Positions 1-64,000 of a stretch of DNA of 64,000 bases are shown piece after piece (the stretch's first letter is position 1; each line of letters starts with the position of its first letter). The DNA is from Candidatus Enterousia sp. GTDB lineage: Bacteria > Pseudomonadota > Alphaproteobacteria > Rs-D84. The stretch covers positions 14,407 to 78,406 of the forward strand of contig JAZRBB010000008.1 in NCBI GenBank assembly GCA_045634865.1, given 5' to 3'. The notes beneath the pieces were generated by a model that saw only the letters and a program-made list of their open reading frames with translations, ran no database searches and was not told where the DNA came from. The position numbers and the translations under genes are program-made.

Positions 1-689
1 TTTGTGGTGCAGGCGTTGTTATCTTTTGCCGCGGCTGACGAATAATACCCCGGGTTGCAATGTATATCAGTGCCGCTTTCTGATGCGGTAACACCGCATT
101 TAGAAAAATCTGCACTATGCCCCTCTGCGCAATAATACAAGCCAGACGGAAGCATTTTGAGGCTTACAAAGTTTCCACCTGGACAATACACTGTATTTAC
201 GTCCAATTTATTTACATATTCGTACAATTTTTGGAGCGTTTTGTCATCAGATTTCTTAAAACGGTCCGCTCGTTTTTTGAGGGTTTGTATTGCTGTTTCA
301 ACCTTGTACGAATTATCGCTATTTATACCATAACAGTCTATACAATCTTTTTTATGTTCTGGTAAGAATTGTCCGGGTTTGCATGTAATAAGGTCTTCGT
401 CGTTGGTAACAGTTTCACATTTTTTCATGTCCGTGGATACTTTTTTTGCGTCTTTTGCCTCAACCGTTTCACCCGCCAATTGTTTAACACATAACTTTAA
501 ACCTAGTAGTTGCCCACTATCATCTTTGAAAGTTCCGCCCTCGCAGTATACACCCCAACCGTCAAGACATTTTTCACAATAACCAGCTGGCGTCATATAT
601 TCTCCTGCATTACATTTCTGGGTACCAGCCAACGCGTTTGGCACAAAAAAAACGACAAATAACACTGATAAAAAAATATCCCTGTACAT
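1..689 (-). CDS. Cys-rich exported protein, 3' end truncated by the window edge (not in ORF track)
   Basis: Manual translation from ATG at 689 (RBS-like AAAAGGG upstream) stays open to base 1: MYRDIFLSVLFVVFFVPNALAGTQKCNAGEYMTPAGYCEKC...CKPGQFLPEHKKDCIDC...YCPGG...HCNPGYYSSAAAKDNNACTT. Signal peptide followed by C-x-x-G-x-Y/F...C-x-x-C modules. Confidence 0.85.
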   Translation of the reverse strand, partial: MYRDIFLSVLFVVFFVPNALAGTQKCNAGEYMTPAGYCEKCLDGWGVYCEGGTFKDDSGQLLGLKLCVKQLAGETVEAKDAKKVSTDMKKCETVTNDEDLITCKPGQFLPEHKKDCIDCYGINSDNSYKVETAIQTLKKRADRFKKSDDKTLQKLYEYVNKLDVNTVYCPGGNFVSLKMLPSGLYYCAEGHSADFSKCGVTASESGTDIHCNPGYYSSAAAKDNNACTT

Positions 690-719
690 TACAAATTCCC
701 TTTTGACACATTATAACTT

Positions 720-1766
720 TTATTCTATTACTGTATCAACTATTTTTTCCACAGCGGTATTTTGCACGTATGATTTTTTTGCCATTTTATCCAAACGCGA
801 TGGATTATCGAATAATTCATCTAATGTATTTGATAACCATTTTGATGAAAACTTATCTTGGGGCACAGCAAATCCACCGCCTAATTTTGCATACGATTCT
901 GCGTTGGCTGCTTGATCTGGATTTATTGCCAAAGGCACCAATATAGCAGGCCGCCCAATTGTTTCCAATTCTATTACCGTACTGGCCCCACTGCGCCCAA
1001 TAACTATATCTGCGTCTTGAATCGCACTTGCCATATCACGAATAAAAGACAATACGTTTGCATGTATTTTATGTTCCGCATAAAAACGTTGTAATTTTTC
1101 AACATTTTCAGGTCGTGTTTGATGTGTGATGAATATTTTTTTGTTTTTCATTTCAGAAATTGCAATAGGCACGACATCATCTAAAATTTGCGCCCCCAAA
1201 GAGCCACCTGTTACCAAAATTTTATTTTCATGTTTTAATGGTGCATTCGCAGCATTCAGAAAGTCAGAACGCACTGGCAATCCAGTATAAACAACACGCA
1301 CCTTTGATTGTTTTGGCAAACCATTAACCGAATCAAAACTGGTCATCAAGGTTTTTACCCAGCGCAATGCAAATTTATTCGCGCGTCCGATTGCCGCGTT
1401 TTGTTCATGCAAATATGTTGGTATTTTCCATAAATGTGCTGCAAACACAGCGGGTACAGATGCATAGCCACCGAACGCAACTAATTTATCTGGCCGATTA
1501 AATATAAAACGCAAAGATAATGCCAATGCAGACAAACCGATTTTCATCAATGATATCATTTGTTTGATACGCGATTTTGCACCAACACCAGATGCCCAAA
1601 CAAAAACCATTTTGGCTTTTTGGGGTTTACCATCTTTGACCATTGCAGACACACGACCATCAGATGAAATTATAACCCTGTGCCCCCGTTTTACCAATTC
1701 TGCGGCAACACTTAATGCCGGAAAAACATGTCCACCTGTGCCACCTGTTGCAATCCATATTTTCAT
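720..1766 (-). CDS. murG: Undecaprenyldiphospho-muramoylpentapeptide N-acetylglucosaminyltransferase
   Basis: GGTGGHVFP, GGYASVP, HEQN, GNK-like TGLPVR, VTGGSLGA and GRSGAST motifs; adjacent to ftsW. Confidence 0.96.
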   Translation of the reverse strand: MKIWIATGGTGGHVFPALSVAAELVKRGHRVIISSDGRVSAMVKDGKPQKAKMVFVWASGVGAKSRIKQMISLMKIGLSALALSLRFIFNRPDKLVAFGGYASVPAVFAAHLWKIPTYLHEQNAAIGRANKFALRWVKTLMTSFDSVNGLPKQSKVRVVYTGLPVRSDFLNAANAPLKHENKILVTGGSLGAQILDDVVPIAISEMKNKKIFITHQTRPENVEKLQRFYAEHKIHANVLSFIRDMASAIQDADIVIGRSGASTVIELETIGRPAILVPLAINPDQAANAESYAKLGGGFAVPQDKFSSKWLSNTLDELFDNPSRLDKMAKKSYVQNTAVEKIVDTVIE

Positions 1767-1778
1767 TTTTACACACCT

Positions 1779-2930
1779 TTATTTATTCCAAGTATCTTCG
1801 CGTATCAATGCCAATATCATACCAAATAACACGCAAAAAGATATAAAAGAAACACCACCATACGATATAAACGGCAAAGTCATACCTTTGTTCAGAAATA
1901 AATGTAATGCAGTCATTAAATTGAAACAGACCTGGCCACCAAACAATGCTGCCGTTCCTGTTATTGCATATAAAACAAATCTATCTTTGGCATGCAAAGC
2001 ATGATTTATCAGATTGTTTATGACCATAAACAATAACACAACCAAAGCACACGCTATTATCGCCCCCCAATCTTCTGCAATAGCAGAATACACAAAATCG
2101 TTCGTAGATTCGGGTAAAACATCTTTGACGTATGCTTCATCACCACTGCCAAACAGACCACCATGTCGTATAGAATTTAGTGAATACCAAACCTGACTGC
2201 GTGGTTCTACGCTGAACATATGCATTGCACGATCTCGAATATGCGAATTAGATAAATATGCTATCAATCCAAGTGATGCCAACACCCCACACATCGCAGG
2301 CATAAATTTCAACGGAATACCTGCAACCAGTGTCATGATAAATAACACGCAAACATACAATGTGGCAGTTCCAACATCAGGGTGTCTGAATATAATCAAA
2401 GAACATAGTGCAAACAATATCAAAAACGGCCACCAACTGAGCCAATTAAATTTCCATGCATTTTTATTCAGAAACATATTTTCACCAAATACACTGCGCA
2501 TTTTTGCCAAAAACCAAGCGGTAAGAACTATGAACGCAGGCTTTAATACATCCGCAGGCATAAAACCAAAACCACCAACATGCGCCCAACGTGCGCTCCC
2601 CTTCATTCTAATAGGATGGATAACAGTCAATAACAGACCAAGTATTCCGATAATTGCACCCAACACTGATATTTTTATTACCTTTTGTTTGTTCAGCATG
2701 CTGAAACCAAACAAACACCCCAGTCCGACCACATATGCCGGAAGTGCTTTTTTAATAAAATAAAACCAAGGACGTGGCGGATTCATATGCGCTGCCTGAG
2801 CAGCGCCAGCCGTAAACATCGTTATTACACCGACAGCAACAAGCAACAAGATTAAACCCAATAATCTACGGTCTATCTCGAAATACCAACTGGTTAACTT
2901 ACTTTCTTCGCCACGTGTAATTCTCAACAT
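1779..2930 (-). CDS. ftsW: SEDS-family peptidoglycan glycosyltransferase FtsW
   Basis: Multi-TM protein with KGSARW, HPDVGT, LPESTNDFVYSAIAEDWG and KGMTLPFISYGG; lies between mraY and murG. Confidence 0.93.
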   Translation of the reverse strand: MLRITRGEESKLTSWYFEIDRRLLGLILLLVAVGVITMFTAGAAQAAHMNPPRPWFYFIKKALPAYVVGLGCLFGFSMLNKQKVIKISVLGAIIGILGLLLTVIHPIRMKGSARWAHVGGFGFMPADVLKPAFIVLTAWFLAKMRSVFGENMFLNKNAWKFNWLSWWPFLILFALCSLIIFRHPDVGTATLYVCVLFIMTLVAGIPLKFMPAMCGVLASLGLIAYLSNSHIRDRAMHMFSVEPRSQVWYSLNSIRHGGLFGSGDEAYVKDVLPESTNDFVYSAIAEDWGAIIACALVVLLFMVINNLINHALHAKDRFVLYAITGTAALFGGQVCFNLMTALHLFLNKGMTLPFISYGGVSFISFCVLFGMILALIREDTWNK

Positions 2931-2942
2931 CTGTGATTCCCA

Positions 2943-4076
2943 TTATGCAAATTTCAACAACACCAAAGCCAAGCCCGCAAACAACAAGCCTAACACAAAA
3001 AATCTGTCCACAATCTTGGTTTCTGGCCAGCCTAGTTCCTCAAAATGATGATGTAATGGCGCACGCAAAAATATACGTTTACCTGTACCAGTGATTTTAC
3101 GCGTAATCTTGAAACACATTGTTTGTACAAACGAAGATAACAATATCAGCACCATCATACCAGCTGCAACACACATGATAATTTCAGATTTTAACAACAT
3201 AGCAACAGTTCCCATCAAACCACCCAGCGCAAGCGAACCAACATCGCCCATAAATATTGCCGCAGGTTTTGCATTAAACCACAAGAATCCCAACACCGCA
3301 CCAAAGGCGCCACCTAATACAGCATACAAACCGCTGGTTTCTGGTAAAAACATAACTGCGTCCATAAAACCAATTCTGGTTGAACCATATAATGCAACAA
3401 CCAACACTATCAAAACAGGCATATACAATTTAGCCAACAACCCGTCCAATCCATCTGTGATATTTGTCGCATTTGCAGAACCACAAATTACAAAGTATGC
3501 AAAAATATAATACAAAAAACCCAAAGTCAAAGGAACACCAAACAAATACCCAATTTGCCAACTGTCAAACGGCAAAACGATACTGGAACCCAACACTAAC
3601 GATAAGTTTGGAACATATCCAGGCATAGTTTTATTTATTAAATATGCCAAAACAACCACACATGCACCCTCTATCAACAAGCGCAATGCAGGCGATAAAC
3701 CGTTTGAAGCCTTTTTTGATTGGCTTTTGATTTTTTTGTAATCATCTGCAAAACCAATTAAACCAAAAGCAACCAATGCACCCAGTGCTATCCATGCAGG
3801 CGCATTAAAAATAGGCATAAACAACAAAGATGAAATTAAAATGGAAACAATCACCAATATACCACCCATTGATGGGGTTCCGGCTTTTTTAAGATGTTCA
3901 ACAGGGACATTTTCACTGATTGGTTGGCCTTTGCCCTGCCACTTGCGCATCAAACGAATAAAACTGCGTCCAAAAATCAACATTATCAAAAATGCAGTCC
4001 CAAACGCTGCTGCAAATTGAGTCCAGCCACTCGCAAAAAATTGAAAATTATTATCTAATAAAAAACCAGTCAGCAT
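2943..4076 (-). CDS. mraY: Phospho-N-acetylmuramoyl-pentapeptide transferase
   Basis: KAGTPSMGG, IGFADDY, NATNITDGLDGL, IFMGDVGSLALG, APLHHHFE. Start moved to ATG 4076, which has a strong AAGGAAAGGAG RBS. Confidence 0.96.
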   Translation of the reverse strand: MLTGFLLDNNFQFFASGWTQFAAAFGTAFLIMLIFGRSFIRLMRKWQGKGQPISENVPVEHLKKAGTPSMGGILVIVSILISSLLFMPIFNAPAWIALGALVAFGLIGFADDYKKIKSQSKKASNGLSPALRLLIEGACVVVLAYLINKTMPGYVPNLSLVLGSSIVLPFDSWQIGYLFGVPLTLGFLYYIFAYFVICGSANATNITDGLDGLLAKLYMPVLIVLVVALYGSTRIGFMDAVMFLPETSGLYAVLGGAFGAVLGFLWFNAKPAAIFMGDVGSLALGGLMGTVAMLLKSEIIMCVAAGMMVLILLSSFVQTMCFKITRKITGTGKRIFLRAPLHHHFEELGWPETKIVDRFFVLGLLFAGLALVLLKFA

Positions 4077-4159
4077 AAAACAACTCCTTTCCTTTATCAT
4101 TATGCATTTTATCATAAAAAATGAACGAAACAAATGAATATAACAACAGATTTTATATA

Positions 4160-6214
4160 TCAAAATATTCCGCCAACCATTGGTTTAGTACTGTGTTTTT
4201 CGTTTGTTTGTAATGGGTTCGGTGCTTGGCCAGGCTTGAAAACTTCATTTATAATAACACCGTTTGGGTCTTGAACAGCAGAAACACCATTATTCCGATT
4301 TACACGCATAAAAGTCATACCATCTGGCACTGGGAACGGCTGATTGCTTTCGTCTTCCAGTGCAACCTTCATAAAATCCGCAAAAACACGCGCCGCCATA
4401 TGCGAACCTGCGCCAGCCCCCAAAGGTTTTGGGATATCATAACCCAAATAAACCCCGGCAATTAAATCTTTGGAAAAACCAATAAACCAAACATCTTTGA
4501 CTTGATTTGTTGTCCCAGTTTTACCGGCAATCGTATGACCATAAACACGTGCCTGTTTTCCAGTTCCGCGTTCCACTGCACCCTGTAATATTGATACAAT
4601 TTGGTATAAACTTTGCACATCTGACAGAGGTTCACTTTTTTCTTCTGCAACTGGTGGCAATAAAGATTCGTCCCAATCAACTTGCGCAGACGATGTGCCA
4701 TCTATGATTTTACCATATCTGTCTTCTATATAATCAATCATTTTTGGGGTTATAACATGACCACCATTTACAAACGCAGAATAACCTAATACCAATTTTT
4801 GCAAAGTTGTTTCACCAGCCCCCAAGGCCAGCGATTCATTAAATTGGCTGGATTTAATATCTTTTGGATAAACACCAAATCTTTGTGCTGTTTCAATGGC
4901 AGTCGGAACACCTATTTGTTCAACCAAGCGAACAGTCGGAACATTACGCGATGTTTCCAACGAAAAACGCAAAGGGATATTTCCCAAAAATTTTCTGTCG
5001 TAATTTTCAGGCTTCCATTCTTTATTATTTTCACGCCATCCAACAATTGGTGCGTCTAAAATCAAACTTTCAGGACTGTATCCATTTTCTAACGCAGCCA
5101 AATACACAAAAGGTTTTATCGTTGAACCAATTTGACGATATGCCTGGGTTGCACGATTAAACGAACTTTCTACAAAAGAACGTCCACCAGTCATAGCAAG
5201 CACACGTCCAGTATGTGGATTCATCGCAATAATCGCCCCCTGTAATTTTGGTGCATTTTCTGACTTATTTTTATTAAACGTGTCCAACTCTTTCGCCAAA
5301 GCCGCTGCCGCCGCGCGTTGATATTTTGGAACAATAGTTGTTTTTATATAAAGCCCATCATTATACAAAGTGTCACGACCAATTTTATCCAATAATTTAC
5401 GACGCACATCTTCTGCAAAATACTGAAAATCAGCCTCCATCTGGGCTGTGAAGCCAGAATTGATATTCAATGGTTCCGCCATGGCCGTATCTGCTTCCTG
5501 TTGTGTTATATATCCGTCATCAACCATACGACGCAGAACATAATTTCTGCGTTCTTCTGCACGATTACGGTCATTTGGTGCCTTTGGCAACGATGCCAAA
5601 AACGCACATTCTGACAAAGTTAAATCTTTCACAGGTTTATTAAAATACATCAAAGCCGCAGAACCAACACCGTATGCACGCGCACCCAAAAATATTTCAT
5701 TCAGATATAACGTCATTATATGTTCTTTGGAAAAACTGCGCTCTAAACGCAAGGCTAATATAGCCTCTTTCACCTTTCTGGAAATGGTTCTGTCCGAAGT
5801 TAAAAAGAAATTTTTTGCGACCTGTTGGGTTATCGTTGAAGCACCAGTAAATTTGGTATTAAACCCAAGCAAACGCATACCATTATTCACACTGGCACGA
5901 ATAATTCCCAAAACATCAATACCAGGATGTGACCAGAAATGCTGATCTTCAGCAGCAACAAATGCATTTACCAATTGTTTTGGCATATCTGCAAAATCAA
6001 TAAACACGCGTCTTTCTTCGGCATACTCTATCAACAAAGACCCGTCAGACGCATACAAACGTGTTGCCACAGGCGGTGTATAAGTTGCTAACTTTTTATA
6101 ATCCGGTAAATCACGTCCATAGACCAAAACCAATACTGCCAGACCCGCAATCCCAGCAACAACACACCAAAATAAAACATTGATAAAAATGCGTAATATT
6201 TTTTTGATTTTCAT
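4160..6214 (-). CDS. mrcA: Class A penicillin-binding protein 1A
   Basis: N-terminal TM; glycosyltransferase motifs AEDQHF, GASTITQQVAKN and RKVKE; transpeptidase motifs GSTIKP (SxxK), SRN and KTGT. Confidence 0.93.
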   Translation of the reverse strand: MKIKKILRIFINVLFWCVVAGIAGLAVLVLVYGRDLPDYKKLATYTPPVATRLYASDGSLLIEYAEERRVFIDFADMPKQLVNAFVAAEDQHFWSHPGIDVLGIIRASVNNGMRLLGFNTKFTGASTITQQVAKNFFLTSDRTISRKVKEAILALRLERSFSKEHIMTLYLNEIFLGARAYGVGSAALMYFNKPVKDLTLSECAFLASLPKAPNDRNRAEERRNYVLRRMVDDGYITQQEADTAMAEPLNINSGFTAQMEADFQYFAEDVRRKLLDKIGRDTLYNDGLYIKTTIVPKYQRAAAAALAKELDTFNKNKSENAPKLQGAIIAMNPHTGRVLAMTGGRSFVESSFNRATQAYRQIGSTIKPFVYLAALENGYSPESLILDAPIVGWRENNKEWKPENYDRKFLGNIPLRFSLETSRNVPTVRLVEQIGVPTAIETAQRFGVYPKDIKSSQFNESLALGAGETTLQKLVLGYSAFVNGGHVITPKMIDYIEDRYGKIIDGTSSAQVDWDESLLPPVAEEKSEPLSDVQSLYQIVSILQGAVERGTGKQARVYGHTIAGKTGTTNQVKDVWFIGFSKDLIAGVYLGYDIPKPLGAGAGSHMAARVFADFMKVALEDESNQPFPVPDGMTFMRVNRNNGVSAVQDPNGVIINEVFKPGQAPNPLQTNEKHSTKPMVGGIF

Positions 6215-6264
6215 AGCACTGATTTTATTGGAAATATTTTAACAATGCAAGAAATGTTTAATAT

Positions 6265-6288
6265 AAAAAAACGACACGATGTCGTTTT
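6265..6288 (-). terminator. Intrinsic terminator after the suhB-like gene
   Basis: AAAACGACA-CGA-TGTCGTTTT hairpin followed by a T-run on the minus strand. Confidence 0.7.
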
Positions 6289-6293
6289 ATAAC

Positions 6294-7004
6294 TTATAGT
6301 TCAATTTTACCGTTCGTGGCGATAATATCTGCACCATCCAGCGATATTTTCCCACCAGCCTCATTTATTAATAATTCGCCGGCTGCGATTTCTGCATAAT
6401 CAACCGGATCAGATATAAAAGCATCCATTTTGCCAGCAGCCACCCACGCTAAATCCAACGCTGGACAGCCTGTTTCACGTGCATTACCCGCAATTATCGG
6501 GCGCAAGCCAGTTGTATTATAGCCAACTGTTAAATCCGATGGTTCTGTCAAATTAGATACATGTATTTTTTCAGAATGGTATGCAGAATAGACAAACGCC
6601 CCAACACCCGATTCTGCATAATACAATCTTTCATCTATTGGTGAATAAACCAGCGCTATCTTTGTTTCACCGTTTGTGCGCAAAGCCAAAGATATTGCAA
6701 AATGTGGATTTCCACGAACAAAATTTGATGCACCAGACAGCGCTAACACAAATTCATCACGTCCATCACCAGACTTTGATACATCTGGTGTCAACAAACC
6801 AGCCGATGGTCGAACAAGTTGCAAATCAGACAATATACTTTCTTCTATTCTGGCTGAAGCCTTGGCCACAAAATCACGTGCCCCACGTAAAGATTGCTGA
6901 AGATTTTCAACCTCACCAAAATCGTGACGTAAACCAGATGCTGTATTCTGCAATGCTGCAAACATCTTGTTTAATTCTGTTGAACCCTTTATCAGCAAAT
7001 CCAT
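6294..7004 (-). CDS. suhB: Inositol monophosphatase-family (SuhB-like) protein with degenerate catalytic motifs
   Basis: Alpha-type N-terminus RHDFGEVENLQ, GCPALDLAWVAAGKMDAF and AAGELLINEAGG. The DPIDGT motif is replaced by LALSGA. Confidence 0.8.
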   Translation of the reverse strand: MDLLIKGSTELNKMFAALQNTASGLRHDFGEVENLQQSLRGARDFVAKASARIEESILSDLQLVRPSAGLLTPDVSKSGDGRDEFVLALSGASNFVRGNPHFAISLALRTNGETKIALVYSPIDERLYYAESGVGAFVYSAYHSEKIHVSNLTEPSDLTVGYNTTGLRPIIAGNARETGCPALDLAWVAAGKMDAFISDPVDYAEIAAGELLINEAGGKISLDGADIIATNGKIEL

Positions 7005-7019
7005 ATCAGATCACCAATT

Positions 7020-7232
7020 TTAGAAATTAAATCCTGCAAATTTGTTTTTGAATTCAGCTGCACGTTTACCCTTGGCACCGTCGTTGTTACGTTGACCAGT
7101 CCATGCAGGATGATTCAAATTATCCATGGACAAAACCAAGTCTTTCTTTACAGAAGAATACATTTTTACAGTCTTTCCGTCAGTTGTTGTGACGTTGATT
7201 TCGTGATATTCTGGATGAATGCCTTTTTTCAT
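7020..7232 (-). CDS. rpmE: 50S ribosomal protein L31
   Basis: MKKGIHPEY...NHPAWTG...F.NKF; zinc-free (C-minus) type. Confidence 0.96.
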   Translation of the reverse strand: MKKGIHPEYHEINVTTTDGKTVKMYSSVKKDLVLSMDNLNHPAWTGQRNNDGAKGKRAAEFKNKFAGFNF

Positions 7233-7325
7233 CTTTATGTCCTTTTATTTTATAAAACTACCTAAATAGCCCGAAGATTATACCTGGTTTTTTCTTAAAA
7301 TCAAGATAAACTTGTTCTTTATATA

Positions 7326-7838
7326 TCAATATTGACCAATGCAACCCAAATAAGAATTACCGGTCGCTTCTAGTACATTTACAAACTGATTCGAATTCTT
7401 GCCAGAAAACAGCGCCAAAATAGTCCCTGCATCAGTTGCCAACATATCTGCCACAGTAGCAATAGATGAATTCATTTTCTTGAAAAAAACACTGGACGGA
7501 CGAATTTCGGCCGCCAAAAGTTGATTTTTTCCATGTAAGTTCGCTTTTGATTCTGCGACAATAACCATCAATTGGCATTCTGGGGATACAATTATCTTGT
7601 CAACAATAAAACCGTTTCCGCCCAACAGTTCGCCCCACCAGCCTGTAGATTCACAAAACACAGGATAATATATAACGGCATCTTCATTTTTATTGAAAAT
7701 GCCGGTTACATCCAAATCATCCAAAATCACATCTGGCATAACACCTGTTAAGGAATTTATGACTTTACGAGACAACTGGTAATCTGCATCACCAGCAGTC
7801 TTGTTTGGCCAATAAAGAAACGGAAACTTTCTCATCAC
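7326..7838 (-). CDS. Hypothetical protein (170 aa)
   Basis: Fills the gap between rpmE and the VirB6-like gene in the same orientation; no motif recognised. Confidence 0.65.
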   Translation of the reverse strand: MMRKFPFLYWPNKTAGDADYQLSRKVINSLTGVMPDVILDDLDVTGIFNKNEDAVIYYPVFCESTGWWGELLGGNGFIVDKIIVSPECQLMVIVAESKANLHGKNQLLAAEIRPSSVFFKKMNSSIATVADMLATDAGTILALFSGKNSNQFVNVLEATGNSYLGCIGQY

Positions 7839-7975
7839 AGTGTGAATTATATCAGATTCGGTTCAACTAAAAAAGTGCACTATGTTAAATAAAGCACTTG
7901 ATTTTTTATTTTTTTATTATTTATCCCTATTTTCTTGGTTTTTTGGACACTTTTATCAGAAACTGATTCGGTTTA

Positions 7976-9943
7976 TTATTTTTTCTTTAGCGGTCCAGGC
8001 ATAAACTTTCCTTGTCCTTTGTTATAATAAAATTCCCCGTTTATCATATCATACAAGCATGGCACATTATTTTTTGCGTCCATTACAGGAATAAACCAAC
8101 GAACACGACGGCCATTTTGGAAAATTTCGCACTGATATAACCTGCAAGTTGTCCCAGCTGTGAAAATCCCACGATCGTTTAATCCAAATAAAAATATATT
8201 GTTTGATGCACTGAAAGATTGTTTTACGAACGACACATTCTTGGCATCGACAAACCCACCCTTGTTACCATTCCCACTATCTATAAAAATATTAATCCGT
8301 ATTGAACCAACATTCAATGGATGCCCACAATCTATAACTTGGGCTTCTGTCCCATATTCAATATAAACAGTTTCTGGATTACCATCATGAAAAACCTCTA
8401 AGGCGAACGAATTATATTGATCGTTATCCCGTCCACCGAACAGAAATGTGTTTCTACCAGATTTTGGTTGCACTTTGATATCAATTCTTGTGTCATCGTC
8501 TGGCGCCAAGTCTGTATCAATGTATTGAGTGCCCGAAGATTCAATATATTCAAGTTCTATATACCGCTTGTGATTATCAAAACCACCCAAATTAAGCATA
8601 TTTGACAAAACATCCGACCCAGCGGAACCGCCACCAACATCAGAAGATTTTGCCTTTTTATCCCCCGGTATAATATTTTTGATTCCTTGCCACAATATAC
8701 CTAAATCTTTTTTGGCTTTCTGATAATATGCATCAGATATTTTTATCTTGAACAACATATTAATCAACTGTGGAATTGAAGTCATAAACATCGCTAAAAA
8801 CAAGCCAATTAAAACCACCAAAACAATGCTATCATTATGCAAAGCCAATCCATCCATAAAGATTTGTGAATCGTTTTGCGCTATTGCTTGCTGCAAAGCA
8901 CTAACACCATCTACATTCTCAAACAACGCATTTAAAAACATTACTGAAAAAGTTAAAAATACAACGGTCAAAGCGATTCCTAGGACGGCCTGGATAACAT
9001 CGTCTATCATTTGTCGAATCGTTTTTCCGCCCTGCGGAAAAATTGCGAAACCGTCTTCATCAAACAACCAAGCCATTAACATCAATGGCAACATTACCAA
9101 ATCCAAAGATAATTTTATAAACACTTCTAAAAAATATAAAGGTATTGGCAATAAAGCAAAGAAATATAACACCAATATCAACAAACCAACTGCGAATATT
9201 GGAACATTTGGAAACACAGGGACCCCCATAAAAATCTTGTGCATATATTCTGAATTAAACGACATATTCAACATTGTCCAACCAACTGTCATTCCCAGTC
9301 CTGTTATCTGATGAACATTTGCGACTTCACACGCCAATTGATGACGCAATTTTGGTGAAAAAGCGCCATAAGACGACGCGTCTTCTGATATAGTTACGGG
9401 GTCCGCCAGCGCAGTCGCAACCATACATTCAGAAAATTTGTTGTTATCAGATACAATATAATCCAAAGATGTACCAATTGTCATAGCAGGTTCTATTAAA
9501 CCGCTGGTTATAAATCGTGGCAAAGGCACCAACAACAAACCTGTTAGCAAAGACAATTTTATAACATATGTCCCAAAATTTCCCAGCAATTTGGTGCCAT
9601 TTTCTACCTTTGCATTGAAAAAACCAGACATTAAACGCCATGCTACTAAAACCGCTAATAGTGTTGCAGAAATTGGTATAACGATTCGTCCCAACGCGCT
9701 GTAAACCCCAGGCAACAGATTAGACATCGAAACCATTATGTCTGAAAATATCTGACACGTCCAACAAGATGAAAAAAAGTCCAAAGCCTGATTTATGTTT
9801 ACTGGTGCGACAGTACGCCAAATGGAAATTCCAATTATGCCAACACCAACTGCTGCCCCACCTATGACAAATGGTGTAACCGCGCCAACTGACAAAGGCA
9901 TAGCCATAACAAAACCCATTAAAAATTTTTTTAGCCACTTCAT
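7976..9943 (-). CDS. VirB6/TrbL-like T4SS inner-membrane protein (paralogue A) with C-terminal lectin/LamG-like domain
   Basis: Polytopic core with CWTC motif and VirB6-like LEVFIKLSLDLVMLPLMLMAWLF segment; soluble tail starting YIELEYIESSGTQYIDT. Start placed at MKWLKK (9943). Confidence 0.7.
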   Translation of the reverse strand: MKWLKKFLMGFVMAMPLSVGAVTPFVIGGAAVGVGIIGISIWRTVAPVNINQALDFFSSCWTCQIFSDIMVSMSNLLPGVYSALGRIVIPISATLLAVLVAWRLMSGFFNAKVENGTKLLGNFGTYVIKLSLLTGLLLVPLPRFITSGLIEPAMTIGTSLDYIVSDNNKFSECMVATALADPVTISEDASSYGAFSPKLRHQLACEVANVHQITGLGMTVGWTMLNMSFNSEYMHKIFMGVPVFPNVPIFAVGLLILVLYFFALLPIPLYFLEVFIKLSLDLVMLPLMLMAWLFDEDGFAIFPQGGKTIRQMIDDVIQAVLGIALTVVFLTFSVMFLNALFENVDGVSALQQAIAQNDSQIFMDGLALHNDSIVLVVLIGLFLAMFMTSIPQLINMLFKIKISDAYYQKAKKDLGILWQGIKNIIPGDKKAKSSDVGGGSAGSDVLSNMLNLGGFDNHKRYIELEYIESSGTQYIDTDLAPDDDTRIDIKVQPKSGRNTFLFGGRDNDQYNSFALEVFHDGNPETVYIEYGTEAQVIDCGHPLNVGSIRINIFIDSGNGNKGGFVDAKNVSFVKQSFSASNNIFLFGLNDRGIFTAGTTCRLYQCEIFQNGRRVRWFIPVMDAKNNVPCLYDMINGEFYYNKGQGKFMPGPLKKK

Positions 9944-10012
9944 AATTTTAATTATACCATATTTTGTAATAAATGTGATATAATTCAATATGTAAAAAAT
10001 AATAAAGAGAGA

Positions 10013-11272
10013 ATGCGCACATTAAAACCCGCTTTGTGTCGGTTGTTTGGTCGTATCCCGATGTTGTTCGGGCTGGTTTTATTTTGTTCTTTGATACCAG
10101 AATCTGCACATGCAGAATCCAGTGTGGTTGATGCTTTTAATCTTGCGCCCTTTGTGCCGTTGGTTCTTGAAACAATGATGAATATCGCAACATCATTGTA
10201 TAAATATTTTGTTGGTAATGGGACAGGACTGATTTATATTTTGATTTATGCATTCTTGGGATTTTATTTGGCATTGTATGCTTTTAAAATGTTTATCCCA
10301 AAAGATTGGTTATCTTTTCTTGGCTTTACCCCGGGCGATAGTATGTGGGATAATGTAAATGCTTGGACCGTAACAGAAAATGTTCTGAAACCTTGTTTGC
10401 GCGCAATTATTGCAGGGGCCGTACTTTTACAAATAAAACCAGTATATGTCACAGAAGTGTTGGTTAACCCATTTCTGGAATTTGGCGCAATTTATACTGA
10501 CAGCATTTTAACGACAGTAAACCCATCTTCATCAAATGCTGTGGGCGCACCAACATGTCCACCGTCTATCGCAGAAAAAGGATGGATTTCTGAAAGTAGT
10601 TGCGACTTTTTAATTCAACCTGTTTATACAATTTCCAAAGAAAACAATCGTGTTATTGAATACGGCTTTGACTTATTGAAACAGGGTTTTACAGGTATGT
10701 TGACTGTAATCCCGCGTGGGGGGCAAGATTTACTAAATATCATAACAGGTATTGTTTTGATTGCATCATTCGTGGCATCAAATTTATTTATGGCTCTGCT
10801 GATAATTCAGGGAATATTTGATTTTTGTTTGGCCTTGATTATGTATCCGTTCAAAGTGTTAACATGGGTTGCAAAAAAATCTGATAAATGGTTTGATGTG
10901 TTACCAGTATTTGATCAAATAATAAACGCACTAAAAAAATTGGTTATCACAATGATTGCGTGTGCGTTTATATTGTGCATAAACATAGCAATAGTTCATG
11001 CTTTGTTTAATTGGTCTTCACCAATATTATCTGGTGTTGCAGACGCCTCAAACAGTTTTGGGCAACATTCAATATTGTGGATTTCTGCTATTTTGACATT
11101 CTTCTTGATGCGCGCCATTTTCAATATGACACGCGAAAGACTGGAAAGATATTCTGGGGTATCTCATAACACATACAACGATGCCATCGCAACCGGAAAA
11201 AGAACATGGGAAAAATTGAAAGCAACGCCAAGTGTAATACAAAACATCTGGAATGGGGTAAAGAAGAAATAA
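10013..11272 (+). CDS. VirB6/TrbL-like membrane protein (paralogue B)
   Basis: Signal-like N-terminus, TM bundle, periplasmic loop with a Cys pair, and IQGIFDFCLALIMYPFKVLTW core segment. Confidence 0.7.
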   Translation: MRTLKPALCRLFGRIPMLFGLVLFCSLIPESAHAESSVVDAFNLAPFVPLVLETMMNIATSLYKYFVGNGTGLIYILIYAFLGFYLALYAFKMFIPKDWLSFLGFTPGDSMWDNVNAWTVTENVLKPCLRAIIAGAVLLQIKPVYVTEVLVNPFLEFGAIYTDSILTTVNPSSSNAVGAPTCPPSIAEKGWISESSCDFLIQPVYTISKENNRVIEYGFDLLKQGFTGMLTVIPRGGQDLLNIITGIVLIASFVASNLFMALLIIQGIFDFCLALIMYPFKVLTWVAKKSDKWFDVLPVFDQIINALKKLVITMIACAFILCINIAIVHALFNWSSPILSGVADASNSFGQHSILWISAILTFFLMRAIFNMTRERLERYSGVSHNTYNDAIATGKRTWEKLKATPSVIQNIWNGVKKK

Positions 11273-11273
11273 A

Positions 11274-12479
11274 ATGCAAAACATAGCGAACACTTTGATA
11301 GACAATGTTGCACAATGTTGGACATGTCCAATATTCGACAATTTGTTTGCTATAGTCTCTGACACTGCTGGCGCTTTGTATGACAGGTTAAGTTTTTTCA
11401 GCGTCGTTATTTTTAGTGTTTTATTTGCTTTTTATGTTTTGAACGTAGTTTGGCAAAATATAAAATCAGGTATAAATGATCCGACTTATCAAAAATCATT
11501 AAAACCGGTTTTAATAAAATCTGTGATGGTATTATCTTTGCTCGCTTTGGGATTAAATGTCCCAAGGTTTATTTCAACTATAACATTTGAACCTGTCGCA
11601 GAAATAACATTAGGTTTTTCTGAAACAATGTTGCCCGATGATTACAGAATTCCAGATGATTATTCTGCAATAAAGTTAAATGATAACGGATTCTTTAACC
11701 CACAGTTGCGTGATACAATTGTTAAAATTTTACAAACAAGTGTTGCTAGTTTTCAAGTGTTCATAAAACTTGGCATATCAATCATAGATGCATCATTTTC
11801 ATTCCCATCAAAAATTGAAGTATGGTTTATTATAAAACGTTTGTTGATATTGTTCATTGGATTATTCATTACATATAAGTTTGCACAATTCTTCATACAA
11901 TATTCGTTATGCTTTATGGATATAATATTTGCTATGGCAATGTTCGCGTTCTTTTTTCCTCTATCATTGGTGTTGTTTATATTTCGTGGCGCAGCCAGTT
12001 TGCCAGGCTGGCTGAAAAATCTTGGCAAAGACCTTGGTGGCGGGCAAATAAAAAAATTGATTAATGCAATTGTATCTGTTGTGGCTACAATTTTTACATA
12101 CACAATTATATTGCAACTGGTTCGTGGTTATCTTAACGGTTATGAATTAAATGCCGAATCCATTGAAAATACAACTCAGTCTATACTGAATTTCAACTTT
12201 GATAATCCTAATGTTGTTCAGTTGACATTTTTGGGTTCCATTGTTTTAATTTTTATCCTAAACTTTTTCAAGGGGAAAATACCAGATATAACAAACGAAA
12301 TCATGTCTACATTTGGATTATCTCAGGAAAATAAAATGTCAACAGAAATGGGTAAAAGTGTATTAGCATTGACCAACAATATTGCAAATCAAACAAAGAA
12401 ACTAATCAGTATTGCTGCAAACAAAGCAATAGAAATTGCTAAAAACGCAACCAAATCTGACACAAAGGATAAAAAATAA
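11274..12479 (+). CDS. VirB6/TrbL-like membrane protein (paralogue C)
   Basis: CWTCPIF motif; GFFNPQLRD matches GAFSPKLRH of paralogue A; MDIIFAMAMFAFFFPLSLVLF core. Confidence 0.7.
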   Translation: MQNIANTLIDNVAQCWTCPIFDNLFAIVSDTAGALYDRLSFFSVVIFSVLFAFYVLNVVWQNIKSGINDPTYQKSLKPVLIKSVMVLSLLALGLNVPRFISTITFEPVAEITLGFSETMLPDDYRIPDDYSAIKLNDNGFFNPQLRDTIVKILQTSVASFQVFIKLGISIIDASFSFPSKIEVWFIIKRLLILFIGLFITYKFAQFFIQYSLCFMDIIFAMAMFAFFFPLSLVLFIFRGAASLPGWLKNLGKDLGGGQIKKLINAIVSVVATIFTYTIILQLVRGYLNGYELNAESIENTTQSILNFNFDNPNVVQLTFLGSIVLIFILNFFKGKIPDITNEIMSTFGLSQENKMSTEMGKSVLALTNNIANQTKKLISIAANKAIEIAKNATKSDTKDKK

Positions 12480-12484
12480 TAAAT

Positions 12485-13930
12485 ATGGCATATGCTTGGC
12501 TTATATCTTGGTTGATAAAAATTTTAAGTGCTGTTACAGCACTTGGGGTTGGTATTTGGTATCTAAGTTCTTCTATTAATGGTGCATCTTTATCCTATAC
12601 CAGCGTCAGTAATTTTATGCAACAAATCGGTGTCCAGAATGGTGATATTGCATCTGCAAATGGATGTTTCTTGTGTGGATATATTGCAGATTTATTTGAT
12701 GTTATTGGTCGCGCCACAGAAATGTTTTGGACCGGCATAGTTAAATACCTGTGGATATTGATGGCTGTTGGTTTTGGGATATTTATCATTTTGCATACTG
12801 TGTCATACATTCATGAACAAGCAGCATCTAAAGATATCAAAGATTTATCCGGCAACGAACCAAAACTTGATTTCCAAAAATGGTTTACCAAAGTTTGGAA
12901 AACAGGATTACGCGTCATTATCGCAGGTGCTTTGATTGGCGCATTAAATTGGTCTGGAACAACCGCATTGAAAACAATAACAAATATCACAGTGACACCG
13001 GTTATGTACGTTGGAACAACACTGTCTTTGGCTGTGACAGGCGTTATCAGCGACGCACAATGCGATGTTTCTTTAGATTCAGAATCATCACAAAATGTTT
13101 TGACACCCATATTAAAACCATTTATGTGTGTTATGGGTAATTTGAACACAGTAATGCTGGCTGGTGCAGGTGGTGGATTTGCTTTGATGAATTATTCTTG
13201 GCTTGGGCTGGGTGGCGGTCTATTTACTTGGCTGGCAGGACTTGCTTTGGTTTTAATATTTTTGGCAATCGGGTTTGATTTGGTATTTCAGGTATTAAAT
13301 GTCATTTTCAAATTAATCTTTATTATCGTATTTATGCCGTTTTTCATAGCAGCATCTGCATTTGAAGAAGTTTGGAAAATCGCTAAAAAAGCGCCAGAGG
13401 CCGCTATAAACATATTGATTGATTCTGCTGTCAGCATAATAAAAATTGGTGTAAAAATATCTTTAATCTATGCTGTCGTGTATTTTTCAGCGGACAGTTT
13501 TTATCCAGGGCCAACGGATGGTTTTACAACTATTATGCCACCAATGTTTGGACAAATCGCACCTAAAAATTCTGATGCACAAACTATGTCGGTAATGGCA
13601 GTATTTTCAGAATGTGAAAAAGTCGCTTTGATTGATGGCGAAATGGATAAAGATAAATTCGTGACTTGCTTTAATGCACAAAAAAGTGTTGTTACAAAAA
13701 AATATCCTGATGCTTTTGATTTTATGGACGACGGTTTTTATTTCTTGATGTTCATGATTGGTGTTGCTTTTCTGTATTTGTGGATTATTTCACCAGAAAT
13801 CAACAAAATAATTGGTAGTCCTGCAAAAGAAGATTTTAATTATGGTACTTGGGTAAAAAATTTTGGTGTGATGGTTTACAAAGCGCCAGCAAAAATATTT
13901 GATGCAATCAAAGGTAATATGAAAAAGTAA
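12485..13930 (+). CDS. VirB6/TrbL-like membrane protein (paralogue D)
   Basis: GCFLCGYI motif; NVIFKLIFIIVFMPFFIAASAF core; extra Cys-paired loop near the C-terminus. Confidence 0.7.
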   Translation: MAYAWLISWLIKILSAVTALGVGIWYLSSSINGASLSYTSVSNFMQQIGVQNGDIASANGCFLCGYIADLFDVIGRATEMFWTGIVKYLWILMAVGFGIFIILHTVSYIHEQAASKDIKDLSGNEPKLDFQKWFTKVWKTGLRVIIAGALIGALNWSGTTALKTITNITVTPVMYVGTTLSLAVTGVISDAQCDVSLDSESSQNVLTPILKPFMCVMGNLNTVMLAGAGGGFALMNYSWLGLGGGLFTWLAGLALVLIFLAIGFDLVFQVLNVIFKLIFIIVFMPFFIAASAFEEVWKIAKKAPEAAINILIDSAVSIIKIGVKISLIYAVVYFSADSFYPGPTDGFTTIMPPMFGQIAPKNSDAQTMSVMAVFSECEKVALIDGEMDKDKFVTCFNAQKSVVTKKYPDAFDFMDDGFYFLMFMIGVAFLYLWIISPEINKIIGSPAKEDFNYGTWVKNFGVMVYKAPAKIFDAIKGNMKK

Positions 13931-13941
13931 AAGGAAACATC

Positions 13942-15282
13942 TTGATGCGAATTGTGAAATTATTATCGAGATTTATGATTTGCATATTATGCATATTTTG
14001 CATAAGCGGTGTTTATGGCGAAGAAAATTTACCCACTGAACAAGATTCAATACCTGAACAAATTGTTGACCAAGAAATAATATCTGAACAAGAACAGAAT
14101 TCAGAACAACCCACAGAACAAAAAAAATGGCTAGACACAAACGATATAACAACATTTAATAAAAACATTTCCAGGGATTTTGATAAATTCGAACCAAAAA
14201 TCGATTTAAATCCCGATACTTTTGTACCAATTGAAGCAAAACTGGGTTTAATGTTGATGAAGGCTTTATCAGTAATTGATACTGTTTTACAAATGTCATT
14301 GGTTCAATTTGCAATTATATTTTTATTGTTTATGTATATTTTTTGGGTTGGACTGGAAGCATATAAACTTATTCGCGATTCAGGCGATTACAAGACCGCT
14401 TTGTATAACATATTCAAGCAAGGGATTACCATCGCCATATGGATTATTATATTAAACTATGGTCCAATAAAGATTTTTTCGATGATTGTGTCTCCAATTT
14501 TAGCACTGGGAACATATTTGTCTGACTTTATATTGGGGGCTGTTGCAGAAACTTACAAAGTCAATATTCCTGACACATGCGCCGCAATTCACAATTATGT
14601 GAATGCAGATAAATCATTAGATTTATTGGTTGATGCAGATACCGCTGCCAATATAATGTGTCTGCCATCACGTATATCTGTATATTTTTATCATGCGACA
14701 GCAACGGGTTTTCAATGGATAAAATACGGGCTGGGCCACAGTATAACGATGATAGTTGTTGGTATTGTATCAATTGTTATATTTGTAAAATGTATATTCA
14801 AATATGCGTTTATGGCATTGGGTATCGCTACAAGTTTATTTTTAACATTGATGATGTTGCCTTTTACAGCATTGGCTGAATCTATGCCATCAAATTCAGA
14901 AAAGAATATTGCAGGTCAATTATTCAATGGTCTATTAAAAGTATTTAATACGCAAAAACTAACTAGTGTATTGTTCGTATTCGTAAATGCTGCGGTGTAT
15001 TTTGTCAGTTTATCAATTGTGATTGCAATATGCGCTGCATTACTGGCAAATATTATATCTTTGGACAGCAACGGTGGATATTCGGTCGGTTCTGTGATAA
15101 CGACTATCTTGGCTGGTTATTTGGTTTTATATTTTGCAAATCAGACTGATAGTTTAGCGAAAAAAATTGGTGGCAATGTCGATAACACGTATACCAAACA
15201 ATTCCAAGATGCAGCAAAAACCGTATGGGGCAACGCAAAAAATCTTGCAACAAAATTAGCACAAACCTGGATAAAAAAGTAA
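13942..15282 (+). CDS. VirB6/TrbL-like membrane protein (paralogue E)
   Basis: Signal peptide, acidic E/Q linker, TM bundle, and ALGIATSLFLTLMMLPFTALAE core. Start is TTG 13942 or ATG 13945. Confidence 0.7.
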   Translation: MMRIVKLLSRFMICILCIFCISGVYGEENLPTEQDSIPEQIVDQEIISEQEQNSEQPTEQKKWLDTNDITTFNKNISRDFDKFEPKIDLNPDTFVPIEAKLGLMLMKALSVIDTVLQMSLVQFAIIFLLFMYIFWVGLEAYKLIRDSGDYKTALYNIFKQGITIAIWIIILNYGPIKIFSMIVSPILALGTYLSDFILGAVAETYKVNIPDTCAAIHNYVNADKSLDLLVDADTAANIMCLPSRISVYFYHATATGFQWIKYGLGHSITMIVVGIVSIVIFVKCIFKYAFMALGIATSLFLTLMMLPFTALAESMPSNSEKNIAGQLFNGLLKVFNTQKLTSVLFVFVNAAVYFVSLSIVIAICAALLANIISLDSNGGYSVGSVITTILAGYLVLYFANQTDSLAKKIGGNVDNTYTKQFQDAAKTVWGNAKNLATKLAQTWIKK

Positions 15283-15283
15283 A

Positions 15284-17359
15284 TCAAACAAAACGCAAAA
15301 AATCACGCGCGACGTTTTTAATACCCTTGGTCTTGAAAGCAACGGTTAAAATATTATTGTTTTCTGCAATTACTACACCAGCACCCATTTCAGCATGTAC
15401 AACCATTTTGCCAACCACAGATTCAGATTTGAATTGTTTTGGTTTTGATTGCATTTGATAAGATTGATTAGGTTTAGAATAACTATGCCCTTGGATATTC
15501 ATAAACTGTTTATCAATTTCATCTATGAAACGAGATTCGGATTGATACTGCCGTTGTCCAAACACAGAGCGCACCATCGCGTTTGTTATTATAGCACGAA
15601 CACGCGCACGTGTAATCGCAACATAGGCCAAACGACGCTCCTCTTCTATATCGCCTTCTTTGGTTGTTTTATCATTTGGGAATATTCCCTCTTCCCAACC
15701 TGGTAAAAACACAGTATTAAATTCCAAACCTTTTGCAGCATGAATCGTCATAATACTGACCACATTTTTATCATCGTTTTCATTGTCATTATCATCTGTC
15801 ATCATTAATGCGGCATGTTCCAAAAATGCGGGTAAAGTATCATATTTAGAAACAACACCATCAATCAATTCACGAATGTGTTCTATGCGTTCTTCGGCAT
15901 CATTATCTTTGGATTGACGCCACATATTCATATAGCCAGAGTTTTCCAACAACTGCGATACAGCATCTTTTGGTGTTGTGTTTTGCCAATCAAAATCAAA
16001 AGCATTCAGAAAATCTTGGGCAGCTAGATTTTGTTTCGCAGATAAATTTGCAATTTTCAATCCATCCATTAAACTTTTTCCGCACGCACGCAATTTAGCA
16101 ATCGCGCTATCCCCAAAACCACGACGTGGTTTAGATATAATTCGTTCAAAAGATATATCATCAAACGGATAAACCAATAACCTTATATACGCAATTGCAT
16201 CGCGAATTTCTGCACGATCATAGAATTTTGTTGCGCCGACCAATTTATACGGCAAACCACGTGATGCAAACTCTTCTTCAAATGTTCTGGAAAGCGAACC
16301 TGCACGCATCAATATTGCAAAATCAGAAAAATTATTATCACCATTTCTGATAATTGTATCTGCAACAAAACGCGCTTCGTCCCATTCGTTCGGCAAAGAC
16401 AACACATACACAGGTTCACCCATATCTGTATTTGGCGCACATCTTAAATCTTTGCCCAATCTGCCTGTATTATGTTTTATCAATGAATTTGCAGCACCAA
16501 GTATATTTCCGCTGCTGCGATAATTCGTTTCCAGACGAATAATTTTTGCCCCAGGGTAAGTTTGTTCGAATTCCAAAATATTTCTGATTTCTGCACCACG
16601 CCACGAATATATAGACTGGTCATCATCACCAACACAACAAATATTCGGATTTTCAATATCTTTGGTCAGCATTTTCAGCAACATCATTTGCGCCGCATTG
16701 GTATCCTGAAACTCATCAACCAAGATGTATTTGAATTGGTGCTGGTATTTGCTTGAAATTTCAGGCTGGGACGCGAATAATTTTATAACAAACAAGATTA
16801 TATCACCAAAGTCAATCGCGTTCAGACGGGCAAGTTCTGCGTTATATGCCGCTAATATTTTCTGACTGGTCGCTGCTAATGGTATTTTTTCCAGTTCATA
16901 TATACCTTTGTCTTTAATCGACGATATTTTTTCCACCCAATCAGACGGATTAAACTCCTTGGTATCCAGTCCAAGATTTGTTATCACACGTTTTAACACA
17001 GCCTTTTGATCGTCTTCGCCATAAATCAAAAAATCACGTTGCAATCCAGCCATTGAATAATTAGACCGCAAAATTCGCAAACATATCGAATGAAAAGTTC
17101 CCATCCATAAATCCATACACAAATGTGCAATTTCGCCATATTGCGCAATTCTGAATCGCATTTCATTGGCTGCTTTGTTAGTAAAAGTCAAAGACAATAT
17201 TTGCCATGGCAAAGCCAAATTTTCACTTAAAATATGTGCAATCCTGGACGTCAAAACACGCGTTTTACCTGTTCCTGCACCAGACAGCACTAACAAAGGC
17301 CCTTCGGTCGTTGTGACGGCTGATTTTTGTTCTGGGTTAAGATTATCCATATAGTGCAT
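15284..17359 (-). CDS. uvrD: UvrD/PcrA-family DNA helicase
   Basis: SGAGTGKT, TFTNKAA, LVDEFQDTN, VGDDDQSIYSWRGA, NYRS, MTIHAAKGLEF, EERRLAYVAITRA. Start uncertain (17350-17371). Confidence 0.95.
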   Translation of the reverse strand: MHYMDNLNPEQKSAVTTTEGPLLVLSGAGTGKTRVLTSRIAHILSENLALPWQILSLTFTNKAANEMRFRIAQYGEIAHLCMDLWMGTFHSICLRILRSNYSMAGLQRDFLIYGEDDQKAVLKRVITNLGLDTKEFNPSDWVEKISSIKDKGIYELEKIPLAATSQKILAAYNAELARLNAIDFGDIILFVIKLFASQPEISSKYQHQFKYILVDEFQDTNAAQMMLLKMLTKDIENPNICCVGDDDQSIYSWRGAEIRNILEFEQTYPGAKIIRLETNYRSSGNILGAANSLIKHNTGRLGKDLRCAPNTDMGEPVYVLSLPNEWDEARFVADTIIRNGDNNFSDFAILMRAGSLSRTFEEEFASRGLPYKLVGATKFYDRAEIRDAIAYIRLLVYPFDDISFERIISKPRRGFGDSAIAKLRACGKSLMDGLKIANLSAKQNLAAQDFLNAFDFDWQNTTPKDAVSQLLENSGYMNMWRQSKDNDAEERIEHIRELIDGVVSKYDTLPAFLEHAALMMTDDNDNENDDKNVVSIMTIHAAKGLEFNTVFLPGWEEGIFPNDKTTKEGDIEEERRLAYVAITRARVRAIITNAMVRSVFGQRQYQSESRFIDEIDKQFMNIQGHSYSKPNQSYQMQSKPKQFKSESVVGKMVVHAEMGAGVVIAENNNILTVAFKTKGIKNVARDFLRFV

Positions 17360-17438
17360 ATATTTTTCCAATTTTCCGTATTGTAATTTATAAAAGATTT
17401 CTATACAATCACTTTGTTATATGAATTATGGATTAATT

Positions 17439-18122
17439 ATGACACGAATAATTTGCTTTGATATTGAAACCACAGGCTTTGAATACATGCGCGGCGATCG
17501 TTGCATTGAAATTGGCGCTGTGGAATTGGTTGACGGCAAATTAACAGAAAATACTTTTCATGAATACATCAATCCAGAAGGTAAAATCATTCCACCTGAA
17601 ACATATATGGTGCATAAAATATCGAATGCTTTTTTGGAAGATAAACCAAAAATGTCCGTAATTGCACCAAAGTTTTTGGAATTTATCGGTGATTCCCAAA
17701 TTGTTGCGCACAATGGTTTGGACTTTGACTTTCCGTTTATAAATTATGAATTGGAAAAGTTGAATCTGAAACCAATACCACGTAATCAAATGCTGGATTC
17801 TATTGTGATTGCACGAAATCGTGTCTTTGGGCCCAAGGCTTATACATTGGACGCATTGGCCAAATGGTTTGGTGTATCTTTAACTGCGCGTGCAGATGCC
17901 CATGGCGCGTTGATTGACGCGGAAATTTTAGCGCATGTATATTTGGAATTGGAAAACACCGCCCCAGCGCAAGATATAAACGAATTTATGGACGAACAAC
18001 ATGCTGCTTTCTTGAAACATCCAAAAATTGGTACAGATTTTCCAAAACGCAGTTTTCCAGTCCCAGAAGACGAATTGAAAATCCATAACGAATTTATGGA
18101 TAAGTTATTAAATTCGGATTAA
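17439..18122 (+). CDS. dnaQ: DNA polymerase III epsilon subunit (3'-5' exonuclease)
   Basis: DIETTG, IEIGAVE, AHNGLDFD and HGALIDAEILA (DEDDh). Start is 17421 or 17439. Confidence 0.92.
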   Translation: MTRIICFDIETTGFEYMRGDRCIEIGAVELVDGKLTENTFHEYINPEGKIIPPETYMVHKISNAFLEDKPKMSVIAPKFLEFIGDSQIVAHNGLDFDFPFINYELEKLNLKPIPRNQMLDSIVIARNRVFGPKAYTLDALAKWFGVSLTARADAHGALIDAEILAHVYLELENTAPAQDINEFMDEQHAAFLKHPKIGTDFPKRSFPVPEDELKIHNEFMDKLLNSD

Positions 18123-18153
18123 ATACAGTTTTTATCAGTCTGGTTTGAGAGCT

Positions 18154-18203
18154 AATTCTCCCTTTGGAGGGAGTACCGGCGTAGCCGGGGAGGGAGGAGA
18201 ATT
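18154..18203. repeat. REP-like GC-rich palindromic element
   Basis: Outer arms AATTCTCC/GGAGAATT enclose CTCCCTTTGGAGGGAG and CCGGCGTAGCCGG hairpins, between convergent genes. Confidence 0.6.
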
Positions 18204-18205
18204 TA

Positions 18206-20038
18206 TTACTCGTTAAAATATACTGATGCGTCGTGCAGATTATATATTGTTCCGTTATAGTCCGCTTTCAGTTTATGTATTGATGAACTGTTTATCGTAT
18301 AATCATGTTCGCTGTTTGGTGTTGCGTGTATGTAATATGTATGTTCAGGATCAACCTGAATTACCAACGCATGTTCTGTGCGCTTGGTTTCTGCAACACA
18401 TACTTGCGAATTGTTGCCCAAATGGAAGTATTTACCAGAATCACAATGAAATCCCCAATCTGAATACAACACTTGATTACCAGTTAAAACATCGTTTGCA
18501 CCGATTACTGTGCCAGAACCGTTTTCCCAATTATCCAGAACTGTATCAGGTTTTGTTGGGCTGTATGACGGCAAATTATATCCAGAGCCATTGTTCCCGT
18601 CATAATATACATCTTCTTTTTTCAATAGCGTATTATTATCACTGTCAATAAAGGTCACCTGGGCATAACATGTGTCGTTTGTAGAATCATAAAGCGGATA
18701 TTCCGCGGAACATTGTGTACATGATTTACGGTTTTCCCAATACGATTCAAACCCAGTTATATATTGTGTTGTACCAGCGGGGCACGATGTAGCCATACTA
18801 TTTGTGCCATGAAATATTTGATACATTTCATCAGTGGCCTCTGTGCTTTTATCAATACCCGCAAACAATTCTGGTGGAACAGAACCTGACAAACGAGAAT
18901 CGTTATAAAAGGTTCTGTAAAACATACTTGTTGCTGGTTTACCGATAATGCCCGAGAACAGGTCACCTGGTATTTGTCCCTTCAAATAAAAACAAGAATA
19001 AAATGTATTAGTAAACATACTATTAGCGGGACGACCCTGTATTCCAGAAAATAAATTTCCAGGTATTGTCCCATTGATTTTTGAACATGTAGAAAAAGTC
19101 CCGTTAAACATAGATGTTGCCGGGGCACCAGATATACCAGCAAATAAAGTTGGGGGTATCGCATATTTCATGCCCGGATTGTTCGGATCATCTATATCTG
19201 TTCCTGTTAAATTAGAACATTTATAAAATGTACTACTAAACATGCTTGCCGCGGGTTTGCCAGATAAACCACTGAACAAATCACCAGGTATTGTCCCTGT
19301 TAAACCCGAACATCCGTTAAAAGCGGCATAAAACATATATGTTGCAGGGGCACCAGACAGTCCAGAAAACAAAGTTGGCGGTATCGCATATTTCATTCCG
19401 GGGTTATTTGGATCGTCTATGTCTGTCCCACTTAAAGATGTACAACCAGCAAAAATGGCACGAAACATATACCCTTGCCCCTTGCCTGTAATACCAGAAA
19501 ACAAATCTGCAGGTATCGGCCCAATTAAATTGGAACATTTGTAAAATAATGTATAAAAACGTGGCTGATATGCAGATGTGCTACCAGTACCAATTGTTGG
19601 GAATATAGCCCCGAGCGAGCCAGATATTTGTTTTATGTTATCGTATGTGTTATTATGTGTAAAATCTGACGTGTTACCAAACAAAATAGCAGCCATATTT
19701 GCCGCATTTCCACCAACCGTTGTGTACCCCGTTGCACGTCCACCAAATTTAATTATGTATTCGTTGGCACTGGCGTAATTATGGGTGTATTCGGTTATTG
19801 TTGTGCCAGTGCGGTTTATCATTTGAACATTACCGTCACCCCAATCAATGTAAAATGTCCCCTTGGCAGACATATTAAATACGAATTTGTTTGTGTCGTT
19901 GGTTGTGGTGATTTGGAATTTGTTTTCTATGCAATTACCATCGTATTCAAATTCATTGCTTTGGCATGTGATGGCGTATGCAGAACCCGTTGCATAAACC
20001 AGCAACACACACAAAATCTGCATCAATCGTTTTAACAT
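18206..20038 (-). CDS. Surface protein with PKD-like domain, LRR-like (BspA/DUF285-type) repeats, Cys-rich module, InlB B-repeat-like domain and Cys-led C-terminal domain
   Basis: Signal peptide; YIDWGDG; about 8 copies of P-x-x-LF-S/A-G-x-x-G-x-PA-x-x-MF-x-x-TF-x-x-C; CPAG...CTQC. Start at MLKRL with a GGGG RBS. Confidence 0.8.
   Translation of the reverse strand: MLKRLMQILCVLLVYATGSAYAITCQSNEFEYDGNCIENKFQITTTNDTNKFVFNMSAKGTFYIDWGDGNVQMINRTGTTITEYTHNYASANEYIIKFGGRATGYTTVGGNAANMAAILFGNTSDFTHNNTYDNIKQISGSLGAIFPTIGTGSTSAYQPRFYTLFYKCSNLIGPIPADLFSGITGKGQGYMFRAIFAGCTSLSGTDIDDPNNPGMKYAIPPTLFSGLSGAPATYMFYAAFNGCSGLTGTIPGDLFSGLSGKPAASMFSSTFYKCSNLTGTDIDDPNNPGMKYAIPPTLFAGISGAPATSMFNGTFSTCSKINGTIPGNLFSGIQGRPANSMFTNTFYSCFYLKGQIPGDLFSGIIGKPATSMFYRTFYNDSRLSGSVPPELFAGIDKSTEATDEMYQIFHGTNSMATSCPAGTTQYITGFESYWENRKSCTQCSAEYPLYDSTNDTCYAQVTFIDSDNNTLLKKEDVYYDGNNGSGYNLPSYSPTKPDTVLDNWENGSGTVIGANDVLTGNQVLYSDWGFHCDSGKYFHLGNNSQVCVAETKRTEHALVIQVDPEHTYYIHATPNSEHDYTINSSSIHKLKADYNGTIYNLHDASVYFNE
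19146..19440. repeat. Internal 225-nt-period duplication in the surface-protein gene
   Basis: Blocks starting at 19146 and 19371 both encode GTDIDDPNNPGMKYAIPPTLF, with synonymous differences. Confidence 0.85.
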
Positions 20039-20271
20039 TATTTTCCCCACATACACACCAAAAAATACCGATTTTTTGACGGTTCAGAACTATAAAAAGA
20101 TAATGGATACCATTCACAACCATTCAACCAAGTGAGTTGGAATTTTATCGTCATATACCAACGTCTTTCTATGGATTCTGAATCCCATCAGATGAACGCC
20201 ATCTGATACAAGAATGATAACAAAATGTGATATTTTAATACAAGAAAATTTTTTATTGATTTATCAATTAT

Positions 20272-20297
20272 AAAAACACTGCCCAAAAGGGCAGTAT
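20272..20297 (-). terminator. Intrinsic terminator after the lipoprotein gene
   Basis: ACTGCCC-AAAA-GGGCAGT hairpin with a T-run on the minus strand. Confidence 0.7.
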
Positions 20298-20314
20298 TGA
20301 ATAGTTTTGTTTTT

Positions 20315-20845
20315 TTATCGCTGTTTTTGTTTTTCAACAATTTTGCATATGCATTCGCCCGCAGGACGAGTTTTTTCCCAATCTACAGTATATTGTTTGT
20401 TATCTGTGTTTGCAGCCTCACAGATTTTTTGGCATGCAGTCATTTCCAATTCAACCTGTTCTTTTTGTTTGTTTGGGATAATATCTTGTCCATTGCACAA
20501 ACATGTATTTTTATCAAATTCGTATTTTGACGGCATATATTTACACTGATTACCTTGTTTAATAAACGCGCCACCGCAAGCATCAAAACACTTCATTGCA
20601 TATTTTTGTTTGTCTGCATCAGAAGAATATTTTTGTGCTTCTTTATCACGAACTTCTTTCAGAGCAGTTTGGAAACATACTCTATCGCTGTTGCTAAGAT
20701 TTTTGTTTGATTCAACGTCTTTTGACAAGATGATTTTTGCTTTTTCTTCTGGTTGTTCGTCCGTTGTTGCACAACCTGTCGCCATCAAAACGATAGTCGC
20801 ACCCGCAGCAATCGTGTTCTTAATTTTGTATTTAATATTTTGCAT
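20315..20845 (-). CDS. Cys-rich predicted lipoprotein
   Basis: Lipobox-like VLMATG-C; several paired Cys; ends VEKQKQR. Start moved to ATG 20845. Confidence 0.75.
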   Translation of the reverse strand: MQNIKYKIKNTIAAGATIVLMATGCATTDEQPEEKAKIILSKDVESNKNLSNSDRVCFQTALKEVRDKEAQKYSSDADKQKYAMKCFDACGGAFIKQGNQCKYMPSKYEFDKNTCLCNGQDIIPNKQKEQVELEMTACQKICEAANTDNKQYTVDWEKTRPAGECICKIVEKQKQR

Positions 20846-20946
20846 AGTTAAACCTTTTATTAAAAAACATTTTTGACAAAACATAACATAGTATATTTTA
20901 GACTATTGTCAAGTTTTTTTATGGCTTCGTCATAAAATAGCAGATT

Positions 20947-21678
20947 TTATCTGTGCAAATGTAATAAATTACACAAAAATGCGATAATTTTGTTATTTTG
21001 TGCAGATTTTTTGTGTGCAAGCGGTTTGGTTTCTTTCTGCACAGATAGGGCAGGCATAGGTTTGATGTGTTGAGGTAATTCCTTGTCGGCTATGACAATA
21101 TTATTTGCATCATAGACGATTTCATGGTTTCTGCCGTTGCCATCTGTTGCAATTTCGTGTTTTTCAACGATGATGGCTTTTGTTTCTGGTTCTGGTTTAT
21201 TATGATTTGGGTTCAGTTTTCTTTCCAATATAACTTTGTATTTCTCGTTCCTGACAATTTCGGTTATTTCACCTTTGTCAGAATACTTTAGTTCTTTTTG
21301 CCCCATAAGTTTTCCATTTTCGTATACTAAACAGCCAACATATCTACCAAGTTTATCAAATTTAGAATGGGAAACAATTTGGTGTTTAATGTCCATTACT
21401 ACTTCATGCCTGAATCCAGAAGAATCAATATCGGTTTCAATATAATGCGAAATTTTGCCGTCTGTATATATTTCCCCTTTTATCAAATAGCCCACAACAG
21501 AATATTGTTTGTCAGATACGATTTGGTTTTTATCGTTATAAATAAACTCCCTGTAATAACCATTGTTTTGTTTTATAGTCTTTTTACGACCAATTAAAAC
21601 ATTGTTCTGATACAGGTTTTCAATAATCAATTTTTCAGTTTTTTCCAGTTGATAATCATCAGATTCAGAACTAAACAT
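20947..21678 (-). CDS. Hypothetical protein with YD/MORN-like beta-hairpin repeats
   Basis: Repeated segments REFIYNDKNQIVSD, HEVVMDIKHQIVSH and HEIVYDANNIVIAD; no signal peptide; basic amphipathic tail. Confidence 0.65.
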   Translation of the reverse strand: MFSSESDDYQLEKTEKLIIENLYQNNVLIGRKKTIKQNNGYYREFIYNDKNQIVSDKQYSVVGYLIKGEIYTDGKISHYIETDIDSSGFRHEVVMDIKHQIVSHSKFDKLGRYVGCLVYENGKLMGQKELKYSDKGEITEIVRNEKYKVILERKLNPNHNKPEPETKAIIVEKHEIATDGNGRNHEIVYDANNIVIADKELPQHIKPMPALSVQKETKPLAHKKSAQNNKIIAFLCNLLHLHR

Positions 21679-21748
21679 CAAATACCCTTCGTAATCCAAT
21701 ACACAAATACAATACCAAAAAACACACTTGTGTCAAATTATTTTAAGT

Positions 21749-22732
21749 TCAAGCAAAATCATTTTTAATTTTTATTGTGAAACCAAGCAGGTTTACAAGT
21801 CTGTACTTCTTGTCATATGTAAAATTAACAGAAAACAAGCGTTTCAAGAATTTTTGTGGTTTATTTAAATCTATATGTATCATAGATGCCATTTGAATAC
21901 AGTATTCGCATAATTTTGTATTATTATTGTTATACGCATTTTTCAATACAGAATTCAGAGTGTGCTTTGCCCACTTGTTAAATAAACGTTTGAATTTATT
22001 ATATAACTTATATTTGTTCAGATGTTCATAAATATTGAAAATTATTTTGACGATATCAAATTCTTTGTCTTTTGTTTTTGCACCAGTTATAGAAGTCGGA
22101 CGTATCAGGTAATTATAGTATTTATTCGGGGTAAATATTCCACTTTTGATTTTGGTACAATAATACCATGTCCAGGCCTCGTCTTCGTTTATTAAATGTT
22201 CATCAAAACGTAAATTGAAATCATCAATAATTGATTTTTTATAAAGTTTATTGCACGAAATAGCAGGAAAATTCGTAAATTGTTTGTCTGAAAAAGTGCA
22301 TATTGGGCGTTTAATATCACAATATGCCACCATGGGTTTAAACAGTTCTGGTTCAGTATCGCCAATAAAAAACGGAGCTACGGACGCAATAACAATATCG
22401 TGGGTATCAATTAAATTCACCATATCATGTAGTGTTTCTGGCATAATCCAATCATCAGAATCCAGAAAATAAACATATTTACCTTGCGCTATATCTAATC
22501 CGGCGTTTCGTGCAGAAGATAAGCCACCATTAGTTTTATGTATAACCCTTATTCTGTCATCGTCCTTGGCAAGTTTGTCGCATATTTCTGGACAAGAATC
22601 TGTACTGCCGTCATCTATCAAAATAATTTCGATATCAGATAAAGTTTGTTTGATTACAGAAAGTACACATTTTTCTAGATATTGTGCAACATTATAAACA
22701 GGAATTATTACAGAAACGGTTTTATTTTTCAT
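21749..22732 (-). CDS. Glycosyltransferase family 2
   Basis: VSVIIPVYNVAQYL, DDGSTD, NGGLSSARNAGL, FLDSDD, EDEAW. Confidence 0.92.
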   Translation of the reverse strand: MKNKTVSVIIPVYNVAQYLEKCVLSVIKQTLSDIEIILIDDGSTDSCPEICDKLAKDDDRIRVIHKTNGGLSSARNAGLDIAQGKYVYFLDSDDWIMPETLHDMVNLIDTHDIVIASVAPFFIGDTEPELFKPMVAYCDIKRPICTFSDKQFTNFPAISCNKLYKKSIIDDFNLRFDEHLINEDEAWTWYYCTKIKSGIFTPNKYYNYLIRPTSITGAKTKDKEFDIVKIIFNIYEHLNKYKLYNKFKRLFNKWAKHTLNSVLKNAYNNNNTKLCEYCIQMASMIHIDLNKPQKFLKRLFSVNFTYDKKYRLVNLLGFTIKIKNDFA

Positions 22733-23393
22733 GTTTGCGATCTTTTTTACCATTGTTTTTTGTAGCAGCCAAATATTGTTTTGGAAATCTGCGGTCCCAA
22801 TTTACACCTTGTTTAACAACGCGTGCTGGATTTCCAGCCAATACGCAGTTTGGATTTGGGAATTTTCCTGCAACCACACTACGAGTGCCAACAATACAAT
22901 TATCTGCAATTTCTGTGTTCTTGCAGATTGTCGCATTTTCGCCCGGCCACACATGGTTTCCTATTTTTATATATTTACCGATATTTGTGACCTCTCCGTT
23001 TTCATTTATGATGGTATGCATATCAGTCGGCCAAAATCTTTCATTTATTGAAAACATACAATCTTCGCCAATAGTGATGGTTGTTCCGTCTTCATGTATT
23101 TTCACAGATAACCCGCCCATAGAACAATTTTTTCCGATATGTATTGTGCAATTATCTACTGGCGCATCTGTTCGTCCCAAAATAATATTTGCATAACATG
23201 GATATATACTATCTTCCTGGATAACTGTATTATTATTTCCATGAATTCGTACAATCACAGGCGAATCTTTCGGGACAGATATCTTGTTCCCGATGCCGTC
23301 GTTTAACAATTTTGGTCTATAACTGAATATCATCATACCGAACATATAGTATCTGACATGACTATCGCTATAAATCTTTTTTATCAGTTTCAT
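22722..23393 (-). CDS. Hexapeptide-repeat (LbH) O-acyltransferase
   Basis: IGEDCMFS, TDMH, IGNHVW, IADNCIVG, VLAGNPARVVK. Confidence 0.88.
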   Translation of the reverse strand: MKLIKKIYSDSHVRYYMFGMMIFSYRPKLLNDGIGNKISVPKDSPVIVRIHGNNNTVIQEDSIYPCYANIILGRTDAPVDNCTIHIGKNCSMGGLSVKIHEDGTTITIGEDCMFSINERFWPTDMHTIINENGEVTNIGKYIKIGNHVWPGENATICKNTEIADNCIVGTRSVVAGKFPNPNCVLAGNPARVVKQGVNWDRRFPKQYLAATKNNGKKDRKHEK

Positions 23394-24367
23394 TTTTTAC
23401 ACACCTTTATTTTTATTCCAAATAATGTTATGACAAGTTTGGAATTAATATGTTTTACAGAAAAAAGTTGTTTTACAAGATATTTAATCAAATATTTTGC
23501 AAAATAACGTTGTTGATTTACAGACTTTAATACTGTATACACCGTTCGTATTGTTTTTGGTCGGGAAACCGAATTAAATAATTTTTTGATATTTCTTTTG
23601 GTAAAGTCTGGAAATTTATCCAGCAGATTATATTTATAAAATAATTCCAATAACCCCAAGGCATAGTACCAGTCTGCATTTGTTTTATATGTATTAACAG
23701 ACACACTGTCGGCGTTATATACATAATATCTGTACCATGGCTGATTAAATAAACGCATATGAAAATCCTTGCATTTCAATACGCGGGATACGTTTATCAC
23801 AGCCTCTGGATAATATGTTAAATTATCATGAATAATCGGTGGTAAAACAGATTTTGCATATTCTGTTCTGAACAGCCATGGCGCGTTCAAAGTGTTTATT
23901 TTATCAGCATCACAAAAATATTCCAAATATTTATCTTTATCAAAATCTATATATTTTCCATCGATATGTGGGAATATATTATCATGTTGATCAATGAAAC
24001 AGCCGCCAATACAGGAATAATTTTTTGGTACATGCAGGGATAATTTATGTAAATCGTCAATCGTTGCAGATGAATACAATTCATCGTCAGAATCCAGTTC
24101 CAAAGACCATTTCCCAGACGCAATTTTATAGGCAGTACGTGTAGCAATATGTTTGCCACCATGTTTTATTTTTTTATAAATAATTGGAAAGTCAGTTATT
24201 TTAATAAACTTTGACACAATATCTGACGTGTTGTCATCTGAACCATCATCAACAATAATCCATTCAAAATTCTTGTTCGTTTGATTCATCAAAGAATTAA
24301 AGGCAATATGCAATTTGTTTGCCCGATTATATGTTGGTGTAATGATTGATAAAAACAAAGATTTCAT
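23390..24367 (-). CDS. Glycosyltransferase family 2
   Basis: SIITPTYNRA, WIIVDDGSDD, GGKH, LDSDD. Confidence 0.9.
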   Translation of the reverse strand: MKSLFLSIITPTYNRANKLHIAFNSLMNQTNKNFEWIIVDDGSDDNTSDIVSKFIKITDFPIIYKKIKHGGKHIATRTAYKIASGKWSLELDSDDELYSSATIDDLHKLSLHVPKNYSCIGGCFIDQHDNIFPHIDGKYIDFDKDKYLEYFCDADKINTLNAPWLFRTEYAKSVLPPIIHDNLTYYPEAVINVSRVLKCKDFHMRLFNQPWYRYYVYNADSVSVNTYKTNADWYYALGLLELFYKYNLLDKFPDFTKRNIKKLFNSVSRPKTIRTVYTVLKSVNQQRYFAKYLIKYLVKQLFSVKHINSKLVITLFGIKIKVCKK

Positions 24368-24437
24368 TTATTTTGTCTCCGATATCAAATTGATTATTCT
24401 GATATACTATCTCTTTTATAAATCCTGTTAAATAATC

Positions 24438-25553
24438 TCATTTCCAAAAAGCTTTTATTATTTGTGCTATTTTTTCTGCGGCGTGCCCATCACCATACGG
24501 ATTTTTAGAACCGTCTAAGCGAGTTGCGGATTTATCGTGTGATAAAATAACATCTGCTTCTGCAATAATTTTGTCAGTATCCGCCCCAACCAATTTAGCA
24601 AAACCTGCTTTGATGCCCTCTGTTCGCTCCGTTTCGTATCGCATCACTAATACAGGATTCCCAAAAGTGGGGGCTTCTTCTTGAATGCCACCAGAGTCTG
24701 TTAAAACCAATTTAGTATTTTGTATCAATCGGACTAACTCTGGATAATTCAGTGGTTCTGTAAGGATTATATTAGGTATTTCTTTAAGTTGTGCATATAT
24801 TTTATCGTGAACATTGGGGTTTGGGTGTACTGGTATTACAAATTGATGGTCGCTATATTTGGTTGTTAATGTTGCAATAGCAGATAGAATATTATTCAAT
24901 CTGAGACCATGATTTTCACGACGATGAACAGTTATTAGCACAAGTTTATCGTTTAGTTTTATTCCACGAGATTCCAGTGCCTTATCCGCTGTATTTAACG
25001 TATTTTCTGACAGACAATGAAGCGCATCAATAACAGTGTTTCCTGTTAAAAATATGTTGTTTTTATTTATATTTTCATGAATTAAAGAATCATAAGCCAA
25101 TTGTGTGGGCGCGAAATGTAAATCGGTGATGCGTGCTGTCATTTGTCGCATTGCTTCTTCTGGAAATGGCTCAAATAAACCATATGAACGCAGACCTGCT
25201 TCAACATGAAACACAGGAATACGATTATAAAATGAAACCAGTGCTCCACAAAATACAGTCATTGTGTCGCCTTGAACAATTGTTGCGTTTATTTTGTTGT
25301 TTGTATAAACGTCAGACAATTTATTCAAAATCTTTGATTGAACCCCCGCCAGTGTTTGATTTGGACACATAACGTCTAAATTAAAATTTGCATGTATCCC
25401 AAAAAAACCGAGTGTTTGATTTGACAATTCTTTTTGTTGCTCTGTATTACAAACCAGGACATTATATTCTGGATTTTTTTGCAACTCCAAAATAACAGGG
25501 GCAAGCTTTATCGCCTCTGGTCGAGTGCCAAGAACTATAAGTATGTTTTTCAT
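24438..25553 (-). CDS. wecB: UDP-N-acetylglucosamine 2-epimerase (non-hydrolysing)
   Basis: GTRPEAIKLAP, VQGDT, HVEAGLRS, PFPEE, GNTVIDAL, HRREN, TDSGGIQEEAP, NPYGDG. ATGA overlap with the upstream gene. Confidence 0.95.
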   Translation of the reverse strand: MKNILIVLGTRPEAIKLAPVILELQKNPEYNVLVCNTEQQKELSNQTLGFFGIHANFNLDVMCPNQTLAGVQSKILNKLSDVYTNNKINATIVQGDTMTVFCGALVSFYNRIPVFHVEAGLRSYGLFEPFPEEAMRQMTARITDLHFAPTQLAYDSLIHENINKNNIFLTGNTVIDALHCLSENTLNTADKALESRGIKLNDKLVLITVHRRENHGLRLNNILSAIATLTTKYSDHQFVIPVHPNPNVHDKIYAQLKEIPNIILTEPLNYPELVRLIQNTKLVLTDSGGIQEEAPTFGNPVLVMRYETERTEGIKAGFAKLVGADTDKIIAEADVILSHDKSATRLDGSKNPYGDGHAAEKIAQIIKAFWK

Positions 25554-26341
25554 TTGTGTTTCCATATCAATGCATAAAATTTTTTAGCAGAAATTCGTAT
25601 TTTAAGCAAGATTTTTTCGTTTTTATGTACAGGCATAATATTTGTGTGGTGGACTCTCTTGAATCTTACAATACTGAAACGACCAATTTTTAGTTTGTTT
25701 TTTCTGTTCCAGCCATCAAGCCAAGATCCGTTAAATAAATGAATTGAATAATTGGGTTTGTTTTCAACAGGTGTGCAGAAAAACCAAGATGGATAAATCA
25801 CACCATCTTCATTTAATTTTATTGTTTGTTTTCCATCATAAGGTGGTCGAACATCGTATTTATCACGAAAATAATTAGACACCCGAACAGTATTGGTAAT
25901 TTGATTATATGTTCCATCTGAATTTATGAAATGTAAACCATCATATTGTGATAATAAATCGGTAATAATAACAGAATCTTTTTCCGCCCCCATAAAGGCT
26001 GTAAATGGAAAATCCATATTACGAAAAGATTCGTGTCCTGTGACAAATTTGTTGTTTCTGAATTGATCGATATTGTTAGTTAGTTCTAGGTCGGAATCAA
26101 AATAAAATCCCCCAAATTTTTTCAGAGCATATAGACGGATATAATCAGATACAAATGCCCATTTTTTTTCTTGAAAGGCTTCGTTAACATACGCATTATT
26201 GATTTCTTGCAGACAATCATTGTTCCATTCAATGATCTTATAATCTGGACAAAACTTCTTCCAGGATTCGATACATCTTTTTACCAATTCTGGTTTGTCC
26301 TGGGTTCCCACCCATACAAAATGAATAATTTTAGGTATCAT
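25550..26341 (-). CDS. Glycosyltransferase family 32 (DXD sugar-binding, capsular polysaccharide type)
   Basis: MIPKIIHFVWVG, WKKFCPDY, WAFVSDYIRLYAL, GGFYFDSD, HLFNGSW. Confidence 0.9.
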   Translation of the reverse strand: MIPKIIHFVWVGTQDKPELVKRCIESWKKFCPDYKIIEWNNDCLQEINNAYVNEAFQEKKWAFVSDYIRLYALKKFGGFYFDSDLELTNNIDQFRNNKFVTGHESFRNMDFPFTAFMGAEKDSVIITDLLSQYDGLHFINSDGTYNQITNTVRVSNYFRDKYDVRPPYDGKQTIKLNEDGVIYPSWFFCTPVENKPNYSIHLFNGSWLDGWNRKNKLKIGRFSIVRFKRVHHTNIMPVHKNEKILLKIRISAKKFYALIWKHK

Positions 26342-27503
26342 TATTTTGCCTTTTGTTTATCAAATTGATAATTTCGTTTGCAATTGTTTGTGGATTAAAC
26401 CTGTCCAATGATTTTAATGCCTGGGCTTTCATGGTTTTTGTTTTAACCAAATTATTATATACATCAGCCAAAGCCCCGGTTAATTCATCAATATTACCGG
26501 GCTGAAACAAAATTCCTGCACGTCCGTTCATCAAAATTTCATGTGGTCCATTTGGACAATCTGATGATATGTTCAGTGTATTCGCAGCCATAGCTTCAAT
26601 CAGAACTTGCCCGAAACCTTCGTTATAACTGGACAATATATGCGCCATTGAACCAGCCATATAGCCAAAAGGATTTTGTTTGTTGCCTGTGAATATTATT
26701 TGTTCCGCAGATTGTAATGTTTTTGCAAGATTCTGAAAATCTTGTGCTTTTTCGCCACTGCCCACAATATACAATTTGACATCAGGGCGATTTTCATTTT
26801 GCCAAAATTTATCGAAAGCGATAAGTAATGTTTTTATATCTTTGTCAGAATCTAATCTTGATACACATGAAAAATATTTGCCGTCCGGAACATTCGCAGA
26901 TTTAAGTTTTTTCTGAATTTCTGTCAAATTTATCGGATTATATATGCGTACGGCTTTATCTGCATAATCTGGATAAGTTTTAATAAAATCTGATAAAAAA
27001 CTATCGCTGATTGTGACGATTTTATCATATTGGCGCAGTCCAGATATCAAATTATTTTCACGAAAATAATTCATCGAACAATGTGCCCATGTCAATTTCA
27101 TCGGACCAGATATATTTCGTATCAGTTTGGAAGAATAACCGCTGATATAATCAATCAAAGCATCAAAATGTTTTTTGCGCACACGTGGTGCCATAATAAA
27201 ATTGCGATATTTTCTGTATATACCAAAACAAATGCGTTTCAGCAGTCTGCGTATCGGATGTTTTTTATTTTGCCTGTCAAAAAAGCGCGCCAACGGATAA
27301 TAAATAACAACATTTATATTCGGGTGCTTGTCCAGCCATTTTATATACACAGGTTCAATAATTGTTCGATGTGAATACAAAGTTATTTCAACATTTTTGC
27401 TGGCCAGCAAGGCATTAATCGTGTTCATTAAAACAGTGCCAACGCCACCAACGCGCAAATCATACATAAAAAAAGCGATTTTCAGTTTTTGCTGTTTTTT
27501 CAT
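26331..27503 (-). CDS. Glycosyltransferase family 4
   Basis: GGVGTVL, VRIYNPI, SSYNEGFGQVLIEAM, SSDCPNGPHEIL. Start is 27503 or 27551. Confidence 0.88.
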   Translation of the reverse strand: MKKQQKLKIAFFMYDLRVGGVGTVLMNTINALLASKNVEITLYSHRTIIEPVYIKWLDKHPNINVVIYYPLARFFDRQNKKHPIRRLLKRICFGIYRKYRNFIMAPRVRKKHFDALIDYISGYSSKLIRNISGPMKLTWAHCSMNYFRENNLISGLRQYDKIVTISDSFLSDFIKTYPDYADKAVRIYNPINLTEIQKKLKSANVPDGKYFSCVSRLDSDKDIKTLLIAFDKFWQNENRPDVKLYIVGSGEKAQDFQNLAKTLQSAEQIIFTGNKQNPFGYMAGSMAHILSSYNEGFGQVLIEAMAANTLNISSDCPNGPHEILMNGRAGILFQPGNIDELTGALADVYNNLVKTKTMKAQALKSLDRFNPQTIANEIINLINKRQNNDT

Positions 27504-27860
27504 AAAATAACTTTTCAACCTTTTTGATGATGCAAGTATTCTATAAAACACCGGCTATTTCAATACAATTTTACCAGATGCCCAAATATCATTATAAAGA
27601 CCCGTCAGTTGGGTTGCATAACCCAATTATCAATGCTAAACGATTCGTTTTATGGCTGTGAATATATGTAATAATAGGAAAATTTTACCGCATTTTATTC
27701 CTGATGTGATATTGAATTTTTGCCTGGTTTTTGGGAATTTTTTATTATTCAATCGCATTCAATATCCCCATTTTATAAATCTGATTTCTAAAAACGGTAT
27801 AAAGTAAATTTCCTAAACAGGAATATAATGAATGATGTCGCAACACAAAGGAGTAAAAAA

Positions 27861-28088
27861 ATGACACATCAAGATATATGGCAAGCAATTGATAATTTTG
27901 CTTTTCAACAACAAATGTCCTGCTCGGGTCTGGCAAAGTTTTCTGGGTTGGACGCAACAACGTTTAATAAAAGCAAACGCTGGTCAAAATATGGTCAGCC
28001 CAGATGGCCATCCACAGGAAGTATCGCAAAGATATTGAATTCCACAGGAAAAACTTTGGAGGACTTTATAAAATGCGTTTGCGAATAA
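27861..28088 (+). CDS. Stand-alone helix-turn-helix protein resembling the N-terminal domain of alphaproteobacterial S24/CI-like repressors
   Basis: MTHQDIWQAIDNFA...SGLAKFSGLDATTFNKSKR...PRWPSTGSIAKIL with an AAGGAG RBS; stops before any peptidase S24 domain. Confidence 0.75.
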   Translation: MTHQDIWQAIDNFAFQQQMSCSGLAKFSGLDATTFNKSKRWSKYGQPRWPSTGSIAKILNSTGKTLEDFIKCVCE

Positions 28089-28125
28089 AGATTTTTATTT
28101 ACAAACAGATTTATATGGCTAATAT

Positions 28126-29034
28126 ATGAATATGTCCACATTAAAAACAAAACTGATTTTATTGAAAGAGTTATTGGCTCTGAAGGAAGTTGTTGATAAG
28201 GGTAGTATTCAGATTGCCGCATGTGAAAACGGCATCAAAAATTCTAATCTTTCCCAAATGATTAAAGAATTAGAAGACAGATTTCATACTAAACTTATCA
28301 ACCGCAGTTTTGATGGCAGTCAACCGACAAATTCAGCTCAGTTGATTTATAACGATATATGTGCCATAGAAGAATTGCTTAATAAAATCGCAGAAAATTT
28401 TGTGGATATGGAGGCTTTGTCCGGTTCAATGTCTGTCTGGACCGAAGAAGGTTTATTCGGCAGTTTTATTCTGAAAGATTTGTCTGAATTTTATGCCAAG
28501 TATCCAAAACTGCGTTTGGAATTATTGATGCGCAAAGAGCCTGATATATCCAACATGGATATTTTAATCATTAAACCAAAAGTGCATCCAAATATTCATG
28601 GAACCGTTTTGTTCAAGTTCAAGACGCATCTGAAATTTTATACCAGTAAAAAATATCTGGAAACACATGGTGTTCCACAAAATATAAACGATTTGCTAGA
28701 AAATCATGATTTGTGTATGGTTTATCGTTATATGAATTTGCCCGAATGCCAAAGCATTATAAAACGTGCCAAGCATTTGAATACTATTTCTGATTCATTG
28801 GCTTTGATATACAGATTGGTTAACGATGGCGACGGTATTACGGTATTTCCATCTTGGTTTGAGGATAGCAGTAAGAATCTGGTTTGCTTGAATGATTTAG
28901 ATTTTGAATACGAAATGGAAACCCAGTGCGTCTGCAGGACAGAGATTGCAGAATCACCAAAAGTTTGCGCTTTCGTGAATTTCTTTATAGATTTTTGCAA
29001 GGGCCACAACGTCCCAATTGATATATATTATTGA
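28126..29034 (+). CDS. LysR-family transcriptional regulator
   Basis: N-terminal wHTH (GSIQIAA...NLSQMIKELEDRFHTKLINRS) and CrgA-like sensor (YPKLRLEL, YLETHGVPQNINDLLENHDLC). Confidence 0.88.
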   Translation: MNMSTLKTKLILLKELLALKEVVDKGSIQIAACENGIKNSNLSQMIKELEDRFHTKLINRSFDGSQPTNSAQLIYNDICAIEELLNKIAENFVDMEALSGSMSVWTEEGLFGSFILKDLSEFYAKYPKLRLELLMRKEPDISNMDILIIKPKVHPNIHGTVLFKFKTHLKFYTSKKYLETHGVPQNINDLLENHDLCMVYRYMNLPECQSIIKRAKHLNTISDSLALIYRLVNDGDGITVFPSWFEDSSKNLVCLNDLDFEYEMETQCVCRTEIAESPKVCAFVNFFIDFCKGHNVPIDIYY

Positions 29035-29140
29035 TTGTTTTTTTTGTTTTTCGGCAGGAAAAAGAAAATCATATAAACCCAGATCGCGATTAGCTTGGTC
29101 GGCCATGCCGATACTCTGAATCAAACGGGCGCGAACAAAC

Positions 29141-29171
29141 AATTAAACCGGCAAAATGCCGGTTGAATTTT
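29141..29171. terminator. Bidirectional terminator-like hairpin
   Basis: AATTAAACCGGCA-AAA-TGCCGGTTGAATTTTT. Confidence 0.6.
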
Positions 29172-29199
29172 TGGTTGGGGTGTGCGGGCGAAACGCGAG

Positions 29200-29228
29200 T
29201 TGAGAGATATACTGTTTTGTGTTATAAT
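29200..29228 (+). promoter_or_regulatory. Sigma70-type promoter of the methyltransferase gene
   Basis: TTGAGA-17 nt-TATAAT with an extended -10 TG. Confidence 0.7.
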
Positions 29229-29248
29229 TATTGGAAAGGATTTTGGTT

Positions 29249-29989
29249 ATGAACAAAAAAACATTAGCAAGGTTTTATAAGACCCGAAACAAATCAGAAG
29301 TTGTATCAGAAAACAATGTAAAGCTTGAAAGATTTATAACAAATACATACCTGCAAAAATATATAACATTGAAAAAATCCGTTGTTGAAATTGGCGCAGG
29401 TATTCGTGCATATTCACCAGAATTGGTTAAATTAGCAAAATATGTTTTGGCTGTCGATTTGTTCCAAGAAAATTTAGATAAATTAAGCAGTAAAAAGATA
29501 AACACATTATGTGCAGATATTACTGATTTGAAATCTATTAAATCTGGTTCTTTTGATGTTGTATTCGTAAATGGTCCGATGTCGCATTTGTTTGATGATA
29601 CAGAACGCATACAGGCAATTAAAGAATCTTTTCGTATATGTAAAAAAAATGGTGTTGTATTGTTTAATTATTTAACTAATACACCAATAATATATCGTTC
29701 TGGATTGATAAAGGGAAATATTAACGCATTAAAGAAATATGATAAACGCACAGCAAAAGACATATACGCAACATATTTTGTAAATGATTTTCATAAATTG
29801 GTATCAAAAACCAAAATGAAACATATATGTGATGTATCTTTGGATGGATTGTTCGAAATATTGAAAGAATACACAAACAAATTGGCTAAAACTGAATTTA
29901 ATGCCTTAAAACAAATGCAATTAAGTATAGCAGAACGACCAGATATGATTGGTTGTAGTACTCATGTTTTAAGTATTTACAAGAAATAA
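29249..29989 (+). CDS. Class I SAM-dependent methyltransferase
   Basis: VEIGAGIRAY, AVDL, CADITDL, FDVVFVNGPMSHL, and C-terminal SLDG...ERPDMIGCSTHVL. ATG 29249 has an AAAGGA RBS. Confidence 0.85.
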   Translation: MNKKTLARFYKTRNKSEVVSENNVKLERFITNTYLQKYITLKKSVVEIGAGIRAYSPELVKLAKYVLAVDLFQENLDKLSSKKINTLCADITDLKSIKSGSFDVVFVNGPMSHLFDDTERIQAIKESFRICKKNGVVLFNYLTNTPIIYRSGLIKGNINALKKYDKRTAKDIYATYFVNDFHKLVSKTKMKHICDVSLDGLFEILKEYTNKLAKTEFNALKQMQLSIAERPDMIGCSTHVLSIYKK

Positions 29990-30321
29990 TTCGTTTCGCC
30001 CACACACCACAACCATTTTGAACAAAAAGAATATTTAGAGCGGATTTTCATTAGTTTTATAAGATTGTTGTTAGTTCGAATGTTATTAGCGTGTTATAAG
30101 CAGTTCGAAAGCATGGATAACGACATAATTTTTCAAAACTAAACTTTCGAACTTGCCAAAGTCTTATATTTTTGCTCTCTGGAATGCGCACGAGAGCTTG
30201 AATGCAAAGCGCACGGATTGTAATTCCCAACACTTCGTGTTGGGCCCCTTTCACTACGCTAACGCTTCGTTACGAACCAAACAACTTCGTTGTAGTGGCC
30301 TAATACCGAAAACACACCAAA

Positions 30322-30364
30322 ACCAATATTAAAACGCACCACAGGGGTGCGTTTGAATATTGGT
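30322..30364 (-). terminator. Terminator-like hairpin downstream of tRNA-Gln
   Basis: CCAATATT-A-AAACGCACC...GGTGCGTTT-G-AATATTGG. Confidence 0.6.
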
Positions 30365-30434
30365 TGGAGCGCACGGATTCGAACCATGATAAAGAGAACC
30401 AAAATCTCTTGTCCTACCATTAGACGACGCTCCA
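30361..30434 (-). tRNA. tRNA-Gln (TTG)
   Basis: TGGAGCGTCGTCTAATGGTAGGACAAGAGATTTTGGTTCTCTTTATCATGGTTCGAATCCGTGCGCTCCAACCA: cloverleaf, TTG anticodon, encoded CCA. Confidence 0.95.
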
Positions 30435-30504
30435 AAGATATGCCAATTATATATGTCTTTAATAATTTTTCAATAATAAAATAAAAAAATTTTTAATCAT
30501 GCTC

Positions 30505-30553
30505 TTGACTTTAAGATATGAAATACATATAATCATTAAAAATTTTAATGATT
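30505..30553 (+). promoter_or_regulatory. Promoter of the marR-RND operon with overlapping palindromic operator
   Basis: TTGACT-17-TATAAT (30505-30533); perfect inverted repeat AATCATTAAAA-A-TTTTAATGATT (30531-30553). Confidence 0.75.
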
Positions 30554-30585
30554 TAGTTTCTGAACAATTAACCAAGGGGGTATCT

Positions 30586-31032
30586 ATGACACATACCGAA
30601 GTGACACAATTGATGGCTGAAAATATGCGTATTATGGGGCGGTTGGCCAATCGTTTACAGCCTTTGTTCGAAGGCTCCAAACAATCGCGTCAGCAAATGA
30701 CAGTTTTGGTTCGTCTGTATTTATCCGGCAAAATCAAACTGAAAGATTTTTCTGCGCGTGAGGTTATTTCTACGGCTAACCTTTGTAGTGTTTTTCGCAA
30801 GTTGGAACAAGATAAATTGGTTGTTCGTTCAACTGACCCAGATGATCATCGTGATACTTGGTATGAAGTTACTAAATCAGGTAAGGTTTTAGCAGAAAAA
30901 ATTATTGATAAATTTATGACTGCGTTGGAATCTCTGTGCAAATGTTTGCCCGAATCTGAACAAGATAGATTGGCAGAAACCAGCAGGACTATAAATGAAA
31001 TATTGAAAAAGATGGAGCAAGCAAATGCGTAA
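30586..31032 (+). CDS. MarR-family transcriptional regulator
   Basis: wHTH with LEQDKLVVRSTDPDDHRDTWYEVTKSG; ATG 30586 has an AAGGGG RBS. Confidence 0.88.
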   Translation: MTHTEVTQLMAENMRIMGRLANRLQPLFEGSKQSRQQMTVLVRLYLSGKIKLKDFSAREVISTANLCSVFRKLEQDKLVVRSTDPDDHRDTWYEVTKSGKVLAEKIIDKFMTALESLCKCLPESEQDRLAETSRTINEILKKMEQANA

Positions 31033-32332
31033 ATTATTATTGTGTGTATTGTCGTGTGTGGCGGTAATCCCAAATGCGTTCGGTATGGATTTGTCGTTAA
31101 ATCAGGCGATTGAAAAAATCGTATCTGAATCTAATGATATTAAACGCGCAGATGCGAATATCAAGAAAGCAAAAGCACAATTAAGTGCTGTAAACGCAAA
31201 CCGTTGGATGTCGATTGATGGCACTGTGTCATATATGAATTTGATAAATGTGAAACGCCCAACCAGTTCGAATGGTGTTGAAATACCGTCTGATATTGGC
31301 GCGATTCTGGGTAGCGTTTTGCCACTTGATGCTATACCGGATAATATTTTTTCAGCAGGTGTGCAAATAACCCAACCTATTTATACTTTTGGTAAAATTG
31401 GAAATGCGGTTGATGCTGTGCATGATGCAATTGATATGTCTAAATCAGCCAAAGATTTAACCATGCGTGAAGTTAAGTATGCGGCGGCTAATTTATATTG
31501 GACTGCAAAAATGACAGATGAAATTGTGTCTGCGTCACAAAGAAATCTGAACAACGCACGTGCTGCGAAAAAGAAACTGACATCGGCAGGACGTGCAAAT
31601 CGCAGCAATTTAATTAAAATAGAATCTGATATTGCGTCCAAAGCAATCAATTTATCTGACGCTGAATTTAATCGTGATACAGCATACAGAATGCTGAAAA
31701 TTATGGCGGGAATTGATGTTGATGAAGATTTAATTTTGGTTGATAATTTTCCAGATAAATTTGCACCACTAAATGCAGGTAAATTAAAATCAAATCCAGA
31801 ATGGGATATTTATCAAAAACAAATTAAAATGTATGAATCGAATGCGTCGTCTAAACGTTCAGGGGCTTATCCAACATTGGCAGCAGTTGGTTCGTATTCT
31901 TTTTATTCTATGGGGCCTGATATGGGACATATGTTTGATAAAGAAGGTTCGCAGTCTGCATATTGGGGCTTGGCTTTGCAGGTTCCGTTGTTTAACGGTG
32001 GAATCCATTCTGCAAATGCAACAATGGAAGCGATGAATGCGGAATCTGCCCGTCAAGATTTGGATAAATCAAAGAAACTGAAAACCGAAGAATATGATAA
32101 CGCAGTAAGTAAGTATAAACATTTATGTAATAATTTGGGTAAGTTGAAAAAAGCGCACTCGCTGGCCCAGCAAGCATATGATGTGTCTGCAAAACGTTTT
32201 GCGACCGGTCAAACCTCTGCTGTTGAATTGGCTGATGTTTCTGGGGCTTTATATCAAATGGATATGGCTTTGTTAAATGCGAAATACAATATTTTAATGT
32301 CTGCAGAATCGGTTAAGAAATTAGGTGAATAA
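31025..32332 (+). CDS. tolC: TolC-family outer membrane channel
   Basis: Signal peptide, LSLNQAI, ITQPIYTFG, LQVPLFNGG, RFATGQTSAVEL. Confidence 0.85.
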   Translation: MRKLLLCVLSCVAVIPNAFGMDLSLNQAIEKIVSESNDIKRADANIKKAKAQLSAVNANRWMSIDGTVSYMNLINVKRPTSSNGVEIPSDIGAILGSVLPLDAIPDNIFSAGVQITQPIYTFGKIGNAVDAVHDAIDMSKSAKDLTMREVKYAAANLYWTAKMTDEIVSASQRNLNNARAAKKKLTSAGRANRSNLIKIESDIASKAINLSDAEFNRDTAYRMLKIMAGIDVDEDLILVDNFPDKFAPLNAGKLKSNPEWDIYQKQIKMYESNASSKRSGAYPTLAAVGSYSFYSMGPDMGHMFDKEGSQSAYWGLALQVPLFNGGIHSANATMEAMNAESARQDLDKSKKLKTEEYDNAVSKYKHLCNNLGKLKKAHSLAQQAYDVSAKRFATGQTSAVELADVSGALYQMDMALLNAKYNILMSAESVKKLGE

Positions 32333-32333
32333 A

Positions 32334-32948
32334 ATGACAACTGAAAAAATAGAAAATTTTGTAAAAAAATTGAAAACAAAAAAATCAAAAAATATCATTT
32401 ATATATTTTTGATGGTTGTGTTGATTGGTTGTTTTGCTTATCGCTTTTATAACGTGTTCACAGAAAGAAATCGCACAGTGTTTAATATCATGCGTAATAA
32501 TATTGAAAACGGAATACCGGTTGAAACATTGAAAATATCTGAAACAAATGGTGTGTTATATCAACCGTTAAACATAAAAAATAATCGCGCATATGTATCG
32601 GGGGCGCGTGTCAATATGTTCAAGGTTGGTCAAAAAATTGGTAATTGTAAAATCGTTTCTGTATCAAAAAATATAGATTTATATTCTGGTATGCATGTTA
32701 TAAAAACATCTGGTTGTCCAGACGGTTTGCAATATGTGGAACACAGGCAATATGGTTTCTATGTGCCGGTTTCTGCTGTATATGGCAATAATGTATATGT
32801 TGTAAATGGTGATAAATCAAGTGTTCGTGATATAGTCATAGAAGCGCGCGATTCACAAAATGTTTTGGTAAAATCTGGATTGAAAAATGGTGATATTGTG
32901 ATTTTATCAAAGGTTCAAGATAACGAAAAAATTAAAATTGTAAAGTAG
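32334..32948 (+). CDS. Miniature periplasmic adaptor (membrane-fusion-like) protein
   Basis: Position between tolC and RND; N-terminal TM; VPVSAV...VYVV and VKSGLKNGDIVI are typical MFP C-terminal motifs; only about 204 aa. Confidence 0.7.
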   Translation: MTTEKIENFVKKLKTKKSKNIIYIFLMVVLIGCFAYRFYNVFTERNRTVFNIMRNNIENGIPVETLKISETNGVLYQPLNIKNNRAYVSGARVNMFKVGQKIGNCKIVSVSKNIDLYSGMHVIKTSGCPDGLQYVEHRQYGFYVPVSAVYGNNVYVVNGDKSSVRDIVIEARDSQNVLVKSGLKNGDIVILSKVQDNEKIKIVK

Positions 32949-32967
32949 TGAAACAAAGGGATATAAA

Positions 32968-35900
32968 ATGTTAAAGTTCTTTATTCGCAGACCTGTCACA
33001 ACAATAATGTTCGTTTTGTTTTTTGTGGTTTTAGGGTTGGTTTCTTTTCCCAAAATGAACATAGAACGTTCGCCGTCTGTGGATTTTCCGTATGTGACGG
33101 TGACATTTGTATATCCGGGCGCTTCATCTTCTGAACTAGAAAGTCAGGTTGTTAAAAAAGCAGAAAATGCAATGTCAGAGGTTGCAGGTGTTAAAAAAAT
33201 TACAAGTCAGATTTATGAAAACAGCGCTTATGTTATATCTGAATTTAATTTGGGTGTAAATGTTGATGACAAGGCGAATGAGGTCAAAGCAAAAATTGAT
33301 GGATTGGCTAATGAATTTCCGTCAGATTTGAAACAACCAGTAATTGCAAAACTAAACCCATTACAGCAAGCGGTATTGGATATTGTTATCCAAGGTGCAG
33401 ACGCAAAAGATTTGGAAAAATATATAAAAGATAACCTGTCTAATAAAATAACAGCAGTTCGCGGTGTTGCATCTGTAAATACATTTGGTGGTTTGACGCG
33501 TGCTGTGCGTATCGCAATGGATCCAGATTTAATGGCTGCGCATGGTGTTACGATAAATGATATAGTATCTGCAATTGCAACACATAATTTGAATGTGCCA
33601 GGTGGAAAAATTGAAACAGATATCAATTCTGAAAATGTTCGTTTTGTTGGTGAATTCCAAAACGTCAAAGAAATATCAGATCTAGAGATAACAACTGTCG
33701 AAGGCGATACTTTCAAGTTGTCCGATGTTGCAAATGTTCGTGATGCCGCGCGTGATATTGAAAAAGGTGCCAGGTATAATGGCAAAGAGGTTGTTATAAT
33801 GTCTGTGGTCAAGGCTTCTGATGGTAATGCAATAAAAATATCAAACGCTTTGCGTAAAAAAATGCCGGAATTGCAAGCACAATTAGAAACCCGTTTCCAA
33901 AATGCAACGATGGAAATTGTTTCTGATTCATCTTTGACAATATCCCAAGCAACAACAGACACAATAAATAGTATTGTTTTGGGTGTTATATTTACAATCA
34001 TAGTATTGTTGGCATTTACGCGTAATTGGCGTTCTACGATTATTGCTGGTGTTGTGATTCCTGTATCATTATTATCAGGTTTCTTTCTTATGAACGGTAG
34101 CGGTTTTACAATAAACACCATGACTTTATTGGCGTATGCGACAGCGCTTGGCACATTAGTATCAAACGCGATTATTTTAATTGAATCTGCATTAAGTGAA
34201 TTGCAGGCTGGTAAAACACCAGAACAAGCCGCAGAAGAAGGGACGCGTAAGGTTGCAATTCCTGTGTTGGCTGGTGTTGGCACGAACGTAGTTGTGTTTT
34301 TACCCTTGGCATTTATGGGTGGTATTGTTGGACAATTTATGTTGCAGTTTGGTATGACTGTTGTTTATTTAACATTATTATCATTATTGTTTTCATTTAC
34401 TTTGACACCGATGATGATTGCGAAATTATTAAGATTTAATCAAAAGAACAAAAAAGATATTCAACAAGTACAAAAGCATAATAATTCTACGCGTTTGCAT
34501 TCGTGGTACGAATATCAATATAAACGTCCATGGATTGTTATTCTGGGGGCTGTTGGCATCTTGATTTTGTCTGCCAGGTTGATGGGTTATGTCGGAAATG
34601 AGTTTTCGCCATCTACAGACGCAAATGAAATAACAATTACAGCACGTGCGCCAATGGGCAGTTTATATGCAAAATCTGAGTCTATTGCAAAAATCATAGA
34701 AGAACGAGTATCGAACATTCCAGAGGTTAAATCTACAACGGTTAAGATAGGTGATAAAGGTTTGCAGAATATCAGTGTCAAAGTGACATTGGTTGATGTT
34801 GAAAAACGAAAAATATCTGATAAACAGTTGGCGCAACAAATATTACCAACATTGGCTGATATCCCCGATGCAGAAATCCAAATTCGTGCAGGAGAAAATA
34901 TGTCCAGCGCTGGTATAAGTTCTGATTTGGTATTAAATGTATTTGGTGATGATGATGATAAACGTAATATGTATGCAAATCAGATAATAGCAAACATTAA
35001 CAAAATAGAATCTGTGCAAAGTGTGGTTCTGGCACAACAAGCACCAGCAAAAGAAATTCGCTTTATACCAGACAATGAAAAAATGAATTTTTGGGGTGTG
35101 AAAAATGCAAATGCTGGGGTTGCTTTGCGTACAGCATTATTTGGGAACGATACACATAAATACAAAGAGCATGGTGATGAATATCCAATAGTTTTAGAGT
35201 TCGATAAACAATTCAAGAATAAATCGATGTTTGATAGTGTTTATGTCAGTTCTCAAAAAGGGATGGTTGCGTTATCACAATTGGGAACCTTGGAAAGCGC
35301 GCCTGCATCATCTAATATTTATCGTTTGGATAAAAACAGAATAACAGAAATAGATATAAATATTGGTAAATCTACGATTGGTCCTGTGCAGGCCGAAATC
35401 CAGAAATATTTGGATACTATAAATTGGGAACCAGGATACAGCGCGTCTTTTGCAGGTATGTCCGAAATTCAATCTGAAAGCACAGGTGAAATCGCTCAGG
35501 CATTTTTGTTGGCTACGATTTTAACATTTATGTTATTGGCTGCAATTATGAATTCGTTTATACATCCGTTCACTATTGCGACATCTATTATAACCAGTTT
35601 TGCGGGTGTGTTTATTGTGCTGTTTTTATCTGGTGCATCAATGAATGTCGGTGCGATGTTGGCGTTTATTATGTTGGTTGGTTTGGTTGTGAATAACAAT
35701 ATTTTGGTTTTGGAACCAACAGTTGCACGTGTGCAAAGGGGTGAAAACGCATATAAAGTTTTATGGCAAGAATTGATGGATAAAAAGCGTATGATTTGGA
35801 TGACTACTATTGCTGTCGTTGCGGGTATGTTGCCACAATTATGGTCAAATGATGGATTGAAAGTCGCGATGGGTGCGGTTATGATTGGCGGTATGTGTGC

Positions 35901-35985
35901 GTCTTTGATATGGACGTTCTGTCTGACACCCGCATTGTTCTTTGTAATGGAAAAGTTGCGTGTAAAATTGAGTCGCAAGAAATAA
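32968..35985 (+). CDS. RND-family (AcrB-like) transporter with non-canonical TM4/TM10
   Basis: FIRRPV, PSVDFP, YPGASS, 12-TM RND layout with two periplasmic loops; TM4 VSNAI and TM10 VNNNI. Confidence 0.92.
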   Translation: MLKFFIRRPVTTIMFVLFFVVLGLVSFPKMNIERSPSVDFPYVTVTFVYPGASSSELESQVVKKAENAMSEVAGVKKITSQIYENSAYVISEFNLGVNVDDKANEVKAKIDGLANEFPSDLKQPVIAKLNPLQQAVLDIVIQGADAKDLEKYIKDNLSNKITAVRGVASVNTFGGLTRAVRIAMDPDLMAAHGVTINDIVSAIATHNLNVPGGKIETDINSENVRFVGEFQNVKEISDLEITTVEGDTFKLSDVANVRDAARDIEKGARYNGKEVVIMSVVKASDGNAIKISNALRKKMPELQAQLETRFQNATMEIVSDSSLTISQATTDTINSIVLGVIFTIIVLLAFTRNWRSTIIAGVVIPVSLLSGFFLMNGSGFTINTMTLLAYATALGTLVSNAIILIESALSELQAGKTPEQAAEEGTRKVAIPVLAGVGTNVVVFLPLAFMGGIVGQFMLQFGMTVVYLTLLSLLFSFTLTPMMIAKLLRFNQKNKKDIQQVQKHNNSTRLHSWYEYQYKRPWIVILGAVGILILSARLMGYVGNEFSPSTDANEITITARAPMGSLYAKSESIAKIIEERVSNIPEVKSTTVKIGDKGLQNISVKVTLVDVEKRKISDKQLAQQILPTLADIPDAEIQIRAGENMSSAGISSDLVLNVFGDDDDKRNMYANQIIANINKIESVQSVVLAQQAPAKEIRFIPDNEKMNFWGVKNANAGVALRTALFGNDTHKYKEHGDEYPIVLEFDKQFKNKSMFDSVYVSSQKGMVALSQLGTLESAPASSNIYRLDKNRITEIDINIGKSTIGPVQAEIQKYLDTINWEPGYSASFAGMSEIQSESTGEIAQAFLLATILTFMLLAAIMNSFIHPFTIATSIITSFAGVFIVLFLSGASMNVGAMLAFIMLVGLVVNNNILVLEPTVARVQRGENAYKVLWQELMDKKRMIWMTTIAVVAGMLPQLWSNDGLKVAMGAVMIGGMCASLIWTFCLTPALFFVMEKLRVKLSRKK

Positions 35986-36048
35986 AATTGACTCAGCATC
36001 AGTTTCGTGATATTCTGCTGGCATACCAAAAGCCAAGGAATAAGACAC

Positions 36049-36648
36049 ATGTTAAAGAAAGTAAGTGTAGTAGTTTTTGATTTTGACGGAACATTATCTG
36101 CTGGCGATTCAAACATTGATTTTGAATGCTATTGTTTCAGACATTCGGTCAAGCCATGGTTTTATATTCCGTCTATGCTAGTTGCATTAGTTGTGAAGTT
36201 TTTCAATCCAGATGGCATTTGGTGGCGACAAAAAATGCATAGATTTTTAACACAAAAAATGGTTCGTGATTTTACGCCAGCATTTATCAAAGAGCACAAA
36301 CAAAAACGTTTTGGTTGGGCCAAGGAGCAGGTCGCTAAAGAAAGCGCCGCTGGTAATAAAGTTGTTTTAATTTCAGCCAGTCCTGATTATTTGGTTCCAA
36401 AGTTGGTTTCTGATATTAAATTTGATGCAGTGTTAACTTCTGAAACCCAGCAAGATAAACCATGGAAATATGATTTTGTATGCTATGGTAAAAACAAAGT
36501 CGTTGCATTGGACGATTGGGCGAAAAAAAATAATTTTATACCAAATGTTGTGCGTTCTTATTCGGACAGTCGCTCTGATATACCGATTATGAATATCGCA
36601 AAAGAACAAATTTGGATAAACCGCAAAACAGGTCTGCGTAAAAACTAA
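36049..36648 (+). CDS. HAD-superfamily (IB) phosphatase
   Basis: FDFDGTL, ISASP, YGKNKV, YSDSRSDIP. Confidence 0.85.
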   Translation: MLKKVSVVVFDFDGTLSAGDSNIDFECYCFRHSVKPWFYIPSMLVALVVKFFNPDGIWWRQKMHRFLTQKMVRDFTPAFIKEHKQKRFGWAKEQVAKESAAGNKVVLISASPDYLVPKLVSDIKFDAVLTSETQQDKPWKYDFVCYGKNKVVALDDWAKKNNFIPNVVRSYSDSRSDIPIMNIAKEQIWINRKTGLRKN

Positions 36649-36653
36649 AAATA

Positions 36654-36675
36654 AAACCAGCGATTGCTGTTTTTT
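36654..36675 (+). terminator. Terminator after the RND/HAD operon
   Basis: CAGC-GATT-GCTG followed by T6; short stem. Confidence 0.5.
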
Positions 36676-36733
36676 GTTTGGTTTTATACCTAAAATTTGA
36701 TAAAATATTCCCTGTAGATAGTGAGGGAAAATC

Positions 36734-37705
36734 GTGAAGTTTTCAGATGTTTTTTGTAAGAAGTGTTTATACGCGATTTTTTCGTGCGTTTGCTTGCCAA
36801 GTACATCTTTTGCAGTGGAAATTTTAGATTTAAATACCGCATTACAAAATACGTATCGTGCATGTGTTGGTATTGATGATAAATTATCAGATTATAAAAC
36901 ATTGGCGGGCATAAATACTGGTGTCCAGGCTGTGGGTACGGGTCTTGGTGTTGGCGCAACAGTTGTTGGTATTGTAAAGGTTTCAACGGATAAGGCGGCA
37001 GAATCTTATGAAAAAATACTGAAAGAATTGCGTGAAAAAACAAAAAATGTTAAATATGAAACTTTGACAGACGAAGACAAAGCAAATTTTGAAAAAGAAT
37101 TTGAAGTTTCGTTTGATACGGCTGTAAAAGATATTGATAATTACAAATCAGAATTAGACAAACTTACAACTAAATCAAAAAAATTGGGTAATTGGCGAAC
37201 TGGATTATTGGCAACAAATACCGCAACCAATGTGGCTGGTGCAATATTGGCTTCCCAAAGTGGTCAAAACAAAGATTTGCAGGCAATGGTGAAAAATTGT
37301 TTGGAGAGTATTGATGCATTAAATATGTCCATTGGTCAGGCGCGCATAAATGGTGAGGATGTATCAGAGGCAAAAGAAATCGCGTCGGCATGTGGCGAAT
37401 ACAGGTCTGTTGATGTTTCGTCTATATCAAAACGTGCAACCGGTGCTATGGCGGCATCTATCGTTGGTGCTGCGACTGGTGCGACAGGAACGATAACATC
37501 AGCTGTGGCGAATACGGATAAAATACGTAATGACAATACCAATGCTGGTAAAAAGAAAGAAAAGGATTTGAATACAGCATCTAATGTGCTGGCGGGTGCA
37601 ACAGCGGTTGCGTCTGCAACATCAACGGTATTTAGTGGGACACAAATAGCAGCGATAAAACGTGTCGCAAATGTAGCGTCCAGGTGTGAGGGGGTATTGA
37701 AATGA
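36734..37705 (+). CDS. Exported protein with four Gly/Ala/Thr-rich hydrophobic helices and a coiled coil (translocator/pore-former-like)
   Basis: GAGGG RBS and GTG start, signal peptide, two-fold internal repeat; overlaps the next gene (ATGA). Confidence 0.75.
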   Translation: MKFSDVFCKKCLYAIFSCVCLPSTSFAVEILDLNTALQNTYRACVGIDDKLSDYKTLAGINTGVQAVGTGLGVGATVVGIVKVSTDKAAESYEKILKELREKTKNVKYETLTDEDKANFEKEFEVSFDTAVKDIDNYKSELDKLTTKSKKLGNWRTGLLATNTATNVAGAILASQSGQNKDLQAMVKNCLESIDALNMSIGQARINGEDVSEAKEIASACGEYRSVDVSSISKRATGAMAASIVGAATGATGTITSAVANTDKIRNDNTNAGKKKEKDLNTASNVLAGATAVASATSTVFSGTQIAAIKRVANVASRCEGVLK

Positions 37706-40700
37706 TAAAAAATATTCTTGTCACATTGATTTCGGTTTTTTGTTTAATTGTGAACGCAAATGCGAACATAAAAATTAGCTCAGATGTTGTTGATAACAGT
37801 ATCAAAGAAACATTTGTTGGGGAACAAAATCAGGCTTCTGCATTAGCTACCTGGAAAGAAAACATAGAAAATGACGGCAGTATATCGGCATTGGCTGTAT
37901 GGCGTGTTTGTTGGGCTGGTGGTTTAGATATTAAGAATAAACCAGAAGATAAAAATAAGTGTCAAATTTTTAGGCAAAATTTATTAAAAGATTCATCATT
38001 AAAATATCGTACAACTTGTCAAAAGAATGCAGGTGAAGGGACATATTGCATAGATGATTTCTTTACAAATAGTTTTTATGGTGGAACCCAGGTTGGTTTA
38101 TCAGATGCTATTATGTTGGCAAAAGAATGGGCGCGAATAAATCATGCAGACGACAGCCTGGAATGTGATGATAAAGTAATAACAGTAAAACCAAAGAATA
38201 TATTAGCGCGGGCATCTGATGATTATGCTATATTATGTGCATCAAAAAATCGCAAGACGTATTACGAATTTGTTTTTGACCATATTGGTGAAAGTGACAG
38301 TGGGGCGATATTTAATAGTGTCGGTGCTGCAACATGTAAATTATTTAATACAAAGGCTAATGTGCCGACTTTGGCATGTATTGCGCGAACACCAGAACAT
38401 ATAGAAAATACAAATGGAAATTGTCAGCCTGTTTCTTGTGATTCAGATGCTAATACCTGTGGAAAAATAAACAGTACACTTGCAAAATTTGGGTATACAG
38501 GCGTATATAAGAATAATAAATGTGAAATCTTTTTTAATAATGTATCAGATAAGAAAGGTTTAAAAACAGCATTTGGTATAAATTCCTTTGAATTTTGTAA
38601 AGGTATCAAAGTTCAAAACACACCGTCAGTAGAAGCACTGTTAAAACAGCATATTGTCAAAAATGCCAAAGTTGATATATCTGATGTTTCATGCAGTCCA
38701 GGACATCGTATATACAATGGCCCTGGTTGTTCTGATGATGGTAAAGATGGTATAAAAACATGTTATGTCCAGGGACAACAGATTGATTTTGTGTTTGATG
38801 ATATAAGTACATTTATAAAAGAATACCACCAAGGTGGCATTCAGGGTATGGAATGTGTTATCAGTGGTGGGACATTTTCTGGTCAACATTGTGCACATTT
38901 GAATCAAGAACAATGTGACGCGCTTGCCAAATCAGATGTATCACGTTGTTCTGTTTGTAGGGATATAGAGTGGGACAAAGAAAATAATATATGTAAATTG
39001 AAAAATGCAGAAAATGCCAATGATTTAGAAAAAACTATAAATATAGCGCAATTGGCTGCTGCCACAACTGCAGCGGTATTTACTGGTGGTATAATTGCGT
39101 TTACTGCGGTAAAAGTTGGAACGGTTGCATTTACTGTTCCTGTTCTGTTGACGCTTGTTAATGTGACCGGTCAGATTATGGAATTTGTCGGGACTTTAGA
39201 GGCCAAAGGCATAGCAAAAGAGTTTATTGTACAATCAAACAATTGTAATGACAGTAATTGTGCAGACCTGTTAGTCAAAGATTGGTTGCAACGTCTGTCT
39301 AATTTACGAAATGAACTTACCAAGGCAGAATATAACGGTATAAATGAAGAATTAGCCAGATTGTTAAAAATGACGTCAAAGAAATTCAAAGAAAATATGG
39401 CAATGAATATTTTGATAGAATATTCCAGGGGCGCGAATAAAGGTGATATATCTGCAAATGTGCAAAAGAAATTCCAAGAATTGTATGAATCACCAGATTT
39501 ATTGGAATCAAACAAAAAAGGCTTCTTTGATAAAGACAGTTGGGAACCAGAACAGGTTTTGCGTGCAGTCGGAATTGGTTTACAGATTGCTTCAACGATA
39601 GGTAGTGCTGTATATAGTTGGCACCAAGAAAATAAGGCCTTGGCTGCAACGCGTGACGCTTTGAACGAAGGATATGACGGTATAACCCACGATCCAGCAA
39701 AACGCGAAGCAGTAAAAAAGCAATTGGCCAACGCGAACATTGTAAAAATTGATACAGATAGTTATGAAAACAAGTTGCGCGCGGCATATCAAAAATATGC
39801 ACCAAAGAATCAAACATATGATGATTTTGTAAAAATGTTCAAAAATGAAGAAGAATTTGATAAACAAGTTGCCAGATGGTCTTCTTTTGAACCTGTCGTT
39901 TTTAAAGAAAGTCAATATGCAGCAGCATATACTATGTCCTCTCCGTATTCAACTTATGATCCTGAATTTGCAAAAACTATGAAAGACATAGATGCAAAAT
40001 ACGCAGATGATATTGCTGAATTGGATGCTAAAATCAAAACTATAGACGATCAAAGAAAAAACATAGTAAAAGAACAACAACGGTTAATAAGGCAGGAAGC
40101 AAAAGAAAGGATAGGACGTGATGTGCGGTATAAAGATTGGGATTTAGAGGAATTAAAAGATTTAAAATCAAAAGATGAAATGGTGTCGTTAAAAACTTCC
40201 GATTTTAAACTAGATAAAGTACCAGCATCTGAATTTTCACCAGAAGAACTAAAGCTTTTGGATGAAAAATATAAATTAGAAAATATGCATGAAGGTTATG
40301 TTACAGCAAGGGATGTTGAAAAAAGTAAAGTAATAAATGCAAGTGTAGATAAAGAACTTTTGGGAAAATATGTTACAGAGCGTGAAAACATAATGATTAA
40401 AACAATAGCAGAAGATGATGATTTGTATAACAACCTTAAAAATTGGTCAGATATAAGCGATGAGGAGAAACGTATCAGCATACAAAAGATGTATGATTCA
40501 CTTGATAAGTCAGAAAATATTGTGGAGCAACCAGCTGTATATGTATATAAAAACCCTAATTCAACTATAAGAGCAGATGCTGGCAGACGATTTAATCTTA
40601 ACCCGTTGGGTGAAGATGTTAGTGCAAATAATCTTCCAAAAACGGTTTTACATGAATTTTCACACACTGGCGATAGTTATGCTCCTGATAGTGGAATGCT

Positions 40701-40857
40701 TGGTGCTCAAAAATCTGCGATAAGATTTGAAGGAAGTCGTACATACTGGGATATATACAGGACAGTGCCCTCAGAAGTGATTAGTTGGAAATTTACAGAT
40801 TCGGACACAGATATAATTGGTGAAGTCGAAAAAATGCGCGAAGCGATGGGAAAGTAA
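37702..40857 (+). CDS. Large exported Cys-rich protein with hydrophobic hairpin and C-terminal HExxH metallopeptidase-like domain
   Basis: Signal peptide; 25 Cys, all in the first ~515 aa; hydrophobic AAATTAAVFTGGIIAFTAVKVGTVAFTVPVLLTLV; VLHEFSH at aa 984 followed by YRTVPSE. Confidence 0.75.
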   Translation: MIKNILVTLISVFCLIVNANANIKISSDVVDNSIKETFVGEQNQASALATWKENIENDGSISALAVWRVCWAGGLDIKNKPEDKNKCQIFRQNLLKDSSLKYRTTCQKNAGEGTYCIDDFFTNSFYGGTQVGLSDAIMLAKEWARINHADDSLECDDKVITVKPKNILARASDDYAILCASKNRKTYYEFVFDHIGESDSGAIFNSVGAATCKLFNTKANVPTLACIARTPEHIENTNGNCQPVSCDSDANTCGKINSTLAKFGYTGVYKNNKCEIFFNNVSDKKGLKTAFGINSFEFCKGIKVQNTPSVEALLKQHIVKNAKVDISDVSCSPGHRIYNGPGCSDDGKDGIKTCYVQGQQIDFVFDDISTFIKEYHQGGIQGMECVISGGTFSGQHCAHLNQEQCDALAKSDVSRCSVCRDIEWDKENNICKLKNAENANDLEKTINIAQLAAATTAAVFTGGIIAFTAVKVGTVAFTVPVLLTLVNVTGQIMEFVGTLEAKGIAKEFIVQSNNCNDSNCADLLVKDWLQRLSNLRNELTKAEYNGINEELARLLKMTSKKFKENMAMNILIEYSRGANKGDISANVQKKFQELYESPDLLESNKKGFFDKDSWEPEQVLRAVGIGLQIASTIGSAVYSWHQENKALAATRDALNEGYDGITHDPAKREAVKKQLANANIVKIDTDSYENKLRAAYQKYAPKNQTYDDFVKMFKNEEEFDKQVARWSSFEPVVFKESQYAAAYTMSSPYSTYDPEFAKTMKDIDAKYADDIAELDAKIKTIDDQRKNIVKEQQRLIRQEAKERIGRDVRYKDWDLEELKDLKSKDEMVSLKTSDFKLDKVPASEFSPEELKLLDEKYKLENMHEGYVTARDVEKSKVINASVDKELLGKYVTERENIMIKTIAEDDDLYNNLKNWSDISDEEKRISIQKMYDSLDKSENIVEQPAVYVYKNPNSTIRADAGRRFNLNPLGEDVSANNLPKTVLHEFSHTGDSYAPDSGMLGAQKSAIRFEGSRTYWDIYRTVPSEVISWKFTDSDTDIIGEVEKMREAMGK

Positions 40858-40901
40858 TAAAATATTCCAGCAGAATAAAATATCTGTTTGCAAACTCGTT
40901 T

Positions 40902-41780
40902 TTACTCTTCACCAAAATCCATATCACGTAGTTTTTCTGCACGTGGGGTGATTTTGGAAACTGATGTCTGAATTTGTTCTATGTCACCCGTTGTTTGTGC
41001 AAAATGTTTTTGCAGGTTTTCTGTGCGGTCATTTAATCTGGTTAAATCTGTCAGCAATAAATCCAATTCGCGTTTAATCTTGCTGGCTACGCGTTTTATC
41101 TTTATGTCTGATAATACCGCACGAATTGTATTTAATGTTGCCCATAAAGTCGCAGGCGAAACAATAAATACTTTTTTGCGTGCAGCATATTCAATTGTAT
41201 CTGGAAATTCGCTGTGCAATTCTTCGAATATAGATTCAGACGCAATAAACATCATTGCAGATTCTGCGGTTACACCAGGTATAATGTATTTTTCAGCGAT
41301 TGCATCAATGTGTTTGCGAACATCTAATTCAAATTGTTTTTTGTAGCCTATGTTATCCTTGTCCTGCAAAATGCGATTATAACTTTCCAGCGGAAATTTG
41401 CTGTCTATGATCATATCGCCCGGTGGATAAGGCAGGCGTATAACACAGTCAGGACGAACACCAGTTGATAACACACTTTGAAATGCATAACTTTCTGGTG
41501 GCATAATATCAGAAACTAAATCTTCCAACTGTCTTTCACCAAAAGAACCGCGTGCCTGTTTATTGCCCATTAAAATATCCTTGAAATTCGCAATATCGGC
41601 ACTGATGTTTTTTAGTTCAATTGCGTTTTGCGACAGCATACCCAATCTTTCAGCCAATCTTTCGCGTAATCTGGAATTGTCTTCGTGCAAAGTCGATATA
41701 TCAACAGTTTGCTTTCTGAATACCAATATCAAAAGCAATACTATGATGATGCCCAGTAAGGATAAAATATAAGTTGTCAT
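40902..41780 (-). CDS. rmuC: DNA recombination protein RmuC
   Basis: RGSFGERQL, RPDCVIRLP, IDSKFPL, KYIIPG, MFIASE, VSPATL. Confidence 0.92.
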   Translation of the reverse strand: MTTYILSLLGIIIVLLLILVFRKQTVDISTLHEDNSRLRERLAERLGMLSQNAIELKNISADIANFKDILMGNKQARGSFGERQLEDLVSDIMPPESYAFQSVLSTGVRPDCVIRLPYPPGDMIIDSKFPLESYNRILQDKDNIGYKKQFELDVRKHIDAIAEKYIIPGVTAESAMMFIASESIFEELHSEFPDTIEYAARKKVFIVSPATLWATLNTIRAVLSDIKIKRVASKIKRELDLLLTDLTRLNDRTENLQKHFAQTTGDIEQIQTSVSKITPRAEKLRDMDFGEE

Positions 41781-41833
41781 TTGAAAATCCTTTGCTACAA
41801 TTCAATTATAACGATTATAAAAAGGTTTTATAA

Positions 41834-42334
41834 ATGTTGCAAATGAAACTTTGTGGCGATTTAGTTTTGCGTGAAAAATGCGAACCTGTGTCTGATATTA
41901 CGCCAGATATCTTGGATACCATGAACGAAATGGTTCAAATGATGTCGACTCAGAACGGGGTTGGTCTTGCTGCGCCACAGGTTGGGGTGACTAAACGTTT
42001 TTTGGTTATGATGGATCCGGATACTAATGTTATATACCGTATGATAAACCCAAAAATTACATCAAAAAGTGATAAAACTTGCAATATGGAAGAAGGGTGC
42101 TTGTCTGTTTTGGGTGCGGATGGTTTGCCTGTGTATGCATATGTGACACGTCCCGAAGCGGTAGAAGTTGAATGGATGGACGAAAACGGTAAAGTATTGC
42201 ATGCAAAGATGTCTGGAACACCTGCACGTATTGTGCAACATGAGACAGACCATTTGGACGGCATTTTGTTTATTGATTATTTGTCTGGTGTAAAACGCGA
42301 AATGCTGATGCGTAAAGTAAACAGGAAGCACTAA
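41834..42334 (+). CDS. def: Peptide deformylase
   Basis: GVGLAAPQVG, EGCLS, QHETDHLDG. Confidence 0.96.
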   Translation: MLQMKLCGDLVLREKCEPVSDITPDILDTMNEMVQMMSTQNGVGLAAPQVGVTKRFLVMMDPDTNVIYRMINPKITSKSDKTCNMEEGCLSVLGADGLPVYAYVTRPEAVEVEWMDENGKVLHAKMSGTPARIVQHETDHLDGILFIDYLSGVKREMLMRKVNRKH

Positions 42335-43146
42335 TGAAACTGATATTGATGGGAACAAACGATTTTGTTGTGCCTGTATTTGATGATTTAGCAAACAAAC
42401 ACGAAATTATCGGTGTGTTTACTCGTGCGCCCAAACCAATGGGACGCAAACATATTTTAACGCCGTCGCCTGTGCATCAATGGGCGGACAAGCGTGGTTT
42501 GCGTGTTCATACTTCTATCAAAGAATTTGATGCAATAGATGACAAGCCTGATATGATTGTTGTCATGTCTTATGGTGTTATATTGCGTGATAATGTTTTG
42601 AATGCTGCAAAATGCATAAATATTCACCCAAGTTCTTTGCCAAAACATCGTGGACCATCACCAATAAGAACAGCAATATTAAATGGCGATGCAGATATGG
42701 ATGTTTGTTTGATGGATATGGTTGCTGAAATGGACGCTGGCGATATCTATATGCGTAAATCTATAAAAATTGATGAAAACGATACAAATTCAGATGTTGA
42801 AAACCAAGTATCAAAAACCGCCATTGAAATGTTAAATGAATATATTGCAAATCCTGATAAGTTTGTTGCCATACCACAAAATGGTGAACCAACTTTCACA
42901 CGCAAGTTTACTGGTGATGATGAAATTATTGATTGGAACAAAACACCAATTCAGATTCATAATCAAATACGTGCGCTGGGCTGTGGCCGAACCAAGATAA
43001 ACGGTATAGATGTCAAGATTTTAGAAACGCGTATATCAAATGGAATATTGGAAATTGTTAAAATTCAGCCTGCTGGTAAAAATTCTATGGATTGGCGCAG
43101 TTTTGTAAATGGTTTGCATAGTGCAGAAATAAAATACGGAATATAA
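42334..43146 (+). CDS. fmt: Methionyl-tRNA formyltransferase
   Basis: MGTNDF, NIHPSSLPKHRGPSPI, MDAGDI; follows def. Confidence 0.93.
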   Translation: MKLILMGTNDFVVPVFDDLANKHEIIGVFTRAPKPMGRKHILTPSPVHQWADKRGLRVHTSIKEFDAIDDKPDMIVVMSYGVILRDNVLNAAKCINIHPSSLPKHRGPSPIRTAILNGDADMDVCLMDMVAEMDAGDIYMRKSIKIDENDTNSDVENQVSKTAIEMLNEYIANPDKFVAIPQNGEPTFTRKFTGDDEIIDWNKTPIQIHNQIRALGCGRTKINGIDVKILETRISNGILEIVKIQPAGKNSMDWRSFVNGLHSAEIKYGI

Positions 43147-43150
43147 ATAA

Positions 43151-43909
43151 ATGACCCGATACAGAATTGATGTTGAATATGATGGCACAGATTTAATTGG
43201 TTGGCAGATAAATCGCCAAGGGCCGTCTGTGCAATCTTTATTGCAAGATGCGATTTATAGATTCTGTGGTGAAAATGTGACTGTGTTTTCAGCAGGTCGT
43301 ACGGATGCTGGCGTTCATGCAATTGCTATGCCTGCGCATTTTGATTTGGATAAAGATTGGGATGCTGAAACTGTAATGCGTGCAATCAATTTTTATTTGG
43401 TAAATGAACCTGTGTCGGTATTAAGATGTGAAAAAGTTGATGATGATTTTCATGCACGTTTCAGTTGTAAAAAACGTGTTTATAAATATGTCGTCGTAAA
43501 TCGGTCTGCGCCAGTTGTGTTGAATAAAAATCGTGTATGGTGGGTACCGCAAAAACTGGACATTGATTTAATGCGTGCACAATCACAAAAGTTAGTTGGC
43601 AAACATGATTTTACTTCGTTTCGTGCTGCACAATGTCAGGCAAAAAGTCCGATAAAGACTTTGGATTCTTGCACTATCACACAAAATGGTGACGAAATAG
43701 TTTTGGAATTTGCTGCACGTTCTTTTCTGCATCACCAGGTTCGCAATATGGTTGGAACATTGATTGATATTGCTTCTGGCAAGCCTTATGACATTGATGA
43801 AATTTTTGCAAAACAAGAGCGTGGCGCTGCCGGTGTGAATGCGCCTGCGTGCGGATTGTATTTTGTCAAAGGCCTTTATGCCACAGACGATGATTCGAAA
43901 TCTTTCTGA
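43151..43909 (+). CDS. truA: tRNA pseudouridine(38-40) synthase
   Basis: EYDGT...GWQ, AGRTDAGVHA, FHARFS, GKHDFTSFR, FLHHQVRNMVG, APACGL. Confidence 0.96.
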   Translation: MTRYRIDVEYDGTDLIGWQINRQGPSVQSLLQDAIYRFCGENVTVFSAGRTDAGVHAIAMPAHFDLDKDWDAETVMRAINFYLVNEPVSVLRCEKVDDDFHARFSCKKRVYKYVVVNRSAPVVLNKNRVWWVPQKLDIDLMRAQSQKLVGKHDFTSFRAAQCQAKSPIKTLDSCTITQNGDEIVLEFAARSFLHHQVRNMVGTLIDIASGKPYDIDEIFAKQERGAAGVNAPACGLYFVKGLYATDDDSKSF

Positions 43910-45827
43910 TTTTACCGGACGGATAAATAACCATACCGCCTGTTAAAACTTTTGCATGACATTTTGGTGCACGAATTGAAACAGGTGAAACTATGAAGTC
44001 CACAGATTCATCACGACATACAGTATTTATATTATCAATCACAGTTTTTATAGACTGCATATAAACCAGATTCCAGTTTGGTGTTTGATATTTACATAAG
44101 CCTTTAACGCATTTCTTACGCGCAATTTTATTTGTTGTTGATTCATCATTAAATGTTCGCCACGAACCGAAAGCAAAAAAGTGTTTTGATGAACGCGCTT
44201 TGTTAAAATGTATTTTGCCATTTTTAACAAAGCCAACCAATTCATTATCATAAGTTGAATAAAACAAAGGTTTTTGTGGATTTGCATAAATTATAATTGC
44301 AGATGCTATAAATACTGAAGCGATAATATAGTTTATATTTCGTATAAAAAGATTCTTGGAATCGGGTCTAACAATCAATATTATGCAAAGCAAACCGATT
44401 ATGCACAGCCCAAGAACCAGACTTGACATATGTGGCATAGCAATTGTTGCATGGGGTAATTTTGTTATGCTTTCTGCCAAATGCAAAGCGAAGGTATAAA
44501 TATCATAGGTTGCATTATTCAGGCCATGAAAACCAAAGTATGCAAACACTGTTCCAATCATAATCATCGGCATTATAGCAACAGAAAATATTGGTAATAT
44601 AACCAGATTTCCAATTAAACTATATAATGGAATATAGCCAAAATGTGCAATTATAAATGGTAAAGTGAACACGCCTGCAACAACAGCAGTCATAAGCGCA
44701 GAGTATATTTTATGTCCGATGTGTTTAATTTTGTTTCTTTTTTGATATTCGGATTTATCGAAAAACCAAAGCAATCCAAATACAGCGGCGAAAGATAATT
44801 GAAATCCTGCATGCATTACATAAAACGGATTGATTAAAAATATAATAAAAAATACCAGAACCGCGGTTCGCAAAGACAACAAATTACGTCCAAATATAAA
44901 TGCCATAAATATCAATGTAGTCATTAAAAATGCGCGCACAGTTGCAACAGAAAAACCAGAGATTCCTAAATAAAACAATAAGCCACACCATGCACAAATC
45001 ATGGCGGGATATTTTGCAGGCATGCGTTTAGTAATTGGCGATATGCATCGAAACAATAAATAAAATATAGCGAATAACCAGCCACCAACCAAAGTCATAT
45101 GAAAACCGCTGATTGACCAAATGTGTCCAACACCAACTGCTTTCCATATATTGCTTTCGGATTTTGGAATTGTGTTTTTATAGCCTAAGACCAAAGCATC
45201 AGTTAAAACAGAGTTTGATTTATTGTGAATTTTTGTGCGCAGATTTTCTGAATTGTTTGTGTCTGATTTGATTTTGTAATCTTTGACGAAACCTATACCA
45301 GATAATTTGTTGAAATATGTCCAACGTGCAAAATCAAAATCATCAGGCACATACGCGGCGGACGGATGAAACAACATAATGTTTCCAGATATAGTATCGT
45401 TTATATTTGGCATATCTGCATCTTTGTTGAAAGATACTCGAACAAGTGCATGCTTGTTCCCGGAATATTTGGAATCAATTTGATTTGCAGGTATCTTTAA
45501 TGTGATATGCGTATTTTCTGTCATAAAATCTATGTCTTGAACAGTTCCGGATATATAACGCGATTTATGTGAAGCATATATTTGCGGTGTATCAATGATA
45601 TTGGTATAAGACACAGAATAAAAGAAGCCAAATAAAAATAATGCAATCGCAGTTATAAAAATGTTTTTGTGTTTATATATTATCAAGCCAGATAACAAAG
45701 TGATTAAAATCGGAAATTGAAAATTTGGTTCTGAATGCATGGTGAAATATAAAATCGCACCCAGTGCCATAACAAAAGGCGACCATAAAAACAGGTTTTT
45801 ATATTGGTTATCCAGGAATTCTTTCAT
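43866..45827 (-). CDS. comEC: ComEC/Rec2 competence channel (DUF4131 plus competence domain, no beta-lactamase domain)
   Basis: HIWSISGFHMTLV, ATVRAFLM, GFQLSFAAV, GNLVILP. Start moved to ATG 45827. Confidence 0.9.
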   Translation of the reverse strand: MKEFLDNQYKNLFLWSPFVMALGAILYFTMHSEPNFQFPILITLLSGLIIYKHKNIFITAIALFLFGFFYSVSYTNIIDTPQIYASHKSRYISGTVQDIDFMTENTHITLKIPANQIDSKYSGNKHALVRVSFNKDADMPNINDTISGNIMLFHPSAAYVPDDFDFARWTYFNKLSGIGFVKDYKIKSDTNNSENLRTKIHNKSNSVLTDALVLGYKNTIPKSESNIWKAVGVGHIWSISGFHMTLVGGWLFAIFYLLFRCISPITKRMPAKYPAMICAWCGLLFYLGISGFSVATVRAFLMTTLIFMAFIFGRNLLSLRTAVLVFFIIFLINPFYVMHAGFQLSFAAVFGLLWFFDKSEYQKRNKIKHIGHKIYSALMTAVVAGVFTLPFIIAHFGYIPLYSLIGNLVILPIFSVAIMPMIMIGTVFAYFGFHGLNNATYDIYTFALHLAESITKLPHATIAMPHMSSLVLGLCIIGLLCIILIVRPDSKNLFIRNINYIIASVFIASAIIIYANPQKPLFYSTYDNELVGFVKNGKIHFNKARSSKHFFAFGSWRTFNDESTTNKIARKKCVKGLCKYQTPNWNLVYMQSIKTVIDNINTVCRDESVDFIVSPVSIRAPKCHAKVLTGGMVIYPSGKIRKISNHRLWHKGL

Positions 45828-45873
45828 ACCCAGATTATAAGATTTTATCTGTTTATACCGCAACCGATATTTT

Positions 45874-46188
45874 TTATTTCCCGAAAATAAAATCTGGATT
45901 TGATGATATGGATATAATTGTGTCCATATCATCATCTGGTGATGAATGCTGTCTTATTATTTTTCCGCATTTTTCACATTTATGTGTTATGACAAAGCCG
46001 TCTTTGGTTGTTTCAACAGAAATTGGGCGCATCATACCACCACAATTTGCAGTGCGGTCGCCAGGCATATTGTCAACGTGCCGAGAATATAAACATTTCG
46101 GGCAATGGTTTGTGTATCCATTGCCCGAAACTTTTGCGCCACAGTTGGCACATACGAAATCTTCAACGCGTTTTGTGAATTTTTTCAT
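45874..46188 (-). CDS. RNHCP-domain zinc-binding protein
   Basis: FVCANCG...TNHCPKCLYSRHVD..PGDR..NCGG.M.P...HKCEKCG. Confidence 0.85.
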   Translation of the reverse strand: MKKFTKRVEDFVCANCGAKVSGNGYTNHCPKCLYSRHVDNMPGDRTANCGGMMRPISVETTKDGFVITHKCEKCGKIIRQHSSPDDDMDTIISISSNPDFIFGK

Positions 46189-46437
46189 TTATAAACCCAA
46201 AGCATCACGATACATTTTGGTCAATTCGTCTGCTTCGTCCAATTCATCAGGATCCAGTTTTCTCAAACGTATCATCTGACGAATATATTTCGGGTCATAG
46301 CCGGCAGATTTAGCCTCATTATAAACTTCCTTGATATCTGCAGCGATAGCAGCAGAGTCTTCGTTTAATTTTTCAATACGTTCAATAATGCTGGTTAACT
46401 GAGCGTTATCAAAAGAACCATGATTTGCGTTTTTCAT
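46189..46437 (-). CDS. gapR: GapR / DUF2312 nucleoid-associated protein
   Basis: QLTSIIERIEKLNED...DIKEVYNEAKSAGYD...IRLRK...MYRDALG. Confidence 0.88.
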   Translation of the reverse strand: MKNANHGSFDNAQLTSIIERIEKLNEDSAAIAADIKEVYNEAKSAGYDPKYIRQMIRLRKLDPDELDEADELTKMYRDALGL

Positions 46438-46530
46438 ATCCTTCCTCTTGTTTTTACCATGTGATATATGATAAACTATAGATTATAAAAATCAAATAAT
46501 TTTAATGCATGTTTGTAATAGGGGGCAGAC

Positions 46531-47901
46531 ATGACCAGATTTACAAAAATAACTGCTTCAATTGGCCCAAGTTGCGAAAATATAGATACTTTGACGCGCA
46601 TGATAAAGGCTGGTGTCAGCGTTTGTCGTTTGAATTTCAGTCATGATACAGGCGATGTCCAGGGGGCCAAAATAGACATGATACGTTTTGTGGCAAAAAA
46701 TGTTGGTGTCCCTGTGGCGATAATGATTGATATCCAAGGGCCCAAACACAGAATTGGTGATTTTGCGTCTGATAAACATTATCCATTAAAAGTCGGTCAG
46801 AAATTTACACTGGATTCTGATGAAACGCCTGGCGATGAAACACGTGTTCAATTGCCAGATACCGATGTTATGCATTCATTAAATGTTGGCGACAGAATAT
46901 TGTTAAATGATGGCAAAATAGAATTGCGTGTTGACGCTGTATTTGATGATGCGGTTGAAACAACTGTGATACATGGCGATGAAATCTGGTCCAGACGCGG
47001 TTTCAATTTGCCTGATACCGATGTTGATACAGATATTTTGACAGACAAAGACCGCAAAGATTTGGAATATGCGATAACCAAAAATCCAGATTTTATTGCT
47101 GTGTCATTTGTTCAACGTGCAGAAGATATTTCAATCGTTCGTGATTTTATAACTGAACGGACTTCGCATCCGATAAAAATAATTGCTAAAATCGAACGTC
47201 CAAATGCAGTAAAAAGAATAATTGATATTGCCAATGCTGCAGACGGAATTATGATCGCGCGTGGTGATTTGGCTGTGGAATTGCCTTTCGAGCAAGTGCC
47301 GGCAGTATCGCGTTATATTTTGCGTGAATGTCGGAAATTAAATCGTCCTGCGATTGTAGCGACACAAATGTTATCATCAATGGTGCATTCTGATTTTCCA
47401 ACGCGCGCTGAAATTTCAGATGTTGCAAATGCAGCGTATTTAAGGGCTGATTCAACAATGACGTCCGAAGAAACTACAATCGGCGATGACCCTGTAAATG
47501 TCATAGAAAAAATGGATAAAATATTGACTTATTCAGACAATGATTCAATCGAACATCCGTATGATTGGTGCAATATTGAAAATACACCTGAAAATGATTG
47601 GTCGCGTTCTGTTTCGTCAATGGCATTTCTGAATAAAGCATCTGCAATTGTTGTTTTTGCACGCGATACTGATGCTGCGGTTCAGATTTCTTGTCGTCGT
47701 CCTGATATGCCGATTGTTGCAGTTTGTAGTGATGAAGTTATTGCAAATCAGTTGTGTTTGTCGCGTGGCGTATTTCCTGTTTACGACAGGTATTTATTCG
47801 GACAACGTGATGCGTTTGGTGCTGCTGCGTTGTTTGGTGTTCGAACGGGAAAATTGGTTATTGTAGATGAAGATAAAATCAGTTTGCGAACATTAGATTA
47901 A
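46531..47901 (+). CDS. pyk: Pyruvate kinase
   Basis: TKITASIGP, RLNFSH, DIQGPKHR, IIAKIE, MIARGDLAVE, ATQMLSSM, PTRAEISDVANA. Confidence 0.94.
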   Translation: MTRFTKITASIGPSCENIDTLTRMIKAGVSVCRLNFSHDTGDVQGAKIDMIRFVAKNVGVPVAIMIDIQGPKHRIGDFASDKHYPLKVGQKFTLDSDETPGDETRVQLPDTDVMHSLNVGDRILLNDGKIELRVDAVFDDAVETTVIHGDEIWSRRGFNLPDTDVDTDILTDKDRKDLEYAITKNPDFIAVSFVQRAEDISIVRDFITERTSHPIKIIAKIERPNAVKRIIDIANAADGIMIARGDLAVELPFEQVPAVSRYILRECRKLNRPAIVATQMLSSMVHSDFPTRAEISDVANAAYLRADSTMTSEETTIGDDPVNVIEKMDKILTYSDNDSIEHPYDWCNIENTPENDWSRSVSSMAFLNKASAIVVFARDTDAAVQISCRRPDMPIVAVCSDEVIANQLCLSRGVFPVYDRYLFGQRDAFGAAALFGVRTGKLVIVDEDKISLRTLD

Positions 47902-47961
47902 AAATAAATTAAATATTTTTATTATTGACCGAATTATAGTAATTTTACTATGATTTTGGTT

Positions 47962-49116
47962 ATGAAGAGAGTTTTGCCGTTTATCATTGGAATATTCGCA
48001 TTCTTTGGTGTTGCAACCGCCAAAGAATATCGTGCTGCATTGGTTGCAGACATTGATTCAGGCCAAGTTTTATACCAAGAAAATGCAAATCAATTAAATT
48101 ATCCTGCCAGTTTAACAAAAATAATGACATTGTATTTAACATTTGATGCGCTGGAACATAAACGTTTGCGCTTGGACGATTATTTAATTGTTTCACAATC
48201 TGCTGCAAATGCCCAGCCTGTTAAATTGGGACTAACTGCGGGCAGCAAAATATCTGTGGAAGACGCGATAAAGGCGGTTGCCGTGCATTCTGCAAACGAC
48301 GTTGCGCGCGTTTTGGCTGAAAATCTGCAGGGTGGGAAAGAAGGGAACTTTGCAAATTTAATGACGCGTGTTGCGAATGAAATTGGTTTACAACAGACGA
48401 ATTTCGAGAATTCATCTGGCTTGCCAAATGATGACCATATGTCTACTGCACGCGATATTGCATTGCTGTCTATGGCTGTATATAAACATTTTCCGCAGTA
48501 TTGGAAGTATTTTGGTATAAAATCTTGGACTTATAATGGTAAAACATATACAAATGGAAACAGGTTGTTGGCTGATTATCCTGGATGCGACGGTATGAAA
48601 ACAGGGTTCACAAATAAATCAAAGTATTCTTTGGTTGCAACTGCAAAACGCAATAATAGACATTTAATCGCTGTTGTTTTGGGTGCGGATAACAAAGATG
48701 TTCGTGCAAATGTCGCAACAAAACTGCTGAATCTTGGGTTTAATAAAATCGGTCAAAATGTTTCTGATTACAGTTATCAAAATGATACACATGTTGTTGC
48801 TGCCAATGCAAATAATCCGATGGCAAAATATGCCCAAGATGCGCCAAAATATAATACGGAATATTCAAATGGACCAAGTAGCGCAAAAGTATATTCATCT
48901 GGTTCTGCTGGAGTTCAATGTGGTGCGTTTTCATCGTATGATTCTGCTACAAATCAGGCGAAACGTGTTAAAGGCGCGACAGGTTTGAATACGAACATCG
49001 AAAAAAATGACAGCGGTTTGTATCGTGTTCGCATAAATGGCTTGTCTGAAAGTGCAGCACAGAATGCTAAAAATACCGCTTCCAATCATGGTATAGATTG
49101 TTATATATTTCATTAA
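47962..49116 (+). CDS. dacA: D-alanyl-D-alanine carboxypeptidase (S11) with C-terminal SPOR domain
   Basis: YPASLTK (SxxK), SAND, KTG; C-terminal VQCGAFSS...YRVRING. Start is 47950 or 47962. Confidence 0.88.
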   Translation: MKRVLPFIIGIFAFFGVATAKEYRAALVADIDSGQVLYQENANQLNYPASLTKIMTLYLTFDALEHKRLRLDDYLIVSQSAANAQPVKLGLTAGSKISVEDAIKAVAVHSANDVARVLAENLQGGKEGNFANLMTRVANEIGLQQTNFENSSGLPNDDHMSTARDIALLSMAVYKHFPQYWKYFGIKSWTYNGKTYTNGNRLLADYPGCDGMKTGFTNKSKYSLVATAKRNNRHLIAVVLGADNKDVRANVATKLLNLGFNKIGQNVSDYSYQNDTHVVAANANNPMAKYAQDAPKYNTEYSNGPSSAKVYSSGSAGVQCGAFSSYDSATNQAKRVKGATGLNTNIEKNDSGLYRVRINGLSESAAQNAKNTASNHGIDCYIFH

Positions 49117-49128
49117 AGATATAGACAA

Positions 49129-49719
49129 ATGAATATAAAGATAGAAAAACTTGTTAAACAATTTGCAAAGTTGCCACGTGTCGGAACGCGTGCTGCAACG
49201 CGTATAGTTTTGGCTTTGTTGCAGGATAAATCAGGCAAGGCTGAATCTTTGGCATCCGCATTAATGGATGCAGCGAATACAATTCATCCATGTTCCAATT
49301 GTGGTGTTTTAACCGACCAAGATGTTTGTGAATATTGCTCTGATATGACGCGTAAAAATGGACAATTGTGCATAGTTCGCGATTTATCAGATGTTGTGGT
49401 TTTGGAAAAATCTGGCGTGTTTCATGGACGTTATCATGTGCTGGGTGGAAATTTATCTGGTGTTTCTGGGGTTACGCCTGATGATTTAAATATTGCAACA
49501 ATTCCAAATCGAATTAAATCTGAACAAATATCCGAAATAATTTTCGCTCTGCCAAATACGGTGGAGGGTAAAACCACACAACAATATATAATATCTGTGA
49601 TTGGTAATACTGGTGTTGATTTTTCAGAATTGGCATCTGGTGTACCACTTGGTGGTGATTTAGATTACATAGATGATGGCACATTGACTTTGGCTTTTGG
49701 GGGGCGCAAGAAATTATGA
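49129..49719 (+). CDS. recR: Recombination mediator RecR
   Basis: LPRVG, C4 zinc finger CSNC...CEYC, YHVLGG, TVEG, GVPLGGDLDYID. Confidence 0.95.
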   Translation: MNIKIEKLVKQFAKLPRVGTRAATRIVLALLQDKSGKAESLASALMDAANTIHPCSNCGVLTDQDVCEYCSDMTRKNGQLCIVRDLSDVVVLEKSGVFHGRYHVLGGNLSGVSGVTPDDLNIATIPNRIKSEQISEIIFALPNTVEGKTTQQYIISVIGNTGVDFSELASGVPLGGDLDYIDDGTLTLAFGGRKKL

Positions 49720-50549
49720 CAAATAAAATTGAATCTTTGCCACCTGTATCTGAAATGATGCGCGAATCTGGATTAGAACCAAAGAAACAATTTGGTCAGA
49801 ATTTTTTGTTTGATCTGAATTTAACTGGTCGAATTGCGCGTTCTGTACCTGATATAAAAAATACAGTTATTGTAGAAGTTGGACCAGGTCCTGCGGGTTT
49901 AACACGCGCGCTTTTGATGGCTGGTGCAAAACGTGTTATTGCGATTGAAAAAGATAAAACAACAGAAGCACTTTTATCAAAATTGGTTGATGCATCAGAT
50001 GGTAGGTTGCAAGTAATTTTTGGTGACGCATTAAAAACAGATTTGAAAGAATTGGACAAAGACGGTTATGCAGTATGTTCTAATTTGCCATATAATGTTG
50101 GGACAGAATTATTGATAAATTGGTTGCATGAAATTGCAATGGGTAAAAAAATCAAATCTTTGACATTAATGTTTCAACGTGAAGTTGCTGAACGCATTGT
50201 CGCAACACCAAATAACAAGCAATATGGGCGTTTGTCTGTGTTGGCGAATTTAATTGCAGATACCAAGATTTTGTTTGATGTTCCAAATACAGCATTTGTT
50301 CCACGACCCAAAGTGCAGTCTGCAGTTGTGCAAATTATACCAAACAAAAACAAAATCAAATTGATAAAAGATATTTCTAAATTGGAAAAACTGACCGCTA
50401 AGTTATTTGGTCAAAGACGTAAAATGATACGTGGAATAATAAAAATAAATTGGGCAGATTATGGTTTGTCTGGTACTGAACGTGCAGAAGATTTGCCACC
50501 TGAATTATTCTTAAAAATATCAGGCAACATAGACGCAAATTTGTTATAA
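49716..50549 (+). CDS. rsmA: 16S rRNA adenine dimethyltransferase
   Basis: KKQFGQNFL, EVGPGPAG, SNLPYNV, MFQREVA, YGRLSV, FVPRPKV. Confidence 0.96.
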   Translation: MTNKIESLPPVSEMMRESGLEPKKQFGQNFLFDLNLTGRIARSVPDIKNTVIVEVGPGPAGLTRALLMAGAKRVIAIEKDKTTEALLSKLVDASDGRLQVIFGDALKTDLKELDKDGYAVCSNLPYNVGTELLINWLHEIAMGKKIKSLTLMFQREVAERIVATPNNKQYGRLSVLANLIADTKILFDVPNTAFVPRPKVQSAVVQIIPNKNKIKLIKDISKLEKLTAKLFGQRRKMIRGIIKINWADYGLSGTERAEDLPPELFLKISGNIDANLL

Positions 50550-50582
50550 TGTAAACATAAGAAAAAAACGGAGAGAGAAAAA

Positions 50583-52286
50583 ATGCCATTATCCACAGTT
50601 ATATTTCTTGCAATCGCATTTGGTGCAGTATTTTTTATGCGTTTATTCAAAATGGGAACATTGTTAGCGTTCTTGTTGACCGGTATTTTAGCAGGCCAGC
50701 ATGTGTTTGGATTATTTGAATTGTCTGGGACATGGACTTTTCTGGGTGATTTAGGAATTATGTTTTTGTGGTTTAATATTGGATTACAAATCAATATGAA
50801 ACGTCTGTGGCAATTACGCAGAACTATTTTTGGACTTGGTGCATCTCAGGTTTTAATGGTTGCTATTATGTTATTTCCTGTATTGGTTGGAATAACATCT
50901 TGGACTTTGATTGGAACAATAATGGTTGCCTTGATTCTTGCAATGTCCAGTACATCAGAAGATTTGCAAATTTTGGTCGAAAAAAATCAATTGCAGACAA
51001 ATATGGGACGTCAGACATTTTCAATTTTGCTGTTCCAAGATTTGTTATCAATTCCTTTGTTGGCAATGTTGCCGGTAATGACAGGTAAATCAATAAATCT
51101 GGGTGCAACAGCAATCGATGTTTTGGTTATGTCTTTAGGGTTAATACTGGGGGTTATAATTGTTTCTAAATTTATTATCAACCCACTAATGCATATCGTA
51201 TCTAAAATAAAATCCCAAGAGGCTTTTGTCTTGGCGATAATGGTGAATATTGTGGTTTGGGCATTGGTTCTGCAAAAACTTGGTATGCCACCTGCGCTTG
51301 GTGCTTTCTTGGCTGGTATGTTGATGTCCGAAACAGTGTACAGGCACCAGGTAAACGCTTCCATAGAACCATACGCAACATTATTTTTGGCTTTCTTTTT
51401 CATAGTGCTTGGTATGGGATTAGATATTCCTTTTTTAAGAGGACATTATGCTACTATTTTAATAGCGGTTGGCGGATTGGTATTGATAAAGTTTTTTGCA
51501 TTATATATCGTTGCGCGTGTTCGACATGTATCTGCCAAAGATGCAACCTTGATGTCTTTGATATTGGCTCAGGGCGGTGAATTTGGCTTGTTGATTTTGC
51601 AGACAATGAAAACAAACGGAATAAAAGCAATCCCAGCCGAGCATCAGGAAATTTTAATTGCCGTCATTGTTGTTTCTATAATGATAACACCGATATTGTT
51701 GTTCGTTTATGATTGGCTATTACGGCATGGCAAGATATTTAAGGGACCAGTAGACAAAAATTTATCAGAATCAATGATACAAGAGGCGCCAGTTGTTATA
51801 ATATCTGGGTTTGGTCGTATGGGACAAATAATCGCGCAAATGCTCGAAATTGCAAAAATACCATATGTCGCTATTGATTCAAATGTTGATGAAGTTATTA
51901 TGGCGCGTGAATCAGGTTATAACGTGATATATGGCGATTCAAGAAGAAAGGGGATTTTAGAAGCCGCTGGATTCAAACCAAGCAAAACACGTGCAGTTGT
52001 GGTTGCGGTAAATAATGAATCTATTGTTCGTGATATCGTAGAAACATGGCGTTCTATATCGCCACGCATAAAAATATTTGCACGTGCGCATAATCTGAAA
52101 TCTGCAAACGATTTGATAAAAATGGGTGTGAAATCTGCGATGCCTGAAATCATTGAATCTTCATTTCTTTTGGGTGATAAACTTATGTCTGGTTTGGGTT
52201 TGTCGCGCATAAAGATAAACTCTTTAGTCGAAGATTTGCGTGCAAATAATTATGCAAATGTTAAACAGCCAATCGACACAAAATAG
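50583..52286 (+). CDS. kefC: CPA2 cation/proton antiporter with KTN domain (KefB/KefC-like)
   Basis: LLFQDL, LGAFLAG, LAQGGEFG, GFGRMGQ. Confidence 0.85.
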   Translation: MPLSTVIFLAIAFGAVFFMRLFKMGTLLAFLLTGILAGQHVFGLFELSGTWTFLGDLGIMFLWFNIGLQINMKRLWQLRRTIFGLGASQVLMVAIMLFPVLVGITSWTLIGTIMVALILAMSSTSEDLQILVEKNQLQTNMGRQTFSILLFQDLLSIPLLAMLPVMTGKSINLGATAIDVLVMSLGLILGVIIVSKFIINPLMHIVSKIKSQEAFVLAIMVNIVVWALVLQKLGMPPALGAFLAGMLMSETVYRHQVNASIEPYATLFLAFFFIVLGMGLDIPFLRGHYATILIAVGGLVLIKFFALYIVARVRHVSAKDATLMSLILAQGGEFGLLILQTMKTNGIKAIPAEHQEILIAVIVVSIMITPILLFVYDWLLRHGKIFKGPVDKNLSESMIQEAPVVIISGFGRMGQIIAQMLEIAKIPYVAIDSNVDEVIMARESGYNVIYGDSRRKGILEAAGFKPSKTRAVVVAVNNESIVRDIVETWRSISPRIKIFARAHNLKSANDLIKMGVKSAMPEIIESSFLLGDKLMSGLGLSRIKINSLVEDLRANNYANVKQPIDTK

Positions 52287-52342
52287 ATATTATATTTGAT
52301 TTTGTAATGTGTAATTGCTATATTGCAAAAAATCAGGGGTAA

Positions 52343-52915
52343 ATGATGAAAAAGTTTTGGAAATATATAGCAGTTATATTAATCGCATTTTGTGCAGATT
52401 TTTTCTCGAAAGCAGGATTGCTTGGCTTTTTAGCAGCAAAATACGGTGACATGGTTTATGACCCTGCTAAAATATGTGCTAAATGTCATATCGAAGGAGT
52501 ATTTGTTTCCTGGAAATATATATTGGGTGGTGATTACGGTTTATCCAATTTATTTAATATACAGTTTGTTTGGAATCGTGGAATATCTTTTTCAGCATTT
52601 AATTCTGTTATGCCTGTGTTGTTAAGCATTATTACTGCGATAATAATCGCATATCTGTTATATTATTTATTCAAGAAATCTTTTACATATGAAAGATTGC
52701 CGATTGCCATGATTATCGGTGGCGCGTTGGGAAATCTGGTGGACAGAATTCGTTTTGGCGCAGTTGCAGATTTTATACAATGGCATATTGGTGGGCTGTG
52801 GCGTTTTCCTGCTATATTCAATGTGGGGGATATATTTATAACGTTTGGTGTAATTCTGTATTTGATAAATATGTTTGTACACAGAAGACGTTGTTTGCGT
52901 AATATCAATAAATAA
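52343..52915 (+). CDS. lspA: Lipoprotein signal peptidase
   Basis: WNRGISF, IIGGALGNLVDR, GAVADF, FNVGD. Confidence 0.92.
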   Translation: MMKKFWKYIAVILIAFCADFFSKAGLLGFLAAKYGDMVYDPAKICAKCHIEGVFVSWKYILGGDYGLSNLFNIQFVWNRGISFSAFNSVMPVLLSIITAIIIAYLLYYLFKKSFTYERLPIAMIIGGALGNLVDRIRFGAVADFIQWHIGGLWRFPAIFNVGDIFITFGVILYLINMFVHRRRCLRNINK

Positions 52916-52925
52916 AGGAAAAACA

Positions 52926-54482
52926 ATGGTAAAATTTTTAGATAATAATAGTGGTTTTAATCAGTGGAATGCTATGAATTCCAATAAAAAGCAACCTAAA
53001 TCTATGGGATTTTTTGGTTGGTTAGTGACGATTTTCTTGGCCTGGTGGATTGTTGGTCTGTTTGTTAAACCAAAGAATACAACTGTTGAAAACACCGCAC
53101 CAGTTGTTATTGAAAAATCGTCCGTTGCAACGAACACAATAAATGCAGACCATATATCCGCCGATGTCCAAGGGTTGCGTATATCTAATATCTCGTTAAA
53201 GGGTTATAATAAATCGTCCAAAGACAGCACGCCTGTTTCATTGCTGGACGCTGAAAATAATTTTATAGAAGTTGGATTTGTATCTGCTGATACGCAAACC
53301 CCAAACATAAATACAAAATGGACAATTGATGCGAATAACAATATGTCTTGGAACAGTAATGCCAAGGTTAAATTTAATCGTGATATATCTATTGCAGATT
53401 ATGTGTTGCGCGTATCAGACACAATTAAAAATAATTCTAACAAAGAAATAAATGTTGCGCCATATGCACGCGTTGTGCGTGGTGTTTCTGATAAAGTATC
53501 CAGTGCGATTGAAACAGGCGGTGTTGTTTATGCTAATTCCAATTTGGATTATGCGAATTGGGCAAAGTTAAATAAAAAATCATATGCTTTTTCCACAGTG
53601 CGTGGGTATTTTGGTTTTGCTGAACAATATTGGGAAACAGTTGTCTCGCTGGACACAAATGACCAAACAATCAGCCTGAAAAAAAGCGGTGATTCTTATT
53701 TTGCAGACAGCAATGCTGCACCTGTGAAAATTGGGGCAGGGCAATCGGCCACAATCGACACATATATTTTTGCAGGTCCGCGCGTTGGAAAAATATTGGA
53801 TAAAGCGTCTGAAAATATTCCGAATTTATCAAAGACTATGGATTACGGTTGGTTCTGGTTTTTTGCTCAGCCAATGTTATGGATGATAAATTGGTTGTTT
53901 GCGATGGTGGGCAATTATGGAATCGCTATTATTTTAATGACTTTGATTTTAAGATTGTTGATGTGGCCATTGACGCGTAAGTCTTATGCGTCCACTATTA
54001 AAATGCAACAAATGCAACCTGAATTGCAACGTGTCCAAAAACTGTATGCAAATGACAAAGCGCGTATGCAAATGGAAATGATGAAGGTGTATCAATCGCA
54101 CAAGACATCACCAATGGCAGGGTGTTTGCCAATGCTGATTCAAATACCAATATTCTTTGCGTTGTACAAGGCTTTATTGATATCTGTTCCAATGCGCAGT
54201 GCAAAGTTTTTGTGGATATCAGATTTGGCTGCGATGGATCCATATTTTATATTGCCGATTTTGATGGGCGCAACAATGATGTTGCAACAATATCTGCAAA
54301 GCCCGAAAACAAATACAAATGGAAATGATGCGGTTGCATCAACACAAAAGGCTATGAAGTGGATGCCAATAATATTCACAGTAATGTTCGCATGGATGCC
54401 TGCTGGATTGGTGTTATATTGGACTATGTCAAATGTGTTCAGTATATTCCAGATGTATGTAATAAAGAAAACAAATAAATAA
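52926..54482 (+). CDS. yidC: Membrane protein insertase YidC
   Basis: DYGWFWF, GNYGIAII, MQPEL, GCLPMLIQIP, DPYFILP, PAGLVLYW. Start moved to ATG 52926. Confidence 0.94.
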   Translation: MVKFLDNNSGFNQWNAMNSNKKQPKSMGFFGWLVTIFLAWWIVGLFVKPKNTTVENTAPVVIEKSSVATNTINADHISADVQGLRISNISLKGYNKSSKDSTPVSLLDAENNFIEVGFVSADTQTPNINTKWTIDANNNMSWNSNAKVKFNRDISIADYVLRVSDTIKNNSNKEINVAPYARVVRGVSDKVSSAIETGGVVYANSNLDYANWAKLNKKSYAFSTVRGYFGFAEQYWETVVSLDTNDQTISLKKSGDSYFADSNAAPVKIGAGQSATIDTYIFAGPRVGKILDKASENIPNLSKTMDYGWFWFFAQPMLWMINWLFAMVGNYGIAIILMTLILRLLMWPLTRKSYASTIKMQQMQPELQRVQKLYANDKARMQMEMMKVYQSHKTSPMAGCLPMLIQIPIFFALYKALLISVPMRSAKFLWISDLAAMDPYFILPILMGATMMLQQYLQSPKTNTNGNDAVASTQKAMKWMPIIFTVMFAWMPAGLVLYWTMSNVFSIFQMYVIKKTNK

Positions 54483-54506
54483 AAAATGCCCAAACGGGCA
54501 TTTTTA
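54481..54506. terminator. Bidirectional terminator between yidC and the convergent gene
   Basis: AAAAAATGCCC-AAAC-GGGCATTTTT. Confidence 0.8.
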
Positions 54507-54848
54507 TTTTTGGGTTATATGTTTCAGCAAAGAATCAGGCATCTGTATTTTTATATTTTTGATTCCACAAGCACGTTTTGTAAATTGAACACAGTTTATC
54601 GGTTTTGATTTTATTGCGCATTCTGGGGCAAATTTGCAAGCGTATTTAACAAATTTCCAACCATATTGTTGAAGTACGGTTAAATCGCGTTTTTTTATAG
54701 GTATCAAGACAACTTTATTGAACCGAACAAATTGATACATGATGCATTTATTTTTTGTTATCAAGATTGGTGCAACATGCCGATATTTTTTGCATAAAAT
54801 TTTTGCGCATAGTTTATTGGTTTTTGTTGAAAAGCCGATATATATCAT
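54504..54848 (-). CDS. Hypothetical basic protein, possible permuted papain-like fold
   Basis: His motif YRHVAP precedes Cys motif INCVQFTKR, followed by P-x-x-L; the H-before-C order is typical of permuted NlpC/P60 proteins. Confidence 0.55.
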   Translation of the reverse strand: MIYIGFSTKTNKLCAKILCKKYRHVAPILITKNKCIMYQFVRFNKVVLIPIKKRDLTVLQQYGWKFVKYACKFAPECAIKSKPINCVQFTKRACGIKNIKIQMPDSLLKHITQK

Positions 54849-54915
54849 AATGAAACCTTTGCGTATATTATTATATTCTGATTTATTCCCTCTATCCATA
54901 AATCAGAACACCATT

Positions 54916-55266
54916 TTAATCTATTATCCAGCCTTTATCATGTGCGGCTTGTTCCAACGTATCCATAGCAGATTTCCACAAAGCCGCCGATTTATTTTCA
55001 GAATAAATATATTGGTGTGGTGCACGTCTTTTGTCGCCGAACTTTTTCATAACATTTAATTGTTCTTCTGATAATTTTCCAGACAAATACAATTTGGTAA
55101 TCAAAGTTTCAACATCTAATAATTCACAAGGTCTGTTCGTGTTTGCATAATGGTGTACAAAACCATTTTGTGCAGATTTAGAATATAAAAACCAAAACCA
55201 CAATTGTTCAGCATTCTGAAATTGTTCAGTCATATTCATATTGTTATCATGTAATGTGTTTAACAT
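54916..55266 (-). CDS. Conserved-looking hypothetical protein (AEQLWFWF...RPCE...LW...KG)
   Basis: Strong AAAGGAG RBS; Trp-rich conserved-looking motifs; function unknown. Confidence 0.75.
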   Translation of the reverse strand: MLNTLHDNNMNMTEQFQNAEQLWFWFLYSKSAQNGFVHHYANTNRPCELLDVETLITKLYLSGKLSEEQLNVMKKFGDKRRAPHQYIYSENKSAALWKSAMDTLEQAAHDKGWIID

Positions 55267-55452
55267 TTTGTTTTTCTCCTTTGGTTATTAAAGTTATTTT
55301 GTTTATCGCATTGTTATTCAATGCAATAAAATCTAGACTAAAAATTGAATTATGTAAAATGATACAACTATAAATAGAAACGCGAATCGGAAAACCGATT
55401 CGTAATAGGTTTTTGTTCTTATACAATCGAATCGGTATATTTTATGAAATTG

Positions 55453-55478
55453 AAAAAATCCGCAATTGCGGATTTCTT
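55453..55478 (-). terminator. Terminator of the virB8-B9-B10 operon
   Basis: AAATCCGC-AATT-GCGGATTT with T6 on the minus strand, immediately after the virB10 stop. Confidence 0.75.
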
Positions 55479-55480
55479 TC

Positions 55481-57922
55481 TTATTCCATTGTTATCGGTG
55501 GGAAGCAATCACCACCAGTATCTGGACAACAATTGAATCCTTGTTCACCCATATCTGTATAGGTTTCACCTGTGCAACAACCATTTGCATCAGGGGCAGA
55601 ACCATCGTCGCATGTTAATACCGCTTCTTCTGGTGCAGCGCTTGCAGGCTTAGCAAATGGGTTTAATATCGTTTCGCCATCATCTGCATATTGTAAACCC
55701 AATACTTCTTGGTTATATGCTTTTTGTTGTTCTGTGGTGCCAGTTTTATCCCATGATTTAGTCGCATCGTTATATTGGGTTCCGCCATATTTTTGTTCCG
55801 CGGCCGCTTCCACACTTGCACTGTATGCAGCGCTTTTTGCGTTATTCTTTGCTTCGTATGTCAAAGATTCGCAGAACATTAATACAGTTCTGTAATCATA
55901 ACCAGATTTCATCCAGTTTCCCGTTGGTTTCAATTTCCCATTCTTTGATTTTGGATCTTCTTCACAGTATTCTTGTAAATCCCATCCACGAACCTGACCA
56001 ATCCAAGATGAATCTTTCGGATTAATTTTGACATTAGCTTTCAAATCGTTCCATTTACGACGTGGGTTGGGTGAGAGTGTTGAAAATTCACATTTTTTAT
56101 TGTTATTACCACAGGATGCAATCAAATCCACAGGTGAATACACATTTATACGTGTTCCCGCTGGAATCGAAAATGGCGGTACAGTATTATTTATTGCATC
56201 AAAAACCAATTTGTTAGTGATTTTATTCCATTGATTTATTATTTCTTGTTTAGCCATTTCAGATGAACGAATTGTCCCAGATTGAACAACTGTATTGTTA
56301 TCCAGGTTTATTTGATTCACAAAAGTATCAGCGATTGGCGCAATTAAATTGACGGCGGCTGGTACCATTGCTGTCAATATTGGCATAACCATTTGTTCCA
56401 CATAATCTGTACTGCCACGACCTGGGACCCCAACACGACCCTGGGCATCGCCAGAATATGGGTCTTGGCCACCATCAAAATTAAATTCAACGCCATCTGG
56501 ACGAATAAACTGATACCATTTAATATTCATACGACCAAAAGATTGATAAGGTCCAGGCAATTCACCATCCAAATATCCCATCAACAACGTTCCTGTGGGA
56601 ATGATAATTGTTCGGCCATTATCTGAATATACATTTCTGTCCACTGTGGCACGCACAGGAATACTGTGATTTTTTGACGAATCACACTCACCATTTGTGC
56701 AACCATAAACACTAGCATCTGCACGAACTTCTGAAACAATGGTTGCAGGAATCGGCTTGAACTGACGCAATATAAAACTTCTGTCGTACGGTTTGGAAGA
56801 CACAACACTTTCGCCATCTTGTGAAGAACCACGATATTTATCTTCATCTTCTTCTGTGTTCCAGCCAGCTTCTTCGCTTAATTTTTTCATGCCGCCACTG
56901 CTCCACACCGCATTTTCAAATTGACCATTTGATGCGACTGCAGATGTACCAATTGGTGCAGATAAATTCGGTAAAGTCAAACCACGATTTTTTATGTTTC
57001 TGTATCCAATATGGTCTGCATCAGTCCCGATTCTTGAACCATCTTTCAATGATGTTATCACACCTGTTGACCAATCATATTTACCTGTTGGATTGGAACA
57101 ATCTTTGTCTGAAAATGGGTAAAAATAATTTGCGCCCCCAGATGGTTTTATCCAACCAATTTGTGTCCCAGATTGATTATACCCCGGAATCGCAAAATCA
57201 GAACATTTTTCAGGTGGCAACATAAATTCAGGCTCTGGTTCTGGTTCAGCAAACGCAACAGCCGGTGCAACCATTTCAATCGTTTTTGGTGCTTCTGGTT
57301 CTGGCTCCGGTTCTGGTTCTGGTTCAGGTTCAACCACAGGTTCGGGCTCAGGCTCTGGTTCAGGCTCAACCACTGGTTCTGATTCTTTCACAGGTGTTGG
57401 TTCTGGTTCTATTTCTACTATTGGCTCTGGTTTTGCAAAAGCACTGAATGTGACCGGTATTTTTTTTGTTTGTTTATTTGTTTCTTCTTCTGGTAAATAA
57501 TAAGAAATCACCAAAGACGCGTTTGTTTTAGATTGCTTTGCGCTTGGGGTATATTCCACAATCATTGTACATTCATCAGAAACCAGACCAGAACAATCAT
57601 TCACATCAATTGTCCAACTGTCTTTTGCTTTATCAATTTGTGCTTCTGCGATATTAACGTCGCCAGTAACAATAATTTTCAATTTTTTCTGCAAAGTTTC
57701 GCCTGCCTGGACATCGATGAAGTCTAACTGTTTTGGATCAAAAGCCCACTCTATGGGTTTTGTTTCGACAACTGTTTTTTCCTTTTTACCACCATAATAT
57801 TTTTGCAGTACCAAAGTTAACAAAATTATCACGACAACAAAAGCAGCAACCAACAACAACCATTGAATATGCTTTGGTGTTGTTGTACGAAATTCTTCAA
57901 ATTGCTTTTTTATACTTTTCAT
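55481..57922 (-). CDS. virB10: VirB10/TrbI-like T4SS core protein with extra Ig-like, Pro-Glu linker and Cys-rich domains
   Basis: N-terminal TM; [57 protein letters not shown] and [10 protein letters not shown] are TrbI-type motifs. Confidence 0.88.
57230..57435. repeat. Degenerate hexamer repeats encoding the (PE)n linker of VirB10
   Basis: GGTTCT/GGCTCT/GGTTCA runs encoding [25 protein letters not shown]. Confidence 0.85.
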
Positions 57923-57928
57923 AGTTTT

Positions 57929-59428
57929 TTACTGTATTCTGATTACATGACAACTTGAACCACTGAACTTTAATAACTGATCACACAACTTTTGCGCTGT
58001 ATCTATGTCTGGCAAAGGTCCGATACGTAAACGATACAGACGCGCGGTTGCAGAATCAGAGCCCAATTCACCAACGCCATGTTCATCTACGGCATAGAAC
58101 ACACTGTTTTTATATGGTGTTAAAATACCAACGCCATCATCACCGCTGAACTTTGCCAATAAATCAGCCCAATAATCATCTAATGCCTTGACTGAAGTAT
58201 CAGACTTCAATTCCACAGCAACACCGACCTGATTACTGGTTATCAATGGGATATTCGATTGTGGCAAATATGCACCGGCAGTCATTCTGGCATTTGGTGC
58301 AACATTGATATTTGGGTTCGTATCAACAACAGCCATACCAGCATTATTAACACCATATGCGCCATACCCAGCCATAGGTTGATTTCCAATTATTATCGGA
58401 CTGGCAGTATAATCATTTATGCCAGCATTTATAGCATACTGGTCATCAGTATAAGCAATCGTATTCAGAGATTGATTCGCCATCAAAGATTGTGCGACAT
58501 TAGCCTCTGCCAAAGCCATAACAGATGCAGTATCAGCAATCAAGAAAGGCTTTTCACGTTTTTTGATGCATACAATTCTTTGCCCGCTGCGCAAAATCAT
58601 GTCACCCACAGCCTCTACAATCAATAAACGACCGTCTTCGCCGTCTGTGCGGAAACCGACAGGACTTTCGCCACCTTCGACCAACAAAGATACCACAGGA
58701 CGCTGGGTCATAGAAATAACCTTGTCCCCAAAATCGATGTATGTGAATATACGGTCGCGCCATACGCGTTCTGGTGCAATTACATAATCATCAGGATTTG
58801 GCACAAATATATCCAAATCAAAACGGAATTCAGACGGGTCAATTTTCATTGTTTTTATCCAACCGTAATCTTCGCCATCAACACCAATCGTTGATGAAGC
58901 CGAAGATTGTTTTGTTGCAAATACAGAACCCATTTTCCCAGATGATGTTGGTGCCATAGCGCCACCAGAAACAGCACCGCCATTACCCAAAGAAATATCA
59001 ACTTGGGAATAAGCAATCTCACTAGAATTTACGGGATACGCACGCAAATAAAATGTATATATGTTCCCCGATTTACCAGTCACTATAAGATTTGTATCGC
59101 TACCATTGTTTTCAGCAGAAGGTTGAATATACATTGTCCGACTACCTTTCGATGTTTGTATATCAAATAAGGTTTCATCGCCACGCATTATCTCTTCAAT
59201 CGTTTCACCGTTCGGTAACGTCACCAAAGTCGCCATGCCAGAACGTGTTTTGATCGGCAGAACAGTTCCCTTGGACCAAACAAGATTTGCATATCCCGGC
59301 TGGGAAGAACCCGCAGCCATATTTGCATTTGGATTATCCCACGCAACCTGATAATCAGCAAATGCAGGAAATGCGCAAAGCATAACTGATAACAAAGAAA
59401 TATTTAATTTGTTTTTTAAGCAAGTCAT
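57929..59428 (-). CDS. virB9: VirB9/TrbG-like T4SS outer-membrane core protein with C-terminal SPOR domain
   Basis: Signal peptide; TNLIVTGKSGNIYTFYL and PERVWRDRIFTYIDF (VirB9-type); C-terminal LYRLRIGPLPDIDTAQKLCDQL...CHVI (SPOR). Confidence 0.85.
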   Translation of the reverse strand: MTCLKNKLNISLLSVMLCAFPAFADYQVAWDNPNANMAAGSSQPGYANLVWSKGTVLPIKTRSGMATLVTLPNGETIEEIMRGDETLFDIQTSKGSRTMYIQPSAENNGSDTNLIVTGKSGNIYTFYLRAYPVNSSEIAYSQVDISLGNGGAVSGGAMAPTSSGKMGSVFATKQSSASSTIGVDGEDYGWIKTMKIDPSEFRFDLDIFVPNPDDYVIAPERVWRDRIFTYIDFGDKVISMTQRPVVSLLVEGGESPVGFRTDGEDGRLLIVEAVGDMILRSGQRIVCIKKREKPFLIADTASVMALAEANVAQSLMANQSLNTIAYTDDQYAINAGINDYTASPIIIGNQPMAGYGAYGVNNAGMAVVDTNPNINVAPNARMTAGAYLPQSNIPLITSNQVGVAVELKSDTSVKALDDYWADLLAKFSGDDGVGILTPYKNSVFYAVDEHGVGELGSDSATARLYRLRIGPLPDIDTAQKLCDQLLKFSGSSCHVIRIQ

Positions 59429-59431
59429 TGT

Positions 59432-60124
59432 TTATATTCCTTCCTTGTAAAAATCTGTATCTGATAACGGATCTGTTTCTTTTGCGTCCAAAACTTTGTA
59501 TTCTGTGACCTGAATACCAAGTGGATTATTACGCAAATCTTTCAGATAATTCAGTATTTTATCCGAACTATTATCCAGATAAGATTGTATTGCTATACCT
59601 ATCTTATAACTTTTTGGACCGATCTGTCTACCACTATTTTGATCAAAACAAGTTCTATCAAAACCAACAATGTAACGTTGAGATTTTTTATTAAAGACAA
59701 TATTACCATCGTTGAAATTAACCGAACAAACCATGTTGTACACACGATTTGTAGTCACTTCATTGTATGTATCAGTACTCCTGAACTGTGCAGACACAGT
59801 AGGTGAAGACCAAGGCTTTACAATGCGATTCCATCTTTCAATGGTGGCAGACTTTTGTGGTTCGAGAGTGTTCCTGGCAATTATATATGTTCGGATAAAA
59901 CCTTTGATGTATTCTGATTGGAAATCTTTATCTGTTGGGTTTTGTTTGTCCAATACATAATTCACATTGCGACTTTGGTTTTGCAGGAAAAAAATCTCCG
60001 GTCGTGTAAGCGGGGTCATCTGATACAAAGTGAACACCAAAACAGCCAATATCGCAATCGATGCTGCTAATACGAACATTAATGCTCTTGATAACAAAAC
60101 CGGCGGTTTCACGACCTTTGACAC
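59432..60124 (-). CDS. virB8: VirB8-like T4SS inner-membrane protein
   Basis: Single N-terminal TM ending MTPL, FIRTYIIARNT, VKPWSSPTV, NPLGIQVTEY; first gene of the B8-B9-B10 order. Confidence 0.82.
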   Translation of the reverse strand: MSKVVKPPVLLSRALMFVLAASIAILAVLVFTLYQMTPLTRPEIFFLQNQSRNVNYVLDKQNPTDKDFQSEYIKGFIRTYIIARNTLEPQKSATIERWNRIVKPWSSPTVSAQFRSTDTYNEVTTNRVYNMVCSVNFNDGNIVFNKKSQRYIVGFDRTCFDQNSGRQIGPKSYKIGIAIQSYLDNSSDKILNYLKDLRNNPLGIQVTEYKVLDAKETDPLSDTDFYKEGI

Positions 60125-60150
60125 AGATTTCCCCTACATTATTTATTTCG

Positions 60151-60180
60151 ATTGTAGACAATTTGTTTTATCATGTGCAA
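60151..60180 (-). promoter_or_regulatory. Putative promoter of virB8-B9-B10
   Basis: TTGCAC-18-TACAAT on the minus strand, about 27 nt before the GTG start. Confidence 0.5.
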
Positions 60181-60243
60181 GTAAAAAATAACAAAATGTA
60201 ATTTTTTTCTTTGTGTTATCATAGGTGGGTTATATTTTTTCAC

Positions 60244-60272
60244 TTGCGATAATTTTTTTTAACAGTTATAAT
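60244..60272 (+). promoter_or_regulatory. Putative promoter of tRNA-Trp-secE-nusG
   Basis: TTGCGA-17-TATAAT. Confidence 0.6.
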
Positions 60273-60385
60273 ATTTCCGCTTGCTTTTTAATATCGGTGT
60301 GCTATGCTTGCACCGATTATCGGTATACTGTGGTAATTAATATAAGGGTGCGTGTATGGAGATTTGTGCGTAAAATCAACAGACT

Positions 60386-60459
60386 AGGGGCTTAGTTCAA
60401 CGGTAGAATATCGGTCTCCAAAACCGCGGATGAGGGTTCGATTCCTTCAGCCCCTGCCA
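60386..60459 (+). tRNA. tRNA-Trp (CCA)
   Basis: AGGGGCTTAGTTCAACGGTAGAATATCGGTCTCCAAAACCGCGGATGAGGGTTCGATTCCTTCAGCCCCTGCCA; canonical position before secE. Confidence 0.95.
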
Positions 60460-60499
60460 AAACAGAAATATCGATAACAACAGGCAAATCGGAAAGTTT

Positions 60500-60679
60500 A
60501 TGAAAAAAATACTAGAGTTTATTAAATCGGTGCGTTCAGAATGGTTCAAGATTGTTTGGCCATCACGTGAAAATGTTATCAAAACAACCATCATGATATT
60601 GGTGTGCTCGGGTGTGGCAGCTTTGTTCTTTTTTGTTGTTGATGGTATATTAAATGCGCTGGTTGGGTGGATTTTCTAA
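60500..60679 (+). CDS. secE: Preprotein translocase subunit SecE (59 aa, below ORF-track cutoff)
   Basis: MKKILEFIKSVRSEWFKIVWPSRE...FFFVVDGILNALVGWIF; lies between tRNA-Trp and nusG. Confidence 0.93.
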   Translation: MKKILEFIKSVRSEWFKIVWPSRENVIKTTIMILVCSGVAALFFFVVDGILNALVGWIF

Positions 60680-60698
60680 CAGTATAAGGGGATAAAGC

Positions 60699-61244
60699 AT
60701 GGAAGAAAAAATGCAGTGGTTTGTCGTAAATGTTCATACTGGTTGCGAAGACAAGGTTGCACGTGAATTGCGTGAACAGATTGATAAACGTAAATTAAAT
60801 GCTTGTTTCGGAGAGATTTTAGTTCCAACACGTGAAGTGTCTGAGATAAAAGCGGGCAAACGTGTAAAGTCAGAAAAGAAATTTTTTCCGGGGTATATTG
60901 TTGTCCAGATGATTATGAATAACGAAACTTTTTCTTTGGTTAAATTGATGCCCCAGGTTGTTATGTTTTTGGGTCAAAAAGTTAAAAACCAATCTAAACC
61001 AATTCCTATCAGTGAAGCAGAAGCGCGTCGCTTGTTAAAGCAAGTGGAAGAGGGGTCTGTTGTCACAGAAGATACTGTTTATGAAGATGGTCAAGAAGTT
61101 CATGTTATCGATGGGCCATTTGCAAACTTTAATGGTATTGCATCGAATGTAGATAATGTGAAGCAGAAGATGACTGTCACGATTTTAGTATTTGGGCGCG
61201 AAACCAGTGTTGAATTGGATTTTGCCCAGGTAGAAAGAGTTTAG
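60699..61244 (+). CDS. nusG: Transcription termination/antitermination factor NusG
   Basis: WFVVNVHTGCE, FFPGYIVV, DGPFANF, VFGRETSVELDF. Confidence 0.96.
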   Translation: MEEKMQWFVVNVHTGCEDKVARELREQIDKRKLNACFGEILVPTREVSEIKAGKRVKSEKKFFPGYIVVQMIMNNETFSLVKLMPQVVMFLGQKVKNQSKPIPISEAEARRLLKQVEEGSVVTEDTVYEDGQEVHVIDGPFANFNGIASNVDNVKQKMTVTILVFGRETSVELDFAQVERV

Positions 61245-61332
61245 TCCGATGGACTAATGTGTGGAAGATGCGCCATATCGAACCACAACACTAACCAGAT
61301 GTGAAAACATCATAGAAAAATGGAGTGAAAAA

Positions 61333-61764
61333 ATGGCAAAAAAAGAATTAAAGGGGATTGTTAAATTAGTAGTCCCTGCAAAACAAGCGAATCCTGCGCC
61401 TCCTATTGGACCTGCGTTGGGTGCTGCTGGTGTTAACATCGCAGAATTCTGCAAACAGTTTAATGACAAAACGGCTGATAAAGAACCAGGAATGCCAATT
61501 CCTTGCATAATCACTGTTTATACAGATCGTAGTTTCGAATTTATTATGAAATTGCCACCTGTGTCATATTACATCAAAAAAGCACTGAAATTGAAATCTG
61601 GCTCTAAAAAACCAGGTCGTGATTTCGTTGGAACTATTTCCAAAGCACAAATCGAAGAAATAGCAAAAGCAAAAATGCCTGACTTGAATTGCTCTACAAT
61701 TGAATCTGCATGCAATATTGTTGCGGGTCAATGCCGTTCTATGGGCGTAAAGGTGGGGGACTAA
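61333..61764 (+). CDS. rplK: 50S ribosomal protein L11
   Basis: [28 protein letters not shown]. Start moved to 61333. Confidence 0.97.
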
Positions 61765-61767
61765 GTC

Positions 61768-62445
61768 ATGAAGAAAGTTACAAAAAGAAAACAAACTTGG
61801 GCATCATTGGATGCTAACAAGGTTTATGCTTTGACAGACGCAGTTGAAACATTGCGTGGTTTTTGCTCTTCTAAATTTGATGAAAGTTTGGAAATCGCAA
61901 TTAAATTAGGCATTGATGTTGCCAAGGCTGATCAGAACATTCGCGGAATGTTGTCTTTGCCAAATGGTACAGGTAAAAAAGTTCGCGTTGCAGTATTTAC
62001 TGTCAACAGCCAAGACGAAGCCAAGAAAGCTGGCGCTGATGTTGTTGGTGGTGAAGAATTGATTGACAAAGTTGCAAACGGCTTTTTAGATTTTGATCGC
62101 GTTATTGCGACACCTGATATGATGCCAAAAATGTCAAAAGTGGCTCGTGTTTTGGGGCCAAAAGGTTTAATGCCAAATCCAAAATTGGGCACAGTCACAA
62201 ATAACATAGCAGAAGCGGTTGCAAATGCAAAGGCTGGTCAGATTGAATATCGTGCTGAAAAGAACGGTATTATCCATGCTGGTATTGGTAAAATGTCTTT
62301 TGCTACGGATAAATTGGTCGAAAATGCAAATGCATTGATTGAACAATTGAAAAAGGTAAAACCTGCATCTGCCAAAGGTCAGTATATTTTGGGATGCAGT
62401 GTTGCAACAACCCAAGGTCCAGGCCTGAAGGTTGATGTAAAATAA
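61768..62445 (+). CDS. rplA: 50S ribosomal protein L1
   Basis: KFDES, LPNGTGK, VLGPKGLMPNPKLGTVT, TTQGPG. Confidence 0.97.
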   Translation: MKKVTKRKQTWASLDANKVYALTDAVETLRGFCSSKFDESLEIAIKLGIDVAKADQNIRGMLSLPNGTGKKVRVAVFTVNSQDEAKKAGADVVGGEELIDKVANGFLDFDRVIATPDMMPKMSKVARVLGPKGLMPNPKLGTVTNNIAEAVANAKAGQIEYRAEKNGIIHAGIGKMSFATDKLVENANALIEQLKKVKPASAKGQYILGCSVATTQGPGLKVDVK

Positions 62446-62480
62446 TTTATGGTGGGTAAAACCACCATAAAAACAGATTT

Positions 62481-62530
62481 CTGTCCAAGACTGATGGTGT
62501 GAACAATTCACTTAATTTCCATCATAGACA
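62481..62530 (+). promoter_or_regulatory. L10 leader (rplJ autoregulatory RNA)
   Basis: GTCCAAGACTGATGGTG...CTTAATTTCCATCATAGAC matches the L10-leader pattern and lies in the rplA-rplJ gap. Confidence 0.75.
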
Positions 62531-62624
62531 AAGAAAAAATTCTTTGGGGCAGGAACACAAGCCCCACCGGTGGGAAACCACAGATGGAAAGTTAAACAAA
62601 AGAAGCTTAAAAGGATATATAAAG

Positions 62625-63104
62625 ATGAGACGCGAAGAAAAATCAGACTTGATTTCAGCGTTGCAGTCGTCCTTGAAAGAAGCAAACGGTGTTTTCGTTA
62701 TTGAAAACCATGGTTTGACAGTGAAAGAAATGGAATCTTTGCGCAATGAATTGCGTCCTTTGGTTTCATTGTTCAAGGTTGTCAAAAACCGTTTGATGAA
62801 ATTGGCATTGAAAGATACCAGTTTCGAAGCTGTATCCGATTTGATGAAACGTCCAACAGCTGTTGCAATTGCAACGGATGCTTTGGCTGTGACAAAAGTT
62901 TTGGCAAAATTTGCCGAAGACCATCAAAATTTCTCTATCATTGGTGGTAAAATGGATGCAGATGTTCTGAATGTGAACGACATTGTGCAATTATCCAAGC
63001 TTCCGTCCCTGTTGGAAATTCGTGGTACTATCGCACGTATTTTGATAGAACCAGCATCACGCTTGGCGCGTGTTTCAGCAGAGTATGGAAAGAAACAAAG
63101 TTAA
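62625..63104 (+). CDS. rplJ: 50S ribosomal protein L10
   Basis: GLTVKEM..LR, KVVKNRL, LSKLPS. Start moved to MRREEK (62625). Confidence 0.95.
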
Positions 63105-63126
63105 AAACTCAACAAGGAGTATTAAA

Positions 63127-63495
63127 ATGGCAGATATTCAAAAAATAGTTGAAGAATTGTCAAAATTGACTGTCCAAGAAGCAGTTGAATTATCAAAAGC
63201 ACTGGAAGAAACTTGGGGTGTAAGCGCTGCTGCTGCTGTTGCAGTTGCTGCTGGTCCAGCGGCTGGTGCTGCAGCGGAAGAAAAAACAGAATTTGATGTT
63301 GTGTTGGCTGATGCCGGTGCAAACAAATTGGCTGTTATCAAGGCTGTAAAAGATATCACTGGTTTGGGATTGGGCGAAGCAAAAGCTTTGGTTGAATCCG
63401 CTCCAAAAGCAGTAAAAGAAGCAGTTGCAAAAGATGAAGCTGAAAAAATGAAAGCAACATTGGAAGCAGCTGGTGCAAAAGTAGAAATGAAATAA
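63127..63495 (+). CDS. rplL: 50S ribosomal protein L7/L12
   Basis: [32 protein letters not shown]. Start moved to 63127. Confidence 0.97.
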
Positions 63496-63656
63496 TTTCT
63501 AAAATCGGAATCGCAAGATTCCAAAAATTGCAGAAATGCAATTCTGCCGCCCACCTTGGAAGGTAAAAAATCCTTGGTGGGCACAAAGGCATAAAAAATA
63601 ACGAATTTTTTTTCGTTTGCAAAATACAGAAAAGAAAAATAAAAAGGATTCAGAAA

Positions 63657-64000
63657 ATGGCAATTATCCAGAAACTTAGAAAATCTTTCGGTAAAAGTTT
63701 TTTGCAAACTCCGCTTCCTGATTTAGTTGAAATTCAGTATAATTCTTACAAAGATTTTTTACAGGCAGATGTAGCCCCTGAAAACAGAAAAGACAAGGGC
63801 TTGCAAAATGTATTCAAATCTATGTTCCCAATTAAAGATTATGCGGGAATCGCAGATTTGGAATTCATTGAATATACTTTGGATAAACCTGTATACAATG
63901 TTCAAGAATGTATGCTGCGTGATATGACATATTCCAGCAAACTGAAATTGAAGCTGAGATTGATTTTGTGGGATATCGCAGAAGATGGTAAAAAATCTTT
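63657..64000 (+). CDS. rpoB: RNA polymerase beta subunit, 5' part (runs off the window)
   Basis: MAIIQKLRKSFGK...LPDLVEIQYNSYKDFLQ...GLQNVFKSMFPIKDY...LEF..Y.L..P...QEC..R..TYS..L; follows rplL. Confidence 0.95.
   Translation, partial: MAIIQKLRKSFGKSFLQTPLPDLVEIQYNSYKDFLQADVAPENRKDKGLQNVFKSMFPIKDYAGIADLEFIEYTLDKPVYNVQECMLRDMTYSSKLKLKLRLILWDIAEDGKKS

Follow-up and report, generated by a model that had tools for sequence, protein, structure and literature searches.

The locus lies within a 64-kb stretch of Candidatus Enterousia DNA, which was analysed as a whole and is referred to here as the window, and comprises three open reading frames, all on the minus strand and in canonical order, virB8 (59432..60124), virB9 (57929..59428) and virB10 (55481..57922), separated by 3 and 6 nt. 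A preliminary description of this DNA had reported three such closely spaced genes, and both the reading frames and Pfam matches above the cut-offs agree with it; a real virB8-virB9-virB10 operon is confirmed. The operon diverges from tRNA-Trp (60386-60459), secE (60500-60679) and nusG (60699-61244), again as described. The terminator noted after the operon was also recovered: an intrinsic terminator (55450..55475, minus strand) begins 5 nt past the virB10 stop and reads, on the minus strand, TAA gaaag AAATCCGC AATT GCGGATTT TTTCAATTTC, in which AAATCCGC and GCGGATTT form the hairpin arms and a T-run follows; a second hairpin is located at 55402-55383. The promoter-like element fared less well, because a tentative site 5' of virB8 is present on the minus strand (60179-60151; TGCACA-17-TACAAT, 9/12 matches), but such sites are no commoner around the virB8 upstream region than in shuffled sequence.

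Candidatus Enterousia is an animal-gut bacterium with a reduced genome of <1 Mb and belongs to the GTDB order Rs-D84 of the Alphaproteobacteria (PMC12306168), the NCBI taxonomy placing it as Alphaproteobacteria incertae sedis. Biosynthetic pathways and standard transporters are missing from Rs-D84 genomes, for which dependence on a partner has been predicted (PMC12306168). Among GTDB species genomes 102 relatives were identified and 80 kept, all of the latter gut MAGs (named Candidatus Enterousia, Alphaproteobacteria bacterium or uncultured proteobacterium) and including MAG KH370_54 of that study (PMC12306168; L032); synteny was compared across 83 related, species-level loci of Ca. Enterousia/Rs-D84. 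The gene order nusG / virB8-virB9-virB10-two small ORFs / yidC recurred in essentially all of the 83 loci. The preliminary description, which spoke of a three-gene operon, had missed the two small ORFs (54916-55266 and 54504-54899), although they co-occur in nearly all genomes. The first, s116 (minus strand), encodes a predicted cytoplasmic protein of 116 aa, has its own Shine-Dalgarno sequence and always adjoins virB10, remaining with it where insertions part s116 from yidC; it is present in 82 of 83 loci (59-100% identity, dN/dS 0-0.10), shows 32 invariant columns in an alignment of 28 sequences, and matched nothing in Pfam, PHROGs or PDB. The second, s131, is a small, basic, Cys-containing ORF on the same strand, 3' of s116, found in 77 loci (33-92% identity, dN/dS 0.18-0.48) and without a match in family searches; a bidirectional terminator (54482-54505) separates it from yidC. 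Membership of s116 and s131 in the secretion system is uncertain.

VirB8 (230 aa) is a predicted bitopic protein of the inner membrane, with a single TM helix at the N-terminus and its VirB8 domain (PF04335, aa 13-211, E 1.3e-11, 45 bits against a cut-off of 23) in the periplasm; identity is 29-96% across 79 loci, and dN/dS is 0.09-0.26. VirB9 (499 aa) consists of a signal peptide, a VirB9/CagX core (aa 48-290, nt 58559-59287; PF03524, E 2.4e-20, 74 bits, cut-off 34), a low-complexity linker and a C-terminal SPOR peptidoglycan-binding domain (aa 461-496, nt 57941-58048; PF05036, E 3.7e-4), which scored E 9e-5 and 23 bits (cut-off 21) when the C-terminal fragment was searched alone. Its conservation is high (63-96% identity in 82 loci, dN/dS 0.05-0.11), and the alignment with outgroup VirB9s extends to aa 498-499 of the Enterousia protein. 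VirB10 (813 aa; PF03743 TrbI/VirB10, E 5.1e-17, 63 bits, cut-off 35; NCBIfam VirB10 model, E 1.7e-15) begins with a TM helix (aa 17-43), followed by an Ig domain resembling PapD/ASH (aa 59-162, nt 57437-57748), a Pro/Glu-rich disordered linker (aa 169-237) and a small beta domain containing conserved Cys (aa 240-305, nt 57008-57205). The VirB10 beta-barrel, which includes two antenna helices, spans aa 391-600 (nt 56123-56752), and the remaining C-terminal residues (aa 601-813) form a Cys-rich extension that only Enterousia has. The VirB10 cysteines are conserved among 65 homologues, and alignment with the VirB10 of the closest outgroup is confined to aa 197-601. An AF2 model of VirB10 matched the solved CagY, TrwE, VirB10 and ComB10 (Foldseek E 1e-8 to 1e-5) and also the PapD-like domains of CEP192 and HYDIN. 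VirB9 and VirB10 are indeed longer than their canonical counterparts, as had been stated (499 and 813 aa, compared with 269 and 400 aa in the S. meliloti reference), and the domain additions proposed for them are real according to Pfam, the AF2 model and Foldseek.

As claimed earlier, the operon sits on the chromosome and is inherited vertically; it is also under purifying selection. These points are supported by conserved synteny in the 83 loci, by a dN/dS of 0.05-0.26 for virB8, virB9 and virB10, comparable to that of yidC and lspA, and by the correlation of VirB8/9/10 distances with those of the flanking housekeeping genes (r 0.91-0.92, Mantel p 0.001), among which no outlier suggests transfer. 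The GC and GC3 of the operon resemble those of neighbouring genes, and no integrase, relaxase, coupling protein or repeats were found near it. Neither a patchy distribution nor plasmid-like nearest homologues, which the preliminary description had named as evidence against its view, were seen, the position being fixed and the best-matching plasmid VirB10s reaching only 24-29% identity over the core. It could be argued that the genes are left over from an integrated conjugative element or plasmid and are now decaying, since the VirB9 family, at depth, includes a conjugative cluster on a Microvirga megaplasmid (MobA relaxase, VirB2 to VirB11, VirD4). However, such a remnant is contradicted by the intact reading frames with their low dN/dS, the same nusG-yidC position at 83 species-level loci, the co-divergence with housekeeping genes and the native base composition with no integrase, relaxase or repeats nearby, and we regard this origin as very improbable.

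Some 40 kb from the operon the window contains five paralogous polytopic membrane proteins, candidates for VirB6-like components. Paralogue a (7976..9988, minus strand) has ~9 hydrophobic segments, is 25% identical to paralogue c and carries an extra C-terminal module of ~220 aa, which occurs in other genomes in separate secreted proteins adjoining virB8. Paralogues b to e (10013..15282, plus strand; 419, 401, 481 and 446 aa) stand in tandem, have 6-8 hydrophobic segments each and all end in KK, with b, d and e being 15-18% identical to c (401 aa). The family is restricted to Enterousia, with conserved synteny. The preliminary description called all five genes VirB6-like. No match was obtained with VirB6/TrbL profiles of Pfam and NCBIfam, even at E up to 10, nor with PDB sequences or by hhalign; a low-confidence AF2 model of the 401-aa paralogue (pLDDT 55) gave a weak fold match to TrwI/VirB6 of R388 at TM 0.54-0.56 (8rt9_F: TMt 0.56, probability 0.99, E 0.22), the sole matches of this model above a TM of 0.3.

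Profile and tblastn searches of the 64-kb window for VirB4, VirB11, VirD4 and a relaxase found none, VirB5 was not found in the window, and the SPCAC motif of the VirB7 lipoprotein was absent from the window and from every Enterousia locus, so that the reported lack of virB7, virB11, virD4 and relaxase here holds; VirB7 with this motif occurs in all outgroups having a full or near-full cluster. VirB2 and VirB3 of S. meliloti gave no tblastn match in the window or the Enterousia loci, and in no genome did VirB4, VirB11 or VirD4 turn up less than 10 kb from either the virB8-10 or the VirB6-like cluster. The tblastn search for VirB4 used S. meliloti and outgroup queries on 85 Enterousia loci, and a database search with an outgroup VirB4 yielded, among the matches listed, the outgroup family only and none for Enterousia. 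One explanation would be that VirB8, VirB9, VirB10 and the polytopic proteins were kept while all T4SS ATPases were lost, leaving a passive, ATP-independent channel or an attachment/docking structure towards partner cells, through which Enterousia might take metabolites or nucleic acids from its partner. We know of no T4SS derivative of this kind. The failure to find an ATPase in the searched regions, or the outgroup VirB7, VirB2 and VirB3 in the window and Enterousia loci, is consistent with such a loss, as is the strong reduction of the genome (PMC12306168), and the Enterousia-specific Cys-rich extension of VirB10 together with a lectin-like module on one paralogue could mean a new role. The ATPase searches, however, spanned ~10% of the Enterousia genome, and the rvh system of rickettsiae is a precedent for widely scattered T4SS genes. 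To our knowledge, VirB4 is a universal T4SS component, present in all T4SSs studied so far. Moreover, VirB10 retains the N-terminal TM helix and Pro-rich linker that in canonical systems couple to inner-membrane energy, and complete loss of the motors seems to us improbable.

A DNA-uptake machine of the ComB type, in which VirB8-9-10 would carry environmental DNA across the outer membrane and ComEC across the inner one, is a somewhat better alternative, although we still consider it unlikely. The window contains a gene for ComEC (43866-45935), as indicated by Pfam Competence/DUF4131 in the L001 homologue and by a resemblance to ComEC of outgroup L091. In that outgroup comEC lies two genes past virB11; outgroups L087, L088 and L091 all have virB11 after virB10, and Enterousia does not. 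ComB10 was among the structural matches, and the NCBIfam ComB10 model hit VirB10 with E 1.5e-10, but at 40.8 bits this model (NF038092) remained far under its cut-off of 300 and below the score of the generic VirB10 model. Furthermore, comEC is widespread in bacteria and lies here 10 kb off amid unrelated genes, and the nearest relatives of the operon are clusters that include VirB11 and a conjugative system on a plasmid rather than ComB. No nucleotide biosynthesis has been reported for Rs-D84, and type IV pili are mentioned for another lineage only (PMC12306168), which suits DNA uptake; if this were its function, the machine might provide a nucleotide source for a cell unable to make them, or a route of transformation, and one would expect VirB4 to be represented, with VirB11 and VirD4 missing.

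The reading we favour, and think rather probable, is that Enterousia possesses the envelope scaffold of a T4SS, the surviving fragment of a split ancestral P-type cluster whose motors we infer to be encoded elsewhere. An ancestral contiguous P-type (VirB-like) cluster would have been split across the Enterousia chromosome, much as in rvh. VirB8 would then act as the inner-membrane assembly factor, and VirB9 and VirB10 as the outer-membrane core complex, with VirB9 building a ring tethered to peptidoglycan via SPOR and VirB10 spanning both membranes, the inner one by its N-terminal TM helix and the outer one by the antenna helices. The five polytopic proteins might form a VirB6-type inner-membrane platform, and ATPases encoded elsewhere, at least VirB4, may power an exchange with a putative partner cell, in which protein or DNA would be the substrate transferred.

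The literature search met no description of a T4SS in the Enterousia/Rs-D84 lineage, in keeping with the earlier statement that the system is undescribed there. It is, however, neither isolated nor architecturally unique, because a long VirB9-SPOR and an oversized VirB10 are family traits of complete T4SS clusters in related uncultured Alphaproteobacteria (L087, L088, L091, L092 and L094; gut and environmental, undescribed), its nearest relatives outside Enterousia. Their VirB9s are 35-41% identical over the full length including the SPOR end, and their VirB10 is oversized too. These clusters are contiguous and include VirB2, VirB3, VirB4, VirB7 and VirB11 (at 38-41% VirB9 identity the order is VirB2-B3-B4…VirB8-VirB7-VirB8-VirB9(SPOR)-VirB10-VirB11), whereas the Enterousia site holds virB8-9-10 and two lineage-specific small genes; some have two virB8 copies either side of virB7, compared with one in the Enterousia locus. 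In the outgroup nearest to Enterousia (VirB9 49%), virB8-9-10 already stands alone, in a different chromosomal context. With complete clusters on the chromosomes of its relatives, the Enterousia operon appears to be a fragment of a system that these bacteria still have in full.

With the P-type systems (Agrobacterium VirB/D4 and MPF_T of pKM101, R388 and S. meliloti pRmeGR4a) the operon shares the VirB8-VirB9-VirB10 order, the Pfam families and, according to the model, the barrel and antenna fold of VirB10. It differs in its extra domains, its location outside any mobile element and the lack of adjacent VirB1 to VirB7, VirB11 and VirD4; the VirB10 core is 24-29% identical, and the VirB8-VirB9-VirB10 family is far from every characterised T4SS, because none of the three proteins matched any solved T4SS chain by sequence. 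Helicobacter pylori ComB likewise has split operons with ComB8-9-10 together but no VirB11/VirD4, and works with ComEC, which the Enterousia window also encodes; it belongs to another lineage, and the ComB10 model stays at 41 bits where 300 are required. By definition rvh has VirB8, VirB9 and VirB4 in duplicate, with multicopy VirB6 and no VirB5 (PMC11077975), whereas a single virB8 and a single virB9 occur in the window and in each Enterousia locus, no virB11-virD4 comes after virB10, VirB9 bears SPOR, VirB10 bears a PapD-like domain and a Cys-rich extension, and the host is a member of Rs-D84 and not of the Rickettsiales; among the VirB9 relatives looked up, the nearest named ones are from uncultured non-rickettsial Alphaproteobacteria and Hyphomicrobiales. 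Nevertheless, the architecture is less distinct from rvh than first proposed, because the split layout with several candidate VirB6-like genes resembles it. Both systems are chromosomal and vertically inherited in a reduced alphaproteobacterial genome dependent on other cells, with genes scattered among housekeeping genes, several tandem VirB6-like polytopic proteins (candidates in Enterousia), some with extra C-terminal domains, and VirB5 not seen; for basal extracellular rickettsiae, use of rvh against other microbes has been proposed (PMC11077975).

Analysis of positions 55481-60124 (minus strand) confirmed the virB8-virB9-virB10 operon of the preliminary description, because the genes match Pfam models, the neighbours and a terminator are in place, and a search of the window's large ORFs turned up no further type IV secretion system (T4SS) gene, relaxase or integrase, as had been claimed. 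The ORFs of virB8 (59432-60124; 230 aa; Pfam VirB8, E 1.3e-11), virB9 (57929-59428; 499 aa; CagX/VirB9, E 2.4e-20) and virB10 (55481-57922; 813 aa; TrbI/VirB10, E 5.1e-17), all on the minus strand, score above the curated cut-offs and are separated by gaps of 3 and 6 nt; VirB9 and VirB10 also match NCBIfam models, but far below the equivalog cut-offs. Divergent from virB8, on the opposite strand, are tRNA-Trp (60386-60459), secE (60500-60679) and, beyond secE, nusG and rplKAJL, while yidC lies on the other flank of the operon, opposite the nusG side. A clean intrinsic terminator begins 5 nt past the virB10 stop. The promoter-like site upstream of virB8 is present but of a kind no commoner in this region than in shuffled sequence.

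The three genes are real, but two further small ORFs downstream of virB10 had been overlooked: s116 (54916-55266), kept in 82 of 83 related loci, and s131 (54504-54899), kept in 77. s116 exceeds VirB8 in conservation (59-100% identity; dN/dS at most 0.10), shows 32 invariant columns among 28 sequences, and is preceded by its own Shine-Dalgarno sequence past the virB10 terminator; both ORFs remain with virB10 where insertions part them from yidC. Neither has a match in Pfam or NCBIfam (relaxed thresholds included), PHROGs or PDB sequences, an s116 profile gave no significant match to PDB sequences, and no counterparts of either were found in the non-Enterousia outgroups. Because the entire region is syntenic, adjacency by itself is weak evidence that s116 and s131 belong to the T4SS. 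The genes inserted in some Enterousia loci were considered as possible missing T4SS parts and rejected, being housekeeping genes or secreted Cys-rich proteins; a neighbouring 170-aa ORF had no match in Pfam or NCBIfam at relaxed thresholds.

The gene order nusG/virB8-virB9-virB10-s116-s131/yidC-lspA is retained in the 83 related loci, with identities to the window of 29-96% (VirB8), 63-96% (VirB9) and 42-92% (VirB10). Against four relatives at rising distance, dN/dS was 0.09-0.26 for virB8, 0.05-0.11 for virB9 and 0.10-0.17 for virB10, the comparison genes yidC and lspA giving 0.04-0.12. In a co-divergence test on the 31 loci having all genes compared, VirB8, VirB9 and VirB10 distances correlated with those of the housekeeping genes that flank the operon (Pearson 0.91-0.92, Mantel p 0.001), and no pair was unusually similar. 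GC and GC3 of the operon are like those of its neighbours, and the top plasmid VirB10 matches are only 24-29% identical, and that in the core region alone. Because of this synteny, selection, co-divergence, native composition and distance from plasmid homologues, the operon is a fixed, vertically inherited and selected clade trait, neither a mobile element nor a decaying remnant; the vertical inheritance proposed earlier is borne out, and the site is fixed rather than patchily occupied with plasmid-like nearest homologues. That the genes are left over from an ICE or another mobile element is extremely improbable, being contradicted by synteny, selection and co-divergence alike, and we rejected it.

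The domain additions that had been suspected on VirB9 and VirB10 were found. In VirB9 a signal peptide is followed by the VirB9 core (aa 48-290), after which a low-complexity linker leads to a SPOR peptidoglycan-binding domain at the C-terminus (Pfam, 23 bits vs a cut-off of 21); a D-alanyl-D-alanine carboxypeptidase (Peptidase_S11) homologue at 47950-49116 (+) also carries SPOR, with Pfam matches on its homologues in two Enterousia-type loci (L001 and L002). An AF2 model of VirB10 (65 sequences, mean pLDDT 65) starts with a TM helix at the N-terminus and continues through a beta-sandwich modelled with confidence (aa 59-162), a Pro/Glu-rich linker predicted to be disordered and a small beta domain (aa 240-305) to the barrel with two antenna helices (aa 390-600); a C-terminal extension of ~210 aa follows, with a Cys-rich knot at its end. 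In Foldseek searches the barrel matched CagY, TrwE, Xanthomonas VirB10, pKM101 TraF and ComB10 (E 1e-8 to 1e-5), and the N-terminal domain matched PapD/ASH-like domains of CEP192 and HYDIN (E 3e-6 to 6e-5). VirB8, VirB9 and a profile of VirB10 had no significant match to PDB sequences, and neither the middle of VirB10 nor its C-terminal part had one in Pfam or NCBIfam at relaxed thresholds. The cysteines of the added VirB10 domains are invariant in 65 homologues. Since the nearest outgroup VirB10 can be aligned over aa 197-601 only, the Ig domain at the N-terminus and the extension at the C-terminus are specific to Enterousia. The added SPOR, PapD-like and Cys-rich modules broaden what is known of T4SS core-complex architecture.

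An exact look-up of the window's VirB9 among public assemblies gave no record. VirB9 was also searched against representatives of 1.8 billion proteins. Beneath the Enterousia hits come long VirB9s (440-620 aa, 35-49% identical); several can be aligned to the SPOR end, and the named ones are from unclassified Alphaproteobacteria MAGs. The tier after that consists of Hyphomicrobiales, including a cluster on a Microvirga megaplasmid that encodes a MobA relaxase and VirD4 besides VirB2 to VirB11. In the nearest outgroup loci (L089/L090; VirB9 49% identical) virB8-virB9-virB10 stands alone, after rpsB-tsf and not beside nusG. Other outgroup loci (L088, L092 and L094) have the order VirB2-VirB3-VirB4, four to five unassigned genes, VirB8, a 62-66-aa lipoprotein, VirB8 and VirB9, followed in L088, where VirB9 bears SPOR, by a 2717-aa VirB10 and VirB11. 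L087 shows VirB8, the small lipoprotein, VirB8, VirB9, two giant ORFs (the second a VirB10 homologue) and VirB11, and L091 the order lipoprotein-VirB8-VirB9-VirB10 (1507 aa)-VirB11. The small lipoprotein, which has a conserved SPCAC motif besides its lipobox, is common to these outgroup clusters and the Microvirga cluster, and therefore these systems are one family. Judging from the relatives' VirB9s and gene contexts, the Enterousia operon is a fragment of this alphaproteobacterial P-type T4SS family, and the long VirB9-SPOR and oversized VirB10 are family traits rather than inventions of this genome; their presence in outgroup clusters such as L088 speaks against the architecturally distinct machine of the preliminary description. 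The intact sister clusters allow the fragmentation of a T4SS to be traced stepwise. The giants at the outgroup VirB10 position measure 1507, 1749 and 2717 aa (L091 11563-16086; L087 11452-21429; L088 11611-19764), L087 has an additional 1563-aa protein ahead of its giant VirB10, and some outgroup giants have no Pfam hit on record. The complete outgroup T4SS adjoins a type IVb pilus/Tcp-like cluster with TcpQ, secretin, PilO, T2SSE and T2SSF (L092 1-6676; L094 1-6778).

The five genes that the preliminary description called VirB6-like lie at 7976-15282. They do encode polytopic membrane proteins (6-9 hydrophobic segments each), found in Enterousia only and with conserved synteny, all five ending in the dipeptide KK (10013-15282 and 7976-9988); a CxxC motif (CWTC or CFLC) lies close to the N-terminus in three. 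A VirB6 identity received no sequence match: there was none to TrbL/VirB6 models even at E up to 10, none in Pfam or NCBIfam at relaxed thresholds or in PHROGs, and no significant profile match to PDB sequences. With hhalign the paralogue profile gave no signal to S. meliloti VirB6 or to proteins of the outgroup, and a local hmmsearch of the outgroup clusters' proteins gave none with any of the paralogue profiles. The five outgroup genes between VirB4 and VirB8 were rejected as counterparts because they are not polytopic. For the 401-aa paralogue (15-25% identical to the other four), a poor AF2 model (pLDDT 55) was matched at TM >0.3 only by chains of TrwI/VirB6 from the T4SS of R388 (TMt 0.48-0.56, probability 0.54-0.99, E 0.2-2), a modelled likeness that amounts to a hint only. 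The 670-aa paralogue (7976-9988) has an extra C-terminal module of ~220 aa ('Y(I/L)ES(S/T)GTQYIDT…FIPV(M/L)D…'), which its 430-aa counterpart in L086 is without; in some Enterousia genomes the module is also a stand-alone secreted protein, inserted between secE and virB8 (L002 6112-6957; L018, L070, L074, L050, L047; phmmer E 1e-12 to 6e-25).

In the window and the 83 virB-region loci, tblastn with VirB4, VirB11 and VirD4 of S. meliloti and with outgroup VirB4 and VirB11 gave no match, and a VirB7 motif was absent; nor was a VirB4-like product called in two loci around the paralogue cluster. A protein database search with outgroup VirB4 returned only its own family (71-97% identity), and one hit of the large 810-aa group, suspected to be from Enterousia, turned out to belong to a further complete cluster of the outgroup. 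These motor searches bear on ~10% of an Enterousia genome. We regard a motor-less scaffold, left after loss of the ATPases, as quite unlikely; should they indeed be absent, it would represent a T4SS derivative of a new kind. We consider it reasonably likely that the operon encodes the scaffold of a split but working T4SS, with motors encoded elsewhere as in the Rickettsiales vir homolog system (rvh), mediating contact-dependent transfer with a partner cell. A DNA-uptake role like that of Helicobacter ComB, together with ComEC, is the less probable alternative and rather doubtful. The gene for this competence channel is present in the reduced genome, within the window (43866-45935, minus strand), and outgroup L091 has its comEC two genes past virB11.

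Several other genes of the window may be mentioned. A 1051-aa protein (37702-40857, +), which could be a surface protein or effector, combines a signal peptide and a Cys-rich N-terminal half with a TM stretch, a long region resembling a coiled coil and, close to the C-terminus, a HEFSH (HExxH, zincin-like) motif, and has no Pfam match; a 323-aa gene (36734-37705) lies upstream with a 4-nt overlap. Three further Cys-rich proteins, secreted or lipoprotein-like and all on the minus strand, have no family match: one of 616 aa with tandem 'LFSG(L/I)xGxPA' repeats (18206-20056), one of 189 aa with 13 Cys (20315-20884) and one of 229 aa with 14 Cys (3-710). An RND efflux operon (30499-35985, +; MarR regulator, TolC-like outer-membrane factor, a 207-aa ORF without Pfam match, AcrB) is retained although the genome is small.

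A VirB10 search returned 900 relatives, of which more than 100 are full-length (~800 aa, 54-85% identical), all metagenomic. A scan of one genome per GTDB species gave 102 relatives. Of these, 80 were kept, every one a gut MAG whose title reads Candidatus Enterousia, Alphaproteobacteria bacterium or uncultured proteobacterium; among them is the Enterousia MAG KH370_54 (PMC12306168). The nearest relative of the window is UBA1218 (92-100% amino-acid identity). Enterousia and its GTDB order Rs-D84 are widespread in ruminant, horse, chicken and human guts and have genomes below 1 Mb; those of Enterousia measure 0.75-1.0 Mb, and published analyses predict a life off other cells, proposing no contact mechanism and mentioning no T4SS (PMC12306168). 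Our literature search found nothing tying Rs-D84 or Enterousia to any secretion system, and as far as it goes the T4SS is previously undescribed for this lineage. The earlier overall reading is partly supported: it holds for a real, vertically inherited and undescribed T4SS, but not for a new machine. The scaffold, which all sampled species carry at one fixed position and under selection, is the first concrete candidate for a cell-contact interface.

Among known systems, the Enterousia T4SS closely resembles rvh in layout and biology (rvh hallmarks: PMC11077975). However, it cannot be classed as rvh, because the lineage does not belong to the Rickettsiales and the duplications that define rvh were not seen in the Enterousia loci. 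If borne out, it would be a second alphaproteobacterial T4SS, beside the rvh of Rickettsiales, that became fixed and fragmented during genome reduction.
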